Notes under the pieces: model-generated
Told to the model about the DNA's origin: nothing
What the model saw: the letters and a program-made list of their open reading frames with translations, nothing else
Databases searched by the model: none
Translations under genes and position numbers: made by a program
Part shown: piece by piece, positions 1 through 64,000 of the stretch
Position numbering within the stretch: position 1 is the stretch's first letter
Layout of the letters: each line of letters opens with the position of its first letter
Virus record (IMG/VR): IMGVR_UViG_3300034024_000020
Coordinates: 32,001 to 96,000 of that record
Origin: a virus
Strand: one strand, 5' to 3'
DNA: 64,000 bases

Positions 1-549
1 TTAATAGGATATGCACCAAGAAAGCTATCGGCAGAAGAACTCGCCGTAATAAAAGACTTTAAAGCAACTCAGCCCGCTATTGATGAGCGAACTTTTACAA
101 GATTTCTGCCAACACATCCCAACCATCCTTGTGCTATCTGGACCAGAACCTCTCTAGCCAATTACGAATGGGTATTTGGCTATTGTGACGCTCTTAATAG
201 TGAATGGCAATATAGGTACGACCACGATAATGATCACAAAGCATTTACCGCAGCACTTAGTCTTCCCGAACCGGCCCGTTTACCCAACAAGGGACTTACG
301 GAGCGGCCCTTGTGTATGCCCGCAGACTGCTTTGACGACGATCCGATACACGCTTATCGACTTTATTATATGGTCGATAAGGCTGATTTTGCGGTTTGGA
401 AGAAGAGACAATATCCGCCTTGGTGGGATCTAGATTTCGTAGAGTATTCCGGAAAAGATCCTCATCAATCTTACATAAATACAACAATGGCTCCTACCAA
501 CAGGGGCAAACCTCACGGACAGGAGAGACTTTATTATGTGCGCAGTTAG
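1..549 (+). CDS. Pyrimidine-dimer DNA glycosylase/endonuclease V-like protein, 5'-truncated by the window
   Basis: Frame 1 is open from base 1 into track ORF 310..549; contains HPNHPCAIWTRTSLANYEW and AYRLYY..K...W..R..P.W motifs. Confidence 0.65.
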   Translation, partial: LIGYAPRKLSAEELAVIKDFKATQPAIDERTFTRFLPTHPNHPCAIWTRTSLANYEWVFGYCDALNSEWQYRYDHDNDHKAFTAALSLPEPARLPNKGLTERPLCMPADCFDDDPIHAYRLYYMVDKADFAVWKKRQYPPWWDLDFVEYSGKDPHQSYINTTMAPTNRGKPHGQERLYYVRS

Positions 550-856
550 TATGATTGCAGACGACTGGACAAAGAGAAATAGACCAAGAATTGATCCCTT
601 CATAGTTCCTTATCCTGCGCCGAGCCCGCCTAATTGGGATAATATTTTACCCATGCTACCTCAAGTGTCTAGGCAGGAATTTGATGATCTAAAGAAAGAA
701 GTAGAAAAACTACGAGAAGACCTTATCAAAGCCAAGAAGCAGGACGAAGAGGACGGAAATCCGGATTGCGAGATGGAAGAGAAGATAGAGTTTCTCAGAA
801 AGGTAGCCGACTTCGTCGGCGTGCCTTTGGAGGACATACTTCGTGCACAAAGCTAA
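536..856 (+). CDS. hypothetical protein
   Basis: ORF with SD, overlaps neighbouring ORFs. Confidence 0.7.
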   Translation: MCAVSMIADDWTKRNRPRIDPFIVPYPAPSPPNWDNILPMLPQVSRQEFDDLKKEVEKLREDLIKAKKQDEEDGNPDCEMEEKIEFLRKVADFVGVPLEDILRAQS

Positions 857-1028
857 AGCCATAGAATATCTGGACGAACGTATAAAACGCCTAGGTCGAG
901 GTCTGAATTCAATTCGTCAGTTACAGGATCAAATTCTACCAGATGAACTTGAGAGCAAGCTCGATGAAGTAGAGCTACTTCTAAGAGGCTACATACATAA
1001 ATTAGAGGAAGACCTTAATGCGTCTTGA
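843..1028 (+). CDS. hypothetical coiled-coil protein
   Basis: GGAGG SD upstream of GTG; coupled to neighbours. Confidence 0.6.
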   Translation: MHKAKAIEYLDERIKRLGRGLNSIRQLQDQILPDELESKLDEVELLLRGYIHKLEEDLNAS

Positions 1029-1227
1029 TTGTCCTAGGGAAGATTGTCGTATTCAGAATAGGGGTACATCTTCTACTCTTATGGGATGGACTCCTACCTA
1101 TGATAAATATGGTAGGCAGCTAAATTCTAATCCAAATACAGTTAAAACTCACTTTCACTGCCTAACGTGCGGAGAAGCGTGGATTCGTAAAACTAAATCA
1201 GGAGTTACCACCATTGAACGAATGTAA
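1018..1227 (+). CDS. small zinc-ribbon protein
   Basis: CxxxxC...CxxC. Confidence 0.6.
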   Translation: MRLDCPREDCRIQNRGTSSTLMGWTPTYDKYGRQLNSNPNTVKTHFHCLTCGEAWIRKTKSGVTTIERM

Positions 1228-1879
1228 ATTAGTAGCCTTAACTACTCCAAGAGTAGAAGGTGTAAATTCCGCAGAAGAGTTTATTGCTTATGCAGCTCGT
1301 GTAAGCAACCCTGCAAATCAGAACAATAGTGAAACAGCAGCAAAACTTGTTCGCTACCTTATGAAGAATAATCATTGGTCGCCGTTTGAAATGGTGTCAA
1401 TGACTCTTGAAATTCGTACCACTCGTGACATTGCCCGTCAGATTCTTCGCCATCGCTCTTTCTCCTTTCAGGAGTTTAGTCAGCGATATGCTGAAGCAAC
1501 GGAATTCGTCACTAGAGAGGCCAGACTTCAAGATACGAAGAATCGTCAGAATAGCATTGAAATTCGTGATGATAGTAGAGATATTGCGATCGTTCAAGAA
1601 TGGGAACAGAATCAGAAGAACATTCTAGAACTGGTCCAGCTTATTTACACCAATGCCCTCAAGAAGGGCGTTGCTAAAGAGCAAGCGCGCTCCATCCTCC
1701 CAGAAGGATGTACTGTTTCAACATTGTACATGGCTGGAACATTGCGTTCATGGATTCACTATTGTGGACTTCGTATGGCTAATGGGACTCAAAAAGAACA
1801 TATGGAAGTAGCAAAAAGTGCTTGGCAGATCATTGAAGCCGAATTTCCAAGCATAGCGGAGGCAGTACATGGACTCTAG
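1214..1879 (+). CDS. thyX: FAD-dependent thymidylate synthase
   Basis: HWSPFE, RQILRHRSFSFQEFSQRY, AKEQARSILP signatures. Confidence 0.95.
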   Translation: MNECKLVALTTPRVEGVNSAEEFIAYAARVSNPANQNNSETAAKLVRYLMKNNHWSPFEMVSMTLEIRTTRDIARQILRHRSFSFQEFSQRYAEATEFVTREARLQDTKNRQNSIEIRDDSRDIAIVQEWEQNQKNILELVQLIYTNALKKGVAKEQARSILPEGCTVSTLYMAGTLRSWIHYCGLRMANGTQKEHMEVAKSAWQIIEAEFPSIAEAVHGL

Positions 1880-2081
1880 AATTGATTATGTAGTAGAAGA
1901 CTTAGCTTATGAAATGATGGCTAAGCTAGAAGCTGTGAACGATTATAAAGGAGACTCTTGGAAGTCGAAAGATTGGGAACAGACTTGGCGTCGAAAGATG
2001 CATTATCATTTCAAAAGCGGAAATTTGATCGACTTGGCTAACTATATAGCTTTCGGTCTGTATCATGGATGGGAATTATGA
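1869..2081 (+). CDS. hypothetical protein
   Basis: ORF coupled to thyX. Confidence 0.6.
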   Translation: MDSRIDYVVEDLAYEMMAKLEAVNDYKGDSWKSKDWEQTWRRKMHYHFKSGNLIDLANYIAFGLYHGWEL

Positions 2082-2232
2082 GAGCATCATTAAACATTAA
2101 CTTTCCTTTAAGAGGAGAGCAGAGTTATGGGGGTCAATACGTTTGGCCTGAAGTAACTCCACAAAAGTGGGAGGAGATCGTAGATCAACTCTCTAGAATA
2201 CGTTATTTGGACGGGATGAAGGTAGAATTTAA

Positions 2233-2439
2233 ATGCAAGTAAGTTATAGAACAAGTGACGGAACCTACGGAAGAGGCACTGCAGGATTCATTGACCACGC
2301 CTTAATCTTTACAGAAGATAAGAGGCTAGATGAAATTGTACTTATCGGCGGTCAATCAGAAAAGGCGGTGAGTGCTAGCATATTGACATTCGTCGTGAGA
2401 AATGTAGAAGACTTCACCTATACAGAAAATAGTTCTTGA
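2233..2439 (+). CDS. hypothetical protein
   Basis: ORF track. Confidence 0.55.
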   Translation: MQVSYRTSDGTYGRGTAGFIDHALIFTEDKRLDEIVLIGGQSEKAVSASILTFVVRNVEDFTYTENSS

Positions 2440-2464
2440 CATTGAGCTCAATTTTGTGTAATAT
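2431..2464 (+). promoter_or_regulatory. phage sigma70-type promoter
   Basis: AGTTC-TTGACA-N17-TAATAT. Confidence 0.75.
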
Positions 2465-2492
2465 GGGTCTTCATTCGACAATGGAGGGCTAA

Positions 2493-3182
2493 GTGGCTCG
2501 AATTAAGAAGAAAGAACATGAAAAGCTTGACGATGAGAACATCGCTCAAGTTATTGCTCTTCTCGAAGCAACTAAACCCATAACGAAGAAGCAAGCTTAT
2601 GAGCGGCTAAATATTGCTGCTAATCCTAGCAGGCTTCAGAAAATTATTGATGATTACAAAGAACGTAAGGAACGTACAGAGAGGTTTCGCGCTGAGAAGC
2701 GAGGAACTCCTGCTACAGAACAAGAAATCCAAGAAGTAATTCGGGGTTATCTTGATGGAAGTCCTTTCAGTGAAATAGCTGATGGTCTGTATCGTCCTTC
2801 TTCTTTCGTAAAGAATATCATTGAAAAAGTAGGCGTACCGGCAAGAAACTCAGGTGATTATTTTCACCCTGATCTATTGCCAGAACAATGTGTTAGGGAA
2901 ACCTTTGAAGAAGGCCAAATTGTTTGGAGCTGTCGCTACCAAGCACTAGCGATCATCATCAAAGAAGTTCCTAGCAACTCGGAGTATAAAGTCTATCAGG
3001 TTTATATTATTGAACCAATAGAGGAGGTATCTCCTTACTTCCCACACCTTGACGGGTATGGGGGCCGCTACGCTGCACAGGCAGCGTTCGACTTGGGTAG
3101 CTTGGAACATCTTAAAGAACATGGAGTAGATGTTTACAAGCCTTTTAGAGCATATTTCCAGAATATGCTTAAAGGGAGGTAA
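2493..3182 (+). CDS. phage protein, putative DNA-binding (HTH-like N-terminus)
   Basis: 229 aa, GGAGG SD, directly after promoter. Confidence 0.7.
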   Translation: MARIKKKEHEKLDDENIAQVIALLEATKPITKKQAYERLNIAANPSRLQKIIDDYKERKERTERFRAEKRGTPATEQEIQEVIRGYLDGSPFSEIADGLYRPSSFVKNIIEKVGVPARNSGDYFHPDLLPEQCVRETFEEGQIVWSCRYQALAIIIKEVPSNSEYKVYQVYIIEPIEEVSPYFPHLDGYGGRYAAQAAFDLGSLEHLKEHGVDVYKPFRAYFQNMLKGR

Positions 3183-3188
3183 CATGAA

Positions 3189-3554
3189 TTGCTGGTACAT
3201 GAGCACCTAATTATTCGCGCAGACGTGAACAACGGACCTCGGGATATAACTGAAATAAATCACTGGATGAAAAAGCTTATAGCTGATCTAGGTATGAAAG
3301 TGATGATGGGTCCGTACGCAGCTTACGCTGATATGGGAGGTAATCGTGGACTGACTGCTGCTGCAATTATTGAGACTAGTCATATAGTTTTACATTGCTG
3401 GGATGAATGTCAGCCTAACATGCTTCAGCTAGATGTATATTCATGCGCTCCTGTAGATAAAGATGTTGTACTAGAAGCCATTAGACAATTTGATCCTGTC
3501 AGCGTTGATTATAAGTTTCTCGATAGAGAGCATAAATTCATAGCATTGGTTTAA
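3189..3554 (+). CDS. speD: S-adenosylmethionine decarboxylase proenzyme
   Basis: GLTAAAIIETSHIVLHCW and LDVYSC motifs. Confidence 0.85.
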   Translation: MLVHEHLIIRADVNNGPRDITEINHWMKKLIADLGMKVMMGPYAAYADMGGNRGLTAAAIIETSHIVLHCWDECQPNMLQLDVYSCAPVDKDVVLEAIRQFDPVSVDYKFLDREHKFIALV

Positions 3555-3556
3555 AA

Positions 3557-3590
3557 AGTTCTTGACTTCGAGCCCAAAATTTCATATAAT
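3557..3590 (+). promoter_or_regulatory. phage sigma70-type promoter
   Basis: TTGACT(3562)-N17-TATAAT(3585). Confidence 0.85.
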
Positions 3591-3613
3591 GGATCATAAG
3601 AAACGGAGATAAA

Positions 3614-3778
3614 ATGAAGAATAAATTTGCACTTCTAGCGGCTGTATCACTTCTTGCTCTTTCTGCTTGCGATAGCGGAAAGCCAGAAGATTCGGCCACT
3701 AACTCAACTCAGACAGAATATTCCGATAACGGAACTACCACTGTCGAAACAAATACTGTTACTGAGAACACTCAGTAA
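3614..3778 (+). CDS. small lipoprotein (54 aa)
   Basis: MKNKFALLAAVSLLALSAC lipobox, Thr/Asn-rich tail, GGAG SD. Confidence 0.75.
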   Translation: MKNKFALLAAVSLLALSACDSGKPEDSATNSTQTEYSDNGTTTVETNTVTENTQ

Positions 3779-3868
3779 CGTATTGGTGGAGCCCGATCTT
3801 ATGATCGGTCCTTGATCGTTTCCGGTCACCGTTAAACCGGGTTTTACTCAACGGAAGGAATTTTTATA

Positions 3869-3952
3869 ATGGATCGTGTTAACGCTTTTGTAATCTCGAA
3901 CCCTTACCTCTCACTCGCCGTCACCTTCGTGCTCGGCGCTCTAATTTTCTAG
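3869..3952 (+). CDS. 27-aa single-TM peptide
   Basis: MDRVNAFVISNPYLSLAVTFVLGALIF, AGGA SD. Confidence 0.55.
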   Translation: MDRVNAFVISNPYLSLAVTFVLGALIF

Positions 3953-3960
3953 GAGACACC

Positions 3961-4038
3961 ATGAATAACCGAAACGTCTGGACTTTTTCGACATTTGGAC
4001 TAGTAGCCCTAATCGTAGTTGTCGCGCTCGTCTTCTAA
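3961..4038 (+). CDS. 25-aa single-TM peptide
   Basis: MNNRNVWTFSTFGLVALIVVVALVF, GGAG SD. Confidence 0.55.
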   Translation: MNNRNVWTFSTFGLVALIVVVALVF

Positions 4039-4043
4039 TTTAA

Positions 4044-4120
4044 TCCCCGTTGTGCTACCAGGTAAGGCAGCTAGGCTTTGACCCTAGTGTGTGTCAGTTC
4101 GAGTCTGACGCGGGGATCCA
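4044..4120 (+). tRNA. tRNA-Gln(UUG)
   Basis: cloverleaf, CTAGG-CT TTG AC-CCTAG, CCA. Confidence 0.9.
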
Positions 4121-4141
4121 TTTTTACAGAAAGAAATTTAC

Positions 4142-4372
4142 ATGGCAATGAACTTTTTCGGAACCCCTCCTAAACAGGAGAATCTAGCCGATATTTTGAG
4201 CGTTTTTGATACGGTCACTGCACGACTAGATACGTTCCAAGCTGAACAAGAGGGTGCAGCTGTTAGTGAGCGTGCTGAGATTGAGGCCCTTCAAGCTTCT
4301 CTTGCTGCTCGTACCGCTGAGATTGAGCGTGCTGCACGCGTCAGGGATAAGGTCACTGCCATTACGACCTAA
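4142..4372 (+). CDS. hypothetical coiled-coil protein
   Basis: ORF between tRNAs. Confidence 0.65.
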   Translation: MAMNFFGTPPKQENLADILSVFDTVTARLDTFQAEQEGAAVSERAEIEALQASLAARTAEIERAARVRDKVTAITT

Positions 4373-4381
4373 ACAATATAT

Positions 4382-4472
4382 GGAGCAGAGAAGCGGGGCG
4401 GCCCCCGTCTCCGTCTTGAAAACGGAAGGTACCAGGGATGGTATGGAGATCGACACTACCCCTGCTCCGCCA
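4382..4472 (+). tRNA. tRNA-Ser(UGA), 6-bp D stem
   Basis: TCCGT-CT TGA AA-ACGGA, long variable arm, G73, CCA. Confidence 0.85.
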
Positions 4473-4486
4473 TATAAGGAGATAAC

Positions 4487-4756
4487 ATGAGAAATTCAAT
4501 TCTAGCAGCAGTAGCTGCGGCTGTACTTGCAACTGGAGCAGCCGCTCCCGCTGAGGCACAGCGTGTAAGCGGAGAAGTCAGTATTCGTATTGGTGATCGA
4601 AACGATTATCAGTATAGAGATTATAGACGTTATCGTCGTTGTTACGCAAATGAAGTTCTTGTACGTGACGTCTATAGCGGACGACGTTATTGTATGAGCC
4701 AGCGCGAATATCATCGTTACCTTCGTAATCAGCGTCGCGATTACTACCGCTACTAA
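4487..4756 (+). CDS. secreted Arg/Tyr-rich small protein
   Basis: Signal peptide ending APAEA-Q; R/Y-rich mature part. Confidence 0.7.
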   Translation: MRNSILAAVAAAVLATGAAAPAEAQRVSGEVSIRIGDRNDYQYRDYRRYRRCYANEVLVRDVYSGRRYCMSQREYHRYLRNQRRDYYRY

Positions 4757-4762
4757 TTATAT

Positions 4763-4833
4763 GCCGGTCCTATGGTAGGCCTGCGGCTCTCATAAGGCTG
4801 CGTGGGGGAGATCGTTACTCCTGACCGGTACCA
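4763..4833 (+). tRNA. atypical tRNA with CAU anticodon (Met or Ile2)
   Basis: GCCGGTC/GACCGGT-A-CCA, GCGGCT-CT CAT AA-GGCTGC, short D arm, T loop ATCGTTA. Confidence 0.7.
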
Positions 4834-4991
4834 AAATTTGGAGTTCCTATGGCTGAATTTTATTATGTGCAGTGGGGCGATCTTGCCGCACTTAAATCTG
4901 AAATAACAAGGCTCAAAGAAAGAGTGCAAAAGCTGGAATCCAGTGAATATGGCACCACTATGGAACTTGAAAGACTAAAATCAAAGCTTGT

Positions 4992-5067
4992 GGACGTGTA
5001 GCTCAGTTGGCAGAGCGCGGGACTCTTAATCCTTAGGTCGTGGGTTCGAACCCCACCTCGTCTACCA
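4992..5067 (+). tRNA. tRNA-Lys(CUU)
   Basis: canonical cloverleaf, CT CTT AA loop, CCA. Confidence 0.92.
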
Positions 5068-5073
5068 TTTTAT

Positions 5074-5140
5074 GGCAGGTCTCTTAGTAAGAGTCGCGAT
5101 GTATACTAGCAAATAGGTGAAAGTCCTATACCTAGCCCCA
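5074..5140 (+). ncRNA. tRNA-like small RNA without a clear anticodon arm
   Basis: GGCAGGT/ACCT-A-GCC closing stem, CTCTT/AAGAG hairpin, ATAGG-TGAAAGT-CCTAT T-like arm, ends CCA. Confidence 0.5.
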
Positions 5141-5141
5141 A

Positions 5142-5217
5142 GGACCGTTCGTATAATAGGCTAATAGCGGGATTCTTACTCCTTGCGATCCGGGTTCAAA
5201 TCCCGGGCGGTCCTCCA
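5142..5217 (+). tRNA. atypical tRNA, loop TT CTT AC (Lys CUU anticodon), U73
   Basis: GGACCGT/GCGGTCC acceptor, perfect T arm, imperfect D and anticodon stems, CCA. Confidence 0.65.
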
Positions 5218-5236
5218 TTTTAGAATTCCCGAATTT

Positions 5237-5270
5237 AGTTCTTGACACGGAGCCCAAATCTTGATATAAT
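5237..5270 (+). promoter_or_regulatory. phage sigma70-type promoter
   Basis: TTGACA(5242)-N17-TATAAT(5265). Confidence 0.88.
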
Positions 5271-5290
5271 GGGCATTCAAGACGCGGGGA

Positions 5291-5506
5291 ATGACAATGT
5301 ATCCGATGACGCAAGACTACAACGGAGAGCGTTGGAGGTACAGCGGAGTTTTGAAGCAAGTAACTGGTAACAGACTAGTCACGTACCGTGACATGAAAAC
5401 GGATACAAAGTTCATCTGTTATCTAGAAGTTGACGGAAATCTCGTTGAATGGAGTCTAGCTGACGAAATTCTAAGACGTTTCGAAGAGGGAGAAATCAAC
5501 AAATGA
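5291..5506 (+). CDS. hypothetical protein
   Basis: first ORF after promoter. Confidence 0.6.
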   Translation: MTMYPMTQDYNGERWRYSGVLKQVTGNRLVTYRDMKTDTKFICYLEVDGNLVEWSLADEILRRFEEGEINK

Positions 5507-5611
5507 GTAGTTGTAGAACAAGAGATATTCCTAGTGGTACTCAGACTGTAATCAGACCTATTCTTAGAGAAGATATTCCAGGTGGCTGAAGGAACACGAG
5601 ACTAAAATAAT

Positions 5612-5695
5612 GGACCGGGAACCTAATCCTGATTGGCTGAAAGGGCTGGGCTTTTAATCCAGTGGTTGGGGGTTCGAATCCTCCCCGGTTCTCCA
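5612..5695 (+). tRNA. tRNA-Lys(UUU) with enlarged D loop
   Basis: GGACCGG/CCGGTTC-T-CCA; CTGGG-CT TTT AA-TCCAG. Confidence 0.8.
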
Positions 5696-5696
5696 T

Positions 5697-5958
5697 AATC
5701 CCGAAAGGGATGGTATGCTCCTGCCTAAGCGGAGTCGCATTACGGTCTTTCTGCGTTATGAAAGTATCGGGCCCTGACACCCGTTGGATGAAAGTCGGGG
5801 GCGCTAGAAGTGGACGGCATCTAGCGCACTATAGAGTTTTTATTGCCGTGTGGCCGAGAGCTAACCTACAAGGGACCCCTTATCCACCTAGTGATTGTTC
5901 AGATGATACGGAAAGATCGGCTTAAGCCGTGCTCTGTTGACTTCTCCTTCAGCGGCAT
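5697..5958 (+). ncRNA. one or two structured ncRNAs
   Basis: GAAA hairpin, possible H-type pseudoknot, further stems; lies between tRNAs. Confidence 0.45.
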
Positions 5959-5960
5959 AT

Positions 5961-6035
5961 CAGGGTGAGCGAAAATGGTAATCTGTCGAGGCTTGGACCC
6001 CGACGAACTCGGTTCGATTCCGAGCACCCTGACCA
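5961..6035 (+). tRNA. tRNA-Pro(UGG), bulged anticodon stem
   Basis: C1:G72, A73, CT TGG AC loop, CCA. Confidence 0.8.
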
Positions 6036-6040
6036 TTTAC

Positions 6041-6090
6041 GGAACGCTGAAGGTTAGAATGTCGAGCTCTAGCAGGTGAAAACCTTTCCA
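6041..6090 (+). ncRNA. small CCA-ended structured RNA
   Basis: GGAA/TTCC closing stem, AGG-TGAAAA-CCT arm. Confidence 0.4.
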
Positions 6091-6093
6091 TTT

Positions 6094-6171
6094 CCGGGTG
6101 TAGCTCAGTCAGGTCAGAGCACTCGCTTTGGGAGCGAGGGGCCGCAGGTTCGAATCCTGCTACCCGGACCA
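6094..6171 (+). tRNA. tRNA-Pro(UGG)
   Basis: canonical, CTCGC-TT TGG GA-GCGAG. Confidence 0.95.
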
Positions 6172-6176
6172 TTTAT

Positions 6177-6238
6177 GTCGGTAGTTCCTCACAGGGGGAA
6201 CGTGTTCTAATGCTTGCTCAGCTTAGGAGCCGACGCCA
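6177..6238 (+). ncRNA. CCA-ended two-hairpin RNA
   Basis: GTCGGT/GCCGAC-G-CCA closing two hairpins. Confidence 0.55.
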
Positions 6239-6244
6239 CTTTAT

Positions 6245-6276
6245 CGGGCGGGTAGCGAAAGCGAGCCGTCCGACCA
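6245..6276 (+). ncRNA. 32-nt acceptor microhelix with Pro-like C1:G72/A73
   Basis: CGGGCGG-GTAGCGAAAGCGAG-CCGTCCG-A-CCA. Confidence 0.6.
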
Positions 6277-6282
6277 ATTTAT

Positions 6283-6342
6283 CGCAGTCGGGCACAGACC
6301 CCTATAGATCGCCGGTGAGGATACACTGCGTGACTGCGGCCA
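6283..6342 (+). ncRNA. CCA-ended two-hairpin RNA
   Basis: CGCAGTC/GACTGCG-G-CCA with GGG/CCC and CGGTG/CACTG hairpins. Confidence 0.55.
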
Positions 6343-6365
6343 AGTTCACACAACAAGGAGAATAT

Positions 6366-6845
6366 ATGTTTAAGACACTATTTGCAGCTACTGCTGCCCT
6401 AGCATTAACTGCAACGCCAGCTCTGGCTCGTACCAACGACGCCTTTGTTGGACCACGCGTAGAAGCTAATGTCGGCTTTGCTGACGTTGGTAACGATGAT
6501 GTCAATTATGGTATCAGCGCAGGATTCGATGCGCCAGTCGCTGATCGAATTACTTTAGGTGTGGATGTGGATGGACAGAATATATTCGAGGGACATAGAA
6601 CCCTCGGTGTAGGAGCTCGTCTAGGTGCTGCTGTGAGTCCAAAGACTCTAGTTTTCGGCCGCGTCGGATATAGCCGAAGCGACCTTAACGATAATAGCTT
6701 AGACCTAGAGGGTCTGGCTGCTGGCGGTGGAGCACAGTTTGCTCTGACAAACAACGCTTACGTATCAACAGAATACCGTTACACTGATTTCAATCAGGGA
6801 CGTGGAGATCATGGGGTCCGAGTAGGACTTGGTTTGCGCTTCTAA
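6366..6845 (+). CDS. small outer-membrane beta-barrel protein (OmpA/porin-like)
   Basis: AAGGAG SD then ATG 6366, signal peptide, amphipathic strands, EYRYTDF, terminal Phe. Confidence 0.88.
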   Translation: MFKTLFAATAALALTATPALARTNDAFVGPRVEANVGFADVGNDDVNYGISAGFDAPVADRITLGVDVDGQNIFEGHRTLGVGARLGAAVSPKTLVFGRVGYSRSDLNDNSLDLEGLAAGGGAQFALTNNAYVSTEYRYTDFNQGRGDHGVRVGLGLRF

Positions 6846-6870
6846 GGCGTAATCCTTGGCACCATGATGC

Positions 6871-6904
6871 AGCCCGGCCTGATTAAGTTCAGGCCGGGTT
6901 TTTT
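6871..6904 (+). terminator. intrinsic terminator
   Basis: GCCCGGCCTGA/TCAGGCCGGGT + T run. Confidence 0.85.
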
Positions 6905-6960
6905 ATTGGCTTTTGCCAAGGGAACTCTGCGTTCAAATTGCCTGATAGGTCTCAGAATTT

Positions 6961-6994
6961 AGTTCTTGACATGGAGGCCAAAAGTTGTTATAAT
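6961..6994 (+). promoter_or_regulatory. phage sigma70-type promoter
   Basis: TTGACA(6966)-N17-TATAAT(6989). Confidence 0.88.
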
Positions 6995-7203
6995 GGGTCT
7001 CAATAAGCGGGAAGGCTCATAAAATGTTAGATCAAGTAGTCGAAGGTCTTAAGTCTTACCTCAAAGACCCTGCTAGTACTGACTATCAAAAGGGTTATCT
7101 GGCTGCTCTTATTGATCTTTATGCTCATCCTGGTAGGGTTGGAGCTTTATCTCCAGGTGAGTTTGTAGCTCTTCAACATCAGATACATTGATTATTTTCT
7201 TGT

Positions 7204-7290
7204 GCCTCCGTGGCGAAGTTGGTAGACGCGCTAGGTTTAGGTCCTAGTGGAAGAGATTCCGGGCAGGTTCGACCCCTGTCGGAGGTACCA
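7204..7290 (+). tRNA. tRNA-Leu(UAG)
   Basis: type II cloverleaf, CCA. Confidence 0.95.
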
Positions 7291-7312
7291 GAAAGTAATC
7301 AGAAAGGCTAAA

Positions 7313-7474
7313 ATGTATTACATTATGCGTGTTAATACTGATCCTCAAGGTGGCGGTGCTCATTTTGTTGGAGTAGCTGAAGTTAAGCACAATCTCAACG
7401 ATGCACGTGAATGGATAGAAGACAACACGAAAAGTTCGTGGGATGCTTTTGAGATTATGCAAAAGGTAGATTAA
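7313..7474 (+). CDS. hypothetical protein
   Basis: ATG 7313 after the tRNA; the track start lies inside the tRNA. Confidence 0.5.
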   Translation: MYYIMRVNTDPQGGGAHFVGVAEVKHNLNDAREWIEDNTKSSWDAFEIMQKVD

Positions 7475-7475
7475 T

Positions 7476-7562
7476 GCCCCCTTGGTGAAGTTGGTAGACG
7501 CGACAGACTTAAAATCTGTTGGCCTTCGGGTCGGGCCGGTTCGATTCCGGCAGGGGGTACCA
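7476..7562 (+). tRNA. tRNA-Leu(UAA)
   Basis: type II cloverleaf, CCA. Confidence 0.95.
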
Positions 7563-7568
7563 TTTAAT

Positions 7569-7653
7569 GGGTAGTTAAAGTCGTTTGGATACGGCAGCCT
7601 GACTGTAAATCAGGTCTGTAATGGGAGAGGTTCGAGTCCTCAACTACCCACCA
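7569..7653 (+). tRNA. tRNA-Tyr(GUA), 8/4 fold possible
   Basis: CCTGA-CT GTA AA-TCAGG; GGGTAGTT/AACTACCC. Confidence 0.9.
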
Positions 7654-7662
7654 TTTTAGGTA

Positions 7663-7887
7663 TTGACCATGTCAGTAGTTCAGTTTTTCTTTGATCGCTT
7701 TCACAGAGCGATCCAGATGGATGGAGTTCACAGTTCTAGTCTAAGAAATCAGCTAGACGCTGATGAATGGATACAGGCATATAAGAATACCCTGAGTAAG
7801 AATCAGCTGGACAAATTCGACAAAGAATGGGCTAAGTGCGAAGAAGCGCTTAGACTAGCTCGAAGAAAGGCTGATTTTGGCAAGTAA
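7663..7887 (+). CDS. hypothetical protein
   Basis: ORF track. Confidence 0.55.
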   Translation: MTMSVVQFFFDRFHRAIQMDGVHSSSLRNQLDADEWIQAYKNTLSKNQLDKFDKEWAKCEEALRLARRKADFGK

Positions 7888-8009
7888 TGGCAGCGTGGAG
7901 TCGATAGGGACACGCGTGCGACCTCGTCAAGCACAAAGGGCTAGCGTTTGAGCCTTCACCCTGGACAAGTGAAGGGTAAGTTAGCGACGAGACGTTCCTC
8001 TCTTTAGGT

Positions 8010-8083
8010 GTGGCCGAGGCTGACTTGGTTGAGGCGCTGGTTTGTGGTACCAGAGATAGCGGGTTCGACCCCCGCCGGTCACC
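8010..8083 (+). tRNA. tRNA-His(GUG), U at -1, CCA not encoded
   Basis: CTGGT-TT GTG GT-ACCAG, C73 followed by CCT. Confidence 0.88.
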
Positions 8084-8291
8084 CCTAAGGAGAGCGCTAT
8101 GAGTTACTATGATTTCCCTCAAGGCCCTTCTTTAGAAGACCTTGAAAAGGCAGCTAACGCTATTAAAACGGCACGCTTAGAACAGAACTACGGCTGGGGC
8201 TTTTATGATTATATTCCAGAGCCAACCATTAGAGAGGCTTGGGATTACGTACAAAATCAGAAGTGGCCTGACAGGTAGGTTAGCTGAAAAA

Positions 8292-8325
8292 AGTTCTTGA
8301 CATGATGCCCATTTTTCGATATAAT
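8292..8325 (+). promoter_or_regulatory. phage sigma70-type promoter
   Basis: TTGACA(8297)-N17-TATAAT(8320). Confidence 0.88.
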
Positions 8326-8349
8326 GGGACTTCAAGCGGCGAGGACAAC

Positions 8350-8622
8350 ATGGCGTTCTTTTACAACGAAAATGAACCCTTCACAGGCGGAGTTATTCCT
8401 TACCATAAGGTTAACGCTAACAGGTCCTATTTGAGGCACTATGAGAACAGTTTGTTCTTGCAGTTTATGCTCAATAATGGAACGATGGAAGAACGTCGTC
8501 AGGCTAGCAAGGAACTAGCGATCTGCGATCGCAAAATGTCTCGTATGGAAAAGCACGCCAACTTCATTTGGGATGCTGTTCTTCCCGAGATTGAAAAACT
8601 AAAGAAAAATTGGCACACTTAA
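8350..8622 (+). CDS. hypothetical phage protein
   Basis: GAGGA SD then ATG 8350, downstream of promoter. Confidence 0.7.
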   Translation: MAFFYNENEPFTGGVIPYHKVNANRSYLRHYENSLFLQFMLNNGTMEERRQASKELAICDRKMSRMEKHANFIWDAVLPEIEKLKKNWHT

Positions 8623-8624
8623 GT

Positions 8625-8698
8625 TCGCATTAGCCGAACAAGGTGGACGGAACTGACTGTTAATCAGTGCATGAGAGGTTCGATTCCTCTAATGCGAA
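8625..8698 (+). tRNA. tRNA-Asn(GUU), CCA not encoded
   Basis: ACTGA-CT GTT AA-TCAGT, perfect T arm. Confidence 0.85.
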
Positions 8699-8714
8699 CT
8701 TAATTGTGCTATAA

Positions 8715-8788
8715 TGCCCCATCTTCTAATGGTAAGAAGCGTGGCTCTGAACCACTCAATGCACGTTCGACTCGGGCTGGGGCATCCA
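8715..8788 (+). tRNA. tRNA-Gln(CUG)
   Basis: cloverleaf, CT CTG AA, CCA. Confidence 0.9.
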
Positions 8789-8871
8789 TTTTCAACAGGT
8801 ACTCTTACTGGTGCGTCTGCAAAATTCACTGGTAAGGAAGGGAGCGGTGCAGACGTTCCCGAGAGTTTCAT

Positions 8872-8951
8872 GGCGCGGTCTTCTAACATAGGACTAGGAA
8901 CCCTGACTTTCAATCAGGCCAATGCGGGTTCGAATCCCGTCCGCGCTACCA
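8872..8951 (+). tRNA. tRNA-Glu(UUC)
   Basis: CCTGA-CT TTC AA-TCAGG, CCA. Confidence 0.92.
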
Positions 8952-9025
8952 TTTCAGGAGAATTACAGTGGGCTTTATTCTTTTCCTTATAATTCTCTCA
9001 ATCCTCGTTCGAGGAAATCTTTAAT

Positions 9026-9100
9026 GCTAGTCTAGCTCAGTGGTAGAGCGCCTGCTCGACACGCAGGGGGCGCAGGGTTCAATTCCCTGGACTAGCACCA
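9026..9100 (+). tRNA. tRNA-Val(GAC), C33
   Basis: CCTGC-TC GAC AC-GCAGG. Confidence 0.9.
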
Positions 9101-9101
9101 T

Positions 9102-9177
9102 GCTGGGTTAGCTTAGTGGTAAAGCGCAAGGTTGTGGACCTCCGTCTAGACAGGTTCGACTCCTGTATCTAGTTCCA
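9102..9177 (+). tRNA. atypical tRNA with GUG (His) anticodon, U73
   Basis: TT GTG GA loop, weak anticodon stem, G.U-rich acceptor, CCA. Confidence 0.65.
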
Positions 9178-9357
9178 TTTAGAAAGTACCAAATGAAAAA
9201 GCTTTATACTGGCGTTAACGGACGCAAAGTAGCGCTTGATCTAAGTAAGGTAGAAGCCATTCTGGACGAAGATGATGGTCGTGTAGACCTCTTTAGTTCA
9301 GCCGATTGGTATAAGATTTTAGCAGATTTCGACGAAGTCTATAAAGACTGGTCGCAA

Positions 9358-9434
9358 GCCCGATGAGATGGCTAGGTGAAGTCGCCTCTTTTACATGGAG
9401 GAAATGAGCGGTTCGAATCCGTTATCGGGTACCA
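9358..9434 (+). tRNA. tRNA-Val(UAC)
   Basis: CCTCT-TT TAC AT-GGAGG. Confidence 0.88.
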
Positions 9435-9439
9435 TTTTT

Positions 9440-9528
9440 GGAGTGTACAAGCAGCTGGGAGCTGTCTTCGCTTGGAAAGCGAAAGGTGCTTTAATTAGCA
9501 TCCGATTCGAATTCGGGGCGCTCCGCCA
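9440..9528 (+). tRNA. tRNA-Ser(GGA)
   Basis: TTCGC-TT GGA AA-GCGAA, variable arm, G73. Confidence 0.85.
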
Positions 9529-9534
9529 TATTTT

Positions 9535-9611
9535 GTCGCTGTCGTCTAGTTGGTCTAGGACGCCAGGTTCTCAACCTGGAAACGGGAGTTCGAATCTCCT
9601 CAGCGGTACCA
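9535..9611 (+). tRNA. tRNA-Glu(CUC)
   Basis: CCAGG-TT CTC AA-CCTGG. Confidence 0.92.
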
Positions 9612-9614
9612 CAG

Positions 9615-9690
9615 TTTCAGGATGACTGGCGTCCACCTTTTGTCTGGCCAGACGGGTGTAAAGTGGGTTCAATTCCCTGCCTGAGAGCAA
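9615..9690 (+). ncRNA. tRNA-like element with aberrant extended anticodon arm
   Basis: TTTCAGG/CCTGAGA stem, GGG-TTCAATT-CCC T arm, ends CAA. Confidence 0.45.
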
Positions 9691-9694
9691 TAAT

Positions 9695-9772
9695 GCCGCG
9701 GAGGTGTAGCTGGAGCAAGCACATCGGCTTGAAACCCCGAAGGGTAGGGTTCGATTCCCTGTCGCGGCACCA
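9695..9772 (+). tRNA. atypical tRNA-Phe(GAA)
   Basis: TCGGC-TT GAA AC-CCCGA (C31.C39 mismatch), CCA. Confidence 0.75.
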
Positions 9773-9775
9773 TTA

Positions 9776-9869
9776 TTTAGCTAAGCATCCGACAAGTAGG
9801 TCAATGAAAATTGGGTGTTACGGGGTAGGAAGCTTGATGTTGACTTGAAAGCTACAATGCTCCGCTAAA
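9776..9869 (+). ncRNA. three-way-junction RNA with kissing loops
   Basis: TTTAGC/GCTAAA closes two hairpins whose loops AGGTCAAT and GTTGACTT are complementary. Confidence 0.5.
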
Positions 9870-10191
9870 GGATTATCAATGATTACTTCTTGTGATAAAT
9901 GCTGGTCCTTACCATGTACTTGCGGACATGATTATAAAGGATTAAGTGTAGCCCAAATTAGAGGATTAATCCTACAACTGGAAGCAAGATTGGGTCGAGC
10001 CGCTCTTGAGGATTACGATGAGAGGCAATCTTGGCGATGATTTGGACTATTCTTGTAACAATTTATGCGACGGGTTTTGTTTTTACAATCTATATAGTCG
10101 AGTGGCAATTCTACAGAAGCTTAGGTTTTAATTTAGCCAACATATTTATTACAGCTACAATTTGGCCACTCTTCCTAATTATAGCTCATAT

Positions 10192-10266
10192 GCTACCTTA
10201 GCTCAGTGGAAGAGCACTCCCTTGGTAAGGGAAAGGTCAAGAGTTCAATCCTCTTAGGTAGCACCA
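10192..10266 (+). tRNA. tRNA-Thr(GGU)
   Basis: canonical cloverleaf. Confidence 0.95.
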
Positions 10267-10284
10267 TTAAAGAAAGCACAGATA

Positions 10285-10491
10285 GTGAAGACTAAACGGA
10301 ATAAGTTCAATATCGAGTGGCTTTATGCGAAACAAGTTTGGGATGCGTTGAAAAACGGACTCCCAGTACCTCCCGTACCTAACTACAGTGTATGGGAGAT
10401 TAATGAGAAAACCGGCAAGCAGAAGCTTATCAAAGAGCTTCCAATCGAGCCTATGAGGGTGACTTGCAATGGCAGAAGCTTTCCAGACTAG
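10285..10491 (+). CDS. hypothetical protein
   Basis: ORF track. Confidence 0.45.
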   Translation: MKTKRNKFNIEWLYAKQVWDALKNGLPVPPVPNYSVWEINEKTGKQKLIKELPIEPMRVTCNGRSFPD

Positions 10492-10640
10492 CTTAGAAGT
10501 CTGTCCCACCTGTAACTCCCTAATTACAGATGAGGAATTTGTAGTAAATTGGGGTGGTTGCGGGGCGTGCTTAGACGAAAGTTATGAGCAATATTTAGCA
10601 GAGAAGGGCTTTGTTGAAGAATATAGGCTCTTCTGAATTT

Positions 10641-10674
10641 AGTTCTTGACTTGGAACTGGATTTTTCATATAAT
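10641..10674 (+). promoter_or_regulatory. phage sigma70-type promoter
   Basis: TTGACT(10646)-N17-TATAAT(10669). Confidence 0.85.
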
Positions 10675-10680
10675 GGCTTA

Positions 10681-10872
10681 ATGAAAACGGCATTTTGCAT
10701 TAAATGTGGACATGAATACAACATAAAGCGTTTAGAGTTGGGATACAGAACCTGCTTAGATTGCGGTTCTCCAGTTTTTAGACCTCCTGTTGTTCCAGTC
10801 GCTAAATCGAATTACATTGTTGGTACGATGAGCGAATTGCGCGAGTCTTACAATCACAAAGGACATAAATAA
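10681..10872 (+). CDS. DksA/TraR-like C4 zinc-finger small protein, probably leaderless
   Basis: CIKCG...RLELGYRTCLDC; ATG sits 7 nt after the -10 box. Confidence 0.6.
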   Translation: MKTAFCIKCGHEYNIKRLELGYRTCLDCGSPVFRPPVVPVAKSNYIVGTMSELRESYNHKGHK

Positions 10873-10949
10873 TGAATGATGATAGCATTGTTCTTTTGGC
10901 AGCCATTATAGCCATTGTTATAATGAGCTACTTCTTTAGTAGAGATTAA

Positions 10950-11025
10950 GCTTCGATAGCTCAGTAGGTAGAGCAGAGGACTGAAAATCCTCGTGTCGGC
11001 GGTTCGATCCCGTCTCGAAGCACCA
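10950..11025 (+). tRNA. tRNA-Phe(GAA)
   Basis: canonical cloverleaf. Confidence 0.96.
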
Positions 11026-11026
11026 C

Positions 11027-11103
11027 GGGGCTGTGGTGATTATGGTAAACACATATGCTTGTCAAGCATACATAAGCGGGATCGTTACCCGTCAGCCTCG
11101 CCA
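11027..11103 (+). tRNA. tRNA-Asp(GUC), T loop ATCGTTA
   Basis: TATGC-TT GTC AA-GCATA, G73, CCA. Confidence 0.88.
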
Positions 11104-11271
11104 TTTAAAGACCCGACGATACCGGCTAGGCAAACCGGGACGCAACTTTACTCTTAAAAGAGTAATGATCAAGGCAGGGTTAAATAAGCTGCCCAACAAC
11201 GGCCGGAGTGTCCCGAAAGGGCGATGAGTCCGATTAAGTTACGGAGCGAGGTCGCACTCCATACAGTTTAA

Positions 11272-11347
11272 GCTTCCGAAGCATTGCTGGCGATGCAACC
11301 GCCTTGTAAGCGGACGATAGAGGGTTCGATTCCTTCCGGGAGCACCA
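11272..11347 (+). tRNA. tRNA-Thr(UGU)
   Basis: CT TGT AA loop, CCA. Confidence 0.9.
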
Positions 11348-11350
11348 TTA

Positions 11351-11508
11351 ATTGCTGATAGTTTAATAGGATGGTGAGATAGGGAGTCGACGCCTGATGT
11401 AGCCACGCAATAACTGGTAAGTTTTAGTTCGCGGCTAGAATACTGCCAGCCAAGGGCGAAAACAGTGTCCGCGGAGGGCGCAGATGTGGTAGAAATCCAC
11501 GAAGCAAT
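11351..11508 (+). ncRNA. ~158-nt RNA with tRNA-like ends
   Basis: ATTGCT/AGCAAT closing stem, D-loop-like TAGTTTAATAGG, GTGG-TAGAAAT-CCAC T-like arm. Confidence 0.45.
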
Positions 11509-11703
11509 ACATTTAGAAAGATAAAGATGCAAGATTTAGGTCAGGTTATGAATAATTGGAACCCAAATCCAGTTCGTTTCGATCCTGAAAATATGGATTG
11601 GGGTTACTGGGATGAAACTTGGTCCTATTGGACCGGAGGTTATCAAACGGAAGCCGAAGCCAATAAAGCCTTGCAAGAATATTGCGAACACTATCTATAA
11701 TAA

Positions 11704-11783
11704 CGGCCGGTGGCGGAGCATGGCCCAACGCACGAGATTGCAACCCTCGAAAACCGCCGGTTCAAATCCGGCCCGGTCGTCCA
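11704..11783 (+). tRNA. tRNA-Cys(GCA)
   Basis: TT GCA AC loop, U73, CCA. Confidence 0.9.
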
Positions 11784-11796
11784 TTTTAGGAGTAAT

Positions 11797-11964
11797 ATGA
11801 AAACAGCGGGTTATATTATTTCTGCACTGAGTGTGTTTTTACTGGCAATAGCTGCTACTATTGGTCCAGACGCGGAACCATTTGAGATTTACCTTTGGGC
11901 AGGTGTTATAGCTTCCCTAGTGGGTATGTTTTTGAGATGGCTTTCATATAGATTTGTAGAATAA
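11797..11964 (+). CDS. small 2-TM membrane protein
   Basis: AGGAG SD, ATG 11797, two hydrophobic helices. Confidence 0.65.
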   Translation: MKTAGYIISALSVFLLAIAATIGPDAEPFEIYLWAGVIASLVGMFLRWLSYRFVE

Positions 11965-12040
11965 GGGGGATTAGCTCATCTGGGAGAGCGCCTGCTTTGC
12001 AAGCAGGAGGTGATCGGTTCGAGTCCGATATCCTCCACCA
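11965..12040 (+). tRNA. tRNA-Ala(UGC)
   Basis: canonical, G3.U70. Confidence 0.96.
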
Positions 12041-12058
12041 TATAAAAGGAGTAAGTAA

Positions 12059-12349
12059 CTGAAAAAGGTAGGTTTTACCATTATGACCGCGAACGCTGAC
12101 CTTGAAAGAAAGGTTAAGCAAATCGACGCATTCCTTCTCAAGGGAGAAGAAGTACGCGTAAGCGTTGATGTTAAACGTGGTCAAGGTCGAATTTTCGGTG
12201 CTGCTCTTGACAAGCTGAACCTAATTACGGGGAAGCTTGAAAACGCAAAAGTTATTGCTAAACCGTCCCAAAAGGGTGCGGGTTATCAAACAGTTATACG
12301 GGCCGGTAGCTCAATTGGGAGAGCGCTTGACTTGCAATCAGGAAGATAG
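12059..12349 (+). CDS. translation initiation factor IF3 C-terminal-domain protein, probable CTG start
   Basis: (L)KKVGFTIMTANADLERKVKQIDAFLLKGEEVRVSV resembles IF3-C; AAGGAG SD 7 nt before CTG 12059. Confidence 0.75.
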   Translation: MKKVGFTIMTANADLERKVKQIDAFLLKGEEVRVSVDVKRGQGRIFGAALDKLNLITGKLENAKVIAKPSQKGAGYQTVIRAGSSIGRALDLQSGR

Positions 12350-12374
12350 GGTTCGACTCCCTCCGTGTCCACCA
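12300..12374 (+). tRNA. atypical tRNA-Ala(UGC) overlapping the IF3-C 3' end
   Basis: CTTGA-CT TGC AA-TCAGG, G3.U70, bulged acceptor stem. Confidence 0.75.
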
Positions 12375-12550
12375 TTTTAGGGTTGTAATGAATGCTAGAA
12401 TATGATGATTACACTCTTCTTTTAGATTGTTATGAAGATATAGATGCTTTTTCTAGAGATGGTATGAGATATACTATGACTCCCAGTGAAATGTCATCTT
12501 TAATCGTCATGTTAGACATTCTAAAACCTCAATTAAAAGAATTGCATTAA

Positions 12551-12641
12551 GTGCGCGTGGCGAAAATTAAGGCAGACGCACTAGCTTGAGTAGCTAGCGG
12601 GATAGTATCTCATGAGGGTTCGAGCCCCTCCGTGCACACCA
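12551..12641 (+). tRNA. tRNA-Leu(GAG), U37
   Basis: CTAGC-TT GAG TA-GCTAG, variable arm. Confidence 0.9.
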
Positions 12642-12764
12642 GAGGTAAATATGTATTACGATGAATATCCAGAAACAGAAGGTTGTTTGGGTTATGTAGC
12701 AGGCGCACTTATTGCTGCTGCCGTTATAGGTATCGTAGCACTTATCTTTATATCAATTTCTTGA

Positions 12765-12838
12765 TGCCGATTCTCCTAGTGGTAAGGATGCCGCCTGATT
12801 AGCGGTCTACGGGAGTTCGATTCTCCCATCGGCTACCA
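12765..12838 (+). tRNA. atypical tRNA-Ile(GAU), U37, U1.U72
   Basis: GCCGC-CT GAT TA-GCGGT, CCA. Confidence 0.8.
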
Positions 12839-12840
12839 TT

Positions 12841-12907
12841 TCGACTGAAGACCTAAGGCAGGTCGCCACTGATCCGGAGATAGCTGGTTCGATTCCAGTC
12901 AGTCAAA
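12841..12907 (+). pseudogene. degenerate tRNA with GAU loop
   Basis: intact D (GACC/GGTC) and T arms, 2-bp anticodon stem, no CCA. Confidence 0.5.
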
Positions 12908-12973
12908 CGCAAACCCTACCCAAAGGGTAGCCGACAGGGTTGGAAGGATCGGCTCTAGTTTGCGATATTTTAT

Positions 12974-13047
12974 GCTCCTATAGCTCAATGGTAGAGCCCG
13001 CGGCCGATAACCGCTTGACGGAGGTTCGATTCCTTCTAGGAGTACCA
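12974..13047 (+). tRNA. tRNA-Ile(GAU), C33
   Basis: GCGG-CC GAT AA-CCGC. Confidence 0.88.
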
Positions 13048-13048
13048 T

Positions 13049-13137
13049 GCCCTGCTGGCGGAACCCGGTAGACGCAGCGGTTTCAAACACCGTACCCCAA
13101 TTTGGGGCTGTGGGTTCGACTCCCACGCAGGGTACCA
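13049..13137 (+). tRNA. tRNA-Leu(CAA)
   Basis: type II cloverleaf, CCA. Confidence 0.92.
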
Positions 13138-13148
13138 TAGCTTAAAAT

Positions 13149-13182
13149 AGTTCTTGACTTTGAGTTCAAACTTTCATATAAT
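13149..13182 (+). promoter_or_regulatory. phage sigma70-type promoter
   Basis: TTGACT(13154)-N17-TATAAT(13177). Confidence 0.85.
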
Positions 13183-13290
13183 GGGTCATAAGATGAAAAA
13201 CGGCACAATGCAAATTGCGGCAGAAGCGTTCGGATGAATTGATTCGAACTTTGAGAATTGCATTTGCTAAACTAGCAGGAATTAAATTGA

Positions 13291-13515
13291 ATGACAAGTA
13301 GAGACTTTGCATATTGGCTACAGGGCTTATTCGAGTTGGCCGAGGTTAGGACACTGGATGCAAGGCAAACGGAGTTGATTAAACGGCATCTCCATATGGT
13401 ATTCATCCATGAAATTGATCCTAGCTTTCCAGACGAAGAGCAAGGCCCTTTAACCGCCGCGCATAACGGGGTTCGTCCCGGCGGCCTAATTGCGAAGTGC
13501 TTATATGACTTATAA
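13291..13515 (+). CDS. hypothetical protein (DFxxWLxG family)
   Basis: MTSRDFAYWLQG. Confidence 0.65.
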   Translation: MTSRDFAYWLQGLFELAEVRTLDARQTELIKRHLHMVFIHEIDPSFPDEEQGPLTAAHNGVRPGGLIAKCLYDL

Positions 13516-13690
13516 AGATTTTGCAGCTTGGCTCGAAGGAGTCATTGATAGTAATCCGGAAGGATTAGACGCAGATAAGTTAAAGATTATTTCTGGAAAG
13601 ATTAAGACTTTGACTTTTCCAGGTGAACCAAAAAAGCAGCCGGGTGACGGTGCTTGGGTAAATCCTTATCCAAACGCAGTACGCTGCTAA
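13505..13690 (+). CDS. hypothetical protein, paralog of the preceding ORF
   Basis: MTYKDFAAWLEG. Confidence 0.6.
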   Translation: MTYKDFAAWLEGVIDSNPEGLDADKLKIISGKIKTLTFPGEPKKQPGDGAWVNPYPNAVRC

Positions 13691-13698
13691 GAGCATAT

Positions 13699-13773
13699 AT
13701 GGGTCAGGTCGATCGGGGATGACAGCAGCCTCCAAAACTGCCGAGCAGGGTTCGAGTCCCTGGACCCATGCCA
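13699..13773 (+). tRNA. tRNA-Trp(CCA)
   Basis: CT CCA AA loop, G73, CCA. Confidence 0.88.
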
Positions 13774-13857
13774 TTTAAGGAAAAAATGGATCCAATTTCA
13801 ATTCTAGTCATCGTTCTAATTATTCTAGCGATTGTTTACTTCGCTAAGCGAGTTTGA

Positions 13858-13934
13858 TGCGGGGACAAGCCTTGGTAGGCTAGACTGTCTCATAAGCAGT
13901 TTCATTGTGAGTTCGATTCTCACCTCCGCCACCA
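13858..13934 (+). tRNA. initiator-like tRNA-Met(CAU)
   Basis: U1.C72 mismatch, GCGGGG acceptor, A11:U24; lacks 3 G-C anticodon pairs. Confidence 0.8.
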
Positions 13935-13951
13935 TTTCAAAAGGACTATCT

Positions 13952-14443
13952 ATGTTGGATCAAGCAATAAAAGCTATCAAGGCTTCCAGCCAAAGTAGCA
14001 GCGTCTACATTGGATGCGACTCTGTACGATTCAAGAAGAATGTCAACGGTCGTCAGCAAAGCTTTGCTCGATATGCAACCGTAGTCGTTCTTCACATGGA
14101 TAGCCTTCACGGTTGTCAGCTCTTCTACAAGGAAGATGTTCTGCCTGATTATGGTAAAAAGACTGAAAGTCTCTTTAACCGGCTCATGCAAGAGGCTACC
14201 TTCGCTATTGAAGTAGCTGGCGAAATCATTCCACATCTAGATGACCGACATCTAGAAATCCACCTTGACATTAACCCAAGTGAGGCTCACGCTTCCAATC
14301 AGGCGGCTAAAGCCGCAATCGGTTATGTTTTAGGTACAACTGAAATTAGACCTAAGATCAAGCCTGAAGCGTTTGCTGCGATGTTTGCAGCGGATCGGGT
14401 TTGTAACGGTAAGCTTAAGAACCAAGTCTTCAATCGAGGCTGA
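13952..14443 (+). CDS. RNase H-like YkuK (DUF458) family protein
   Basis: VYIGCDS, YATVVVLH, RLMQE, EIHLDIN, IKPEAFAA..AD; AAGGA SD before ATG 13952. Confidence 0.8.
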   Translation: MLDQAIKAIKASSQSSSVYIGCDSVRFKKNVNGRQQSFARYATVVVLHMDSLHGCQLFYKEDVLPDYGKKTESLFNRLMQEATFAIEVAGEIIPHLDDRHLEIHLDINPSEAHASNQAAKAAIGYVLGTTEIRPKIKPEAFAAMFAADRVCNGKLKNQVFNRG

Positions 14444-14517
14444 GACCCACTAGCCGCCTGGGTTACTTGATTGGATAGGTATGCCGGGTGCTAAAGGCGG
14501 ATTGCCCGGCATTACCA
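14431..14517 (+). ncRNA. two-hairpin RNA with loop-loop complementarity, ends ACCA
   Basis: CAATCGAG/CTTGATTG and ATGCCGGG/CCCGGCAT stems; CCGCC pairs with GGCGG. Confidence 0.45.
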
Positions 14518-14642
14518 GTTAGGAAATAATATGCTACGAATTATTGGTTACATTATCAGTGGTGAATGGATGACTAAGTTCAATAAACCAGGAGATGTGT
14601 ATCTTAGATCAGACGGAACATGGTCTGATAGATAAGCTTTTT

Positions 14643-14714
14643 GCCCCGGCTCACTGGAAGAGGCCCGACGCTACGAACGTTGGTGGGAAGGTTCGAGTCC
14701 TTTTCGGGGTACCA
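14643..14714 (+). tRNA. tRNA-Arg(ACG), compact non-canonical fold
   Basis: CCGACG-CT ACG AA-CGTTGG, CCA. Confidence 0.82.
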
Positions 14715-14721
14715 TAATCAC

Positions 14722-14803
14722 ACCCTTGTAGCCGGTTCAGGTTTCGACCCTGTTATCCGTAATGGAGCTGCAAATGTAGGTTCGACTCCTATCAAGGGTG
14801 CCA
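14722..14803 (+). tRNA. D-armless tRNA-like RNA with UCG (Arg) loop
   Basis: ACCCTTG/CAAGGGT-G-CCA, canonical T arm, CAGG-TT TCG AC-CCTG. Confidence 0.6.
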
Positions 14804-14809
14804 TAAAAT

Positions 14810-14843
14810 AGTTCTTGACATTGTACTGAATTTTTCATATAAT
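14810..14843 (+). promoter_or_regulatory. phage sigma70-type promoter upstream of the large ncRNA
   Basis: TTGACA(14815)-N17-TATAAT(14838). Confidence 0.88.
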
Positions 14844-14869
14844 GGGATATCAAAACGACGGAAATAACA

Positions 14870-15716
14870 AGTTTGGCCGTATGGGGTCATTAGGGTAAGG
14901 GTGGCGACACCCCCAAAGCAGGGAAGCTTACATACCTGCGCTCGCAAGAGTCCATCTATACAAGCCTACATCACGCCCGAAAGGGTGTCTTCGTGAAGAG
15001 CGGAGATAGTCGTGAAGTGAGGTTGAGGAAAGAATTCTGGTCGATGTCCCGCAAGGAAGGCAGGCTGGAGAAGAACGGGGTAGTAGCCGTCTCTCAGCAC
15101 ACTAAACTCGCGAACGATGATGGTAAATGGTAGTGCCATTGTTCGATGCTTAGCGGCAAAGGGCTTCGGTGCAATTCAAACGGTTGGTGGGAGTCACACC
15201 CACGTAGATCGTGAAGAATGATTGAGTAGGTTTAGCAGACCAAAAGATAGCATAGGCGTGTTGTATTTCGTAGATTAATAGTCTGCGAAGCGACAGAGGT
15301 AGCACGTCTTGGTAAGTTAATGCAATTTGTTCAATGGTAGAACATTAGTCTATGAAACTGAGAGTGTTGGTTCGATTCCAACATTGCAAGCTATAAAAAC
15401 GCAAAGACTACCTCGGTATACAGCGAAAGTCATCTAATGCCGGACTAAAGAATTCGGCCTAGGAAAGCTCGCAAGGCAGACCTAGTTCATGGTAGATCGC
15501 TCATAAATCTCTTAGCGGAGGTTGAACGGCTCGCAAGGTCGGTGGGAAGGAAATCGTGGAGTAGTTGTATATGTCACCGCAAAAGCTAGCGGTATATCAA
15601 ATGAGCGATGATGTTCATTAGTGGCAACCCTGCCTCTGGAAACCTGATTAAGCACCTCGCAAAAGGTCCGCGTACGGTCAGAAGATTGAACAATTAATAG
15701 GTGTATTCTCAGCCTA
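14870..15716 (+). ncRNA. giant structured RNA, GOLLD-like (ends approximate)
   Basis: ~850 nt without a + strand ORF of 60 aa or more, own promoter, many GNRA/UUCG-capped hairpins, embedded tRNA, within a phage tRNA array. Confidence 0.72.
15320..15390 (+). tRNA. tRNA-like domain (anticodon AUG) embedded in the large RNA
   Basis: TGCAAT/ATTGCA, GTTC/GAAC D arm, TTAGT-CT ATG AA-ACTGA, GTTGG-TTCGATT-CCAAC; no CCA. Confidence 0.7.
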
Positions 15717-15733
15717 TGTTTTAACGAGTTTTT

Positions 15734-15767
15734 ATGTCGCCCAGGTTCGGAAGAAAGCAAGCGGCAT
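15734..15767 (+). ncRNA. mini RNA matching SRP (4.5S) helix 8
   Basis: CAGG-TTC-GGAA-GAA-AGCA on an ATGTCGC/GCGGCAT stem. Confidence 0.6.
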
Positions 15768-15770
15768 CAA

Positions 15771-15842
15771 GCCCCCATCGAAGGAGCGACGTTTGGCCTT
15801 CTAAGCCGAAATGTGTGGGTTCGAGTCCCTCTGGGGGTTCCA
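15771..15842 (+). tRNA. tRNA-Arg(UCU), compact non-canonical fold
   Basis: TTTGGC-CT TCT AA-GCCGAA, CCA. Confidence 0.82.
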
Positions 15843-15857
15843 TTTAAGGAGATGTAA

Positions 15858-16064
15858 GTGAACCTAATTTCTTGGATAGTTTTAGGCGGTTATGTCTTTA
15901 TTGCAGCATGTGTTCTGGCAGCGCTTCGAGTGGGAGCAGCTAAGGAAGGCGTGAAGCTCAATTGGGTCTATTTGTTCATTGCAGCAATTTGGCCTTTGTG
16001 GATAGTATTTTACCTTTGGGTTCTAGTATATAGCTGGGCCAATAGAGATAGAACGGTAGCGTAG
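15858..16064 (+). CDS. small 2-TM membrane protein
   Basis: AAGGAG SD; hydrophobic, IWP motif. Confidence 0.65.
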   Translation: MNLISWIVLGGYVFIAACVLAALRVGAAKEGVKLNWVYLFIAAIWPLWIVFYLWVLVYSWANRDRTVA

Positions 16065-16129
16065 CTTAAAGGCGAAGCCACCCGCTCATAACGGGCAGAG
16101 TGTGAGTTCGAGTCTCACCGCTACCACCA
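16055..16129 (+). tRNA. tRNA with CAU anticodon (elongator Met or Ile2)
   Basis: canonical cloverleaf, CCA. Confidence 0.9.
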
Positions 16130-16142
16130 TAGAAAGGCCACC

Positions 16143-16391
16143 ATGGGCGATTGGGCAGATAACGCTCTAGACAGGTTTTTAAGCGGACATTGGTCACCTT
16201 TTAATGGTGATACTAGAAAGCTTCGTCGAAGAGACCGGAAACGTCTCAAAGTAATTCAATGTCGCCATTGTGGTGCTAAACCACTGCGAATTGAAGAATT
16301 TGAGGAGAATGCTTGGCATTTAGCCGAGTACGACGAGAATAACGTTCTAACGCGGCATGTTTGTAAAATGAAGACCTTCAGAAATGTTTGA
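16143..16391 (+). CDS. hypothetical zinc-binding protein
   Basis: MGDWAD start, CxxC...HxC. Confidence 0.6.
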   Translation: MGDWADNALDRFLSGHWSPFNGDTRKLRRRDRKRLKVIQCRHCGAKPLRIEEFEENAWHLAEYDENNVLTRHVCKMKTFRNV

Positions 16392-16507
16392 CTTTCAGAT
16401 TAGAGCTGATAGGTGGCAGCCACCAGCCTGGCCCCTTTGGGGGTCACTAATCGTATTAATTGTGTTTACGGTCCTACACATATTTGGTCTCGTAGGATAA
16501 GATTAAT

Positions 16508-16595
16508 GGAGGGGTAACCTGATAGGATCAGGGCTCGCCTGCTACGCGAAGCGGAGTGAAATACCTCTGGGTTTCGATTACCCACCCTTCCTCCA
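16508..16595 (+). tRNA. tRNA-Ser(GCU), 6-bp D stem, U73
   Basis: TCGC-CT GCT AC-GCGA, variable arm, CCA. Confidence 0.82.
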
Positions 16596-16747
16596 TACTA
16601 GGAGATAGATTATGTTTAAAACGTTTTTGGCATTTATTGCTGGCTTTGTTAAAGGCCGAAAGAGCAAGGAAACAAAGGTGGATGGGACGCGAACCAGCCC
16701 GAGATATACGGGTCCCCGTATCTAATCCACGAGCATTAAGATTAATT

Positions 16748-16822
16748 GCGTAAGTAGCTCAGGGGAAGAGCTTCTCGTTGCCAACGAGACGGTCGTGGGT
16801 TCGAATCCCATCTTACGCTCCA
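16748..16822 (+). tRNA. tRNA-Gly(GCC)
   Basis: canonical, U73. Confidence 0.95.
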
Positions 16823-16828
16823 TTATTA

Positions 16829-16943
16829 GGTAGGGCACATCCCTTAAATCACCGATTTGAGTTCGGAAGCCTAAGGATGGGACAAATCTGGATTAGCGTT
16901 ATCACGGTGCACTTAGTGATTAAAACGGCAGATACCCCATCCA
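16829..16943 (+). ncRNA. multi-stem RNA ending in CCA
   Basis: CATCC/GGATG, CTTAAATC/GATTTGAG, ATCTG/CAGAT, ATCAC/GTGAT stems between two Gly tRNAs. Confidence 0.4.
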
Positions 16944-16952
16944 TCAATAATT

Positions 16953-17035
16953 GCGGCTAGTTGCACATAGGGCGTGCGTTAGGTTTCCACCCTAATTCCA
17001 TCGAGAGCGGAGTTCGATTCTCCCTAGCCGCTCCA
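16953..17035 (+). tRNA. tRNA-Gly(UCC), 8/4 fold with long variable region
   Basis: GCGGCTAG/CTAGCCGC, GGAG/CTCC T stem, TT TCC AC loop. Confidence 0.82.
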
Positions 17036-17191
17036 TTTTTGTCTCCGGTAACCATTCCGGTATGCAAGCCAATGCGGCTTCACCTCCGCATAAAATCGTA
17101 CAGTTGTCGAAGGTACAAGCCTAACCACAAAACGGTGGTCCTCATCGGGATAACGGCGCTCATAAAGGTACAACATACAGCTTCGGCTGCT

Positions 17192-17225
17192 AGCCCTCCA
17201 AGGAGACTTGGAGGGCTTTTTCTTT
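17192..17225 (+). terminator. intrinsic terminator closing the RNA-gene region
   Basis: AGCCCTCCAAG-GAGA-CTTGGAGGGCT + T run. Confidence 0.88.
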
Positions 17226-17278
17226 GCTGCGCCGATCCACCAAAAATACAGTTTCGTGTTACGTGTGGCGCTGAATAT

Positions 17279-17312
17279 AGTTCTTGACATGTGACTTAGA
17301 AAGCCGTATAAT
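17279..17312 (+). promoter_or_regulatory. phage sigma70-type promoter
   Basis: TTGACA(17284)-N17-TATAAT(17307). Confidence 0.88.
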
Positions 17313-17336
17313 GAGACTCAAGACGGGAGATTTCAC

Positions 17337-17654
17337 ATGTCAAAGCCAATTACACCAGCAGAAGTTGCAGAATATCAAGCTAAGATATTTCCCGCAGAAG
17401 TTTTTGATGCTTTTAATGAACTAATTGCAAAAGACTTTGTAAATGGTAGTTCTACGGTAAAGCAACCTGCAGTAAAAGCTCTAATCATAGAAAAGATTGC
17501 GGCTAATACCCCTGCAGGAGAAACTCCTAGGCCTTTTGAATATAAATGGCTTAATATCGAGGAAGTCTATCGCAAGGCTGGATGGAAGGTAGAATACGAT
17601 AAGCCAGGGTACAACGAAACCTATGATGCTTATTTTGTTTTTAGGAAGAAATAA
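17337..17654 (+). CDS. hypothetical phage protein
   Basis: first ORF after promoter. Confidence 0.75.
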   Translation: MSKPITPAEVAEYQAKIFPAEVFDAFNELIAKDFVNGSSTVKQPAVKALIIEKIAANTPAGETPRPFEYKWLNIEEVYRKAGWKVEYDKPGYNETYDAYFVFRKK

Positions 17655-18217
17655 TGCCCGAGAGATTTTTCGCCTCTGACCATCACTTTGGTCACGCTAA
17701 CATTCTAAACTTTACACGTGCCGACGAAGTAACGCCGGTACGTAGCTTTGCGTCTGTTGAGGAAATGGACGAGCACATGATCGAGCGTCATAATAGCGTC
17801 GTCGGTCCGAATGATCGCGTCTATTTTCTGGGCGATCTAGCAATCCCGAGACGTGGTCTTCAGCAAGTTAAGCGGCTGAATGGCAAAAAGCGCCTCATCA
17901 TGGGTAATCATGACGTCTTTAAGAACAAAGACTATTATGATTGCGGCATTGAGATACTAGGTGCGTTCAGAAAGTTTGACGACTTCGTCGTCACGCACAT
18001 TCCTGTACACTCCGATAGCATTTCTAAACGTTGGTTTAGGAACGTACACGGACACACCCACACTAACAATGTGCGGCTTCCTCGCGGAGTCGACGCTAGG
18101 ACGGGTGAAATTCTGTACAGCGATAAGGCTGATCCTCGCTATGTCTGCGTTTGCGTGGAGCAGCTAGATGACTACACTCCTATTCACATTGATGATCTAA
18201 GAAAGAGGTTTAAATGA
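17654..18217 (+). CDS. calcineurin-like metallophosphoesterase
   Basis: SDHHFGH, LGD, GNHD, THIP, HGHTH. Confidence 0.9.
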   Translation: MPERFFASDHHFGHANILNFTRADEVTPVRSFASVEEMDEHMIERHNSVVGPNDRVYFLGDLAIPRRGLQQVKRLNGKKRLIMGNHDVFKNKDYYDCGIEILGAFRKFDDFVVTHIPVHSDSISKRWFRNVHGHTHTNNVRLPRGVDARTGEILYSDKADPRYVCVCVEQLDDYTPIHIDDLRKRFK

Positions 18218-18552
18218 ATCAGCAAGAAGCAACTGCAACTATCGCCAATCTTCTAACTAGTGCTCGTACTTCTATCGAAACAGCACTAAGCATGGGACGG
18301 GAACATAATGTTCCGGTAGATCTTAATATAGTAGGTCTAGGCGGAGATGATATGTGGTACGTTTCTGAACAAGATTGGCTAGAGGGGCGACTTGAAGAGT
18401 TGAAGTATGATTATCCGGAAGAAACGGGTGAAGATTATGAAGCTGAAGTAAAGCGTATCAACGATGAACTTGCAGAAATTCGTTCTGCGGGTGGATTTGA
18501 CTCTTACGGATACAAACAAACGGGCTGGATGAGCTCCTCAACTAATTGTTAA
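18214..18552 (+). CDS. hypothetical protein with C-terminal WMSSSTNC
   Basis: ORF coupled to the phosphoesterase. Confidence 0.75.
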   Translation: MNQQEATATIANLLTSARTSIETALSMGREHNVPVDLNIVGLGGDDMWYVSEQDWLEGRLEELKYDYPEETGEDYEAEVKRINDELAEIRSAGGFDSYGYKQTGWMSSSTNC

Positions 18553-18565
18553 GAAAGGAAATACA

Positions 18566-18805
18566 ATGAACAGTGATCTACAGCGAATCAAGACTCTCGA
18601 AGCCGAACTGGCTGCAATGCGAGTTCAGGGTAAGCAGAACGCTACCTCTCGCCTTGCCGAGCTTGTGAGGGAAATTAAGGAGAAGGTTGCAGAAGCTACA
18701 GAGCTTGCTAAGACTTTCGAGCTTCCTTTCTCTATGAACATGGAAAGCTATATGCCGGAAGATGCTGATTACGATTATTGGCAGTCTTCTTCTATGTATT
18801 GCTAA
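18566..18805 (+). CDS. hypothetical protein with C-terminal WQSSSMYC
   Basis: AAGGA SD; shares tail motif with the preceding ORF. Confidence 0.75.
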   Translation: MNSDLQRIKTLEAELAAMRVQGKQNATSRLAELVREIKEKVAEATELAKTFELPFSMNMESYMPEDADYDYWQSSSMYC

Positions 18806-18817
18806 AAGGAATTAACT

Positions 18818-19738
18818 GTGCCGTATCTTGTTATTGGTAGTCATGCGCTTAATCGCATTCGTACAACTCGGGGACATGCTTGTCAGCAGCCGCGAGACAT
18901 GGACATTATTGCCGATTTCGATGCGGCACAGTCAGTTCTAAATGGGGCGGGTTGTCACATCCAGTATCCCATTAACGGTGGCAAAACTCTCTTTGGTAAG
19001 AACCCCAAGGGCGACATTTACGAGATTGAAATTGCCTGGCCGGGCTCAACTGGTGAAGAGCTTCTTAACTATTGGTTTACCAATAAAGAGACTGCATTTT
19101 ACCCTTCTCTTTATGCTTCTCTGAACGTGCTCTACGCTCTGAAAATGTCTCACCGCTATCTGCGCAATTCTCCTCATTTCCTCAAGACCATGAGGGATAT
19201 TAAGGAAATGCGCGCAATGGGCGCGACCATCCCAGATAACCTTCATTCTTGGTTCAAGCGTAGGGAAAAGGAAACGTATGACTATTCCCACCCGAATCTT
19301 AGCGTTAATTCTGGGGCTTTCTTCAGTGGCGACGGGGTACATTATGTCTATGATCATGACAGCCTCCATGAGGCTGTAGCGGTCTACGGATCGCCTGTTT
19401 ATAAGCTTTATCTTCGTGATGGAGCAGAAGTTCAGGTTGATAAAAATAAATGGCTTATGCTTAACGATATTGTTAAGCAGACTGCGGTTTATGAGGAAGC
19501 ATGTGTTCTTGCGCTAGAGCGGAGCATCATTCCTTATCCCGGTAAGTTGACTGAAGATCGAGCGTTTGAAGTTGCTTTAATCAAGGTTGCTTCTAGTATT
19601 ACTAGCGGCTGGTTCCGCCAATATGCTTGGGAGAATTTCGACGAAGTAATGAAACTTCACAAGCAGCTTCCTTCTTATGTAGATAGATTTACTAAAGCGC
19701 TTGAGAACGGTCAAGTTAAACATTTTGGAGAAAAATAA
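18818..19738 (+). CDS. phage protein with nucleotidyltransferase-like N-terminus
   Basis: VIGSHAL...RDMDII (GS...DxD); also KMSHRY, YDHDSLH, EE..VLALER, TSGWFR. Confidence 0.7.
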   Translation: MPYLVIGSHALNRIRTTRGHACQQPRDMDIIADFDAAQSVLNGAGCHIQYPINGGKTLFGKNPKGDIYEIEIAWPGSTGEELLNYWFTNKETAFYPSLYASLNVLYALKMSHRYLRNSPHFLKTMRDIKEMRAMGATIPDNLHSWFKRREKETYDYSHPNLSVNSGAFFSGDGVHYVYDHDSLHEAVAVYGSPVYKLYLRDGAEVQVDKNKWLMLNDIVKQTAVYEEACVLALERSIIPYPGKLTEDRAFEVALIKVASSITSGWFRQYAWENFDEVMKLHKQLPSYVDRFTKALENGQVKHFGEK

Positions 19739-20038
19739 ATGCACGCAGTTTGGATAGCTTATATTATTTTTGTGTTATGTATGGCATTGTGGGGTTTCTA
19801 TAAGTGTAGTTCGACATTCTATAACTTTATCCATACTCTAAAGGGCGGGAAAGTTATTCTATGTGAAGGAATTTCGTCTGCCATCAAAGGCGATGTGTGG
19901 AAATCGGCTCTACTTAGAGGTCCTATGACGGGCAAGATCACCGCCTATCGTTACTCTGCTAGTAAGATAGGTGCTCTCGATCTCAAGAGTGATGGTACTG
20001 GAGATTATTGTGGAAAGTTTGTCTGGAAGGTCATTTAA
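19739..20038 (+). CDS. hypothetical membrane-anchored protein
   Basis: N-terminal TM helix. Confidence 0.55.
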   Translation: MHAVWIAYIIFVLCMALWGFYKCSSTFYNFIHTLKGGKVILCEGISSAIKGDVWKSALLRGPMTGKITAYRYSASKIGALDLKSDGTGDYCGKFVWKVI

Positions 20039-20244
20039 TGGCAGACAAATTCACATGGTCGGATGTAGACGTAATCTTAAGAAAATGCGCGGAAGTCGTC
20101 TTAGAGGGTCACAGATGGGTTAAATCCGGCTGTAGAGATAAAGGTCTAAGCGGTCCGTCCAATTTTAAGATTGCTTGCATTCAATTGAGGGAGCGTCTCG
20201 ATAAAGTTATCGAAGGCGAACCTAGCAACATAGGAATGACATGA
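20038..20244 (+). CDS. hypothetical protein
   Basis: TAATG coupling. Confidence 0.5.
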   Translation: MADKFTWSDVDVILRKCAEVVLEGHRWVKSGCRDKGLSGPSNFKIACIQLRERLDKVIEGEPSNIGMT

Positions 20245-21086
20245 AAGTAATTAAATCTGCTATAGACGAATCTGTTAACTTCGTTCAAGAGCGTGACGGG
20301 ATTTTGGAATCCCGTTACGTTCATAGACCTGGAGCAGACTATTTCGTCTGCTATCTTAGTTCACACACCGGATGTAACAAAGCCTGTCGCTTCTGTCATT
20401 TGACAGCGACGGGTCAAACTTATATGCGCGATGCTACCATCCAAGAGCTTGTCGCTCAAATGGTACCTGTTTTTGAACATAATGCTAAAACAGACAATAT
20501 TAGTGCAGTGAACATCAATTTCATGGCTAGAGGAGAGCCTTTAGCTAATATGACTTTGTTGAAGAATTGGCACGAATTTACTCTAGTTCTTCATGGTCTT
20601 TGTAAAGCTTATGGTCTAGAGTATAATATCAATATATCAACAATTATGCCAGAGGAAATGGAAGATGTCGATCTTGCTGATGTGTTTGGGTCAGAAGTCA
20701 CGTTATATTATAGCTTATACTCCCTCAAACCGAGATTTCGACGCAGATATATTCCTAAATCAATGGATCCTTACGCTGCCCTTCTTAAACTCAGAGATTG
20801 GCAGCAACGAACAGGCGGGCGAGTAGTAATTCACTTCGCTATGATCCAGGACGGTAATGATTGCTACGGTGATCATCACAACATGCTGGATTATCTACTA
20901 AAAATCGGACTGGATACTAGACTTAATCTTGTTCGGTACAACCCACCTGATCCTAAGAAAAGTAGAGAAGCTCCTAACTGGCTATCTTTATTCGAACTCT
21001 GGAAATTCGAATTTCCAGAATCTAAAATTGTATCACGCGTAGGCGAAGACGTTTATGCAAGTTGTGGGATGTTTGTAAATGGCTAA
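20241..21086 (+). CDS. RlmN/Cfr-like radical SAM RNA methyltransferase
   Basis: CYLSSHTGCNKACRFC, FMARGEPL, NLVRYNP, GEDVYASCGM. Confidence 0.85.
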   Translation: MKVIKSAIDESVNFVQERDGILESRYVHRPGADYFVCYLSSHTGCNKACRFCHLTATGQTYMRDATIQELVAQMVPVFEHNAKTDNISAVNINFMARGEPLANMTLLKNWHEFTLVLHGLCKAYGLEYNINISTIMPEEMEDVDLADVFGSEVTLYYSLYSLKPRFRRRYIPKSMDPYAALLKLRDWQQRTGGRVVIHFAMIQDGNDCYGDHHNMLDYLLKIGLDTRLNLVRYNPPDPKKSREAPNWLSLFELWKFEFPESKIVSRVGEDVYASCGMFVNG

Positions 21087-21489
21087 AGGTGCATTAGGAC
21101 ATGAAATTCTAAACGGGCTAGAGGGAGCTATAGCTCATGCTAAAAGACTACAAACTGAAGAGGAAGACGGCAAAAAGCCTGAAGCCACTGTAGGTGGTCC
21201 TGTTATTACCTATAAAATGAATTGTCCCGTGTGGCCGGGTTTAGGTAAGCTTTCCGAAGAAATGGGAGAGCTAGGAGTAGAATTTGGAAAGTTGATTGTC
21301 AACGGTGGAAACCCAAATTATTGGGATGACAGAGACTTATTGGACGGAATCCATAATGAAACCGCCGATGTTCTAGCTGCTGTAGCTTTTTTCATTGAAC
21401 AGAATCAGCTACTAGATGAAAATCGCATTACGGAACGAGCACAGAGAAAGCTAGAAAAATTCCGACACTGGCGAGACACCAAACAGTAA
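21079..21489 (+). CDS. MazG-like NTP pyrophosphohydrolase
   Basis: KLSEEMGEL...ETADVL. Confidence 0.7.
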   Translation: MAKGALGHEILNGLEGAIAHAKRLQTEEEDGKKPEATVGGPVITYKMNCPVWPGLGKLSEEMGELGVEFGKLIVNGGNPNYWDDRDLLDGIHNETADVLAAVAFFIEQNQLLDENRITERAQRKLEKFRHWRDTKQ

Positions 21490-21516
21490 AGCTATTTTCA
21501 CCGATAACGGAAAAAT

Positions 21517-21550
21517 AGTTCTTGACATGTGCCCCCATTATGTGTATAAT
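21517..21550 (+). promoter_or_regulatory. phage sigma70-type promoter
   Basis: TTGACA(21522)-N17-TATAAT(21545). Confidence 0.88.
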
Positions 21551-21580
21551 GGGTGTTCAATCAGCAAGGAGAATATAAAA

Positions 21581-21952
21581 TTGGCTTGGGACGATAACAA
21601 GAAGGCTTTGGCAGTAAAACTCTATCAGGAGAAAGAGCCTACGCCGGAGAACTCAATAGAAATCGTTAAAGAGATTGCCGACGAGATCGGTGAATCTGTT
21701 AACGGTGTTCGAATGATTCTCACGAAAGCAAATGTTTACATTAAGAAGGCGGATGCACCTAAGGCTGCTTCCGGCGCAAAGAGTAGTGGCTCGGGTGGAA
21801 CTCGAGTTAGTAAGGACGCTGCACATCAACAGCTAACCGCAGCAATCGAGGCTCACGGCCAGACTGCTGATAGCGAAATCATCTCTAAGATGACAGGTAA
21901 GGCAGCGTTGCACTTTGCAGCGATTCTTACTGCAATTCCCACAGCGGAATAA
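21581..21952 (+). CDS. T5 D3-like DNA-binding protein
   Basis: AAGGAG SD then TTG 21581; VRMILTKANVY, RVSK, KMTGKAA; T5 synteny. Confidence 0.7.
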   Translation: MAWDDNKKALAVKLYQEKEPTPENSIEIVKEIADEIGESVNGVRMILTKANVYIKKADAPKAASGAKSSGSGGTRVSKDAAHQQLTAAIEAHGQTADSEIISKMTGKAALHFAAILTAIPTAE

Positions 21953-21957
21953 AAATA

Positions 21958-21995
21958 AGGCGGCCCGACTAGTTTCGGGTCGCCTATTCCTGTTT
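21958..21995 (+). terminator. hairpin, probable terminator
   Basis: AGGCGGCCCGA/TCGGGTCGCCT. Confidence 0.6.
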
Positions 21996-22024
21996 AAGGT
22001 AAGCCAACCTGCTCAGGAGTAAAA

Positions 22025-22300
22025 GTGACTAAAGATGAGTTTATTAGTCGAGTAAGAGAGTTCGGTGATGCAATTATCACCTATAGAAGCCCGGAGTCTA
22101 AGAAGCTGAAGTACAATGTTTGTACTTTAGATTTTAACACTCCATATATCAAAAGCAAGCAGAATAGAGCTAAAGAGAGTGACGAAACTACTCTTCTTTT
22201 CTGCTGGGACGTAGATTCCTTTAGACTTCTGAGACATAGCAATGTAACTCGTGTTGAGCCACTTGCTAGTGCCTTGAAGGAAGGGTCTAATGTCAGATGA
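22025..22300 (+). CDS. T5-like conserved hypothetical protein
   Basis: synteny between D3-like and PC4-like genes. Confidence 0.7.
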   Translation: MTKDEFISRVREFGDAIITYRSPESKKLKYNVCTLDFNTPYIKSKQNRAKESDETTLLFCWDVDSFRLLRHSNVTRVEPLASALKEGSNVR

Positions 22301-22610
22301 AGTATTTAGTAGAATAGTTCATCAGACTGATGATAAGCAAATAAGATTAACAATCAATGAATTCAGGGGTGTGGAATATATGCACCTCAGAGAATATTAT
22401 CAAGATTTTGAGGAAAATTGGTGCCCTTCTAAAAAGGGAGTAGCTATGCCTCTTGATCTGAATAACAGCAGAGAACTGTTTGCGGGATTAGTAGAAATTC
22501 TATCCCTAGCAGAGAGTAAAGACGTCATTTTAGAGCACTTTGAAGAGCTCATTAGGAACACTTATCCAGATGAAGAACTTTCTAGATTACGCGAGCAAAA
22601 AGTATCATGA
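22290..22610 (+). CDS. PC4-like ssDNA-binding protein
   Basis: EFRGVEYMHLREYY...W.PSKKGVAM. Confidence 0.8.
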   Translation: MSDEVFSRIVHQTDDKQIRLTINEFRGVEYMHLREYYQDFEENWCPSKKGVAMPLDLNNSRELFAGLVEILSLAESKDVILEHFEELIRNTYPDEELSRLREQKVS

Positions 22611-23505
22611 GGGTAACCCCATCATACCTGATGACGTGTTTGATCGTCTAGCAGAGACACATGGATATGAAGATGTGGGTCACAGCGTTCAACACGGTGT
22701 GGCTCACTACTTTCCGATGTGGTCACTCAAGAAGTGCTATGTTGGTGAGAAACCAATCGTCCTAGTTGGCGATACTATCGAAACCCCCAAACTCGACGGA
22801 GCTGCTATCTCTTTACTTTACGTAGAGGGACAATTAGTCATGGCCTTAACACGTGGAAACGGTAAACGCGGTGAGGACATAACAGATAAAATCAAATTAC
22901 TAGTAGAGTCTTTTATACCGACATACGAGCCTATAATTCAAATTATAGGTGAAATAGCTGCTAAAAAGACTATTCCTAATGCTAGGAATTATGCAGCTGG
23001 AGCTTTAAACCTCAAAGATATAGAAGAATTCAAAACCAGAGAAGTTACCTTTATTGCTTACGGTTTGCAAGTTTCTGAAAATAAATCTGGTTGTTCAGAA
23101 ACTTATGTACAAGATATGCAATCCCTTAGCAATATGGGTTTTAACACAGTTTTAGATGGAGAATGGAATGAATACCCGCAAGATGGCCGCGTTTATCGGC
23201 TCAATTCAAATCAAGCCTACGATAGGGCTGGTTATACTAGTTCTCACCCTCGCGGAGCCTTTGCTCTCAAAGTACGGCCACAAGGAGTTAGCACAACTCT
23301 CAAAGGAGTTGAATGGCAAGTTGGAAGGACTGGCACTGTTAATCCGGTAGCCATCTTAGAGCCTGTTAAAGTAGGGGACGCCATGGTAAGTCGTGCAACC
23401 CTACACAATATGAAGTATATTGAAGAGCTAGGCCTGGAGATAGGATGCGAAGTAGAGATTATTCGCTCGGGGGAAATCATACCTCGAGTTGTAAGGAGAT
23501 TATAA
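22570..23505 (+). CDS. ligA: NAD-dependent DNA ligase subunit A (adenylation + OB domains)
   Basis: KLDG, ALTRGNG, RNYAAG, WQVGRTG, RATLHN, RSGEIIP. Confidence 0.93.
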   Translation: MKNFLDYASKKYHEGNPIIPDDVFDRLAETHGYEDVGHSVQHGVAHYFPMWSLKKCYVGEKPIVLVGDTIETPKLDGAAISLLYVEGQLVMALTRGNGKRGEDITDKIKLLVESFIPTYEPIIQIIGEIAAKKTIPNARNYAAGALNLKDIEEFKTREVTFIAYGLQVSENKSGCSETYVQDMQSLSNMGFNTVLDGEWNEYPQDGRVYRLNSNQAYDRAGYTSSHPRGAFALKVRPQGVSTTLKGVEWQVGRTGTVNPVAILEPVKVGDAMVSRATLHNMKYIEELGLEIGCEVEIIRSGEIIPRVVRRL

Positions 23506-23699
23506 TGAGAGCAATTAGAGACAGATTTGTAGGCTTCTTCGGACCTAGAGAAACTGATATGCCGCTGAAGGTTCGTCAAGCAATGGACCGTTTAGATGTA
23601 TTAGCCACATGGCAAGAGCCAGATGCGGTTATAACTGTCAGAGCGGGAGATATTAACACCGTATTATCTTTCCTGAAGAAGATTGAAAGAAGCATATAA
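23505..23699 (+). CDS. hypothetical protein
   Basis: TAATG coupling. Confidence 0.55.
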   Translation: MRAIRDRFVGFFGPRETDMPLKVRQAMDRLDVLATWQEPDAVITVRAGDINTVLSFLKKIERSI

Positions 23700-23956
23700 T
23701 GTATACCCATTTGCGAGAAATTTCAGGAAAAGCAGCTGATATTTATATCAATTTAGCTGGCATAAGCGATGATGAAGTAGCCATTGGACGAGACGATCTA
23801 ATGGAGCTTCTAGAATTAATTGCTGACGGAGCAGAGCAATCTGTAGAAATCGAGGAATTGAAATCTAAGATGGAAACCAGCGACGAAGAATTGAAGTCTC
23901 TGTATGAAGAGAACGAGGCTTTAAGACGTAAAGCTGACACGTTAAAGAGGGTATAA
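23699..23956 (+). CDS. hypothetical coiled-coil protein
   Basis: TAATG coupling. Confidence 0.6.
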   Translation: MYTHLREISGKAADIYINLAGISDDEVAIGRDDLMELLELIADGAEQSVEIEELKSKMETSDEELKSLYEENEALRRKADTLKRV

Positions 23957-24336
23957 TGCACTTAACTATTTGGACTGCGACCGGATGCTCCTTTTGCGAA
24001 CCTATGAAGCGTATAGCAGAGGATGTAGCACGCACTATTGGTTGGGAATATAATTCGGTAAATCTAGATCAAAGTAATAGAGATCTTTTCAGAGAGTGGG
24101 GTATTACTGGAGTTCCCACTATAACTATTGTTGAAAATAGAGAAGAAGTTGCTCGTGTAACGGGTTCTATGACTCGACGTCAGTTGGAGACAGAAATTGA
24201 GCGGCATCTACAACGAGACGTATTTTCTGAACAACCCGGAGAAGAGCCAACTTCCAGCAGTTCTGTACTGCGTAATTCTGGTGAACAAGAAAACCCAGAA
24301 CAGGGAGTGCATCAAGATAGGGATTGCGCAGGGTAA
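23956..24336 (+). CDS. thioredoxin-like protein
   Basis: CSFC and GVPT. Confidence 0.8.
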   Translation: MHLTIWTATGCSFCEPMKRIAEDVARTIGWEYNSVNLDQSNRDLFREWGITGVPTITIVENREEVARVTGSMTRRQLETEIERHLQRDVFSEQPGEEPTSSSSVLRNSGEQENPEQGVHQDRDCAG

Positions 24337-24562
24337 AAATTGGAAAGATGTAATTAAGAGGTCAGCAGGATTCAAAGGATACGAAATACGTATCCAGAAA
24401 GTTGTACCAGGACCTCTTGAGGAAATATATCATCTAGAACAATATCTGCACGAATTGTGGGCACATAAAAAATACAAATCTGCCTGGAAGTTTGGTGGTC
24501 ATACTGAGCTATTTGAGATTGACGCCGAAATCATTCGTAGCGTCCCAGAAAAAAGTTCTTGA
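24197..24562 (+). CDS. T5orf172/GIY-YIG-like domain protein
   Basis: LYCV..., KIGIA, LEQYLH, GHTELF. Confidence 0.7.
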   Translation: MSGIYNETYFLNNPEKSQLPAVLYCVILVNKKTQNRECIKIGIAQGKNWKDVIKRSAGFKGYEIRIQKVVPGPLEEIYHLEQYLHELWAHKKYKSAWKFGGHTELFEIDAEIIRSVPEKSS

Positions 24563-24587
24563 CAATGACCCCAAAACCCGATATAAT
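24554..24587 (+). promoter_or_regulatory. phage sigma70-type promoter
   Basis: TTGACA(24559)-N17-TATAAT(24582). Confidence 0.85.
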
Positions 24588-24611
24588 GGTTTCATCAAGA
24601 CGAGAGAAGCA

Positions 24612-25361
24612 ATGATCATCACACCTCCTACGAACTGTCCGAGTTGTGACTCAAATCTTATCTGGTCCAACGATACCCTCTATTGTGTAAATTCTGATTG
24701 CCCTGCTCAAGCGTCGAAGCAAGTTCAACACTTTGCCCAGACTCTTAAGATTAAGGGTTTAGGACCTTCCACAATTGAGAAACTCTTACTTCAGAACATA
24801 GAAGAAATCTATGAGATGGAACTAGAGTATATGACCTCTATGCTAGGGTCAGAAAAGCTGGCAATTAAGCTGTTTAATGAAATTGAAAGATCTAAACAAG
24901 AGCCGCTTAATACAGTCTTACCTGCATTTGGCATTTCGTTGATTGGAAAATCAGCGACTGACAAGCTTTCATCGGTAGTTTCGTCAATATTCGATATTGA
25001 CGAGAATGCTTGTAAGAAAGCGGGTCTGGGTCCTAAAGCTACTGAGAACTTAATGGATTGGATGGAAACTCAATTCGAAAGATATTGTGATCTTCCATTT
25101 AGCTATGAGTTTATCAGAAATTCCCCTTCTATGAAAAGCGTAGGCATAATCTGCATTACGGGCAAACTAAATAGTTTCAAAACTAAAGCAGAAGCTGCTG
25201 AAGCTTTGAAAAAGAAGGGTTTTACAGTAAAGGATAGTCTAACTAAAGATGTGACTATACTTGTAAATGAGAGCGGAAAAGAAACCGCTAAAACCATCAA
25301 GGCCGCCGAGAACGGCGTTCTTATCATCAACAACCTAAAAGAATATTTGGAGACTATATAA
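24612..25361 (+). CDS. NAD-dependent DNA ligase subunit B (Zn finger, HhH, BRCT)
   Basis: CPSC...C...CPAQ, IKGLG, ICITGKL. Confidence 0.9.
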   Translation: MIITPPTNCPSCDSNLIWSNDTLYCVNSDCPAQASKQVQHFAQTLKIKGLGPSTIEKLLLQNIEEIYEMELEYMTSMLGSEKLAIKLFNEIERSKQEPLNTVLPAFGISLIGKSATDKLSSVVSSIFDIDENACKKAGLGPKATENLMDWMETQFERYCDLPFSYEFIRNSPSMKSVGIICITGKLNSFKTKAEAAEALKKKGFTVKDSLTKDVTILVNESGKETAKTIKAAENGVLIINNLKEYLETI

Positions 25362-26101
25362 TGACACTTCCTAAGTGGACTGATGAGCGCACCGCTCAGC
25401 TTCGTGATCTCGTTGGCAGCGAGGAGCCCGTAACTAAGGCTACCGTAGACCGTGTAGCAGAGGAAATGGAGACTTCTAGCCGTTCCGTCGCTTCTAAGCT
25501 TCGTAAGCTTGGTGTCGAGGTAGAACTAGCATCGCAGGCGCCACGTGCGTTCAGCGACGAGCAGGCTGAAGAGCTAGCTCAGTTCGTCCGTGAAAATGAG
25601 GGTGAGCTTACTTATGCTCAGATCGCAGAGCAGTTTAACGGTGGTAGCTTCACCGCTAAGCAGATTCAGGGTAAGATCCTAAGCATGGAGCTTACTGATG
25701 CGGTTGCCCCAACTCCTAAGCCGGAGAGCACCAAGACCTACACCGATGAAGAGGAGGCTGAGGTCGTCCGTCTAATCGGTGAGAACGCTTTCGTCGAGGA
25801 TATCGCTAGTGCGCTAGATCGTACCGTTCCTTCTATCCGTGGTAAGGCTCTTAGCCTTCTTCGTGGTGGTCAGATCGCAGCGATGCCAAAGCAGCGTGAC
25901 GTTAAGGGTCAGGCACCTGACCAGTTCGAGGAGCTCGGAGATGTTTCAACTCTTACCGTTGAGCAGATCGCAGAGCGTCTTGGAAAGACCGAGCGCGGTG
26001 TAAAGACCATGCTAACCCGTCGCGGTGTAACCGCAGCGGACTACGACGGGGCAGCTCGTCGTGAGAAGGCTCAGGCAGCAGCCGCAGCAACCACTGCGTA
26101 A
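25361..26101 (+). CDS. T5 D5-like DNA-binding regulator
   Basis: repeated HTH-like units; synteny after ligase B. Confidence 0.8.
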   Translation: MTLPKWTDERTAQLRDLVGSEEPVTKATVDRVAEEMETSSRSVASKLRKLGVEVELASQAPRAFSDEQAEELAQFVRENEGELTYAQIAEQFNGGSFTAKQIQGKILSMELTDAVAPTPKPESTKTYTDEEEAEVVRLIGENAFVEDIASALDRTVPSIRGKALSLLRGGQIAAMPKQRDVKGQAPDQFEELGDVSTLTVEQIAERLGKTERGVKTMLTRRGVTAADYDGAARREKAQAAAAATTA

Positions 26102-26125
26102 ACGCCTCCTTCTTGGAAAATGTAA

Positions 26126-26162
26126 GGGCGGGGAAACGGTAAACGTTTCCCTGCCCAATTTT
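26126..26162 (+). terminator. hairpin, probable terminator
   Basis: GGGCGGGGAAACG/CGTTTCCCTGCCC. Confidence 0.65.
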
Positions 26163-26327
26163 GCTGGAGAAAGCAAATGATTAATTTATGGCGTGAGTTA
26201 TTCCGCATAGAAAACAATAATCTCGGTCTTCGTATAGAAGTGAAGATTACTCCTGAAATAACAGAGAGCTGGGAAGAGCTCGTAGAAGCCTGGAACGAGC
26301 TATTTAAGAAATAATATGGAGTAAATA

Positions 26328-27740
26328 GTGAACCTAGCTAGCGCACTTATAAAACAAGTATTGGAGCAAGAAGACTTTGATACTTGGTCAAATGTGCGTA
26401 AGCATTATCTGCCTAGTGAGTATCATCAACTATTTGACATAATCAGCAAACACACTGATTCCTATCACAAGCTACCAACGCTAGAGGAATTGAAGTTTGA
26501 AATACGTGATAACGCTACGCTCGAAAAGGTTTATGCACTAGAAACAGGTGAGGAGATAGAGGCTGAGCCCTTTCTTCTCTTAGACTACTTAAAAAATGAG
26601 TACACTCAAAAGGAGTTCTTATTTCAAGTAGATAGACTTATTGATAGGTCTTTAGCTTTTGAAACAGCCGAAGAGACCATCAAGTCTATTCAAGAGATTG
26701 CTATCGACCTTGAGAATAAGGTTGATATTACTGATCCTGCTGAAAACATGCAGAAGATCAGCTTATTTGAAAGTGACGAAGACCTAGGAGCTCGGGTAAC
26801 TCTAGGTCTTAATTCCGATTTCGATAGTCAGTATCCTATTGCGGTTACTGACTACATCATGCTTGGTGGGCCTAAGGGTGCTGGTAAGTCTATTACATGT
26901 AACAATGTAGGTAGGCACATAATCGAAGTCAAGCAGAAAGTAGCACTTTACTTCTCTATTGAGATGGAGGCGATTGAGGTATTGCAGCGTGATGCTGCTC
27001 TAGCCACAAAGATTCCTTTCAACAAGATTAGAAATAAGAACCTATCAGTAGTAGAATGGGAAAAGATCGTCGAGTACTGGGGTACTCGATTTAAGAATTC
27101 AGAAGGTCACGTAGCTGCTTACAAGCAGCATCATGATTTCAACAGATTCCACACAGCTATTTCCAAAGAAGAGCTGTCTGGTGCCTATCTTGATATCATC
27201 TATGATCCTAATCTAACCTTGACTCGTATTAGAAACGAGGTCCAGAAAAGATTGGCTCAAGGTGTCGAAATTGGCATCATTATTGTAGACTATATCAACC
27301 AGGTGAAACTGAATGACAACAGTAAAGTTGGTGATAAACAGTATGAGTGGAAAGAGCAGATCAACATCAGTACTGGTTTAAGACGTTTGGCACAGGAGCT
27401 AAGAATTCCTGTATTCAGTCCTTACCAAATGGATGCCGATGGAAAAGCAAGATTTGCTCGGGGTATCCTTGATGCGCCGACCGTCGTAATTAAGCTCATA
27501 AAGTTTCCGCAAGCGGACGCAATCATGGGCTTTGAAATTGAAAAGATGCGACACGCTCCTGATGAACTCGTAGTTATCTCTAGAATGGACTGGAATTGCT
27601 TACAGATCGGACCAGAGAATGGGGAATTACCCGAGCCTGAAGTAGAAGAGGATGAACATCCTAAAGCTACTTTTGGAAGGAAGAAGCAAAGTAGTAGCAA
27701 ACCAACTGGTGAAAGCATCTATGACGATCCACCCTTCTAG
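26328..27740 (+). CDS. replicative DnaB-like helicase
   Basis: GPKGAGKS, FSIEM, IIVDYI. Confidence 0.9.
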   Translation: MNLASALIKQVLEQEDFDTWSNVRKHYLPSEYHQLFDIISKHTDSYHKLPTLEELKFEIRDNATLEKVYALETGEEIEAEPFLLLDYLKNEYTQKEFLFQVDRLIDRSLAFETAEETIKSIQEIAIDLENKVDITDPAENMQKISLFESDEDLGARVTLGLNSDFDSQYPIAVTDYIMLGGPKGAGKSITCNNVGRHIIEVKQKVALYFSIEMEAIEVLQRDAALATKIPFNKIRNKNLSVVEWEKIVEYWGTRFKNSEGHVAAYKQHHDFNRFHTAISKEELSGAYLDIIYDPNLTLTRIRNEVQKRLAQGVEIGIIIVDYINQVKLNDNSKVGDKQYEWKEQINISTGLRRLAQELRIPVFSPYQMDADGKARFARGILDAPTVVIKLIKFPQADAIMGFEIEKMRHAPDELVVISRMDWNCLQIGPENGELPEPEVEEDEHPKATFGRKKQSSSKPTGESIYDDPPF

Positions 27741-27868
27741 TTTTGATAGGGGATACTACGCTGCGGGTGACGAAATAATGAACTGGCTCAATTCTTTGGA
27801 TAGTGGGGGCATGACAACTAAAGAATTGAGATCGGTTCTAAACGTGAAAATTTTGGAGATGACACCAT

Positions 27869-28702
27869 ATGCAAGTAGAAGATCTATTGAGTCGTCACAA
27901 GATTTCCTACACGCTGAGTGGTAAAGACTTAGTTACTTTATGCTTTAATCCAGATCATGATGATACTACTGCTGGTAGTTTCAGAATTGATAAAATCACA
28001 GGAGCAATGAACTGCTTCGCATGTGGATTTAAAGGCAGTGTATTTGCACACTTTGGCACGAAGGGCAACCCCCTTATGATAGCCAGGGAAAAGCTAAAAA
28101 GAAAGATTTCGGAGAAATTAGCAGAAAATGTCGGACTTGAAATCCCTAGAAACGCTGTTCCTTTCGCCAGAGAGTGGCGAGGAATATCGGCAGATACTTA
28201 TAGAAAGTTCGAAGCTTTTGAGCATAATGACTCGGACTTTATTGGCCGCGTCGTATTTCCCATCCGTTCGTTCTCCGGAAGAATTGCGGGGTTTAACGCA
28301 AGACATCTCACGCTTAATCAGCACCCTAAGTATCTTATATCCCCACCTAATGCGAAACTTCCGCTATTTCCAAAAGTAAAACCTGTAGAAGGTTCTATCG
28401 TGCTCGTAGAGGGCATGTTCGATATGCTCAACTTGCACGACAAAGGGCTAGACAACGCCGTATGTGCATTTGGAACTAGAAAAGTTACGAAAGACAAACT
28501 AAACCTATTAAAGGTACAAGGCGTTAGCAAGTTAGACATTGCGTTTGACCCTGACGAAGCTGGTACCGAAGCAGCCGCCGAAGTAAAAGAACTAGCAGAA
28601 CGTATGGAAATGTATGCTAGAGTTGTTACTTTAAAAGACCAAGATCCAGGTGACCTGACAGCCTCACAAGTGCTCAGATTAAAGGAGAAGTTATATGGCT
28701 AA
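27869..28702 (+). CDS. DNA primase
   Basis: Zn domain, KYL.SP, TOPRIM EG..D and DPDEAG. Confidence 0.92.
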   Translation: MQVEDLLSRHKISYTLSGKDLVTLCFNPDHDDTTAGSFRIDKITGAMNCFACGFKGSVFAHFGTKGNPLMIAREKLKRKISEKLAENVGLEIPRNAVPFAREWRGISADTYRKFEAFEHNDSDFIGRVVFPIRSFSGRIAGFNARHLTLNQHPKYLISPPNAKLPLFPKVKPVEGSIVLVEGMFDMLNLHDKGLDNAVCAFGTRKVTKDKLNLLKVQGVSKLDIAFDPDEAGTEAAAEVKELAERMEMYARVVTLKDQDPGDLTASQVLRLKEKLYG

Positions 28703-31052
28703 AGTAGCCTTAGTAGAGACCAAGCCGTCTCGTACTAACTTCAATGACGCGTTTGAAAGCGCATTTGAATTCGATAGATATCAATTATGCTCTAATCCGG
28801 CTATTAAGAAGCCGCTTAAAAAAGATGTTGATATTGACATCAATGTAGATGACTATGACTGGATCATCCTAGTAGGTGCTGATTCTTTCAAATATTTCAC
28901 GGGAAAGACATCTATATCTGATTTCTCTGGCAAGCCTGTCAACGAGAAATATATACCTATTATCAATCCTGCCATGCTAACTTTCAAGCCAGAAGCTGAG
29001 AGATTATGGCAGGAATCCAAGACTTCCCTAATTAGATACATAACCGGTAATGCAAAGGTAGTAAGTTATAACAGTGACAAAATCTACGGTATCACTGAGG
29101 AGCAGCAAGCCCTTGAATATATTCAAGCTGCGATACTCGCGCCCTCAAAATATGTCGCCCTCGACTCCGAAGCTTCCGCTCTATATGCGCGCGACGGTCA
29201 CGTTCTTGGGATTAGTCTTTGCTATGAGCGGGATCATGGCGTATACATTAGCGCCGACTGCATCACGCCAGAAGTAGAAGAGAAACTACAAGAGCTATTT
29301 AACAAGAAGATTGTAATCTTCCACAATGCTAAATTCGATATCGGATTCTTCTGGTATCATTTTGGGTGGCAGTTCCCTAGATTTGAAGATACTATGCTTC
29401 TGCATTATTGCATCGAAGAGAATCCAGGCAACCACGGATTGAAGCAGCTTGCTCTAAAGTACACAGTCTACGGGGACTACGAAGCTGGTTTAGAAGAGTT
29501 CAAGGCAGAATATTGCAAGAAGAATGGGGTTAAAAAGGATGACTTTACGTACGATCTTATTCCTTTTGATATCATGTTCCCTTATGCAGCAATCGACTCT
29601 ATTGTCACGTTCCTGCTCTTCTTAAAGCTGAAAGCAGCTGTTACGAAGAATCCAAAACTACATTGGGTATATGAGAATATTCTAATTCCAGGTAGTGATC
29701 TTCTTACTGAAATTCAAGATAACGGAGTACCATTTGATCGTAATCGCCTAGAAAAGGCGTCGATTATGATGCAGACCGATATTGATAATGCTGTAGCTCA
29801 GTTGTATGAGCACCCAGTAATTCGTGAATTTGAAGAAGCTCAAGGAAAGACTTTCAACCCGGGTAGCACGCAACAGCTGCGTAAGTTGCTATTTGATTTC
29901 GTTGGATTAACTCCAACAGGTAAAAAGACAGGCACAGGAGCAGCGTCAACGGACGCGGAAGTGCTAGAGGAATTGAGTGAATATAGTGAAATTCCTAAAC
30001 TCATCCTTAATATCCGAAAAAAGTCAAAAATTAAGAATACGTACCTTGACAAAATCATACCTCAGCTTGACGCTGACGGTCGTCTCCGTACTGGTTTTAA
30101 TCTTCATAGCACTACTAGCGGAAGGCTTTCATCCTCTGGCAAGCTCAACATGCAGCAGTTGCCAAGAGACAATCCTGCCGTAAAGGGTTGTATTAAAGCT
30201 CGTCCAGGATACAAGATTGTATCTATGGATTTGACCACCGCGGAGGTTTATGTAGCCGCGGTTCTCTCAGGCGATAAAAAGCTGCAAGAGGTTTTCAAGT
30301 CGGGACAGGATTTCCACTCTACTATTGCTAAAATGGTCTTTAAGCTAGATTGTAGGGTAGAGGATGTTAAGAAACTTTATCCTCATCTAAGACAAGGGGC
30401 TAAATCTACTACCTTCGGTATTCTTTATCAGGCTGGAGCTATTACAGTAGCTAATCAGATTAGGAAAGAATCTGGTGTTTATTGTAGTGTGTCTCAAGCA
30501 CAGAGATATATCGACGATTACTTCAAGGAATTCAAGCAGCTTCACAAGTGGATCGAAGCACAAAAGGACTTTATTGCAACCAACGGTTTCATTTATAGTC
30601 ATTTTGGTAGAAAGCGCAGACTTCCAAATGTTAAATCATCTGATAAGGGTATTAAGGCTCACACCATTCGATCTGGTGTTAACTTCCTAGTTCAGTCTCC
30701 TGCATCGGACATTAACTTGTTCGCAGCTATTGAAATGAGACACTTCATCAACAAGAATAAGATGAAAAGTCTCATATTCGCACTGGTTCACGACTCTATT
30801 CTAGCAGAGGTTCCGGAAGATGAAATTGATTTCTATACCGAAACTCTCCGAGGTTTCGTGCAGGCAGACCGCGGACTTTCAATCCCAGGTTATCCGATTG
30901 GATGTGACTTCGAAGTGGGAGATGACTACAGCTTTAATGCCAAACATGATGATTATCCAAATGAAACCAAATATCAGGTCTACGAACGAGGATGGGATTC
31001 TAAGCTGCCACAGCTAATGGATAGTTTAGTAAAGCTATGCAAGACGAATTAA
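28695..31052 (+). CDS. DNA polymerase family A (T5-type)
   Basis: LDSE exonuclease, SGRLSS, RQGAKSTTFGILY, VHDS. Confidence 0.96.
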   Translation: MAKVALVETKPSRTNFNDAFESAFEFDRYQLCSNPAIKKPLKKDVDIDINVDDYDWIILVGADSFKYFTGKTSISDFSGKPVNEKYIPIINPAMLTFKPEAERLWQESKTSLIRYITGNAKVVSYNSDKIYGITEEQQALEYIQAAILAPSKYVALDSEASALYARDGHVLGISLCYERDHGVYISADCITPEVEEKLQELFNKKIVIFHNAKFDIGFFWYHFGWQFPRFEDTMLLHYCIEENPGNHGLKQLALKYTVYGDYEAGLEEFKAEYCKKNGVKKDDFTYDLIPFDIMFPYAAIDSIVTFLLFLKLKAAVTKNPKLHWVYENILIPGSDLLTEIQDNGVPFDRNRLEKASIMMQTDIDNAVAQLYEHPVIREFEEAQGKTFNPGSTQQLRKLLFDFVGLTPTGKKTGTGAASTDAEVLEELSEYSEIPKLILNIRKKSKIKNTYLDKIIPQLDADGRLRTGFNLHSTTSGRLSSSGKLNMQQLPRDNPAVKGCIKARPGYKIVSMDLTTAEVYVAAVLSGDKKLQEVFKSGQDFHSTIAKMVFKLDCRVEDVKKLYPHLRQGAKSTTFGILYQAGAITVANQIRKESGVYCSVSQAQRYIDDYFKEFKQLHKWIEAQKDFIATNGFIYSHFGRKRRLPNVKSSDKGIKAHTIRSGVNFLVQSPASDINLFAAIEMRHFINKNKMKSLIFALVHDSILAEVPEDEIDFYTETLRGFVQADRGLSIPGYPIGCDFEVGDDYSFNAKHDDYPNETKYQVYERGWDSKLPQLMDSLVKLCKTN

Positions 31053-31564
31053 GATGGCGGGAATATCGTAAAGAGTTCCCAATCAACACTGTTAAATCAT
31101 GGGGTCAGTCTCTTATGGAGGCTGCCCCATGGACATACACAGGGTGGTCAGGGGCAGCCAAAGAACCTCTTAGACATTGGACAGCATTTCTAGGACATCA
31201 CGAGCCTCTCGTAAATGAGATATGGACTGCCATTAATGAAACACTTAAGCATGATGGATTTTCTCTTTCACCATCTCGCATTATTGCTAATCTCTTTGCT
31301 CATGGGGATAGTTCTTGGCTTCATACTGATTCGCTACTTGGGTCTGATTGGACCGTTATTATATACTTGAACGATTTTTGGGATTTGAATTGGGGTGGCG
31401 AAACTGTTATTGTAGAGGATAACGAAATTGCACATTGTTGTGCTCCTACACCTGGTAAAGTATTTCTTTTCAAAAGTAATCTTCTGCATGGTCCTAGACC
31501 TGTATCCAGAGAGGCGCCTTATTCTAGATTGGGCTTGACATTTCAATGTGCTAGTAACTCGTAA
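31037..31564 (+). CDS. 2OG-Fe(II) oxygenase
   Basis: HTD...YLN..W...WGGE...H...R. Confidence 0.85.
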   Translation: MQDELRWREYRKEFPINTVKSWGQSLMEAAPWTYTGWSGAAKEPLRHWTAFLGHHEPLVNEIWTAINETLKHDGFSLSPSRIIANLFAHGDSSWLHTDSLLGSDWTVIIYLNDFWDLNWGGETVIVEDNEIAHCCAPTPGKVFLFKSNLLHGPRPVSREAPYSRLGLTFQCASNS

Positions 31565-32042
31565 AGACCTTCATAAGATCAATTTTCCTATCTATGTACT
31601 ACCCTCTGATGATTGGTACATAACCGATGGAGTTTTGTTCGTCAACGAGAAGGTCCTAGATGAGAAGAACATGCCTGGAAAAACTCTAGGTGTAAGAAGA
31701 ATGCAATGTGGTCGCAAAGATTTGCTTCCACTTAATAAAGCTATTTTAAGCATTCCTGATATGATTCAGTGTAAGACGAAAGTCTTTGTGGATTATAAAG
31801 GAAAGCCTTTCATCTACGAAAAAACCTATCGTAGTAAATTAAAGTGCTATAGGATTAAAAAAGTAGAAGGAAAGGATTCTGCTTCTTTATTGTGGGTACA
31901 TGGGATATCTCATCCCTTTACATTAAAGAGGCCACCCTTTGGTGACCCAGAATATGTGCGGATTCTCCATTATGAGGGCGAGCCCTGGCTCATCTATGAC
32001 TATGTACGTATCTATACAAAGGATACTTACAGAAGAGTATAA
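31548..32042 (+). CDS. T5-like conserved hypothetical protein
   Basis: ORF downstream of polymerase. Confidence 0.7.
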   Translation: MLVTRKDLHKINFPIYVLPSDDWYITDGVLFVNEKVLDEKNMPGKTLGVRRMQCGRKDLLPLNKAILSIPDMIQCKTKVFVDYKGKPFIYEKTYRSKLKCYRIKKVEGKDSASLLWVHGISHPFTLKRPPFGDPEYVRILHYEGEPWLIYDYVRIYTKDTYRRV

Positions 32043-32048
32043 GGATTA

Positions 32049-32753
32049 ATGAGCAACAAAAACAATAATAAATCTCCAAGAACAAACAATAAGGGTTCTG
32101 GTCTTGAACTTAGAAGAGACATTGTGCCTCTAACTAAAAATCAGGCTCGTATGTTTGATTCTAGCTCCGATCTCGTGGCAGATGGCTGCGCCGGAACAGG
32201 TAAAACTTTTGGTGCATCTTACATGGCCCTTAGGGACATCATGTATAACAAGCTTTATGATAAGCTTATCTATATCAGAAGTATAGTACCTACCAGAGAT
32301 ATTGGATTCCTAAAGGGCGACGATAAACAAAAGACAGAAGTATATCAAGATGCTTATGTTGATATTGCTCAGAAGCTTTTTGGTAGAGGAGATGCCTACG
32401 AAGTAGCAACTCGCAGAGACCTTATTCATTTTATGCCTACTTCGTTCTTAAGAGGTACAACCATTGATGACGCGGCTATCATCGTAGATGAGTGCCAGAA
32501 TATGAGTTATCATGAACTAGATACAGTTATTACTAGAATAGGTCAGAATTGCAGAGTATTCTTCTGTGGAGACGGCTTATATCAGTCTGATCTAGGAGGA
32601 AAAAGTGGAGTACAGCAGTTCTGGAAAGTACTCAAAACTATGGACGATTTTGATTATGTAACGTTTACTACAGACGACATTGTTCGTAGTGATAGAGTAA
32701 AAAGGTATATTATAGCAAGACATGCAGTACATGGTGATAAACAACTTTCTTAA
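32049..32753 (+). CDS. phoH: PhoH-like ATPase
   Basis: GCAGTGKT, FLRG.T, DECQN, TRIG, DIVRS. Confidence 0.92.
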   Translation: MSNKNNNKSPRTNNKGSGLELRRDIVPLTKNQARMFDSSSDLVADGCAGTGKTFGASYMALRDIMYNKLYDKLIYIRSIVPTRDIGFLKGDDKQKTEVYQDAYVDIAQKLFGRGDAYEVATRRDLIHFMPTSFLRGTTIDDAAIIVDECQNMSYHELDTVITRIGQNCRVFFCGDGLYQSDLGGKSGVQQFWKVLKTMDDFDYVTFTTDDIVRSDRVKRYIIARHAVHGDKQLS

Positions 32754-33327
32754 TGGAAGTTGGCTTGAAGCGGTCAGGTCCCACATACGTAAGTACGAGG
32801 GTAACCTCTCACGTGAGGGTTACGACAATCATAAGACACTAAGGGATTCTTTAGATCCGCGGAATGCAGAAACGGCGCAGGTTCATGGCCGTAATGTACT
32901 GACTACACTTTGGCAAAAATTCCTCTGGAATACAGAGGTAGAAGAAAGGATGTTAGAAACACAAGATGGGGCCTTCGTACACTCGTGTCACACCCGTTTT
33001 GGTAGAACTTTGTTGTCTAGCTATGGCAATAACGATGGCTACGGTCATCATATTGACATTGATCTCGATTGCATCGTTACTGCTGTCCTAATGCTAAAGT
33101 TGACGGATTTCCCCACTTTCACCGGTGGGGATTTTCTTCTAGAAGATAAGGTAATACCTTTTGAAAACAACAAACTAATTATGTTCCCTTCATGTACTAT
33201 GCACGGTGTATCACCTGTAGAAATGACGGAACGCGACGTCTTTGAGAATAGAAGATTTAGTCTACAGTACTTCATCTCGTCTCTGACGCCGAGAACGAGA
33301 TTTCCTGATGAAAGCAATGCTCAGTAA
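32722..33327 (+). CDS. 2OG-Fe(II) oxygenase
   Basis: HID...FTGG...FPS..HGV...R. Confidence 0.85.
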   Translation: MQYMVINNFLNGSWLEAVRSHIRKYEGNLSREGYDNHKTLRDSLDPRNAETAQVHGRNVLTTLWQKFLWNTEVEERMLETQDGAFVHSCHTRFGRTLLSSYGNNDGYGHHIDIDLDCIVTAVLMLKLTDFPTFTGGDFLLEDKVIPFENNKLIMFPSCTMHGVSPVEMTERDVFENRRFSLQYFISSLTPRTRFPDESNAQ

Positions 33328-34582
33328 CAGGATTTATCTTGACGTTACGCCTGATCTAGCAAAACTTTTGAAGGCTGAACTAACGTATAAGATACCTAAT
33401 CCTGGTAACCCCGACGAACCTATTATAATGCGGACGTACGGCGTTATTAGTGATAACGTAATGTCCTTACCTATCGGAAGAACGGATTTAATTCCTGATG
33501 ATTACCGAATTGTTGACAAGCGAATCCTTGCTCCCGCAGATTTCCCCGACTTTGATGGCACTTTACGAGACTCGCAGCAAGAGATTTGGGACCACATCGA
33601 AGATAATTGTATTATCAACGCCAAAGTATCGTGGGGAAAAACTTTTGCAGCTTTGGCTATCGCAGGAAAACTAGGGCAAAAGACGCTTATTATAACTCAC
33701 ACTGTTCCTCTTAGAAACCAATGGGCGAAACAAATTGAAAAAGTTTACGGAATCTCTCCAGGAGTTATTGGCTCGTCTCGTTTTAATGTGGATGGCCCTA
33801 TTGTTGTTGGGAATGTACAGTCTCTTTATGGCTGTATGGATCGTGTGGGCAAGCTTTTCGGGACAATCATTCTTGACGAAATGCATCACGTATCTGCTCC
33901 AACTTTCTCAAAAGTTGTCGACAGAAGTTATGCTCGCTATAAAATTGGACTCAGCGGCACTATCAGAAGAAAAGACGGAAAACATGTCGTTTTCACCGAT
34001 TATTTCGGAACCAAAATTTATCAACCCCCAACAGAGAACTCTATGAAACCAAAAGTACACGTTATTAATACAGGAATTAGTCTTCCTGACGGTCAATCCT
34101 TGGGCTGGGCAGCTAAGATTACCATGCTACAAGAATCGATCATATATCGTGAATTAGTACGAAATCTAGCACAAAGATACGCTATAGTAGGCCATAAGGT
34201 CCTAGTAGTATCTGACAGAGTAGAATTTCTACAGACTTGCGCTAAGGCTAACGGTGGTGCTTGCATTACTGGGAAAAATCCTGACGAAAGAGAAAGACTC
34301 TTTAAGGAAATTGAAGAAGGCAAATACAGTGAAATTTGGGCTACTCAGTCCATTTTCTCAGAAGGAATGTCTTATGATCCTCTAAGTTGTCTAATCCTAG
34401 GTACACCTGTCAACAACGAGCCTCTTTTAGAACAGCTAATTGGCCGTATTCAAAGAATCGTTAAAGACAAAGTACAACCTATTGTAGTCGATCTAAGACT
34501 TCGTGGGAACACTGCCGAAAAGCAATTCCAAGCTAGACTAGGTCACTATATCCGTCAAGGATACGAAGTAGAGTACATATAA
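33308..34582 (+). CDS. SF2 helicase (T5 D10/UvsW-like)
   Basis: WGKT, DEMHH, GLSGT, QLIGRIQR. Confidence 0.9.
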   Translation: MKAMLSNRIYLDVTPDLAKLLKAELTYKIPNPGNPDEPIIMRTYGVISDNVMSLPIGRTDLIPDDYRIVDKRILAPADFPDFDGTLRDSQQEIWDHIEDNCIINAKVSWGKTFAALAIAGKLGQKTLIITHTVPLRNQWAKQIEKVYGISPGVIGSSRFNVDGPIVVGNVQSLYGCMDRVGKLFGTIILDEMHHVSAPTFSKVVDRSYARYKIGLSGTIRRKDGKHVVFTDYFGTKIYQPPTENSMKPKVHVINTGISLPDGQSLGWAAKITMLQESIIYRELVRNLAQRYAIVGHKVLVVSDRVEFLQTCAKANGGACITGKNPDERERLFKEIEEGKYSEIWATQSIFSEGMSYDPLSCLILGTPVNNEPLLEQLIGRIQRIVKDKVQPIVVDLRLRGNTAEKQFQARLGHYIRQGYEVEYI

Positions 34583-34585
34583 AAT

Positions 34586-34619
34586 AGTTCTTGACAAATG
34601 CCCTCAACGGTGGTATAAT
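34586..34619 (+). promoter_or_regulatory. phage sigma70-type promoter
   Basis: TTGACA(34591)-N17-TATAAT(34614). Confidence 0.8.
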
Positions 34620-35013
34620 GCTTAGATACAGTTGGAAGAAGATACATCGTTTTACTGGCGGAAGCTCCAAAAGGATCGTTCACGTCATGGAAGCGCTTGT
34701 TCTTGACAGACCACCAAATAATTGGTATGATGTTAGGTACGAAGCGTATTACAAAGATTTCAGCGGGCAAAGCTTTCTCATTAACCCTTATACACTGGTT
34801 GCAGAAAGAAACCGTTGGAAATATAAGGAAGTCGCTCAATACGTAGCGTTGGCGAGTTTCCGAAGTTATGCGTATTATGCTACAACACAAGACAAAAGTC
34901 TAGACCTTCTACACAGCCCTGTGGCGGAGGACATTATCAACCAAAATAGACTACTTAGCATAAAGGATGGCAGAGTCCATTTCCGATATGAAGAAGTCAC
35001 TAGGAGAACATAG
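34618..35013 (+). CDS. hypothetical protein
   Basis: ATG 34618; between D10 and D11. Confidence 0.65.
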   Translation: MLRYSWKKIHRFTGGSSKRIVHVMEALVLDRPPNNWYDVRYEAYYKDFSGQSFLINPYTLVAERNRWKYKEVAQYVALASFRSYAYYATTQDKSLDLLHSPVAEDIINQNRLLSIKDGRVHFRYEEVTRRT

Positions 35014-35016
35014 AAT

Positions 35017-35646
35017 ATGAAATTTGCAGACTCAACAGGTGAAGCCCAGAAGAACCGCGCAGACGGTTATGAATTCAAGATGGGTGAGAATCGCCTTAGA
35101 ATGGTCGGAGACCTTCTAGCGCGTTATGTTTACTGGATCAAGGGCGAAAACAACAAGAACATTCCTTTCGAATGTCTTGCGTTCGACCGTGTAGAGGAAA
35201 AGTTCACCAACATTGAGACCGATCACGTCAAGACTTTCTACCCAGATCAGAAGTGCAGTTGGGCTTACGCAGTCCAGGCTATTGATCTTGACAGCGGCAA
35301 GCTTGTTATCTTCAACCTGAAGAAGAAGCTTATGGGTCAGATTCTTGACAACATTAAGGAACTTGGTGACCCGACAGATCCTGATACCGGTTGGGATATT
35401 GTCTTCGAGAAGAAGAAGACCGGACCGCTTCCTATCAACGTCGAGTACAAGCTCAAGGAGCGTGCTCTTAAGAATCGTCCTCTAACAGACGAAGAGCGTC
35501 AGCTTATCGCTGAGCTTAAGAGCATGGATGAGGTGCTTCCGCGCCCAACTCCAGAACAGCAAAAGAAACTCCTCGAGAAGATTAACTCTGGTTCAAGTGA
35601 GAACGTGGACGAGTCGGTAGGAGACGAGTTCAATGTAGAAGGATAA
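35017..35646 (+). CDS. T5 D11-like ssDNA-binding protein
   Basis: acidic C-terminus; synteny. Confidence 0.78.
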   Translation: MKFADSTGEAQKNRADGYEFKMGENRLRMVGDLLARYVYWIKGENNKNIPFECLAFDRVEEKFTNIETDHVKTFYPDQKCSWAYAVQAIDLDSGKLVIFNLKKKLMGQILDNIKELGDPTDPDTGWDIVFEKKKTGPLPINVEYKLKERALKNRPLTDEERQLIAELKSMDEVLPRPTPEQQKKLLEKINSGSSENVDESVGDEFNVEG

Positions 35647-36215
35647 TGATTCACTACCTCTATTTAATCACAAGATTAGATGGTGAACGCTATGTGGGGG
35701 TCACAAAAGACCCCCACAGACGCGGTTGGCAGCATAGGAATGGTTACGGAAGTTCGGAGCTAAAAGGCCAAGATTTTACTTTAGAAATCTTGGAAGAGGG
35801 AGAAGAATCCTTTATTTACTTACTAGAAGATGCTGCGATTAAAGCTTATAAATGTAGTTTGAACAAGGTAGTCGGAGGCAAGTTCGGCCATGGCTTACAA
35901 GGTATTGCTAATGGTAGGGCTAAGCTTACAGAAGCCGATGTATACTTGATCAAATGTTTAGCTGCAAAAAAGATTCCTCAAAAAGAAATAGCCGAAAGAT
36001 TCGGAGTAAGTAGACAAACTATAGGAGGTATAGCTACAGGTGCTAATTGGAAGCACGTGAAGGGCCCTATTACCTATGGTCGTTCTTGTGTGCCTGAAGA
36101 ATTAAGGTGCCAATTAAAATACCTAAAAGAAAAAGGTATGAATGCCGCTGAAATAGCGAGACATACTGGATTAAAGTACACTACTGTTTACAGTCACGTA
36201 CGGGAGATAGAATGA
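35646..36215 (+). CDS. free-standing GIY-YIG homing endonuclease with HTH
   Basis: YLY...YVGVT..P.RR..QH; AKLTE..V, IAERFGVS. Confidence 0.78.
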   Translation: MIHYLYLITRLDGERYVGVTKDPHRRGWQHRNGYGSSELKGQDFTLEILEEGEESFIYLLEDAAIKAYKCSLNKVVGGKFGHGLQGIANGRAKLTEADVYLIKCLAAKKIPQKEIAERFGVSRQTIGGIATGANWKHVKGPITYGRSCVPEELRCQLKYLKEKGMNAAEIARHTGLKYTTVYSHVREIE

Positions 36216-37159
36216 TATTATTTACGGCGGATTTACATTTAAAACTAGGGCAAAAAAATGTACCTGTAGACTGGGCATTAAACCGTTATAGAATGTTTTT
36301 CAAACAAATCTATAACATTGAAAAAGAATGTGACCTTCATATTATGGGAGGCGATATTTTTGACAAGCTTCCTAGTATGGAAGAATTGGAGTTATTCTTT
36401 GAATTTGTTAGCGGAATGCAAATACGTACCTTAATGTACGCAGGAAACCATGAGGCAACAAAAAAAGGTAAAACCTTTCTTTCTAATCTTAAAACTGCTG
36501 TTAATAAAATCAACCCCCTAGTTCATATCATTGATGAGATTTATGAGGAAGACAAGTTTAGTGTCGTGCCTTATGAGTTCATTAAGGTACCGGGGGTTTG
36601 GGATAAGTTAGATAAGACTAAGCCTGTTTTCACCCATATTAGAGGAGAAATTCCTCCTCACGTAGTACCGGAGATAAACCTTGACCTTGTTGCTGATTTT
36701 CCTGTCGTTTACCTCGGCGATCTCCACAGCCATTCTAATTGCCAACGGAATCTCGTGTACCCAGGGTCACCTATGGTTACCTCGTTTCACAGATCACGTG
36801 TGGAAACTGGCTATATTATTATTGACGGAGATGATCTCACTAATTGGAGTTGGTATACTTTTGAGTTACCACAGTTAATTCGTAAGACCGTAAAAAATCC
36901 TGAAGAAATGGTTCCAGGTAACTATGATCACGTTATCTACGAATTAGAGGGAAATATCTCTGATTTGAGCAAAGTTGAGTCGTCCGACCTTCTGGACAAA
37001 AAGATTACGCGACGAAAAACAGATACTGCGCTGTATTTAGACAGTAGTATGTCAATTTCTGATGAATTAGCCGAATATTTGACTTATATTCTAGAGCTTG
37101 AAGATGCCCAAGTAAAAAAGGCAGTAGGAGTATTTAATGATTACGCCACTTCTGCTTGA
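36212..37159 (+). CDS. SbcD/Mre11-like nuclease (D12)
   Basis: DLH, GDIFD, GNHE, GDLH, YPGSP. Confidence 0.9.
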   Translation: MILFTADLHLKLGQKNVPVDWALNRYRMFFKQIYNIEKECDLHIMGGDIFDKLPSMEELELFFEFVSGMQIRTLMYAGNHEATKKGKTFLSNLKTAVNKINPLVHIIDEIYEEDKFSVVPYEFIKVPGVWDKLDKTKPVFTHIRGEIPPHVVPEINLDLVADFPVVYLGDLHSHSNCQRNLVYPGSPMVTSFHRSRVETGYIIIDGDDLTNWSWYTFELPQLIRKTVKNPEEMVPGNYDHVIYELEGNISDLSKVESSDLLDKKITRRKTDTALYLDSSMSISDELAEYLTYILELEDAQVKKAVGVFNDYATSA

Positions 37160-38936
37160 ATGGGATAACATGTTCAGCTATGGCGAGAGAAATCGCTTAG
37201 TATTGAACGAAAACAGGGTTACACAGATTCTCGGAGTGAATGGCAATGGAAAATCCTCCATTCCACTCATTCTAGAAGAGGTGGTCTTCAATAAGAACTC
37301 AAAAGGCATTAAAAAGGGCTCAATTCCTAACCGATATATAGGGAAAGGGTATTGGGTTAGACTTACTTTCGACAAGGATGGCGACCGTTATGTCATTGAA
37401 GTTGATAGAAAGACCAATATCAAGGTAAAATTCAGCAAAAACGACGTAGATTTGTCTAGCCACACGGCTACAGAGACCTTTAAGAGCATTGAGCGGGTAT
37501 GGGGTCTCGACCAGAAGACGTCATCACAGTTAATTTACCAAAATCCACATAACAGTCTCCAATTCCTCACAGCTACGGACACTAACAGGAAGAAGTTCTT
37601 AATTGAGTTACTTCAATTAGAGGAATATGTGCAGCTTTTTGAGCTTTTCAAAGAGGCTGTAAAGGATCATGGAGCCGTAGTTAGTTCTATTGAAGCCCAA
37701 ATTGGCACTGTTGAACGCTGGTTAAGTCAGAACAGGCTAGAAGATACGGAGCCTCTGGTTGCAAAAGCAGTAGATGTTGATGTTTACGCGGAAGAAAAAC
37801 GTCATGCCGAATTAAGCAGTGAACTTGGAAATATCAAAAAGAATAACAGTAAGATTTCCAAGAACAATCACTATAGAAATCTTCTAAAGCAGGTAGATAT
37901 AGAAGCCATTCAATCTATAGAAGTCGAAGAACCTCGCTCTTATGACGAAGAGCAAAGTGAATTAGGCGGACTTCGTGCTCAACTTAAAGCACATGAAGCT
38001 CATTACAATAAACTAGCTAAATTGGGGGATGTTTGTCCTACTTGTGAGCAAAGTATTGATCCTCACTCTAAGAAAAAGATGCTTGGTGAAGAAGAACGTA
38101 CTGTTAAAAGTCTAAGTTTTAAGGTTCTAGAAATAGAGCAATTGATTGAAAAGATCAAGAAAAACAATCATGAGCATAAAGAAAAAGAAGATGCCATAAA
38201 GAATTGGGAAGAATTACTAAGATCAGTAGATTCTAGCCTTCCAAGTGAACCTATTCACAAAGAAGATTTAGAGGCAGAACTTAGTAACCTATCAATTAGG
38301 ATTTCTAATGCTAGGCAGAAACTGAAAGAGATTACTGAACATAACGAAAAGGTGGCAAGTCACAATTCTCGTATTCAAGTAATTTTAGAACAATCAGCTA
38401 AGTTTGAAAAAGAGCTAAAAGAGAGAAATGAGGAACTAGAAATTGAGAGAGATCATCTCTCTACTCTAGACCTTCTTAAGAAATCTTTCAGCACTAATGG
38501 TCTTGTTGCTTATAAGATCGAGAATCTAGTAAAAGATTTGGAAGATTTGACCAATGACTACCTCGCGGAACTCAGTGATGGAAGGTTTACGATTGATTTT
38601 AGCGTTGTTAGCGATAAGCTTAACGTCAATATTACTGATAACGGCTACACTATTGATATCGGTGAGCTTAGTACTGGGGAGCTTGGGCGGGTTAATACTG
38701 CTACCCTTCTTGCTCTCAGAAAACTTATGTCCAGCATTTCTAAAAGCAAAATTAGCATCCTCTTCCTAGATGAGGTAATGAGCGTGCTAGACGATTCTGG
38801 TAAAGAAAAGTTAGTAGAGATTCTTCTAGAGGAAGATCTGTACACTTACGTTGTAAGTCATGGGTGGACTCATCCCTTACTTAATAAGCTAGAAATCGTC
38901 AAAGAGAATAATATCTCAAGGATTGAACCATCATGA
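37137..38936 (+). CDS. SbcC/Rad50-like ATPase (D13)
   Basis: GVNGNGKS, CPTC hook, LSTGE, FLDE. Confidence 0.92.
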   Translation: MITPLLLEWDNMFSYGERNRLVLNENRVTQILGVNGNGKSSIPLILEEVVFNKNSKGIKKGSIPNRYIGKGYWVRLTFDKDGDRYVIEVDRKTNIKVKFSKNDVDLSSHTATETFKSIERVWGLDQKTSSQLIYQNPHNSLQFLTATDTNRKKFLIELLQLEEYVQLFELFKEAVKDHGAVVSSIEAQIGTVERWLSQNRLEDTEPLVAKAVDVDVYAEEKRHAELSSELGNIKKNNSKISKNNHYRNLLKQVDIEAIQSIEVEEPRSYDEEQSELGGLRAQLKAHEAHYNKLAKLGDVCPTCEQSIDPHSKKKMLGEEERTVKSLSFKVLEIEQLIEKIKKNNHEHKEKEDAIKNWEELLRSVDSSLPSEPIHKEDLEAELSNLSIRISNARQKLKEITEHNEKVASHNSRIQVILEQSAKFEKELKERNEELEIERDHLSTLDLLKKSFSTNGLVAYKIENLVKDLEDLTNDYLAELSDGRFTIDFSVVSDKLNVNITDNGYTIDIGELSTGELGRVNTATLLALRKLMSSISKSKISILFLDEVMSVLDDSGKEKLVEILLEEDLYTYVVSHGWTHPLLNKLEIVKENNISRIEPS

Positions 38937-39101
38937 TTATGGATAGAGGAATAGACTATAACAAGCATTGCTTTGTGTACTGCGGGGATGACATGTGTAA
39001 TTGCCAAGCCGGACCTAGAGGCCGACAATTATACTACGAAAGAGAACTTCGTAGACGGGGCCATAATCTAGAAATTTGGAACAAAGAATGGATACCGCCA
39101 G

Positions 39102-39539
39102 GTGGTTGATTCTAGAGCTAAAGGTCAGCGTGGTGAATACGCTGTTAGAGATTTACTGAGAAAGTACTCGGGGCTGGCATTCGAAAGAGTGCCAGCCTCT
39201 GGTGCCTTGAGCTACCTTAAAGGAGATCTTTATGTTCCTCAAGTCCAAAATCAACATTGTATTGAGGTAAAGAATTACAAAGACTCACACATTAACGACA
39301 AGATTCTTACTAGTAAGACTAACAAAATCGTCGAATGGTGGAGTAAAATCGAACAACAAGCGTTCGATAACGACATGGAACCTCTCCTATTTGTAAAGTA
39401 CGACCGATCTAAGATCTTTGTCGTGTACGGAGAAAAACCAGCTAAGGTCAAAAATTATCTTTACATTTCCTCTCTAAACTGCTATATTATGTTAGCAGAA
39501 GAGTGGCTAAGCAAAGAGAAGATTAAATGGCTGAAATAA
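39102..39539 (+). CDS. Holliday junction resolvase-like (D14)
   Basis: KGQRGE, GD, EVK. Confidence 0.85.
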   Translation: MVDSRAKGQRGEYAVRDLLRKYSGLAFERVPASGALSYLKGDLYVPQVQNQHCIEVKNYKDSHINDKILTSKTNKIVEWWSKIEQQAFDNDMEPLLFVKYDRSKIFVVYGEKPAKVKNYLYISSLNCYIMLAEEWLSKEKIKWLK

Positions 39540-40051
39540 CTTATTCTATCTACTGTTTGTATACTGATGCTAATGAAATTTATATTGGTATGAGTAAAAA
39601 CCCTCGGCTACGTGTACACCAGCACAGATATAAAAGTTGTAATTACAGATTAAGAAAGTTAATGGAAAATCCGAATGTCGTGATCCATTCACAAATTTTA
39701 CATACTGATCTAAGCCGAGATGAAGCTGATAAATTAGAGAAAAGCTTAATACGAATATACAAAGCAGACCCAGAATACACGATTTTGAACATCCAATCTG
39801 GTGGGATTAGAGGAAACGCAAAAACCACAAAGTCCCAAGAAATTTCAAAAATCAAGAATTCAAAACATCACACTGATGATGACGTATTGAAAATGCGTCG
39901 TAAGTATTCTCAGTACAAATCAAAAATTGATCCTAAATGGGAGTGCTTGAAATACAATATGGGTTGGAAGTATTTTATGAACATATTAAAAGGTACCGCC
40001 AGACAGAAAGTGGCCGGACCAATATTAGGAAAGGACTACTTTAATGGTTAA
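39527..40051 (+). CDS. free-standing GIY-YIG homing endonuclease
   Basis: SIY...YIGMS..P..R..QH...E...LN. Confidence 0.78.
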   Translation: MAEITYSIYCLYTDANEIYIGMSKNPRLRVHQHRYKSCNYRLRKLMENPNVVIHSQILHTDLSRDEADKLEKSLIRIYKADPEYTILNIQSGGIRGNAKTTKSQEISKIKNSKHHTDDDVLKMRRKYSQYKSKIDPKWECLKYNMGWKYFMNILKGTARQKVAGPILGKDYFNG

Positions 40052-40880
40052 AATGAGTGACTATTTGACAGAACTACCAAGTGAGAACTTGATGGTCGTC
40101 GACGCTCTTAACTTAGCGTTTAGATGGAAGCATCAAGGTTCACTAGTGTTTGCTCAAGAGTATGCTAGGACCGTGGAGAGTTTGGCGCGCTCTTACAAAT
40201 GTGGCAAGATAGTTATTGCTGCAGATTGGGGTGGCAGTATGTACCGTCGGGAAATTTATCCCGAGTACAAGGCTAATAGAAAAGAACTGTATAAGGACGA
40301 TACCCCAGAACAGAAGGAATTCACAGAGAAATTCTTCAATGAGTATGAAGTAACTCTAGAGTTACTTGATAGTATGGGTTATGATGTTTTCCGTTATAAA
40401 GGAGTAGAGGCCGATGATATCGCAGCCTATCTTGTCAATCAACGGATTAACTTTGGATTCGATCAAATCTGGCTCATCTCTTCAGATAGGGACTGGGATT
40501 TGCTCATTGAGCCTAATGTCAGCAGATTTTCGTACGTCACTCGAAAAGAGCAGACCATTGATACGTGGGATAATCCTGTGCCTCCAGAACAATACCTATG
40601 CTACAAATGTATTATTGGTGACCCCGGAGATAATGTACCAGGTGTCTCCCTTATCGGCCCTAAGCGTGCCACTGCATTGCTGGAACAATATGGTTCAGCT
40701 TTCGATATATGTGATGCCATCCCACTGCCAGGAAAGCAGCAGTTCATACAAAATTTAAATGCAAGTAAAGATCAAATCCTGATGAATCACGAACTGATGG
40801 ATTTAAGAACTTACTGCGAGGAGGCCATTGGGCCACAAAATGTGCTAGATATTGCTCGTCGAATAACTGGTACAATTTAA
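40044..40880 (+). CDS. 5' flap endonuclease (D15)
   Basis: YKANR, EADD, SSDRD, GD..DNVPGV..IGPK.A. Confidence 0.93.
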   Translation: MVKMSDYLTELPSENLMVVDALNLAFRWKHQGSLVFAQEYARTVESLARSYKCGKIVIAADWGGSMYRREIYPEYKANRKELYKDDTPEQKEFTEKFFNEYEVTLELLDSMGYDVFRYKGVEADDIAAYLVNQRINFGFDQIWLISSDRDWDLLIEPNVSRFSYVTRKEQTIDTWDNPVPPEQYLCYKCIIGDPGDNVPGVSLIGPKRATALLEQYGSAFDICDAIPLPGKQQFIQNLNASKDQILMNHELMDLRTYCEEAIGPQNVLDIARRITGTI

Positions 40881-40889
40881 GGAGAATTA

Positions 40890-42779
40890 ATGAATCCATT
40901 TCCATCATATTATGAAGAGTTTATTTTTAAGAGCAGATATGCTCGATGGCTAGAAAGCGAGAAGAGAAGAGAGAACTGGGACGAAACTGTTAGCAGGCTA
41001 GTGGATTACTACCAACAGGCGGTTCACTTAGATGATGAGACAGCGGAGGAGATTTACGATGCGATTTATAACCTCGAAGTTATGCCATCCATGCGTGCCC
41101 TCATGTCAGCCGGTGCTGCCCTTGACCGTTGTCATGTCGCTGCTTATAATTGCGCTTATCTTCCTGTAGATAATAAGCGTAGTTTTGATGAAGCCATGTA
41201 CATCCTAATGTGCGGTACAGGTGTAGGCTTCAGCGTAGAAGAAAAGTACACACATCAACTGCCTATTGTAGCCGAAGAGCTAAAGCCAGTTGATACAACA
41301 ATTATAGTAGGTGACAGCAAGGAGGGCTGGGCTAATGCGTTTCGACAACTCATCTCCCTGTTATATGATGGTGACATACCAAAATGGGATGTTTCTGGTG
41401 TTAGGCCCGCTGGAGCCAGACTTAAAACATTTGGTGGCAGAGCTTCTGGACCAGAACCCCTGGTTGACCTCTTCAAGTTCACAATCGACCTCTTCAAGAA
41501 GGCCGCAGGTCGTCGTCTAACCACATTAGAGTGTCATGATCTTATGTGCAATATCGCGACAACAATTGTTGTCGGAGGTGTGCGCCGATCAGCACTTATT
41601 TCTTTGTCGGATGTTACGGATGACCGTATGCGTTCAGCTAAATCAGGCGAGTGGTGGAACTACCATAAGTACAGAAACGTAGCTAATATTAGCGCGGTTT
41701 ACAACAATAGACGTCCTGATATGGACCTCTTTACGAAAGAGTGGTTCTCACTCTATGCGAGTAAGTCTGGTGAAAGAGGAATCTTTAGTAGAGGAGCCGC
41801 TAAACGTATCGCCGCAAGAAATGGTCGACGTGATACCAATCATGATTTCGGCACAAACCCTTGCTCTGAGATTATTCTTAGACCATATCAATTCTGTAAT
41901 CTTACTGAGATCGTTGTACGACCCGATGATACTATCGAAACGTTAACACATAAGGCTAGAATAGCTTCCATTATTGGTACTATTCAGTCTATGTTCTCTA
42001 ATTTTACGTATCTACGTAAGATTTGGAAGCAGAATACCGAGGAAGAGAGATTACTCGGTGTGTCATTAACTGGCATTTGCGATAATGTCAATCTAGTAGG
42101 GAATGAACATGCACTTGAAGAAGTTCGCCGGGTGGTTGTTTCCACCAACAAGGAATGGGCTGAGATATTCGGTATTCCTCAGTCTGCTGCTACTACTTGT
42201 GTCAAGCCTAGTGGGACAGTCTCCCAGCTCGTTAATAGTAGTTCCGGCATGCATACTCGTTTCGCTGCTTACTATATCAGAACAGTTAGGGCAGATAATA
42301 AGGATCCTCTCACAGACTTCCTTAAGCAAGCAGGTATCTATAACGAACCAGACGTCATGAACCATGCTAATACCGTGTTCTTCTTCCCGATCAAGAGTCC
42401 AGATGCTTCAGTCACTAGAAATGATATGACAGCTATTCAGACGCTAGAAATGTGGAAGAAGTTGCAGGATCACTGGTGTGAACATAAGCCTAGTGTTACT
42501 ATCAACGTTCGAGAAGAAGAATGGATGGCAGTTGGCGCATGGGTTTATGAAAACTTCGATTCAATGTCGGGAGTTAGCTTCTTGCCATATGACGGTGGAA
42601 GTTATAGACAGGCTCCATATACCGAATGTACAAAGGAGGAATATGAAGAGTTTATGAAGAAGATGCCGGAGAGCATTGACTGGGAGGCTCTATCCAACTT
42701 TGAATTCGAAGATAATACAGTAGGTTCTCAATCAGCAGCATGTTCTGCTGGATCATGTGAAATCGTAGATCTTACATAA
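40890..42779 (+). CDS. nrdJ: class II (B12-dependent) ribonucleotide reductase
   Basis: GTGVGF, TNPCSE, CNLTE, VKPSGT, C-terminal CxxxxC; no small subunit nearby. Confidence 0.9.
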   Translation: MNPFPSYYEEFIFKSRYARWLESEKRRENWDETVSRLVDYYQQAVHLDDETAEEIYDAIYNLEVMPSMRALMSAGAALDRCHVAAYNCAYLPVDNKRSFDEAMYILMCGTGVGFSVEEKYTHQLPIVAEELKPVDTTIIVGDSKEGWANAFRQLISLLYDGDIPKWDVSGVRPAGARLKTFGGRASGPEPLVDLFKFTIDLFKKAAGRRLTTLECHDLMCNIATTIVVGGVRRSALISLSDVTDDRMRSAKSGEWWNYHKYRNVANISAVYNNRRPDMDLFTKEWFSLYASKSGERGIFSRGAAKRIAARNGRRDTNHDFGTNPCSEIILRPYQFCNLTEIVVRPDDTIETLTHKARIASIIGTIQSMFSNFTYLRKIWKQNTEEERLLGVSLTGICDNVNLVGNEHALEEVRRVVVSTNKEWAEIFGIPQSAATTCVKPSGTVSQLVNSSSGMHTRFAAYYIRTVRADNKDPLTDFLKQAGIYNEPDVMNHANTVFFFPIKSPDASVTRNDMTAIQTLEMWKKLQDHWCEHKPSVTINVREEEWMAVGAWVYENFDSMSGVSFLPYDGGSYRQAPYTECTKEEYEEFMKKMPESIDWEALSNFEFEDNTVGSQSAACSAGSCEIVDLT

Positions 42780-42818
42780 AAAGAAAGGGCGGCCCGGAAG
42801 GACCGCCCTTTTTTATTT
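42778..42818. terminator. bidirectional terminator between convergent blocks
   Basis: A run-GGGCGG/CCGCCC-T run. Confidence 0.85.
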
Positions 42819-43499
42819 CCACTTTCCCAGACTTAGTGCCTGTTGGAAGTTAACAGCATATTCTGCTATTAATCTAGCCTTATCCTGTCCATTAATGATA
42901 CGTCTAGCATCAGTGAATTGCTTCAAATCTGCCGTACCACTAGTAGGGAGATAGGTCTTACAACTTTTCCCTGTAAACCAACCCTCACCCATACCTGAAA
43001 TCATAATATCGCTAGCAATGCTGCAATCCATAGCAAGATCAGGATTGGATATGAGAGGCTTACCTAGTTTCTTTTCTGCTTTTGCATAATTGTTCTTCCA
43101 GGTAAGTTGAACATATCCACGTCCGCAATACTTAGCGCCATCTCCCGGACTAGTATTACCATTATCTTTCGCTAATTGAGGACGTGATCCCTGAATATCA
43201 TACATTTTAGTATAATAAGCAGTGCCACCATATTCTTTAACAGGTTGCATTGTATGAGCAGTTTCATGGTATGCTGTAGCTAAAGCATAAGCAGTCCAAG
43301 CTAGTGGCCATTTAGCTTTTGCACAAGCGCCTAATACAGCTTCACAACCATCAAACTCCTTAGGATCAAAGCTGGGGCCAAACATCTTTGATTTGCGAAG
43401 ATAATCATAGAATTTAGCTCCATCTTGTAATCCATTACTAAAGAGGGCCTGAGCCTCCTTAATAGGGTTTACTATTGTTTCTTCCCAAAATTTTGCCAT
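42813..43499 (-). CDS. endolysin, GH19 chitinase/lysozyme-like
   Basis: ATAYHET, GRGYVQLTW..NY, ARRIING. Confidence 0.9.
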   Translation of the reverse strand: MAKFWEETIVNPIKEAQALFSNGLQDGAKFYDYLRKSKMFGPSFDPKEFDGCEAVLGACAKAKWPLAWTAYALATAYHETAHTMQPVKEYGGTAYYTKMYDIQGSRPQLAKDNGNTSPGDGAKYCGRGYVQLTWKNNYAKAEKKLGKPLISNPDLAMDCSIASDIMISGMGEGWFTGKSCKTYLPTSGTADLKQFTDARRIINGQDKARLIAEYAVNFQQALSLGKWK

Positions 43500-43819
43500 T
43501 ATTTTTCCTTGAGGGCCTGAATCTCAACTTGTGTGAGTCCTTCTTGTACTACCTCATCTCGTGCTCCTGGGATAGCTTTCACCAGCTCCGCCATTTGCAA
43601 CTTATTCGTTTCGGTTTCTAGTTTTTGAGCTCTAAGAACCATTTGTGTTAATGAAATGGCCAGAACTGAGAGAATAAGTGTTAGTCTTCCCTCAGCTCCG
43701 CCGGTATGTAGGTAGAAGATACATCCTAATGGGAATAAGATGATTGCCGCAGGATGAGACGACCAATCAGCTACACTAACGCATATATCGCACATCCATT
43801 GGTAAATCTTAGACCACAT
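43499..43819 (-). CDS. membrane protein resembling low-affinity iron permease (Fet4) family
   Basis: two TMs then Q..ET...LQMAELVKAIPGAR. Confidence 0.55.
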   Translation of the reverse strand: MWSKIYQWMCDICVSVADWSSHPAAIILFPLGCIFYLHTGGAEGRLTLILSVLAISLTQMVLRAQKLETETNKLQMAELVKAIPGARDEVVQEGLTQVEIQALKEK

Positions 43820-44162
43820 TACCTCCCCTCCCTTTGATGAATCTCATCATATTAAGAAGGCCATCCGTATTAACCACTATCGCTTCAGTGCACTCTTGTG
43901 TAGCTTCGCGTACATCTTGATTTGAACGAAGAGTCTTCTTATTCTCTCTAGCGAATTCCTCGCTGTGTTCTCTCAGAGCGTCGATAAGCTCTTTTAATAA
44001 CCTTGAGTCCACGAAAGAGGCAGCCACTACGGTCCCCACCCCAGGGGCTGTCTTTTCCTCTTTAGTTCCCTCAGTCTTAATATATTTGAATGCCGCAACT
44101 ATGGCAGCTATAATACCAGTTGCTAAAAGCACAGCGGTATTAACAAAATCGCCTTCTACCAT
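43809..44162 (-). CDS. membrane-anchored coiled-coil protein, holin/antiholin candidate
   Basis: single N-terminal TM; lysis cassette position. Confidence 0.55.
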   Translation of the reverse strand: MVEGDFVNTAVLLATGIIAAIVAAFKYIKTEGTKEEKTAPGVGTVVAASFVDSRLLKELIDALREHSEEFARENKKTLRSNQDVREATQECTEAIVVNTDGLLNMMRFIKGRGGNVV

Positions 44163-44163
44163 T

Positions 44164-44595
44164 TTACTTTAACTCTCTGGCCCTTACATCGGCCAACTTG
44201 GCATCACCAGCCGCAAACCAAAGAGCAAACAAATCGGTAAGCAGAACTCCCGCAATAAGAGCTATTGTAGGTGGATTCCACGTTAAGGCAACGAAACTAA
44301 TAAGAAGGGTTGCCCAAATCATAATGCTTGAGAAAGCTCCTATAGCTCTGAAATGAGCTGTAGGCCTCCATGCACCATTGACTGTTAGAGATAGAAGCTT
44401 AACTATTGCAACTGTAGTTGCAACTAGCCCCCAAATTGTTTGAGAAGCAATAGTAGCCATCGCTTCAAAGAAATCTCTATGCCATAATGTTGCAGGCTCA
44501 AACAGTACCATCAAACCCCACATAAGCAAAGTTATAGAGGAGATCCATTCAGGAAGTCTCTCCCTGAATGTATCTTTAAATCGTACCATTATCAT
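44164..44595 (-). CDS. 4-TM membrane protein, holin candidate
   Basis: four hydrophobic segments; upstream of endolysin. Confidence 0.6.
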   Translation of the reverse strand: MIMVRFKDTFRERLPEWISSITLLMWGLMVLFEPATLWHRDFFEAMATIASQTIWGLVATTVAIVKLLSLTVNGAWRPTAHFRAIGAFSSIMIWATLLISFVALTWNPPTIALIAGVLLTDLFALWFAAGDAKLADVRARELK

Positions 44596-44598
44596 AAT

Positions 44599-44805
44599 TT
44601 ACTCCACTGAGTTAATAACTAACTCATAGACTTGTCCTGGCACGTATCTATCCGCAGAATCAAAAGCAATTTGAATAGCTGTAGAGGTATACATTGGCGC
44701 ACCGTTTTGTGCTGCAACAGGCATAAACGTATAAATAAACGTTGCCGGAGCATTAGTTCCCATAGGGGTTTCTTGGAATGTAATTGAACTTAGTCTTACT
44801 TGCAT
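44599..44805 (-). CDS. hypothetical protein
   Basis: AAGGAG SD. Confidence 0.6.
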   Translation of the reverse strand: MQVRLSSITFQETPMGTNAPATFIYTFMPVAAQNGAPMYTSTAIQIAFDSADRYVPGQVYELVINSVE

Positions 44806-44814
44806 GTTATCTCC

Positions 44815-45282
44815 TTAAAGTGTTAATCCCCACGTATTAACCAAGCTGTGGGCTACTTGTCTGCGGTTTTCCGCAATTGTTTCCGATCTTCTTACTTGAC
44901 TTTCTATGGCATTAAGAATTGCCATATCTACATTAAAGTCTGGATTTGATAGTTGCTCATGAGAGATCAGAATCTCATGAGGTTCATAGATTATGTATTT
45001 ATCCTCAACAGTAGATACACTATTATCATCGTCTAGTTCTGAAATAGTAAGTGTAAGTGTGAAAGACGTATCTAAGATATCATTAGTAATAAATATGTTA
45101 GGAGACTTTTCCACTCTATTATCTGTTCTTTGTAGACGAATTCTGAACTTGTTTCCCTCTTGAGTTACAAATCCTTTATCATTACCCTCATTTGCAAGCT
45201 CGAAAGCTTGCAAATAAGGTGGCAGAACTTCTACTCCTATATCATCCAATTCAGATGGGCTTAAAATATTGTCTTCTGGCAT
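44815..45282 (-). CDS. hypothetical acidic protein, possible fibre chaperone
   Basis: AAGGAG SD; follows fibre gene. Confidence 0.65.
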   Translation of the reverse strand: MPEDNILSPSELDDIGVEVLPPYLQAFELANEGNDKGFVTQEGNKFRIRLQRTDNRVEKSPNIFITNDILDTSFTLTLTISELDDDNSVSTVEDKYIIYEPHEILISHEQLSNPDFNVDMAILNAIESQVRRSETIAENRRQVAHSLVNTWGLTL

Positions 45283-45291
45283 TTTTGCTCC

Positions 45292-48200
45292 TTATGGCTT
45301 TCTGTAATATAGGGGGTTATGTGTTAGAATATAACGATCTTTTTCGTTTCCTGCTGCATATACGGATTGATAGCAACGGATTCTAGAAACTGATCTTGTT
45401 CCTACTCCGATTACAGATTCAACTTTTTCCCATCTAAACTGATTATGGTCTAGTACGGGCACATTGTACCCTAAACAATTAGCGGCTAATATCATATCAC
45501 CATTTTTTAACGTCATAGGGGTGTTATGAGATAGGGTTAATTCAATTCCAGTTTCTGTTCTAATTTTAACGCATCTGTTAAATCCTATTTCATTGCTTTC
45601 TACTTCAATAGTAGTTGTGCCTTCCATAGTATTCTCATCAAGAATAATTAAAGTATCATCTTCTGTTACAAAATACGCCAATTTAACTTGTTCTGTAGTT
45701 GGAACAAAAGCTTCACATACTACACAATAACCAGGATCATCATAATTAGGAGTTGGTGGTGGCGGCGGCGGCGGAGCACCAGCAGCACTTCTAGTAAGTA
45801 TATTTCCTACATAAACTTTACCAGTTCCTAGTGCATTTACGAGATCTGTACTTACACCCCAACTTTCTCCAATAGTAGATGGATCGGCTTGATTTCTATA
45901 CACAAAGTAGCGTGTGTTATATGCGCCTCCTGCAATACTTCCTGCAGGAAATGTAATAGATCCACCCCAATCAGGATAGAAAGTCATAGCTGGAACATTA
46001 AGAGTTACGGATGAACCGTTATCTGTGTCTGTTATAACAGGGGCATCGTTTAAAGATCTCAATCCAAAATTATTGCTTGAATTTAAGAATCTTCCGTCAG
46101 CGCCTCTACCTGCTTGTGTCAGCTTTTGCGTACGATTACGTTCAGCTAATACACTAGAACCGTCGTCACCAAAGAAAGCTCCGTAAGCTACGGTGTAACC
46201 AGCGGGAGTACCTACTGTAGCATAATCCTGCGGTTTACCTGTACCATTAACATCAACCCAAGACTGATCTTTATTTTGAACAGCCGAAGGAAGCTCGATT
46301 ACACTATTATAAGTAGGACCTCGCTTAAGGTTAACTCTAGCTCTACCAGCGGTTCCACCTAAATCTGTTTCAATAGAAAGAGTAGAATTCTTTAATTCAT
46401 TACCTCCCAGTACAGTAACTCCATCTACATCATAAGAATTAGTCCCAACACGAGAACCTACTGTAGCAAAGTCCTGTGGTCTACCCGTACCCGATGTATT
46501 AGCCCAAAGATTATCTGTTCCCTGTCCAAATAGTACACTTTCAATACCATCCGAATAAATAGCTCCACCAACTCTCCATGTTCTATTTTGAAGACTGGCT
46601 GGAAGAGTAAAGGTATAACGCAAAGCTCCATTTTGTAAAAAACGAGCTATAACATTGTCGCATTCTACGCTCCAAATATCGCCTGGAGCAATAGTACCAA
46701 TACTATAGACATAGTCAGTGGCTGAAGAATAGAGCCCCATTACACCATTCTGAGCATATAAGCTTAATGCGTAGTGAGCCTCACTTCGTTCAGAAGGAGC
46801 GACAATTGGACTTAACCCAAAAATGAAAAGGCCTGTACCTGAAGCAAGGCGTGCAGACATAAAAGCTGCATTTTGAACTGTTTCTAAAGCCCAATAAGAA
46901 TGCCAAACTCCATAGGATATATGTTTGATTGAATTACCTACACGAATCAAATCTGGACTAAAAGCATTAAAAGTTATACTTGTTCCAGCATTTGGTGATG
47001 GTACTCCTTCGCCTGTTAAATCAAGAAAAGCAGACTTATTACTAGGAGTAAGATTAACATCACTAATATCACCACTATGGATAGCTACTAAAGCTCGGTA
47101 AGTGAATCCTCTTGTAACGTCTACAGTAACTTCTTTTACCACAACACCGTTACGGCTCCAACGCATAGTTACGCCGTCATACTCAAGTACAACCCAATCT
47201 CCTGCATTAAGAACTGGCCCACCACCTACATAAGATCCATTTACTAGAAAAGTGGCGGATACGCCTAATCCATTGCAGTACCACCCCCATTGTAGCGATC
47301 CACCATAATTAGCTGGAGGAATGTCTGGGTGTAAAGCTAAAATGAACAGGTTACTATTAGCTGTCACTTTTCCGCTAAGAATGCATGATCCTTTATAAGA
47401 TTCATTGATGTACGCGGATTGACCCCAAGCGTACCCTACTTTAGTTGCTTTATTACCCTGTACAACAATACTAGAATCAGTTCCTACTAATGTTACAGTA
47501 GTACCCGCATTATCTGCTGGCTTACTTGAACCTGTGACTCCCACCCATGTGGAGGTTTGAGCAGATGCATTATTTGCTGCTGCTACAAGAGCTGCTTCTT
47601 CTTTAAAGTAATTTGCTACATAGTTATTGAAATCGTTAGTAGCATAAGTAGCTTTGTTAGGATTCAACATAGTTGAATAGCTGGCGATATAAACGTTTAG
47701 AGCGTTATAAGCTGAATCAAAAGCTACAACACTTACGCCTCTAGTTACGCCTTCGGCTCTGTACTTAACATAGTTAGACTGAATAGTAGCCCACGTAGGA
47801 ATAACATATTGAGTCTTGTCTTTCTTAGAGATGGTTCCGTCTAATGAAATATTCAGTAGAGCATTATTAATGTCACGTGCATTATCCGCATTATACGCGA
47901 TAGTGTTTTGTGCGTCTGTAGAAAGAGTGAACTTCTTAGTAAGCGTTACTGTAGCAACGGTAGTAGCGTTATAAACAGCTTCTACAATGATGCTATCATT
48001 AGCGCCAATATCAGCACCACTTACGTTAATGAAGCTTTGTCCATTAGCTTCTGAACGAATGAGAGCGTATGTAGGTGTACGAAGATTCCATGTTAGAGCA
48101 ACGTCGACACCATTTAAGGTACCGGTCACTTGTAGGTATTGGACGGCAGGAGTTAGTACATTATCAACATATACGAACTCACTGTTTCTAGCAGTAATAT

Positions 48201-49023
48201 TGAGCGTTGGTCCTGCTGGTCCTTGAGCTCCAGTTGCACCGGGACTTCCTGTGTTACCAGTGGTGCCTGTTGCACCTTGAGCTACTCTAAGAATGTTTAG
48301 AGTATCAAAGAAAGTTGTTCCATCAGTAATAGTAGCTTTAACAATTACACCCGTAGTGCCGTTTCTTGCTAGAGCGAAATTAGCTTGAGTTAGCTGGCAA
48401 GTAGTTGCAGTTTGCGAGGTCAAATAAGTTGACGACTGTGCAATACCATTAATATCAGTTATAGACCAAGTAACAGCATTTGTTGTATTTTGTCTGTTAG
48501 CAGTAAATGCTACTGTTTGAACAGTAGGTGTAGGGGCACCTGCAGAGTCATAATAAATACTCTGCACGTTTGATACTAAGACCAAAGTTTTAGCATCTGA
48601 CCCTGTAACTTTTTGCCAAGAATATACAGCAGGATTAGTACTTTCTGTAGGGGTAGTACCATAAGCTACACCAATGTAAGTTCTATTACCTGGTGCTCCG
48701 GTAGTAAAGTTAGTACTTCCAGTAGCATCATCAGCGTAAACGAACCAAGGGTATTGAGGTGTACCATCTGTACCAGCTTCGACGAAAACCTGATAATTAG
48801 CAGGAGTTACGTCTGGAGTGGCAGAAGTTGATTTGTTGTGTGTAGCTAATACAGTGAATGCACTACCAAAATAAGTGACGATATCACCTACATTTAACTG
48901 AGTACCATTAGGTAAACTTGTCCAATCACCTCTAGGATTATTTCGCGTTGCAGGCAAAGTTGTACCTGCAACGCCTGAAGCGCTTGGAAGAGGATAGAAT
49001 TCACTGTAATAAGCTTTTGACAT
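45292..49023 (-). CDS. tail fibre/receptor-binding protein with C-terminal Hint domain
   Basis: GXY stretch, two lectin-like repeats, poly-Pro linker, C...LTLSHN...ILTHN. Confidence 0.82.
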   Translation of the reverse strand: MSKAYYSEFYPLPSASGVAGTTLPATRNNPRGDWTSLPNGTQLNVGDIVTYFGSAFTVLATHNKSTSATPDVTPANYQVFVEAGTDGTPQYPWFVYADDATGSTNFTTGAPGNRTYIGVAYGTTPTESTNPAVYSWQKVTGSDAKTLVLVSNVQSIYYDSAGAPTPTVQTVAFTANRQNTTNAVTWSITDINGIAQSSTYLTSQTATTCQLTQANFALARNGTTGVIVKATITDGTTFFDTLNILRVAQGATGTTGNTGSPGATGAQGPAGPTLNITARNSEFVYVDNVLTPAVQYLQVTGTLNGVDVALTWNLRTPTYALIRSEANGQSFINVSGADIGANDSIIVEAVYNATTVATVTLTKKFTLSTDAQNTIAYNADNARDINNALLNISLDGTISKKDKTQYVIPTWATIQSNYVKYRAEGVTRGVSVVAFDSAYNALNVYIASYSTMLNPNKATYATNDFNNYVANYFKEEAALVAAANNASAQTSTWVGVTGSSKPADNAGTTVTLVGTDSSIVVQGNKATKVGYAWGQSAYINESYKGSCILSGKVTANSNLFILALHPDIPPANYGGSLQWGWYCNGLGVSATFLVNGSYVGGGPVLNAGDWVVLEYDGVTMRWSRNGVVVKEVTVDVTRGFTYRALVAIHSGDISDVNLTPSNKSAFLDLTGEGVPSPNAGTSITFNAFSPDLIRVGNSIKHISYGVWHSYWALETVQNAAFMSARLASGTGLFIFGLSPIVAPSERSEAHYALSLYAQNGVMGLYSSATDYVYSIGTIAPGDIWSVECDNVIARFLQNGALRYTFTLPASLQNRTWRVGGAIYSDGIESVLFGQGTDNLWANTSGTGRPQDFATVGSRVGTNSYDVDGVTVLGGNELKNSTLSIETDLGGTAGRARVNLKRGPTYNSVIELPSAVQNKDQSWVDVNGTGKPQDYATVGTPAGYTVAYGAFFGDDGSSVLAERNRTQKLTQAGRGADGRFLNSSNNFGLRSLNDAPVITDTDNGSSVTLNVPAMTFYPDWGGSITFPAGSIAGGAYNTRYFVYRNQADPSTIGESWGVSTDLVNALGTGKVYVGNILTRSAAGAPPPPPPPTPNYDDPGYCVVCEAFVPTTEQVKLAYFVTEDDTLIILDENTMEGTTTIEVESNEIGFNRCVKIRTETGIELTLSHNTPMTLKNGDMILAANCLGYNVPVLDHNQFRWEKVESVIGVGTRSVSRIRCYQSVYAAGNEKDRYILTHNPLYYRKP

Positions 49024-51041
49024 TAATCTTGCACTACTTTATGTCTGATCCAATAATACTTAGTTACTCGATCTAGAGCATTTCCTGTATATACGTCGAT
49101 ATACGAATTTTCTGGAGGCGTGACAGTACCTATCATAGTAGCTGTTAAGAACGTAGCTCCTAAGCCGCTTCCACTTGTGAACGTAAGAGGCGCACCACCT
49201 CTTGTTTCTGAAAGTTTAAAGGTTGTCGCTGTGGGTACAGAGACTACAAAGTATGTTTTGCTGTGCTCTAGTCTATTGTAGGCCCATTCACTCGTAACCG
49301 TATCATTGAGAGCCAAACCATGAGCAACAGTACTAGTTAAAGTGTCACCTGCAATAGTATTGACTGTAATACGTAAAAGATTGTTAGTAGAAGAGAAAAC
49401 CTCTGTAGTTACTAGGGTGGCATTAGCGTGCGTACTATTTGTCCAACTTAATTCTATACCAGAAATATTTTCATTGTTACTGCTGATGTTAGACGCAACT
49501 AATCCATAAGGGCTGTTAGGCGTAGTATTGTTTGCATCTCCAGAAGTACTAGTAGCAGGAGGTCGACTTATGTTACTGATAACATAAAAGCTATCATCAT
49601 ATTCTTTTGCTACAATATCTACTGTGCAATCTTCGTTATGCTGAAGATTTTCGATACGGAATTTCTTATTGCTCCAACCGTATCTGGAATATTGAAGTTG
49701 AATAACCTTACCTGCTTGCAACAACACTCCTCTAGGAATGAGATTCATACTTACAGTGAGCCCATATCTAGAACGATTTAGATATCTGTCTGCTAAAATT
49801 CTGGCATTATAATAGTTAGTGATTCCCGGAATAGAAACATTCCCCTTCTTGGGCACATTTCTATCAGCTTTGAGATAATCTGAATTAAAGAAACTAATGT
49901 TTCTAGCTTCAAACTTATTTGCAGGATCAGCAAAACTTACTGTTAGTGAATTATAGGCCCCTCTAACACCTTCATCATTAAGTCGAATCTTACCGATAAT
50001 ATGATCGGCAGTAATATTGCGAGGTTCACTCTTAGAATTAGCTATTTCTCCCTCAGCTTGCTCAATTTCTAATACGTACTTATCACCACTATAACGAAGA
50101 ATTCCGCTGCAATGATCTAATATGCTGTTCATATTATCGAACAATGGAAGTGATGTATCAATAGTAATATTAGTCTGGTGTCGGGTTACATATCTCTGTT
50201 CTTGCGCGTCCCAACCAAGATGTCTCCAATAATCTACACCGTCGGAGTCATATAGGGTGTACCCTGATACATAATTTCCATTCTTTTCGTATCTGATAGG
50301 ATTACCGTCAACTACTAAGGTTAGAGTCGCCGCTCCATCAATTCTAGTTATAAATACTGTACTAGTACCTCTATAACTAAGACTTCCTACTGTTCCTGAA
50401 GAGTGGATAGGTTTAGTAGTTACTACTCCACCTGTAGATATGTATAGACGGTTATCTTCATAAACTAACTCTCCGGAAACGAAATTTCTCCAGTTGTTCC
50501 ATTTACGAGTAAGTTTTCCAATGTTATTGGTCATTCTTACGAATGAGCCATCAACCTCAGCTACGGTACCCTGCCATATCAAAGTACCAGAAGCGGGCCA
50601 TCTAAATACCTGGCCTACTGAGGCAATCCCTGATGTAACTTTAATCCAAATATCTGATGGAGTATCGCAAATTCTTCCTGCTTCTAACCAAGTATCCAGC
50701 TTAAGGTCTTTGGTGGGACTCAACCCTCTTCCATACCTGTCTGAAGTGATGTAATCCATAGCTTGCATAGCTGTGTTAATACTAACACGACTATCAGGGT
50801 ACATAGGTACAATTTCATACGTATCTCCAGTACCTGGAATGAAATCTTCATCCCAGATACTGTCGATAGTAATTACTTTGTTGGTTGCGTCATAAGCAAT
50901 AATTTCCCTATCCTGTACAAACTCTCGGCCTGTAACAGTGTCTAGTCTTTTGACGACTATTCTGTAACCAGTGTAATACTCATTAACACCGCTAGCTGTT
51001 GCTGCGAGTTTCATAGTATTACGGGAAACTAGGGTACTCAT
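49023..51041 (-). CDS. tail tip/baseplate hub protein, C-terminal part (gpJ/pb3-like with FNIII)
   Basis: N.AMQAMDYITSDRYGRGL, YNSLTVSFADP, FNIII-like LSWT. Confidence 0.8.
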   Translation of the reverse strand: MSTLVSRNTMKLAATASGVNEYYTGYRIVVKRLDTVTGREFVQDREIIAYDATNKVITIDSIWDEDFIPGTGDTYEIVPMYPDSRVSINTAMQAMDYITSDRYGRGLSPTKDLKLDTWLEAGRICDTPSDIWIKVTSGIASVGQVFRWPASGTLIWQGTVAEVDGSFVRMTNNIGKLTRKWNNWRNFVSGELVYEDNRLYISTGGVVTTKPIHSSGTVGSLSYRGTSTVFITRIDGAATLTLVVDGNPIRYEKNGNYVSGYTLYDSDGVDYWRHLGWDAQEQRYVTRHQTNITIDTSLPLFDNMNSILDHCSGILRYSGDKYVLEIEQAEGEIANSKSEPRNITADHIIGKIRLNDEGVRGAYNSLTVSFADPANKFEARNISFFNSDYLKADRNVPKKGNVSIPGITNYYNARILADRYLNRSRYGLTVSMNLIPRGVLLQAGKVIQLQYSRYGWSNKKFRIENLQHNEDCTVDIVAKEYDDSFYVISNISRPPATSTSGDANNTTPNSPYGLVASNISSNNENISGIELSWTNSTHANATLVTTEVFSSTNNLLRITVNTIAGDTLTSTVAHGLALNDTVTSEWAYNRLEHSKTYFVVSVPTATTFKLSETRGGAPLTFTSGSGLGATFLTATMIGTVTPPENSYIDVYTGNALDRVTKYYWIRHKVVQD

Positions 51042-53416
51042 GGTAGGTTTTCTCCAAAGGAAATATGTCTATAGTTGTATCCAGTCGCTAAACCAGTTCC
51101 AGAAACAGTACCAGAAAGTAGAGCTCCTCCATAAGCAATAGTTCCATCTGGCTTGTAAGCTGAATATAGAGGGGATGATTGTGAAGGATCTTTACCAACT
51201 GCGACAATAGGAGTTGAGGCGTAACTAATAGATAGAAGACCAGCGTTATCAGTAGTTGAACTGATAGTGGTTTGAATAGTTGATGGGACCACACCACTAT
51301 GTTCTACATAATTGAACGTAGTCATAGTCCACGTAGAGGCACCCTTAACCATTCTAAATCTAGTTATAGAAGGTACACCATCCACATAACTCAATGCAGG
51401 TGGTACACTAAATCTAAACCTAGTTTCTGTCTGGCCGTTAGCGTCTATAAAGCTCCACTTATCAACAATTTGTACGCCTGTGTTTAATACGGCACTATTA
51501 GCTGTATTAACTAGATTAACAGTGTCCCCTAATAAGAAGTTATCTGCGTTTTCTGAAACCTTAGGATCATGTGCATAGCTATAATCATAGTTATAGCAAT
51601 CAATAATCTTACAACGAAGAATGAACTCCAGCTCAGGAATGGTTGTCTCACCTTCCTTAATCTTATATTTAGCTACAATGTAAGCTGTGTCAAGCAGCCT
51701 ATGATTAGGACCCCAATATTCAGAGCTATCGCTGCCCATCCAGAAATCATTCTGGACCTTAAATCCGTTATTTTTAGCTATAGATACTAACTGGGAAGCC
51801 GCCTTTTGACCTTCTTTACCAGAAAAGAAGTCGATAGTCATTTCTTGCGGATCTTGCATGGAAATGCTTTCACCGTTAATAATACCTTTACCGATGCTAC
51901 TGTAACTAGCATTCTCTATAGAAGGAGCTATATAAGGCTGATATTTGGTAAGACTATTTTTATTGAATACTAGAGAAAAGACTTCTTTAGCTGTTGGTGT
52001 ATCGTAATAATCTACCGAAGCTGTAGGGATAGCGACAGATGTATTGCCCCCTAGAACGTCTCCTCTATCGGCTCTTCCTCGACAAACTACATCAATAGTA
52101 TTGTCAGGAGTTTGTTTACTTCTAGCATCAAAATCTGTCTTATCATTGCAGATTAAGGATTTTCCATTGATGTACATATCATATATGCCACCAATTTCTC
52201 CCTCACAGAGTGCATAAGCAACGTAGACTTCGCTGCTGTCATTCTTCAAAGTATCGGCAAAAACAGGAATACCTACTGTTGTACGTACTCCATACATAAC
52301 TGGAATAGATTTGGCGCTAAGCTGAAAATCTAAATCTGTATGTCTATCTTCTGGTTCAAGATACTTCTTAACCTTGACTTTTGCGCCGATACCAAAGAAT
52401 CCCTTCTTTGCTTTGATTCGTTGCTTTTCAACTTGCACAACATATGTTGAAAGCAAGTTGATTGAAGTCTCTGAGTGAATAAAGCCTTTGTCATATGCGT
52501 AAATAGGTTTAATAGCAGAAGCAGGCTGAGGGATGCCATTCTCATCTAGGGCTCTGTGGAAATCATCAGATGTGATTCTTCCTCGCACCTGTGAGAAATC
52601 ACCCCAGTGACTAGTAAGACCCCAGGTAACAACGATACCGTTATCATCGTCCTCGAATCCTACATTGCTAATAATGCCCTTAAATAGGAGAATAGGTGCA
52701 CCTATTGTAAGTCCATCCTTTTGATAAACTCTGTAAATAAATACTTCTCGATTGATGAAGGAAGCATAATCATTCTCACTCTTATTCATGAGAATGGATT
52801 TAACTTCTTCCGAAGCTAAACGGAATCCAATAGTACCAGAATTAATAGGTAGATCAACATCAATCTTTCTGATACGAATTGTATTATTCGCTCTGAAATT
52901 TACGATATTAAAATCACCTGATCTGGAACCCGTAAAAGTGATCTTGTCACCTTCTCTAAAACCTAGAGCTACAGGATCGACATTTGAATCACTGATAGAT
53001 ATATCATATTCTGTGGCTGATACAGCTACAATGTCCATAAGCTGAGGACCGATTTCAGCGCCCAGACCATTTCCATCTACCGTTATAGTAAAGTTACTGG
53101 CCTTAGCTTCGGTAGATTCAGATACGCCTGAAATCTTTAGAATTTTGTTAGCAAGATACTTCTGTGTACCATTAGCGGCCCCCTGCAAATTCTTGCTTCC
53201 ATCGTCGTAATCTATATCTCTACTTGCGTCTGTTAGATACGTATATCTAACAGCGGAAGTAGAAACTTTACCAGAAACTTTATCTGGACGGGATGGACGC
53301 TCAAACTTAATAAGATGTGCAAACTCTAAAGGTTCGTTGGTGTCGCCTTCGAACCCTGGTGAGCCCCCCATAAGGAGACTTCTTAAATCTGAATGTACAT
53401 ATCTTTCTTGAGTCAT
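51038..53416 (-). CDS. tail tip/baseplate hub protein, N-terminal part
   Basis: LFKGII, IPVMYG, ALCEGEI; follows Dit. Confidence 0.8.
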   Translation of the reverse strand: MTQERYVHSDLRSLLMGGSPGFEGDTNEPLEFAHLIKFERPSRPDKVSGKVSTSAVRYTYLTDASRDIDYDDGSKNLQGAANGTQKYLANKILKISGVSESTEAKASNFTITVDGNGLGAEIGPQLMDIVAVSATEYDISISDSNVDPVALGFREGDKITFTGSRSGDFNIVNFRANNTIRIRKIDVDLPINSGTIGFRLASEEVKSILMNKSENDYASFINREVFIYRVYQKDGLTIGAPILLFKGIISNVGFEDDDNGIVVTWGLTSHWGDFSQVRGRITSDDFHRALDENGIPQPASAIKPIYAYDKGFIHSETSINLLSTYVVQVEKQRIKAKKGFFGIGAKVKVKKYLEPEDRHTDLDFQLSAKSIPVMYGVRTTVGIPVFADTLKNDSSEVYVAYALCEGEIGGIYDMYINGKSLICNDKTDFDARSKQTPDNTIDVVCRGRADRGDVLGGNTSVAIPTASVDYYDTPTAKEVFSLVFNKNSLTKYQPYIAPSIENASYSSIGKGIINGESISMQDPQEMTIDFFSGKEGQKAASQLVSIAKNNGFKVQNDFWMGSDSSEYWGPNHRLLDTAYIVAKYKIKEGETTIPELEFILRCKIIDCYNYDYSYAHDPKVSENADNFLLGDTVNLVNTANSAVLNTGVQIVDKWSFIDANGQTETRFRFSVPPALSYVDGVPSITRFRMVKGASTWTMTTFNYVEHSGVVPSTIQTTISSTTDNAGLLSISYASTPIVAVGKDPSQSSPLYSAYKPDGTIAYGGALLSGTVSGTGLATGYNYRHISFGENLP

Positions 53417-54150
53417 TATGGGAGAATTTCCTCTAATTGTAATCCGAACTGAAATAGGTTATCAGTATTAAGGTCGTGTTCTATAACATCGCCTTTCTGT
53501 ATTACTCTAAACTTGGGGTCAACGAAATTGATTACTGCACCCGCATTTACAAATCTAGTAAGTTGAGGGTTAAGATGCAATCTAACTTGATTAGTGGCTG
53601 GTTGCGTTTTACCGGCCTGATATAACGCATTAGTCTCTACAAACAGAATCTTATACGCTTTAAGGTGATTGATATCGGCAGCATCCGTAATGGTGATGAA
53701 ATCACCTGGACGGGGATAGGAAGAGAATGCTACGCTAGTTCCTACCATTAAAGTAGGAGAACCCGCAGCAGTTGCACTTGACGCCGTAAAAGTCTTTCCA
53801 GTAACAAAAGTTGAAAACAAACTAGATTTAGGTCTAGAGTATTGTGGCAATACCACAAAAAACGGGTATCTACGACCTTTTCTAGATTGCAGGAAAGTAT
53901 CTACAACGTCAAATTCATCTCTGAGCATAGGGTTATAAGTAATTGATATTTCCCAGTTATGAGCACCGTCAGTTACATGTACACCCCTATTGCTTTTGGT
54001 ACGAGATACTTGATTGTCCTCTTTAGAGGTTAACTTAACGCTAGCGAAGCCGGGGCCGCGGGTACCTGTAGTGGCATCTACGACCCCTGCATCGTTTACT
54101 ATAAACGTAGGGTCCGGAAGACGGTTGTTAAAAGTTGTAAATGTTGCCAT
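53416..54150 (-). CDS. distal tail protein (Dit/pb9-like)
   Basis: follows TMP; W.ISITYNPM.R. Confidence 0.8.
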   Translation of the reverse strand: MATFTTFNNRLPDPTFIVNDAGVVDATTGTRGPGFASVKLTSKEDNQVSRTKSNRGVHVTDGAHNWEISITYNPMLRDEFDVVDTFLQSRKGRRYPFFVVLPQYSRPKSSLFSTFVTGKTFTASSATAAGSPTLMVGTSVAFSSYPRPGDFITITDAADINHLKAYKILFVETNALYQAGKTQPATNQVRLHLNPQLTRFVNAGAVINFVDPKFRVIQKGDVIEHDLNTDNLFQFGLQLEEILP

Positions 54151-57100
54151 TATATTCTTCTCGCTCCAGTCTTCTTATTCGGACTGTTATAAACATTTAC
54201 GTTTACGTCCTCTAGGAATGTTTTTCCGTTTGCATTTGCTGCTTCTCGGAACATTCCAATTAGATTTCCTCTCTGCTCGTAAAGCAAGTCTTCGACACCC
54301 CTTGCATCCAACGCATGAATGTTGAAATTGACTGGGGGTAGTGCCCCACCCTTTTCATTATCATTCATAGGTCGAACGGACATTGGAATACCGGGCTCAA
54401 TGATCTCAGGTCCCTTCTCACCCACTGCGAAGCCAACGTTTCCATAGCCTCGTGGGAGTGATCCGCCATAGGCCGAACCTACGACAGAAAAGTTACCAGA
54501 ATTTGAACCCTGACCACGGGCGCCACGAAGATAACCAAGCTCACCGCCGACATTTTTATTATGACGTGCAACATCTACGCTGTCACCTCTCTTACCAATA
54601 GTAAGAGTTGACGGAGTAGCCGCAGCAGCAGCATTAGGAGCACTAGTGCTTTGATAGCTTGTTCCTGCGATAATTGCAAGTTGAGCCGCACCCATTGCAC
54701 CTGAAATACCAGCCATAATATAGCTAAGTGGTGGTGGAAGATTAGCTAGAGCCTGAGTGACAGCAGCCGCTGTATTGATGATGGCATTACCCATCTGGAG
54801 CTTCTTGTTAAGGTTGAATGCCTTGCGGGCAATCTGATCCTTTCTCTTTTCAAGAGATTCTAGCTTTGCCTGACTTTCGGCAGACTTACCATCCCTTCTT
54901 TGCTCCGCATTAATCTCACGATCAATGGCTTCAATTCTAGCATCGGCATTAGCACTGACGATAGAAGATATCATAGAGATTACAGAACTAACCACAGACA
55001 GTCCAGCCATGATTTTATCGCTCATAGCTACATTGTCATCACTAATCTTCTTGAATGCGGTTTCACCGACGCTAGCGATGGTTCCCATTCCTTCGGAGAA
55101 GGCGGCAACTACTTCGCCCTGTGGTCCAAGTTTTCTGAGCTCTTCTACAGTACTGGCAATACCTATTCTTACAATATCAATGCTTTCACGAACATTTGGC
55201 TTAACTGGCTGAATAAGACCAAGATCCGGAAGACTATTAAGTAGTCCACCAACATCTGATTTAGCACCAGACAATGCCGCGCCCTTCAGTACTACTTCGG
55301 GTGCTGGAGGAATTTCATTATCATTAGCAGCAGCTCGTATAGCTGAAACAACTACTTCAGTTTGCTGCTCCGTAGCTGCCACAACAGTAGCTGCTTGTGC
55401 AACACCCGCAGTAACCAACTTGTTGGCTTCTGCAATTCGTCGGTCAGTATGCAATCCGGCGGATTGCTCATATTTACGATCAATAACGGTAGCTGCGTCA
55501 CCTACGTTTCTAGTGCCCTTTAGAGCTGTTAGTGCACCCCCATATCCATCCTTAAGTTCCTTAACGATGAATCTAAGCTGCTCTTCGAAAGTTGATCCGA
55601 TAATGCTCTTACCATAAGCAGCCATAAACTTAGCTTGTCTCTCTGGGTGCCACTGTGCAAGACCGTAAGCCTTACCTCCGTCACCTCGAGGACCATTTTC
55701 CTGAAGTCTGCTTTCAACCTGTAAGTTACCTACAATACCTGCAGCTTGTTCTGCCGTTAGACCAAGTTGGGCCATGAAGTAATCCATAGCCTGTTTTGCA
55801 CGACCTGAAGCATTTACTGCTCCCGATCCTTGTGCAGAATTATTTACTAGGGTTCTTACGTCTGCTGCGATTTGACTAATGTTACTTTGAACACTTACCA
55901 TTACAGGTAGAATCTGCTTTAACTTGTCGTCAACAGCGGGTACTTCTATTGATACCTTGTTGTCATTAAATTCAGCAGTTACCTTAGGTGATGCATCAGA
56001 ACTTAACGCACCTGGTTGTGATATAGCTCTACCGGCACGCTGTGCTTGCTGGTTTCTAAGAGCGCCGCTGTATTCTGAAGCTAGTTTCTGGAATCCAGTA
56101 AGAACTTCATTTTGAGTGGTTGATGCAGATTGAATTTCAAGTCTCATAGTTTCAAGGTTTTCTCTAAGAATACCTTTAGCCATATCTCGAAGACTGTTAA
56201 TGTTGGACGCATCATCCAAAGCTGTAATAGCTGAGGTTAATTGTCTGATCTGAACACTATCTTCACCTAGTTTAGTAGTGGCCATGAGCCAGTATTTTCT
56301 AGCGTCTAATTCTTCTCGTAGAGCTATTCTCTGTGCATCTAGAAGGGCATATTCGAGGTCAATCATTGACTCTCGCAATGCTACCTCTTTAACAGCCATA
56401 TTATAAGCTTGCATCTGGTTCTCAAGCTGATGTGCAGCGTTGAGCGATTCTGATGAAGCTATATCTCTGCGCTGGAGGCTGTTCTTTTCACGAATCTGTG
56501 CGTTCTTTAACTGCACAATTTGCAATTCGCGTACTAGATCAACTTCCTTTTCTCTATACGCTAGAGCTTCTTTCTGCCAGTCTAGTCCCTCTCTTCTAGT
56601 ATCAAATACTACCTTCTCAAGAGTAGATAGTAATTGAGTACGATCTAGGAGAAGTTCCTGAAGCTCAAGAATACGTCCTCTTGATACAATTTCAGCATCA
56701 AGATTTCTTAACTCTATCTTAGCTCCTTCTGCGGATTCACCAATACTTTCTGCTCGATTCTTATCTGATTCATGAACAGCGCGTCTAAACTTAATTTCTT
56801 CTAGACGGTTTGTGTGTTCTACACGTAATTTGTCCTTTTGCTCCTGAGTTCCTCTCTGAAGCAATTCAATTTCAGTACTTAGGTCTTCAACACTACCCTC
56901 AGAAATCTTTCTAAGCTTTATCTGAATGTTGGAAATAGCGTTAAGGGCTTCTGCTTGCTCACGTAGAAGGTCTACGTACTTCTGAGTTACCTCATAGTCT
57001 TTTTGCATAGCGCGTGCTTCTTTTTGTGCACGATCCAAATTAGCTGCAAGAATAGCGCTAACCTCATTTCTAAGATTAGTGATAGAAGCTCTACCAGCAT

Positions 57101-60100
57101 CTGAAGCCATCTTAATCTCGTCGAGATTAAGTTGAATTTGCTCCATACCTAGTTTGTAGCTAGGATCTTCTAGTACTTCTGTGAAGCTGATTAGACTGCT
57201 TTGTAGCTGATCCAATCTCTCCTTATTCTTCTCTTCTCTTGCTTTTTCAATTTGATAAGCTCTACGATCGGCTGCTGCCTGCATAGTCTTCAAGAATAGA
57301 GTTGCTTTTTCAATCTCTACTTGCTTTAGCTTAGACTCATTTTGAGCAATGATGTTCTCATGCAGCGTAATTTCTAGGTTTAGACGCTGTACCTGTAGGT
57401 CGCGCGCCTTCTCCTCCTGAGCATATTGCTCAAGAAGCCCCTTTCCATTAAGAGCATAAATACCCTGAATAGTTGATAGCTGTGCCTGACGCAGTTTTAG
57501 TTGACCCTCAAGAACACGTGACTGCTCCTGAAGTTGCTGAGTCATTTTTGCGCCATCAATTAGGCCTCGACGTACTGCTACTTCCATTTGAGAGGCAGCT
57601 GTTCGTCTTTCCTCATATGCACTTTTTAGTCTGTTGTTATCACCGGCGTCTCTTCTAGGACCTTTAATTTCTAGAGCTTTGATCTCTGTGTCAATCTTTC
57701 TGAACTCGTTTACAGTTTCTCTAACATTCGGATTAAGAATGTTCTGAAGCTGTGAACCAATTCCTGAAAGTTGTCCTAGATAATCACGAGCATCGATGAC
57801 TCCGTTACGGAAGTCTATATTTAGCTGACGTACGGCAAAGTTAGCTTGCTGAGTACCCTCAGCAAGTTGATCGAATGGAGTGCTCATAACGGATGATCTA
57901 ATAAAATCAGCCGCTGCTCTATCAGCATTAACAAATGCTTCTTCAAGTCTAACTACACTCTTTTGAGCCTTGTCATGCTTTTCATCCATCTTGTCAATGA
58001 CGTTGTTAGCATATTCAAGTCTCTTGGCATAATTAGCCGCCTTAATTTGTGCAGGACCCCCCATTTCGTCGACAAAGGTTTTGAAGCCTTTAGGGTCAAG
58101 TCTAGATAGAGCACTCAATTGTTGAATGAGTGCCTTACCTTCTTTGTCATCAGACTTTTGCATCATAGTGCCGAAGCTACCTAGTGCTAAGTCATCCGCT
58201 GGTAGTCCGGTTCTCTTACTAGCAGTGTAGTCACTGATATCATCTGGGTCCCTCTGAACTAGACGTGTCTTACCATTTACTTTCTTTTCGACCATATTAC
58301 TGCGGAGATACTTTTCTCTAAAGCTAGTCTTATTTTCCAATTTCTCTGCATTAGCATCGGCCTCTAGCATAGCTTTACGGGCTTCTGCTAGAGTTCTGTA
58401 CGCCCCTACAGTCTCCATGATAGCGTTACTTTGAACTTTAATAGCCGCAGAGGATCGTTGAGACGCAGAAGCCATAGAGTTTTGCACTCTATTATATTCT
58501 TCTACGTACTCTCCGGTCTTCTGTAGAAGAGTGTTATACTCTTCTAGCTTCTTATTATATTCCTCTTGCGCGGGAGTTACCTTGTTGAACCAATTATATA
58601 CCAGTCCACCCAAAGTAATGAAGATACCAATATACGGTAGGAAACGAAGGAAAGCTGCTGCGGCAAATTGTACAGAATTACCTACGGCGAAGATAGCCTT
58701 AGACATGAAGCCTGTTGGTTTACCAGCCTTATCTGTAGTCTCGCCGAAGTCACTGATGCTGTCCTTGAGCTCTAGAAGACCTCCAAGTACACTTCCGCTA
58801 CTTGCTTCTGCGATAGCGTTAGCAGCGCCCTCTTTAGCGGCTGCTCTACCAGATGCGCTTTGAAGTTCGTTTAGAGATGACTTAGCCTTAACAACTCGAG
58901 CGTAATCCTTATCGTAAAGCTTTTGGTCTCTACGAGAGTTACTAGGATCACTTCTGAGGAAGTCTGCGTCTTCTAGCTCCTGGTTAAGAGCAGCCTGAGC
59001 CTTAGCAAAGTCACGCATAGTGGCCTTACCCTTCTCAAACTTCTTAAATACAGTATTGTATGCAGGACCCAAATCGGTTCCTGCTTTAGCAGCTTTAGCG
59101 GAGGCAAGTGCCATTGCATGCATGCCTTCGGCAGCTTTCAACGCCTTACCGGAGATGTTACTCAATCCTGGAATAAGCTGACTAGAAATTGTGCTAGCTA
59201 GCAGAAGCATAAGGCCGACGAGACCAGTCTTAGATTCCGCAAAGAGTGCTGCTAGTGGCTTAGCAATTACATTAACCGCTCCGAAGATATCTTTTACAAG
59301 ATCGGCAAAGGTAGCTGCTAGCTTATCGAAGGCGGTACTGTCTCCAGCAGCCTTTGATAGACCACCAAACTTAAGCTCACCTTCAGCAAGAACCGCATTC
59401 ATGAAACCTTGACGCTTCTCGAATGAAGTAAGCTGACTCTCGCTCTTACCAATAGAACGAGCATAGTTTACGTTAGATTCTGTAAGCTTGGTCATAATAC
59501 CAAGTTCGTCGAGAAGTTCGGGTTCAAGCTTAACGATACCACGAGTCAAACGATCCATGGAGTCTTGCATGTTACGACCTAGAGCGAAGGATACGTCCTT
59601 AGCTACTAGAGTCATTCTTTCTAGTTCTTTTGTCTTAAATCCGCCAGCCATGAACTGAGCAGTAGAACGCATTGCTTGCTCAGCACTAAGCATGTCGCCG
59701 CTCAATGCTTTAACTCGCATAGCAGTCATGTCTAATGCTCTACCGGTACGAGTACCAGCAGCTGTAAGTCCGTTAAGTACCTGCTCGACCTGAGCAGCAC
59801 TTCTTAAAGCATTAAAAGCAGCAGTAACAGCGAAGATGTTAGCGGCTAGTGTAGCGTACGCACCAACGAGGCCACCGCCCCCACTACCAATAGTTTCTGC
59901 TAACTTAGAGAAACTTTTGGTAGAGTTGGCGGTGCCAATTACACCCTTTGATTGTGTGCTGTGCAAGTCTCGCGCAGCTCTAGTAGCGTCACGATTAGCT
60001 GCTGCGTTATCTCGTAGACTGCGGCCGATGCCTTGGAGACCATCTTTGACCCCCTTAAGACCTCGACTACTAATATCTACGACATATTTGACTATACTGC

Positions 60101-60107
60101 CTGCCAT
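54150..60107 (-). CDS. tape measure protein with tail-lysozyme domain
   Basis: 1985 aa, helical; EPELLDELGI; AAGIVGNLQVES...GLAQW. Confidence 0.92.
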   Translation of the reverse strand: MAGSIVKYVVDISSRGLKGVKDGLQGIGRSLRDNAAANRDATRAARDLHSTQSKGVIGTANSTKSFSKLAETIGSGGGGLVGAYATLAANIFAVTAAFNALRSAAQVEQVLNGLTAAGTRTGRALDMTAMRVKALSGDMLSAEQAMRSTAQFMAGGFKTKELERMTLVAKDVSFALGRNMQDSMDRLTRGIVKLEPELLDELGIMTKLTESNVNYARSIGKSESQLTSFEKRQGFMNAVLAEGELKFGGLSKAAGDSTAFDKLAATFADLVKDIFGAVNVIAKPLAALFAESKTGLVGLMLLLASTISSQLIPGLSNISGKALKAAEGMHAMALASAKAAKAGTDLGPAYNTVFKKFEKGKATMRDFAKAQAALNQELEDADFLRSDPSNSRRDQKLYDKDYARVVKAKSSLNELQSASGRAAAKEGAANAIAEASSGSVLGGLLELKDSISDFGETTDKAGKPTGFMSKAIFAVGNSVQFAAAAFLRFLPYIGIFITLGGLVYNWFNKVTPAQEEYNKKLEEYNTLLQKTGEYVEEYNRVQNSMASASQRSSAAIKVQSNAIMETVGAYRTLAEARKAMLEADANAEKLENKTSFREKYLRSNMVEKKVNGKTRLVQRDPDDISDYTASKRTGLPADDLALGSFGTMMQKSDDKEGKALIQQLSALSRLDPKGFKTFVDEMGGPAQIKAANYAKRLEYANNVIDKMDEKHDKAQKSVVRLEEAFVNADRAAADFIRSSVMSTPFDQLAEGTQQANFAVRQLNIDFRNGVIDARDYLGQLSGIGSQLQNILNPNVRETVNEFRKIDTEIKALEIKGPRRDAGDNNRLKSAYEERRTAASQMEVAVRRGLIDGAKMTQQLQEQSRVLEGQLKLRQAQLSTIQGIYALNGKGLLEQYAQEEKARDLQVQRLNLEITLHENIIAQNESKLKQVEIEKATLFLKTMQAAADRRAYQIEKAREEKNKERLDQLQSSLISFTEVLEDPSYKLGMEQIQLNLDEIKMASDAGRASITNLRNEVSAILAANLDRAQKEARAMQKDYEVTQKYVDLLREQAEALNAISNIQIKLRKISEGSVEDLSTEIELLQRGTQEQKDKLRVEHTNRLEEIKFRRAVHESDKNRAESIGESAEGAKIELRNLDAEIVSRGRILELQELLLDRTQLLSTLEKVVFDTRREGLDWQKEALAYREKEVDLVRELQIVQLKNAQIREKNSLQRRDIASSESLNAAHQLENQMQAYNMAVKEVALRESMIDLEYALLDAQRIALREELDARKYWLMATTKLGEDSVQIRQLTSAITALDDASNINSLRDMAKGILRENLETMRLEIQSASTTQNEVLTGFQKLASEYSGALRNQQAQRAGRAISQPGALSSDASPKVTAEFNDNKVSIEVPAVDDKLKQILPVMVSVQSNISQIAADVRTLVNNSAQGSGAVNASGRAKQAMDYFMAQLGLTAEQAAGIVGNLQVESRLQENGPRGDGGKAYGLAQWHPERQAKFMAAYGKSIIGSTFEEQLRFIVKELKDGYGGALTALKGTRNVGDAATVIDRKYEQSAGLHTDRRIAEANKLVTAGVAQAATVVAATEQQTEVVVSAIRAAANDNEIPPAPEVVLKGAALSGAKSDVGGLLNSLPDLGLIQPVKPNVRESIDIVRIGIASTVEELRKLGPQGEVVAAFSEGMGTIASVGETAFKKISDDNVAMSDKIMAGLSVVSSVISMISSIVSANADARIEAIDREINAEQRRDGKSAESQAKLESLEKRKDQIARKAFNLNKKLQMGNAIINTAAAVTQALANLPPPLSYIMAGISGAMGAAQLAIIAGTSYQSTSAPNAAAAATPSTLTIGKRGDSVDVARHNKNVGGELGYLRGARGQGSNSGNFSVVGSAYGGSLPRGYGNVGFAVGEKGPEIIEPGIPMSVRPMNDNEKGGALPPVNFNIHALDARGVEDLLYEQRGNLIGMFREAANANGKTFLEDVNVNVYNSPNKKTGARRI

Positions 60108-60391
60108 TATTTCCTATTTTTCAGCTTTTCGCGCTCCCGCTTCATTGCTTGTGCGGATTTTTCTATAACAGTTTGATCTAACCGGATTAGAGTTTCCAGA
60201 AAGACCTCTTTATTCTCAATATTTGATACCTCTATATGAAACGGTAAAGCCGTATAGTCCTTACCTAAATAACCCACATCAGCTACTATTCTATCGGAGA
60301 GCTTACCAAAGATCACTATGGCCATTTGAACATCGTGGGGGAAGTCGTCTAAATCGGGCGGCATACGCCTAGGATCAGGTTCTTCCTCCAT
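60107..60391 (-). CDS. tail assembly chaperone, C-terminal part (frame open to about 60500)
   Basis: position before TMP; upstream in-frame KERYLLLCEQ. Confidence 0.7.
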   Translation of the reverse strand: MEEEPDPRRMPPDLDDFPHDVQMAIVIFGKLSDRIVADVGYLGKDYTALPFHIEVSNIENKEVFLETLIRLDQTVIEKSAQAMKREREKLKNRK

Positions 60392-60440
60392 TTGCTCACA
60401 TAGTAATAAATAGCGCTCTTTGGTTTCTCCGTTTTCAATA

Positions 60441-60887
60441 TTACGCTGCCACTTCTCCAGCCGGTTCCACAGTTCTTCCTTCTGGCTGTGTACGAAAGTT
60501 ATCTAGATCAAAGACTACCTCGTTGAGCCATGTATCGAAGTCAGATGAATTAGCTACTAGTAGCTCTGCATCTTCCGTTGAGAATGGGACTTCCTCTTCT
60601 GGATCAATTCCTGAAATTTCTACAGGCATCAATCTTTCTAGATACTTGTACTTGAGACCCTTCCAGTTTTTAACTGTAGCTCTAGTGAAGAGACTGATGA
60701 ACTTATCATCATCAAGGACCTGCTCGGCACCTTCTCCTCTCTTGAACTTAGTGGTCATGCAACGCTTACGTAGAGCAATTAGCTCTGGACGTGCTAGAGT
60801 GGCTACTTCTACTTTGAATCCGGTGAAACCCGGAAAATCGACCCAAGCTGACTTTGTGTCAACCATTAACTTACTTAAAACGCTCAT
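60441..60887 (-). CDS. tail assembly chaperone
   Basis: position; VKNWKGL motif. Confidence 0.78.
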   Translation of the reverse strand: MSVLSKLMVDTKSAWVDFPGFTGFKVEVATLARPELIALRKRCMTTKFKRGEGAEQVLDDDKFISLFTRATVKNWKGLKYKYLERLMPVEISGIDPEEEVPFSTEDAELLVANSSDFDTWLNEVVFDLDNFRTQPEGRTVEPAGEVAA

Positions 60888-60896
60888 TTTTACTCC

Positions 60897-61811
60897 TTAA
60901 AGATAGGTAGTGATTAGATTTCGAAGATTGGCAGGTGTTGCATTGACTCTTAAGTCATAAAACTGTAAAAATGCATCCTGTGTATCCAATCTGTTAGTAA
61001 ACACTACAGATGGTAGATTACAATCGAATGAATAGGTATTCAAACTATTTCCAACTCTTACTCTAAAAGAGGCAGTTGTAGACCATGTTTGTAGGTTTGC
61101 CCTGTTTTCGTCTGTAACATATTGCTGAACTGTGCCTGATAAGGTTTTACTAGACACGACAAAAGCCTCCGGATACGTAGTATCGGAAGCCCCAGTAACA
61201 TATAGCGATGAGTGGATGGTATTGTTTTCAATCCATTGAACCTCATTTTTAAGTTCAATAGTTACAGAAGTAATATTCTTCAATTCAACACCGTTTAACT
61301 GCACTAGCATGTAATTTGGTAGGATAATACTAGAGTTAGGAACGGTGTCTAATGTCTGCAATACACCGGGAATGGCTGTTCCGCTAGCTCCGAACCTTGT
61401 AAGCCTACTTAATGTTCCTGAGATGGACATTGTTGGGATTTGATTCTTTACTAACTGAATGATGCCACTTTCGGCTACAGACTTTTTAAGTAGAAATATT
61501 TCTGTTCCTGTATCAACATACACATCAACAGCATATAAGCTATTGGCTGGGTTTGATAGAAGCCAATCAAGTAACGTACTTGTATTTGGACCTCTATTTA
61601 GAGGCGCTGACAAATTAAAATTACCTGGATTAGCTTTGTTGATTACTGCTCTCTCGAAATAGTCGAGCGGTCCATGAAGCGTTTTTACGTTACTAGACTT
61701 CTCTTCGAATGTTTGGGAGAATGAGATATCAGAATTGATTTCTATCTTAAACTTGAGATTGTCAAAGACTAGGTAAACTTTTGCGTCTTTTTTAAAGTTA
61801 TACGAAGCCAT
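60897..61811 (-). CDS. minor tail/baseplate tube protein (T5 p140-like)
   Basis: resembles tail tube protein (SFSQT); synteny. Confidence 0.72.
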   Translation of the reverse strand: MASYNFKKDAKVYLVFDNLKFKIEINSDISFSQTFEEKSSNVKTLHGPLDYFERAVINKANPGNFNLSAPLNRGPNTSTLLDWLLSNPANSLYAVDVYVDTGTEIFLLKKSVAESGIIQLVKNQIPTMSISGTLSRLTRFGASGTAIPGVLQTLDTVPNSSIILPNYMLVQLNGVELKNITSVTIELKNEVQWIENNTIHSSLYVTGASDTTYPEAFVVSSKTLSGTVQQYVTDENRANLQTWSTTASFRVRVGNSLNTYSFDCNLPSVVFTNRLDTQDAFLQFYDLRVNATPANLRNLITTYL

Positions 61812-61869
61812 TGCAATTCCTCAGATACAGAAGAGGGGACAAATTTTGCCCCCTCTCCCATGTTCTTAC

Positions 61870-61903
61870 ATTATAGATAATGTGATGCTAAAAGTCAAGA
61901 ACT
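61870..61903 (-). promoter_or_regulatory. phage sigma70-type promoter within the tail region
   Basis: minus strand AGTTC-TTGACT-N17-TATAAT. Confidence 0.82.
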
Positions 61904-61907
61904 AAAT

Positions 61908-63110
61908 TTACGCTGGTGCAACACCGACGTAACGAATAGCATCAACCTCATTAGCAGAACTAATGCTGGTTGGAAGTGCTGAGAAGTCCACGGACAGAGA
62001 GATAACATCAGCGTTATCGTGTGTTGGGACTGTCAAGTGCACATTCGGGAAGCTAAACTCAATACCAGGTCCTCGCGGTCTGTCTCCCGCAGGGTCTTTA
62101 CCACCTACGTAGAACTTGACTGAGAAGCTGTTACGAACAGCATTTGTAGCAGCTGCAACATCCTCGAATAGGTCCATACTTCCGTTTGTCTTGTTATCTA
62201 GATAAGCGGTCATTGAACCTCCGATTGTTCTAGCACCAGTGATGTGACCAAGTGGAGAGTTAACTCTACCTAGAACTTCTGGAGTTAGATAATCGAGGTT
62301 GTTGGTGAAGGTAATGGTACCACCGGTTAGAGTAATAGCATATGCCTTCGCGTCACTGTTACGAACAAGAGCCACCTGAGTGAGCTTGTTACGAATGAAT
62401 GTGTTGGTTGAGTCAACAGCAGTACGAATAGCAGCACTTGCATCGAACGCAGCAAGTTCTTCTCGTACGCGTGAACCCATACCTGACCAGCTAAGAGTTG
62501 CAATACCATCAATATCGAAGGTAATGCTGACCTCATTAATTGAGCATGAATTCAAACGGTAGATGGCGGTATCGCCGTCTAGTTCGTAGTTAGCGTCTGG
62601 AGCGTTGTTCGCACCTAATACAAAGACCAGATCGAAGGTTCCGAGAGTCAGAGTGTTAGAGTTATCGAAAGTTACATCCATATTGGTTGTACCGGTACGT
62701 ACAATCGGTGAACGACTACCTGCGAATGCTGCGTTAGCAGCTGGTGTATAGGTTGGCAGTGCAGGAGCAACACCTGGTGTTACTGTTGCATCGGCCACGA
62801 AGTTGGCCCAGAGGACCTCTTCAATTGCACCATGTGTAAGTGCACCCGCTGTACCTGAAGTAAACGGACGAACATAAGTGTCAAAGCTCCATTCCGCGGG
62901 TGCCACAGAATCTGTGAACATAGCGCGACCACGACGGCTCGCATTAGTTGAGTCCGCCATTTCTGAAAGTGTAATTTCAGAAGTATTTGTAGTCTGACTG
63001 AATGCATAACCACCGAGAATTGGAATTTCCCACATGTTAGCCCCGTCCACCATGTATACTTTAGTATCTCTATTAAAGTATAGGTTCGGGTCGGTGTTTG
63101 CTACTACCAT
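61908..63110 (-). CDS. major tail tube protein (pb6-like)
   Basis: FSQT, PAEWSFDTYVRP, FDIDGIA..W.G, LTPE.LG.VN. Confidence 0.88.
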   Translation of the reverse strand: MVVANTDPNLYFNRDTKVYMVDGANMWEIPILGGYAFSQTTNTSEITLSEMADSTNASRRGRAMFTDSVAPAEWSFDTYVRPFTSGTAGALTHGAIEEVLWANFVADATVTPGVAPALPTYTPAANAAFAGSRSPIVRTGTTNMDVTFDNSNTLTLGTFDLVFVLGANNAPDANYELDGDTAIYRLNSCSINEVSITFDIDGIATLSWSGMGSRVREELAAFDASAAIRTAVDSTNTFIRNKLTQVALVRNSDAKAYAITLTGGTITFTNNLDYLTPEVLGRVNSPLGHITGARTIGGSMTAYLDNKTNGSMDLFEDVAAATNAVRNSFSVKFYVGGKDPAGDRPRGPGIEFSFPNVHLTVPTHDNADVISLSVDFSALPTSISSANEVDAIRYVGVAPA

Positions 63111-63174
63111 TAATTTCTCCTACTATCCTTGAAAAGACCGTAGCTGTGAACATTTGTTCTTGCTTGATATTTTC

Positions 63175-63621
63175 TTAGTAATGTACTTGGAGTAGGATTT
63201 CGCCTACGCCGAGAGGGTCTAAAACCCCCTCATCTGTATCTATGCTCACGATAGTAATATCGTGTGTGAATTGTACGGCTCCTCGAGAATCTTGGTAAGC
63301 CAACCTGCCGTTTTCTTCAATTACGGTTTCAATATCCTCGAGGAGCCTTTCTAGCGCAGCTACAGGGTCTTCGTCTTTAACGTAGACCCGGACAGTTACC
63401 GAAAGGTAACGATCCTTATATCCGCCCGCTTGATATTGTCTTCTCTCCATTCCTGTGGCGATATGAACAGCTGGAAACTGCTCTACCTCATCCCAGAACT
63501 GAAGCTTAGGAAGAATGTTATTATCTAAATCAGTAAGGTAATCCCCACTTCCATCAATTTCTTTTAACTTTTCGGACAGTGCGTTAACAATAGCCGAACG
63601 TCTAGTTGTATATTGCCGCAC
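63175..63621 (-). CDS. tail terminator protein
   Basis: synteny; IDTDEG.L.PLG.GE. Confidence 0.78.
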   Translation of the reverse strand: MRQYTTRRSAIVNALSEKLKEIDGSGDYLTDLDNNILPKLQFWDEVEQFPAVHIATGMERRQYQAGGYKDRYLSVTVRVYVKDEDPVAALERLLEDIETVIEENGRLAYQDSRGAVQFTHDITIVSIDTDEGVLDPLGVGEILLQVHY

Positions 63622-63999
63622 TTAAACTCTCCTTGTGTAGAATCTAGAAATACCCGCTTGTGTAGCTAATTGTCTAACAGACAAATCGACTAAAGCTTTT
63701 GGGTCCCTACCTGGCTTATTCCAGGGCTGTCTACCTTTTTGTCTATCAAAAATATCATAAGGAGCTTTTTGATAAGTATATCCAATACTAGGGAATCCTT
63801 GAGCCGTTGGTGTTACATCTACAACTCTTGTACTTTCTGCAAATCTACCTGTTCTATTTCTAAGCCTAGGAGCGACCATGTTTGATCGCACTTGTTCAGG
63901 CAATCTCTTATTAATGAAATTCATAAGAGATATGTAGCTTACATCAGCTGTTGGAGGCTTACGCTTTAAAGCTGGTGAAGGCTTTAATTTAACCCTCAT
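63622..63999 (-). CDS. tail completion protein, probably 5'-truncated
   Basis: LRNRTGRFAES; at window edge. Confidence 0.65.
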   Translation of the reverse strand: MRVKLKPSPALKRKPPTADVSYISLMNFINKRLPEQVRSNMVAPRLRNRTGRFAESTRVVDVTPTAQGFPSIGYTYQKAPYDIFDRQKGRQPWNKPGRDPKALVDLSVRQLATQAGISRFYTRRV

Positions 64000-64000
64000 A

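Follow-up and report, generated by a model that had tools for sequence, protein, structure and literature searches.

The analysed stretch of DNA (the window, 64,000 nt) comprises bases 32001-96000 of a 115.7-kb IMG/VR virus record, rated complete by CheckV. It belongs to a T5-like phage, the major tail protein of which shares 32% identity with its counterparts in T5-like phages, among them Vibrio phage Gary (Demerecviridae). The region between 4 and 17 kb of the window carries 35 tRNA genes, and a short hairpin resembling the apex of bacterial SRP RNA lies in this array, surrounded by the following features.

14815..14843, + strand, sigma-70-type promoter, TTGACA-17-TATAAT, 12/12 (consensus match, function putative)
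15251..15715, + strand, conserved 3' part of a GOLLD RNA (Rfam RF02032, 156.9 bits versus a gathering score of 150)
15734..15767, + strand, mini SRP-RNA hairpin (sequence, Rfam, folding, shuffles)
15771..15842, + strand, tRNA-Arg(TCT) with encoded CCA (ARAGORN; Rfam tRNA, 32.9 bits)
15858..16064, + strand, 68-aa ORF with two hydrophobic stretches; ribosome-binding site AAGGAG (sequence)
16143-16391, + strand, 82-aa ORF, very basic, with CxxC and HxC motifs (sequence; no Pfam or PHROG family)
17192..17217, + strand, intrinsic-terminator-like hairpin of 11 pairs and then a T run (terminator scan)
17284-17312, + strand, next 12/12 promoter, TTGACA-17-TATAAT (consensus match)

The GOLLD RNA, which probably starts near 14850, ends 18 nt before the SRP-like hairpin, and tRNA-Arg(TCT) begins 3 nt behind it. 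Since the first strong terminator-like hairpin after the promoter at 14815-14843 is that at 17192-17217, we infer a single transcription unit composed of GOLLD, the hairpin, tRNA-Arg, the 68-aa ORF, tRNA-Met, the 82-aa ORF, and two tRNA-Gly genes. That the hairpin would be expressed is suggested by its adjacency to the tRNA as well as by the promoter and the terminator. The 68-aa ORF, which has no Pfam or PHROG family, is a candidate small membrane protein, and the 82-aa ORF could be a small zinc-ribbon nucleic-acid binder. Inside the GOLLD RNA, positions 15320-15391 (+) form a tRNA-like module, which ARAGORN calls as a tRNA-His whose anticodon, ATG, is unusual; the Rfam tRNA model gives it 56 bits. 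The presence of two perfect TTGACA-17-TATAAT promoters within 2.5 kb (14815-14843 and 17284-17312) fits a canonical sigma-70 host. The genome of this phage encodes neither an Ffh M domain nor an SRP-type GTPase (FtsY included), and it gave no match to the tyrosine or serine recombinase families PF00589 and PF00239.

Read directly on the + strand, the 34 nt at 15734-15767 are made up of the following elements.

15734-15740 with 15761-15767, + strand, outer stem of 7 bp, ATGTCGC and GCGGCAT (sequence and fold)
C15741 opposite A15760, + strand, C.A flank (sequence)
15742-15745 and 15756-15759, + strand, symmetric loop, CAGG and AGCA (Rfam alignment posterior 1.00)
15746-15748 with 15753-15755, + strand, inner 3-bp stem UUC/GAA, read as TTC and GAA (sequence and Rfam)
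15749-15752, + strand, GGAA tetraloop (sequence and Rfam)

One of the seven outer pairs, T15737.G15764, is a G.U pair. The 34-mer alone folds to this hairpin at -10.1 kcal/mol, with a modest z of -1.9, and the fold is unchanged inside 151 nt of context. The Rfam model RF00169 aligned locally, placing 15738-15763 on model positions 34-59 of 97, and the aligned part consists of the helix-8 symmetric loop, the 3-bp stem and the GGAA tetraloop. The match scored 24.9 bits, below the gathering score of 40, with an E value of 0.0012 in a 101-nt search and 3.2e-4 over the whole 115.7-kb genome. All 14 defining bases are matched exactly and the stems of the hairpin are complementary. Furthermore, the window contains a single copy of the 14-base motif CAGGNNCGGAAGNNAGCA, and no copy arose in 100 dinucleotide shuffles of the window, which, together with the match to the SRP model, indicates that the hairpin is real and disfavours a chance match. 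We also considered the hairpin as an intrinsic terminator, but it is followed by CAAGCCCCC and was not picked up in the terminator scan; with no T run behind it, it is thus not a terminator.

The 5' asymmetric loop is absent from the hairpin, as both the sequence and the fold place a continuous 7-bp stem directly below the C.A flank, and helix 5 with the distal site is likewise absent, the hairpin being 34 nt long with tRNA-Arg starting immediately downstream. The original prediction, made from the sequence alone, had described this layout on a 7-bp stem, lying between a giant RNA and tRNA-Arg(UCU), without the asymmetric loop and the distal helix, and direct reading of the locus agreed with it exactly; the giant RNA is the GOLLD RNA (RF02032). 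It had also described the two departures from the conserved sequence as a single compensatory C-G to U-A change, and this is what the Rfam inner-stem consensus gCc/gGc against UUC/GAA in the window displays. The search with the bacterial small SRP model that it had proposed as a check returned the apex as a local alignment, but at 24.9 bits did not reach the gathering score. Because the hairpin lacks the asymmetric loop as well as helix 5 and the distal site, and scores under the Rfam threshold, we do not count it as a member of RF00169.

SRP RNA is universal and part of the core equipment of cells, used for membrane-protein delivery. The hairpin shares with the bacterial small SRP RNA (4.5S, ffs, RF00169) the CAGG/AGCA symmetric loop, including the invariant A-C pair and the adjacent G, as well as the GGAA tetraloop and the 3-bp stem, and its C.A flank is found in many cellular SRP RNAs. 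In contrast, cellular SRP RNAs are ~75-115 nt long and possess the asymmetric loop, helix 5 and the distal site, all of which the 34-nt hairpin lacks, and unlike them the hairpin lies in the tRNA operon of a lytic-type phage, on an outer stem unrelated to cellular sequences. The 20-mer at its apex, CCAGGTTCGGAAGAAAGCAA, is nevertheless a natural SRP RNA variant, found in at least 120 cellular genomes from a broad range of phyla; its carriers among the matches listed include Bacteroidota, Ignavibacteriota, Acidobacteriota, Spirochaetota, some Proteobacteria, DPANN archaea, and others. Although the 20-mer is common in Bacteroidota SRP RNAs, the perfect sigma-70 promoters of the window argue against a Bacteroidota host.

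In the cellular copies among the matches listed, the 20-mer is almost always flanked by a 3-bp stem and then an asymmetric-loop context (CCG/CGGT or CCC/GGGT), and none of these copies has the GC-closed continuous stem of the window hairpin. The identity of the hairpin to cellular ffs ends at the 20-mer, with no residue of the cellular flanks left. The lack of this continuous stem in the cellular copies thus indicates that the apex was redesigned on a new stem, rather than copied as a piece of a host gene. Among the matches listed, 93 of 112 cellular 20-mers lie in hairpins of at least 70 nt and one was scored short, although this rests on a rough automated fold that scored the window hairpin itself as long via weak flanking pairs; the size classes of the phage elements described below were therefore taken from inspection of the folds.

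Conservation in related phages, to which the original prediction had looked for support, was not found within the relatives reached. No SRP-like hairpin was detected, by regular expression or with the covariance model R1, in 43 distant-relative loci, which surround homologues of two neighbouring proteins with at most 52% and 45% identity, and phage T5 and Vibrio phage Gary also lack it. A BLAST search of the 1-kb hairpin region against cultured phages gave no match, while the hairpin and an E. coli-type apex, searched by BLAST against 50,697 cultured phage records, gave chance or host-like matches only.

SRP elements were found, however, in other uncultured phages. Two huge-phage contigs, L002 (372 kb) and L003 (229 kb), contain the exact 20-mer as the apex of full-length SRP RNAs located in tRNA arrays.

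L002:11344-11427, - strand, full-length SRP RNA, Bacteroidota-like
L003:5256-5358, - strand, full-length SRP RNA, Bacteroidota-like

These two RNAs score 42.3 bits with RF00169 (cut-off 40) and 53.3 versus 55.2 with Bacteroidales_small_SRP, and each is followed ~470 nt downstream by a GOLLD RNA (226.6 and 185.9 bits). Further full-length phage SRP RNAs are present in L012/L054 and L095. The full-length phage RNAs form hairpins of 85-105 nt with the asymmetric loop and a long basal helix; like the window hairpin, they are phage-borne and lie in tRNA arrays, whereas the window hairpin consists of the apex only.

Scanning IMG/VR completely for the C..A-flanked motif, we recovered 25 loci; the inner stem is complementary in 19 of them, and each of these 19 has at least three outer pairs. 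Among these are at least seven distinct elements, other than that of the window, that form short hairpins without the asymmetric loop.

L023/L033, 5-bp stem, directly 3' of tRNA-Gly, with up to 38 tRNAs in the locus
L102, 10 bp, ~10 nt before tRNA-Arg(CCG), in a 436-kb contig with terminal repeats
L120, 9 bp, in a 417-kb contig, with a sigma-70-like TTGACA-17-TATAAA promoter just upstream
L131, 12 bp, with a T run behind the hairpin
L132, 16 bp, between tRNA-Gln and tRNA-Phe
L133 and L134, short hairpins without the asymmetric loop

The short loop-less elements reside in the tRNA arrays of uncultured phages of 41-436 kb, most of them separated by 1-20 nt from a same-strand tRNA. Each outer stem is a perfect helix, 5-16 bp long, but the sequences are unrelated, and the inner-stem variants differ. 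Other short elements retain the asymmetric loop, namely L122/L129 and, from a scan for the U..G-flanked motif that also returned further full-length ones, L314 and L317, each 4-5 nt before a tRNA. The phage elements thus form a size continuum from full-length through 44-60 nt to 30-34 nt, and in all of them the tetraloop is retained, three base pairs away from the symmetric loop. A metagenome scan for the window-like GC-closed motif yielded only the L023/L033 element again and cellular SRP RNAs.

We next to these structural comparisons evaluated covariation over 18 phage elements, in which 91.6% of the cells are paired and 41 cells are double changes; the covariation score was reached by none of 500 shuffles, and slid controls collapsed. 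The search pattern fixed the loop bases, so that their invariance is partly a result of the search, and two inner-stem pairs served as a selection filter; because these positions were pre-selected, it is the three outer pairs that constitute the independent covariation evidence. A comparison independent of the search pattern is provided by a 44-nt element shared by three phage contigs.

L122:877-906, L129:7593-7622 and L136, - strand, 44-nt SRP domain-IV RNA retaining both loops (phage contigs of 101-194 kb)

Between L122 and L129/L136, this element differs at only two positions, which together make one compensatory C-G to U-A pair, while both of its flanks have diverged and contain indels. 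A conserved promoter-like site, TTGACA-17-(T/C)ATTAG, lies upstream of the 44-nt RNA in all three contigs. The identification of the window hairpin as a helix-8 (domain IV) apex, which was the core of the original prediction, is accordingly supported by the local Rfam alignment, by the natural cellular variant and by the recurrence with covariation in unrelated phages.

We also searched the mini-bearing phage records for associated genes. No second SRP RNA was present in the five records searched whole, and the four of these searched for an Ffh M domain gave none above the cut-off. Two mini-bearing phages gave SRP_SPB matches of 14.8 and 12.4 bits, which are below the cut-off and were treated as noise, the 14.8-bit one being out of frame inside a longer ORF. 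The minis in five mini-bearing records scored 22.6-38.3 bits, under the Rfam threshold, and standard annotation therefore misses them. In five mini-bearing records, several of them incomplete, we found no marker protein in common with the phage of the window.

The neighbourhood of an SRP element and GOLLD is common to L002, L003 and the window. A further pair occurs in the 417-kb phage (G002, the record of L120).

G002:340269-340723, - strand, GOLLD, 148.8 bits, just under the cut-off
G002:346520-346549, - strand, loop-less mini-SRP hairpin, 5.8 kb from the GOLLD

GOLLD as an obligatory partner of the SRP hairpin was rejected, as it was not found in 9 other phages tested. The sequence GGTGTATTCT, present upstream of both the window and the L120 hairpins, does not extend to a GOLLD remnant and was treated as chance.

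The window hairpin has the same architecture as the other short phage SRP-apex hairpins, the stems of which covary, and the same placement a few nucleotides from tRNA genes. It fits a provisional phage mini-SRP class, characterized by an SRP apex on a short self-closing stem, in a tRNA array, without an Ffh gene in the phage. In the literature searched, from which subscription journals were outside the coverage, we found no report of a phage-encoded SRP RNA or of short phage SRP-apex hairpins, and a term search of the huge-phage survey PMC7162821 found no mention of SRP. The T4 species 1 and 2 RNAs, as well as GOLLD and ROOL next to phage tRNAs, are also stable non-tRNA RNAs co-transcribed and co-processed with phage tRNAs, but they have no recognisable cellular counterpart, whereas that of the window hairpin is unmistakable. 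Laboratory minimal 4.5S domain-IV constructs reportedly comprised a 28-mer for NMR and 43-49-mers for the M-domain complex, and share with the phage hairpin the design of a symmetric loop and GGAA tetraloop on a short clamp stem, with the difference that the laboratory ones are man-made. The crystallised 4.5S domain-IV complexes reportedly kept the asymmetric loop.

The window hairpin is, in our judgement, very probably a real SRP-derived functional element: it keeps the two apical recognition elements of helix 8, at their native 3-bp spacing, on a 7-bp stem of unrelated sequence. SRP54/Ffh reads the symmetric loop through its M domain and also contacts the asymmetric loop (PMC4605306). The NG domain of the receptor FtsY docks first on the tetraloop, and GTP hydrolysis is triggered at the distal RNA site (PMC4737761). 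The explanation that we favour, and to which we give about an even chance, is that the phage encodes here an authentic miniature of SRP RNA, maintained by selection, which would be freed in the course of tRNA processing, bind the Ffh of the host and more probably act as a competitor or modulator than as a replacement. In this scheme, the promoter at 14815 would drive a GOLLD-hairpin-tRNA precursor, from which the enzymes that mature the flanking tRNA would excise the hairpin, the RNase P cut at the 5' end of tRNA-Arg, 3 nt downstream, setting its 3' end. The released RNA of ~34-37 nt would bind host Ffh, more weakly than the host 4.5S RNA does, and would meet or recruit FtsY via the tetraloop, yet could not complete the cycle normally, so that it may compete with or modulate the SRP cycle of the host. 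Binding to Ffh is about as likely as not, or slightly more so, and, provided that Ffh is bound, a competitor is a little more plausible than a working substitute. The absence of the distal site and the asymmetric loop is what leads us to lean towards a competitor or modulator over a full replacement; on the other hand, the missing asymmetric loop also counts against this explanation, since the affinity may be far below that of the competing host 4.5S RNA.

The hairpin could instead be a working minimal SRP RNA, which binds Ffh and supplies or boosts the targeting of phage membrane proteins, for example when the host SRP RNA is depleted or damaged in infection. We rate this as nearly as likely as the best reading and, taken by itself, as rather improbable. 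The full-length SRP RNAs of other phages, with their distal helix, suggest that such a supply is useful, and the tetraloop with its 3-bp spacing to the symmetric loop is kept in all elements. Moreover, the 68-aa ORF with its two hydrophobic stretches would belong to the same operon as the hairpin, and the link to small membrane proteins of the phage, proposed in the original prediction, comes down to this one candidate. Batey and colleagues are said to have found in 2000 that domain-IV-only 4.5S constructs supported the growth of E. coli. The window hairpin, however, lacks both the asymmetric loop and the distal site that triggers the GTPase (PMC4737761). Cells also normally have their own SRP RNA, and as long as this host RNA persists, there is little to gain from a weaker copy. 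We know of no loss of host SRP RNA in infection. A bait for a partner other than Ffh, such as a phage protein, a host nuclease or a defence factor that reads SRP RNA, would be comparable to phage tRNAs facing anticodon nucleases, and the missing asymmetric loop would matter less for a reader of the apex only. The hairpin indeed lies among tRNAs, and a T5 tRNA neutralises the tRNA-targeting defence PARIS (PMC11464382). Nonetheless, no conserved candidate partner gene adjoins the elements, nor did the literature searched contain an SRP RNA-targeting factor, and we consider such a bait quite unlikely. To our knowledge, no factor of this kind has been described.

The patchy distribution, with no hairpin in the distant relatives, T5 or Gary, and the continuum in phages from full-length through 44-60 nt to 30-34 nt would also suit a decaying remnant, either left over from a phage SRP RNA of formerly full length or derived from a captured fragment, and persisting as a harmless stable hairpin between RNA genes. 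However, the perfect outer stems of 5-16 bp with unrelated sequences in at least seven other elements look like repeated redesign and not erosion, the cellular flanks are gone entirely while the loops and the tetraloop are intact, and one loop-less element (L120) has its own promoter; we thus hold a remnant to be somewhat less likely still. Hairpins between tRNA genes are common, and the element might in principle be a chance hairpin or a generic spacer or processing signal. It might also be an attP copy of a partial host ffs, since temperate phages can integrate into ffs and then carry a part of it (PMC12540744). This group of explanations is very improbable, as the motif appears in 0 of 100 shuffles, no T run follows the hairpin as it would in a terminator, the genome has no tyrosine or serine recombinase in a T5-like and hence lytic type of phage, and the ffs identity stops at the 20-mer on a hairpin that closes on itself.

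A bolder form of the competitor reading, which we regard as unlikely, is that the loop-less minis are a dedicated phage weapon against co-translational targeting: produced in bulk from tRNA operons, they would load Ffh, recruit FtsY, and trap SRP together with its receptor, because there is no distal site to trigger GTP hydrolysis. If true, host membrane-protein insertion would be shut down, including that of membrane-bound defence effectors. We know of no described phage precedent for RNA-based host takeover of this type. Phage minis may tap or jam host membrane-protein delivery; as inhibitors, they would be a new type of RNA-based host takeover, and if phages do carry a stripped SRP RNA in their tRNA operons, membrane-protein delivery joins decoding (tRNAs, tmRNA) in their translation kit. 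The versions of 30-45 nt found in nature amount to an evolutionary experiment on the minimal functional SRP RNA, and the mini hairpins are ready constructs with which the symmetric loop and the tetraloop can be tested without the asymmetric loop and the distal site.

Two minor observations concern the tRNA arrays of other phages. In the 372-kb phage, the array also contains, at L002:3643-3758 (-), a sub-threshold match to Y RNA-like YrlA (44.9 bits versus 69). In a 183-kb phage, a mini-SRP hairpin in the tRNA array (L301, G003:165421-168479) lies ~1.1 kb upstream of a tmRNA gene (120.3 bits).

Follow-up and report, generated by a model that had tools for sequence, protein, structure and literature searches.

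Two adjacent small proteins encoded in a viral DNA stretch of 64,000 nucleotides (the window; positions 32,001 to 96,000 of IMG/VR record IMGVR_UViG_3300034024_000020) end in the same short tail, in which a tryptophan and a run of serines precede a last cysteine, and they sit between a metallophosphoesterase and a 306-aa protein with the look of a nucleotidyltransferase. Which of these genes belong together, and what would the enzyme do with the tails? The original prediction offered two answers, a writer/substrate/eraser module in which the nucleotidyltransferase modifies the Ser/Cys tail and the phosphoesterase reverses the modification, or tRNA 3'-end repair by the two enzymes with the tailed proteins as partners. 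We addressed both by dissecting the locus and by comparing it with the loci of related phages and of metagenome-assembled genomes (MAGs).

The locus and its transcription unit

All four ORFs of the predicted operon are present (Table 1). They lie in the 115,703-bp genome of a distant T5-like phage, which carries the module behind a predicted consensus early promoter. The promoter placed by the original prediction directly after the tRNA region is there, with a perfect sigma-70 consensus, but the unit would begin earlier than proposed, with an extra 105-aa ORF ahead of the phosphoesterase, and probably extends to about 21489; these limits follow from the terminator-like hairpin, the promoter itself and the next perfect promoter downstream. 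Tail protein 1 starts within the phosphoesterase stop (ATGA), and the GTG start of the enzyme follows an AAGGA ribosome-binding site by 7 nt and the stop of tail protein 2 by 12 nt. The module genes are located in early, host-takeover-type regions.

Table 1. Features of the module-bearing locus (window coordinates)
Feature	Position	Strand	Details
Terminator-like hairpin and T-run	17192..17217	+	11-pair stem, 7 G-C pairs, then TTTTTCTTT; end of tRNA region
Consensus sigma-70 promoter, TTGACA-17 nt-TATAAT	17284..17312	+	12/12 matches; upstream of the module-bearing unit
Extra 105-aa ORF	17337-17654		First ORF of the unit (predicted)
Calcineurin-like metallophosphoesterase, 187 aa	17654..18217	+	phrog_547 'phosphoesterase' E 3.5e-47; Metallophos_2 weak, E 0.0014
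Tail protein 1, 112 aa, acidic	18214..18552	+	Ends G-W-M-S-S-S-T-N-C; phrog_899 E 0.0043
Tail protein 2, 79 aa, acidic	18566..18805	+	Ends Y-W-Q-S-S-S-M-Y-C; phrog_899 E 4.7e-8, phrog_23943 E 1.1e-7
Nucleotidyltransferase (predicted), 306 aa	18818..19738	+	DUF7277 (residues 4-85), Pfam E 2.6e-10; DUF7275 (104-283), Pfam E 7.9e-64
Next perfect promoter	21522-21550		

The tail as a terminal tag

The two neighbouring proteins do share their ending, as had been claimed, and pairwise they are only weakly alike (BLASTP E 0.079); with the last 12 residues trimmed, both still fall in one 93-member BLAST cluster of tail proteins. Six-frame translation of all 115,703 bp of the genome yields 1,904 ORFs of 30 aa or more, and just these two end in W-x(0-2)-SS-x(0-4)-C-stop, so that chance is excluded as the origin of the shared tail. 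We assigned proteins to the Cys-ended phrog_899 family by a profile match combined with W-x(1-2)-S-S-x(0-2)-C at the very C terminus, and both proteins belong to it, each with the main-class motif; the profile itself was matched by 78 of the 121 tail proteins collected.

The family comprises 1,902 matches (about 1,900 cluster representatives) in 1.84 billion proteins, and 148 of the best 150 of these 1,902 representatives end exactly at W-x-x-S-S-x-x-C. Within the motif the terminal cysteine is present in 142/142 sequences and a serine at position -4 in 129/142, while variant spacing classes, W-x-x-S-S-C and W-x-S-S-x-C, are found beside the same enzyme. In each member a long helix leads into a short G-h-x-[FY]-x-h segment, which is followed by a disordered linker, acidic and aromatic, and by the motif at the end; tail protein 2, in the read-through model described below, is predicted to form one long helix (residues 2-50) followed by a short F-x-L-P-F, an acidic linker that is likewise disordered, and then the tail. 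The same tail also occurs on longer proteins with an added N-terminal SH3-like or WYL_2 domain, and tail-bearing paralogues are encoded far from the enzyme within the same genome. Strict terminal placement, attachment to proteins with extra domains and dispersal away from the enzyme together indicate that the tail behaves as a tag.

A predicted Pol-beta-fold nucleotidyltransferase

The 306-aa protein matches PF23942 (DUF7277) at 41.3 bits and PF23940 (DUF7275) at 215.5 bits, each with a cut-off of 27, and the phrog_2141 profile covers its residues 4-304 (E 1.8e-94). DUF7277, DUF7275, PHROG 2141 and, for the tail proteins, PHROG 899/23943 are already catalogued, in entries without a function. 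The enzyme is carried by 734 phage records, mainly of Escherichia, Acinetobacter and Aeromonas phages, and the family is near neutral, with a median pI of 6.3. The closest relative of the window copy, P0002, is 85% identical.

The GS...DxD motif of the original prediction is readable as G7-S8 and D27-x-D29. Positions invariant across the family include G7, A10, D27, D29, K109, H112, R113, D179, H180, D181 and H184 among others, S8 and E69 are conserved in at least 90% of members, and G-S, D-x-D and h-E-h are kept even in divergent jumbo-phage and Phapecoctavirus-like copies. Membership of the Pol-beta superfamily was judged by h-G-[GS], [DE]-h-[DE]-h, a third carboxylate on the next strand and an alpha-beta-alpha-beta-alpha-beta core; G7-S8, D27-x-D29 and E69 supply the conserved residues, the strands and helices of the structure model come in the required order, and the fold matches reach Z 8-10. 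The Pol-beta fold that had been proposed as a check is thus predicted at high confidence (pLDDT 92.6), with MenT1 (Z 10.0), ANT(2'') (9.1), MenT3/TglT (9.0) and MenT4 (8.4) as the closest folds and LnuA/LinB (8.0) and AbiEi (6.8) as further matches. The MenT1 match aligns 153 residues at rmsd 4.2 (Z 10.0), with fold similarity across both lobes. As modelled, the enzyme is a bilobed Pol-beta-fold nucleotidyltransferase with its catalytic residues intact.

Among its language-model neighbours, the nearest named clusters carry PF10706, and AbiEii and DUF6036 clusters are also present. A sequence search with the family profile found no solved structure at E <= 1, and neither the enzyme nor the tail proteins matched any PADLOC defence model. 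Two other readings of DUF7275 were rejected: as an HD domain, which the list of matching folds did not support, and as a HEPN domain, which likewise lacked fold support and for which His120 of the would-be R-x6-H is not conserved.

The cellular MenAT/AbiE systems (MenT1, MenT3/TglT, MenT4, AbiEii) resemble the phage module in the bilobed Pol-beta fold (Z 8.4-10.0 over residues 1-274), in the G-S, D-x-D and third carboxylate, perhaps in conserved Lys and Asp residues of the helical lobe, and in a small partner gene directly upstream, as MenA1 (68 aa) lies ahead of MenT1 (PMC7450476). The invariant K109 and D179/D181 are candidates for the C-lobe motifs III (Lys) and IV (Asp) that face the D-x-D site, in MenT3 K189 and D211 (PMC7450476). 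The phage enzyme differs in a larger helical lobe with its own invariant motifs, in its occurrence in lytic phages rather than in cellular toxin-antitoxin loci, and in having one to six partner paralogues with a C-terminal tag not known in MenA or AbiEi. At the sequence level it falls outside DUF1814/AbiEii/MenT, with no PF08843 match in the enzyme at E <= 0.1 and none in a six-frame search of the genome. In MenT3, S78, two residues ahead of D80, is auto-phosphorylated on antitoxin binding (PMC7450476, PMC11375011); by positional analogy, the corresponding residue 25 of the phage enzyme is a proline, in a family consensus of R-x-P-x-D-x-D.

ANT(2'')-Ia and LnuA/LinB resemble the phage enzyme in the N-terminal nucleotidyltransferase lobe and have a catalytic core of similar overall size (Z 9.1 and 8.0). 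There is no sequence-level match, the conserved helical lobe of the phage enzyme is much larger, and the phage enzyme has a dedicated protein partner. GlnE/GlnD, MntA of MNT-HEPN, CitX and HalB offer an analogy of mechanism, a nucleotide-derived group placed on the hydroxyl of a dedicated protein, but their acceptor is a Tyr or an internal Ser rather than a C-terminal tag, and the homology seen here does not go beyond the superfamily. For class II CCA-adding enzymes and poly(A) polymerases we obtained no PF01743 Pfam match and weak Foldseek matches (probability 0.2-0.5, TM about 0.2), and Atlas structure rows gave TM 0.42-0.43.

A two-part module across phages

The survey across phages found the tail ORFs accompanying the 306-aa family. 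Of the 80 enzyme-bearing viral loci, 74 contain one or more ORFs that end in the exact motif, and at 74-76 a tail ORF precedes the enzyme on its own strand. Of the six motif-negative loci, two encode a variant tail (SSNCY and W-N-D-S-T-C) immediately ahead of the enzyme, and in three the upstream sequence is truncated. On the strand of the enzyme, the 3.5 kb upstream contain 0.55 tail ORFs per kb, compared with 0.0039 per kb elsewhere, an enrichment of about 140-fold. The same arrangement recurs in 7/8 MAG contigs from a separate collection, and the host range includes MAG contigs binned with Saccharibacteria and Bacteroidota. Read in reverse, starting from G-W-x-x-S-S-x-x-C-TAA matches, the enzyme lies within 4 kb downstream of 24 of the 33 matches that close a genuine ORF and are followed by a sufficient length of sequence, and downstream of none of the 73 non-ORF matches used as a contrast.

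In the module one enzyme is accompanied by one to six tail paralogues, directly upstream and often translationally coupled, and all three spacing classes can co-occur beside one enzyme within a single locus. No third conserved gene family emerged, the commonest other neighbour family being present in at most 18 of the 80 loci. The pairing extends over phages of Escherichia, Acinetobacter, Aeromonas, Pseudomonas, Ralstonia and Vibrio, and its carriers, hundreds of sequenced phages, include T4-like, jumbo, Ackermannviridae, Otagovirus and Phapecoctavirus-like phages. Tail ORFs are absent from the neighbourhood of the enzyme in a distant actinophage branch (Gordonia phage Cucurbita gp15, Mycobacterium phage WXIN), which indicates that the fold can function in the absence of such clients. 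Since tail-ORF co-occurrence and a confident Pol-beta fold were both found, we regard the two as a genuine functional pair; the tail proteins and the 306-aa enzyme almost certainly form a conserved two-part phage module. Neither the pairing nor the terminal motif was the subject of any paper in the literature searched, nor was either family; what it yielded was background on MenT and Hailong.

The phosphoesterase and RNA-related neighbours

The phosphoesterase, in which the motifs D-x-H, GD, GNHD and GH-x-H can be made out and which gives a weak PdeM-like match, appears from the gene order to share the predicted transcript of the module, yet it is not a conserved component. Only 3 of 83 loci encode a homologue within 10 kb of the enzyme, and its distance varies; the family as a whole (1,778 phage records, mainly Vibrio and Salmonella phages) occurs mostly in other groups than the enzyme; on both counts we rejected it as a conserved partner. 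A different Metallophos family (PF00149, about 252 aa) is represented within 10 kb at 19/88 loci from at least four lineages and is an occasional neighbour, not a component; at about three quarters of loci this range contains no metallophosphoesterase. Of the proposed writer/substrate/eraser module, then, the pairing of enzyme and tail proteins has stood, on co-occurrence and fold, and the eraser has not. The Radical SAM protein (20241-21086), considered as a maturase of the tail, was rejected as well; its homologue occurs in 1 of 83 loci, and it is a distant RlmN/Cfr-like RNA methyltransferase.

For tRNA 3'-end repair there are only hints. The MenT-like fold hints at RNA, as do single fusions of the enzyme to an Rnl2-type RNA ligase (P0121) and to RNase H (P0089) and an RnlB gene directly downstream of the enzyme in Ralstonia phage RSP15. 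Against this, only 12/60 loci have a tRNA gene within 10 kb of the module, and CCA is already encoded in 30 of the 35 tRNA genes of this phage. Adjacency to tRNA genes was therefore rejected as a rule.

A tentative client-modification mechanism and its rivals

We favour, tentatively and by analogy, a reading in which the enzyme nucleotidylylates the tail proteins as its clients, and put its probability at a little under 0.4. The C-terminal tail would be the handle by which the enzyme recognises them, anchored through the tryptophan and through the free carboxylate and thiol of the last cysteine; a nucleotide-derived group, either an NMP or perhaps an initial nucleotide for priming, would be attached to one of the conserved Ser-Ser pair through its hydroxyl, in a chemistry parallel to the O-nucleotidylylation of a 3'-OH or sugar OH by the structural relatives MenT and ANT(2''), and the modified small proteins would be active early in host takeover. 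Pol-beta-fold enzymes that nucleotidylylate protein side chains include GlnE, GlnD, DrrA, MntA and CitX, the last of which acts on a small acidic carrier protein. One enzyme with many clients also fits better than a one-to-one antitoxin, because up to six paralogues in three spacing classes accompany it. The HalB nucleotidyltransferase of Hailong is covalently linked to its own oligo-dA product (review PMC13434031).

An AlphaFold2 model of the natural in-frame read-through fusion (tail protein 2, its stop as Gly, four residues, then the enzyme; 10 paired read-through rows) left the tail undocked, with residues 61-83, among them the entire tail, below pLDDT 50; this is a weak test, given the shallow pairing, the lost free C terminus and the five-residue linker. 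Tail and linker had pLDDT 40-44, pTM went from 0.88 to 0.75, and the fusion lent no support to a complex. A serine acceptor alone does not account for the obligatory last cysteine with its free carboxylate, which counts against client modification, as does the tail-less actinophage branch. The broader proposal of a phage-wide post-translational tagging system, in which a dedicated MenT-like enzyme nucleotidylylates, primes an oligonucleotide on, or cyclises a genetically portable W-x-x-S-S-x-x-C-COOH tag, is more doubtful than client modification itself.

Nearly as likely as client modification, though itself improbable when taken alone, is a regulatory, antitoxin-like role for the small proteins. 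The enzyme would then be a MenT-like 3'-end nucleotidyltransferase acting on host or phage RNA or tRNA under their control, their helix binding it as MenA1 binds MenT1, the paralogues tuning timing or specificity, and the tail entering the active site either as a pseudo-substrate, with the Ser OH in place of the ribose 3'-OH, or as a thiol-carboxylate metal chelator, which would suit the obligatory terminal Cys with its free carboxylate. The best folds (MenT1, MenT3/TglT, MenT4 and AbiEi) point this way, as do the AbiEii and DUF6036 clusters among the language-model neighbours, the ligase and RNase H associations described above, the Rnl1 or PNKP genes that lie within 10 kb in several lineages, and the existence of tail-less actinophage enzymes. 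The small coupled upstream ORF mirrors the 68-aa MenA1 ahead of MenT1 (PMC7450476), and unrelated MenA antitoxins work at the active site via induced auto-phosphorylation (PMC11375011). The regulatory role is less easily reconciled with one to six paralogues, tails on extra-domain proteins and tail genes distant from the enzyme, all unusual for an antitoxin, and the enzyme does not match the AbiEii model PF08843. It has Pro instead of Ser/Thr at the MenT3 S78 position two residues ahead of D-x-D (PMC7450476, PMC11375011), its family pI is unlike the electropositive MenT surfaces, and tRNA genes are seldom near the module. The closest structural relatives are themselves tRNA 3'-end enzymes under small upstream proteins, a parallel that favours regulation.

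Considerably less probable is that the tail docks onto a host protein, such as a protease, chaperone or metalloenzyme, while the enzyme acts elsewhere in the pathway. Docking is a common role of acidic tails with an aromatic or terminal residue at the end, as in SSB and T7 gp2.5; the undocked tail of the fusion model and the early, host-takeover-type location of the genes are in keeping with this, but the very wide host range would require one conserved host pocket throughout, and the enzyme is the sole constant partner. Very improbable, and largely refuted as a conserved arrangement, is the full triad in which the metallophosphoesterase removes the mark from the tail: the window phosphoesterase does belong to the same predicted unit, its stop overlapping the start of tail protein 1, and the unrelated PF00149 family is sometimes close by, but the rarity of either near the enzyme and the differing distributions of the window-type phosphoesterase (Vibrio/Salmonella) and the enzyme (Escherichia/Acinetobacter/Aeromonas) speak against it. 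We give equally little weight to a RiPP-like ring, in which the serine would be activated (O-NMP or phosphate) and eliminated to dehydroalanine and the Cys thiol would add, closing a lanthionine- or AviCys-type C-terminal macrocycle. A ring would explain why both Ser -4 and the terminal Cys are conserved, and S-x-x-C at the extreme C terminus has the spacing of small lanthionine rings and AviCys motifs. However, the likeness to lanthipeptides ends with that S-x-x-C-COOH spacing: no dehydratase, cyclase or LanD-type decarboxylase (LanB/C/M/KC or LanD) is conserved beside the module, and the two variant spacings would alter ring size beside the same enzyme. We know of no precedent for activation of a serine for elimination by a Pol-beta nucleotidyltransferase.

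Significance

The module looks like an unstudied enzyme-plus-clients pair; in the reading we favour, the tail would be the handle of the enzyme and its probable serine acceptor. Although hundreds of phages carry the two gene families, the literature searched assigns no function to either and contains no paper on them. Because the tag is anchored by four residues, is strictly terminal and accompanies a single enzyme, it provides a clean, testable handle. If the tail proteins are regulators, the MenAT/AbiE mechanism would extend from bacterial defence to the phage side; if they are clients, the module would represent a new kind of phage protein modification by a MenT-type nucleotidyltransferase. 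Should the tagging system prove phage-wide, the small early proteins of about 2,000 clusters would serve in host takeover as effectors that bear a nucleotide or a closed ring.

Pairing of the nucleotidyltransferase with tail proteins

Across phages, a conserved nucleotidyltransferase with an intact set of catalytic residues stands in obligatory genetic pairing with small acidic proteins that carry a terminal tag of Trp, Ser-Ser and Cys (tail proteins). At least one tail ORF was present on 74 of the 80 viral contigs fetched via the enzyme; nearly all lie on the same strand less than 2 kb upstream of it, and the closest often stops a few bases from the enzyme start. Their density reaches 0.55 per kb in this upstream zone versus 0.0039 per kb elsewhere, an approximately 140-fold difference. 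Three of the six tail-less contigs end upstream prematurely and two have variant tails directly upstream, leaving one clear exception. A search of assembled bacterial and archaeal genomes located the enzyme on eight MAG contigs only, seven of them with upstream tail ORFs. In the reverse test, G-W-x-x-S-S-x-x-C-TAA as a DNA pattern matched at 120 places, 47 of which end ORFs of at least 40 aa; the enzyme lay within 4 kb downstream in 24 of the 33 ORF-ending matches with enough downstream sequence and in 0 of 73 non-ORF matches. The co-occurrence that the original prediction called for is thus seen from either partner. When all ORFs of the loci were clustered, no further gene proved conserved (the most frequent remaining family reaches at most 18 of 80 loci), and we regard the module as a nucleotidyltransferase accompanied by small proteins as its partners. 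No function is assigned to the catalogue entries DUF7277/DUF7275, phrog_2141 or phrog_899, and a search across 8.4 million papers and preprints found nothing on the pairing.

In the window, the pair of tailed proteins had been noticed between a metallophosphoesterase and the 306-aa protein, behind a promoter following the tRNA region, and all of these ORFs and motifs are confirmed, in a closely packed or overlapping chain of ORFs between two perfect promoters. The tail pair is not a chance occurrence, as no other of the 1,904 six-frame ORFs across the entire genome (virus record, 115,703 bp) ends in the motif. Further along the same transcription unit, the radical SAM protein has C-x3-C-x2-C at residues 45-52 and matches phrog_27142 (E 3e-91) and, far under the cut-off, TIGR00048 (E 3.7e-19); encoded next to 35 tRNA genes that share one strand, it is a possible RNA C-methyltransferase of the phage. 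The MazG-like gene is the last before the second promoter.

Features of the window around the module
Feature	Position	Strand	Remark
tRNA array, 35 genes	4044-17035	+	module just downstream
tRNA-Arg, anticodon ACG	14642-14713		unusual call
tRNA-His, anticodon ATG	15320-15391		unusual call
Terminator-like hairpin	17192-17217		ends tRNA region
Perfect promoter	17284-17312		TTGACA-17-TATAAT, downstream of hairpin
ORF, 105 aa	17337-17654
Metallophosphoesterase, 187 aa	17654-18217
Tail protein 1, 112 aa	18214-18552		C-terminal GWMSSSTNC
Tail protein 2, 79 aa	18566-18805		C-terminal YWQSSSMYC
Enzyme, 306 aa	18818-19738
Two small ORFs			between enzyme and radical SAM gene
Radical SAM protein, 281 aa	20241-21086	+	distantly RlmN/Cfr-like
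MazG-like nucleoside triphosphate pyrophosphohydrolase, 136 aa	21079-21489	+	phrog_4856 (E 3.5e-7), weak Pfam MazG match
Next perfect promoter	21522-21550
NAD-dependent DNA ligase fragment, 321 aa	22540-23505	+	resembles T5-type 'subunit A'

The tail protein family

The 142 distinct tail ORFs gathered from the fetched loci have a median length of 83 aa and a median net charge of -8, and end mostly in W-x-x-S-S-x-x-C (105), W-x-S-S-x-C (18) or W-x-x-S-S-C (11), with Gly the usual residue before the Trp. Their likeness extends beyond the tail, since 78 of 121 match phrog_899 and, once the last 12 residues are trimmed, 93 of 121 continue to group in a single BLAST cluster, both window proteins among them. 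The common body comprises a long helix, then a short G-h-x-[FY]-x-h segment leading into an acidic, Tyr/Gly-rich linker; in some members an SH3-like or WYL_2 domain is added at the N-terminus. A family profile run against 1.84 billion representative proteins returned 1,902 hits with E ≤ 1e-3, of which 492 reach E ≤ 1e-10; the motif is exactly terminal in 148 of the best 150 matches and followed by one residue in the other two, so extreme C-terminal placement is part of the conserved feature. Longer tail proteins of 124-196 aa (loci L049, L104, L107, L114, L156, L183 and L204) run from an N-terminal SH3-like beta-barrel through the family helix to G-W-x-[ST]-S-S-x-x-C, and lack the acidic linker; their genes are often scattered, or the DNA fetched around them contains no enzyme gene.

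Fold and conservation of the enzyme

The 306-aa protein matches DUF7277 (residues 4-85), DUF7275 (residues 104-283) and phrog_2141. Its homologues number more than 2,200 in a metagenome protein collection, and 734 phage records contain matches, with carriers including T4-like phages of Escherichia, Aeromonas and Acinetobacter, Pseudomonas Otagovirus, Ralstonia phage RSP15 and Phapecoctavirus-like phages. Both the alignment with homologues and an AAGGA site ahead of it favour the GTG at 18818 as start codon; the public gene call P0001 (279 aa) begins at an internal ATG and loses the G-S motif (window 18818-18898). Across 38 aligned members, G7, A10, D27 and D29 are invariant, as are many polar positions in the helical lobe (K109, H112, R113, R149, D179, H180, D181, H184, E226, E227, E234, R235 and an S-I-T-S-G-W-F-R block), while S8 and E69 are conserved at 90% or more; the G-S, D-x-D and h-E-h motifs persist in divergent copies from jumbo phages.

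AlphaFold2 models the protein with confidence (pLDDT 92.6, pTM 0.88), and MenT1 is the top Foldseek match (E 3e-4). An exhaustive structural aligner placed it near MenT1 (Z 10.0), Megavirus poly(A) polymerase (9.2), ANT(2'') (9.1), MenT3/TglT (9.0), MenT4 (8.4), LnuA (8.0) and AbiEi (6.8), and protein atlas neighbours agree (ANT(2'')-type, DUF6036 and AbiEii clusters); by profile searches, the enzyme falls outside AbiEii/DUF1814 at the sequence level. These MenT/ANT-type matches and the retained catalytic residues bear out the expected Pol-beta-like nature, and we read the protein as an O-nucleotidyltransferase, predicted to be active, within the MenT/ANT structural group, which has a highly conserved and enlarged helical lobe of its own. 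At the place that corresponds, by positional analogy, to the MenT3 phospho-acceptor Ser, it holds no Ser/Thr (PMC7450476, PMC11375011).

Distant homologues of about 260 aa occur in Gordonia phage Cucurbita and Mycobacterium phage WXIN; neither locus has upstream tail ORFs, and both homologues lack the S-I-T-S-G-W-F-R block. In each (L210 3390-4471, gp15-gp16 of Cucurbita; L211 3336-4417 of WXIN) the enzyme gene is overlapped downstream by one for a related protein of about 100 aa ending in W-E-x-x-E, which may be a different partner.

Neighbouring genes and proposed roles

The phosphoesterase, proposed as an eraser of the modification, fails as a module part when tested directly: its family, widespread among other phages, lies within 10 kb of the enzyme in 3 of 83 loci. 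Phosphoesterases are only occasional neighbours, since a different family (252 aa, PF00149, unrelated to the window's) is nearby in 19 of 88 loci (10 kb or less; several lineages, including L022, L026 and L047). The radical SAM gene, recurring once in 83 loci, was likewise rejected. For the alternative of tRNA 3'-end repair there are hints in the RNA-repair surroundings of some loci, with Rnl1 (10 loci), PNKP (9) and Rnl2-type ligase (4) genes near the module. RnlB lies directly downstream of the enzyme in RSP15 (73-nt gap, L001 5003-6025), and P0121 (630 aa; Rnl2-type RNA ligase, PF09414, PF21189) and P0089 (464 aa; RNase H, PF00075) join the enzyme to other domains by fusion or merged gene call. 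Much of this context stems from a single jumbo-phage clade, and nucleic-acid enzymes generally abound in early regions of this kind. tRNA genes lie within 10 kb in only 12 of 60 loci, and 30 of the 35 window tRNA genes already encode 3'-CCA.

The conserved nucleotidyltransferase with its intact catalytic residues and the genetic pairing are shown; the mechanisms beyond these are what we infer. We tentatively favour, at a probability of roughly 0.38, that the tail proteins are clients: the enzyme would bind the terminal tag and would transfer a nucleotide-derived group onto a Ser hydroxyl. Four points favour this: a single enzyme has as many as six paralogues to serve, with several spacings of the tail; the tag also occurs, as a portable element, on proteins that have other domains; some tail genes sit apart from the enzyme; and relatives of the fold nucleotidylylate hydroxyl groups. 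Close behind, at a somewhat lower probability, is the reading that the tail proteins instead regulate a MenT-like enzyme. MenAT/AbiE toxin-antitoxin modules are the nearest known systems by structure and gene order, and the MenA1-MenT1-like arrangement, the RNA-related fusions and the tail-less actinophage branch all point this way; the terminal thiol and carboxylate would also suit as a ligand for catalytic metals. A read-through fusion (window 18566-19735, TAA read as Gly, aligned with 10 paired rows of natural read-through at other loci) was modelled with a confident helix of 49 residues but with linker and tail at pLDDT 40-44, and so, as a weak test, did not support docking of the tail on the enzyme.

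At less than even but realistic odds, the module represents a novel form of protein tagging in phages. The ligase subunit is about 44% identical to its counterparts in T5-like Klebsiella phages, which marks the window phage as distantly T5-like and suggests a split ligase, as in T5. The window thereby adds a distant T5-like phage to the carriers of this module.
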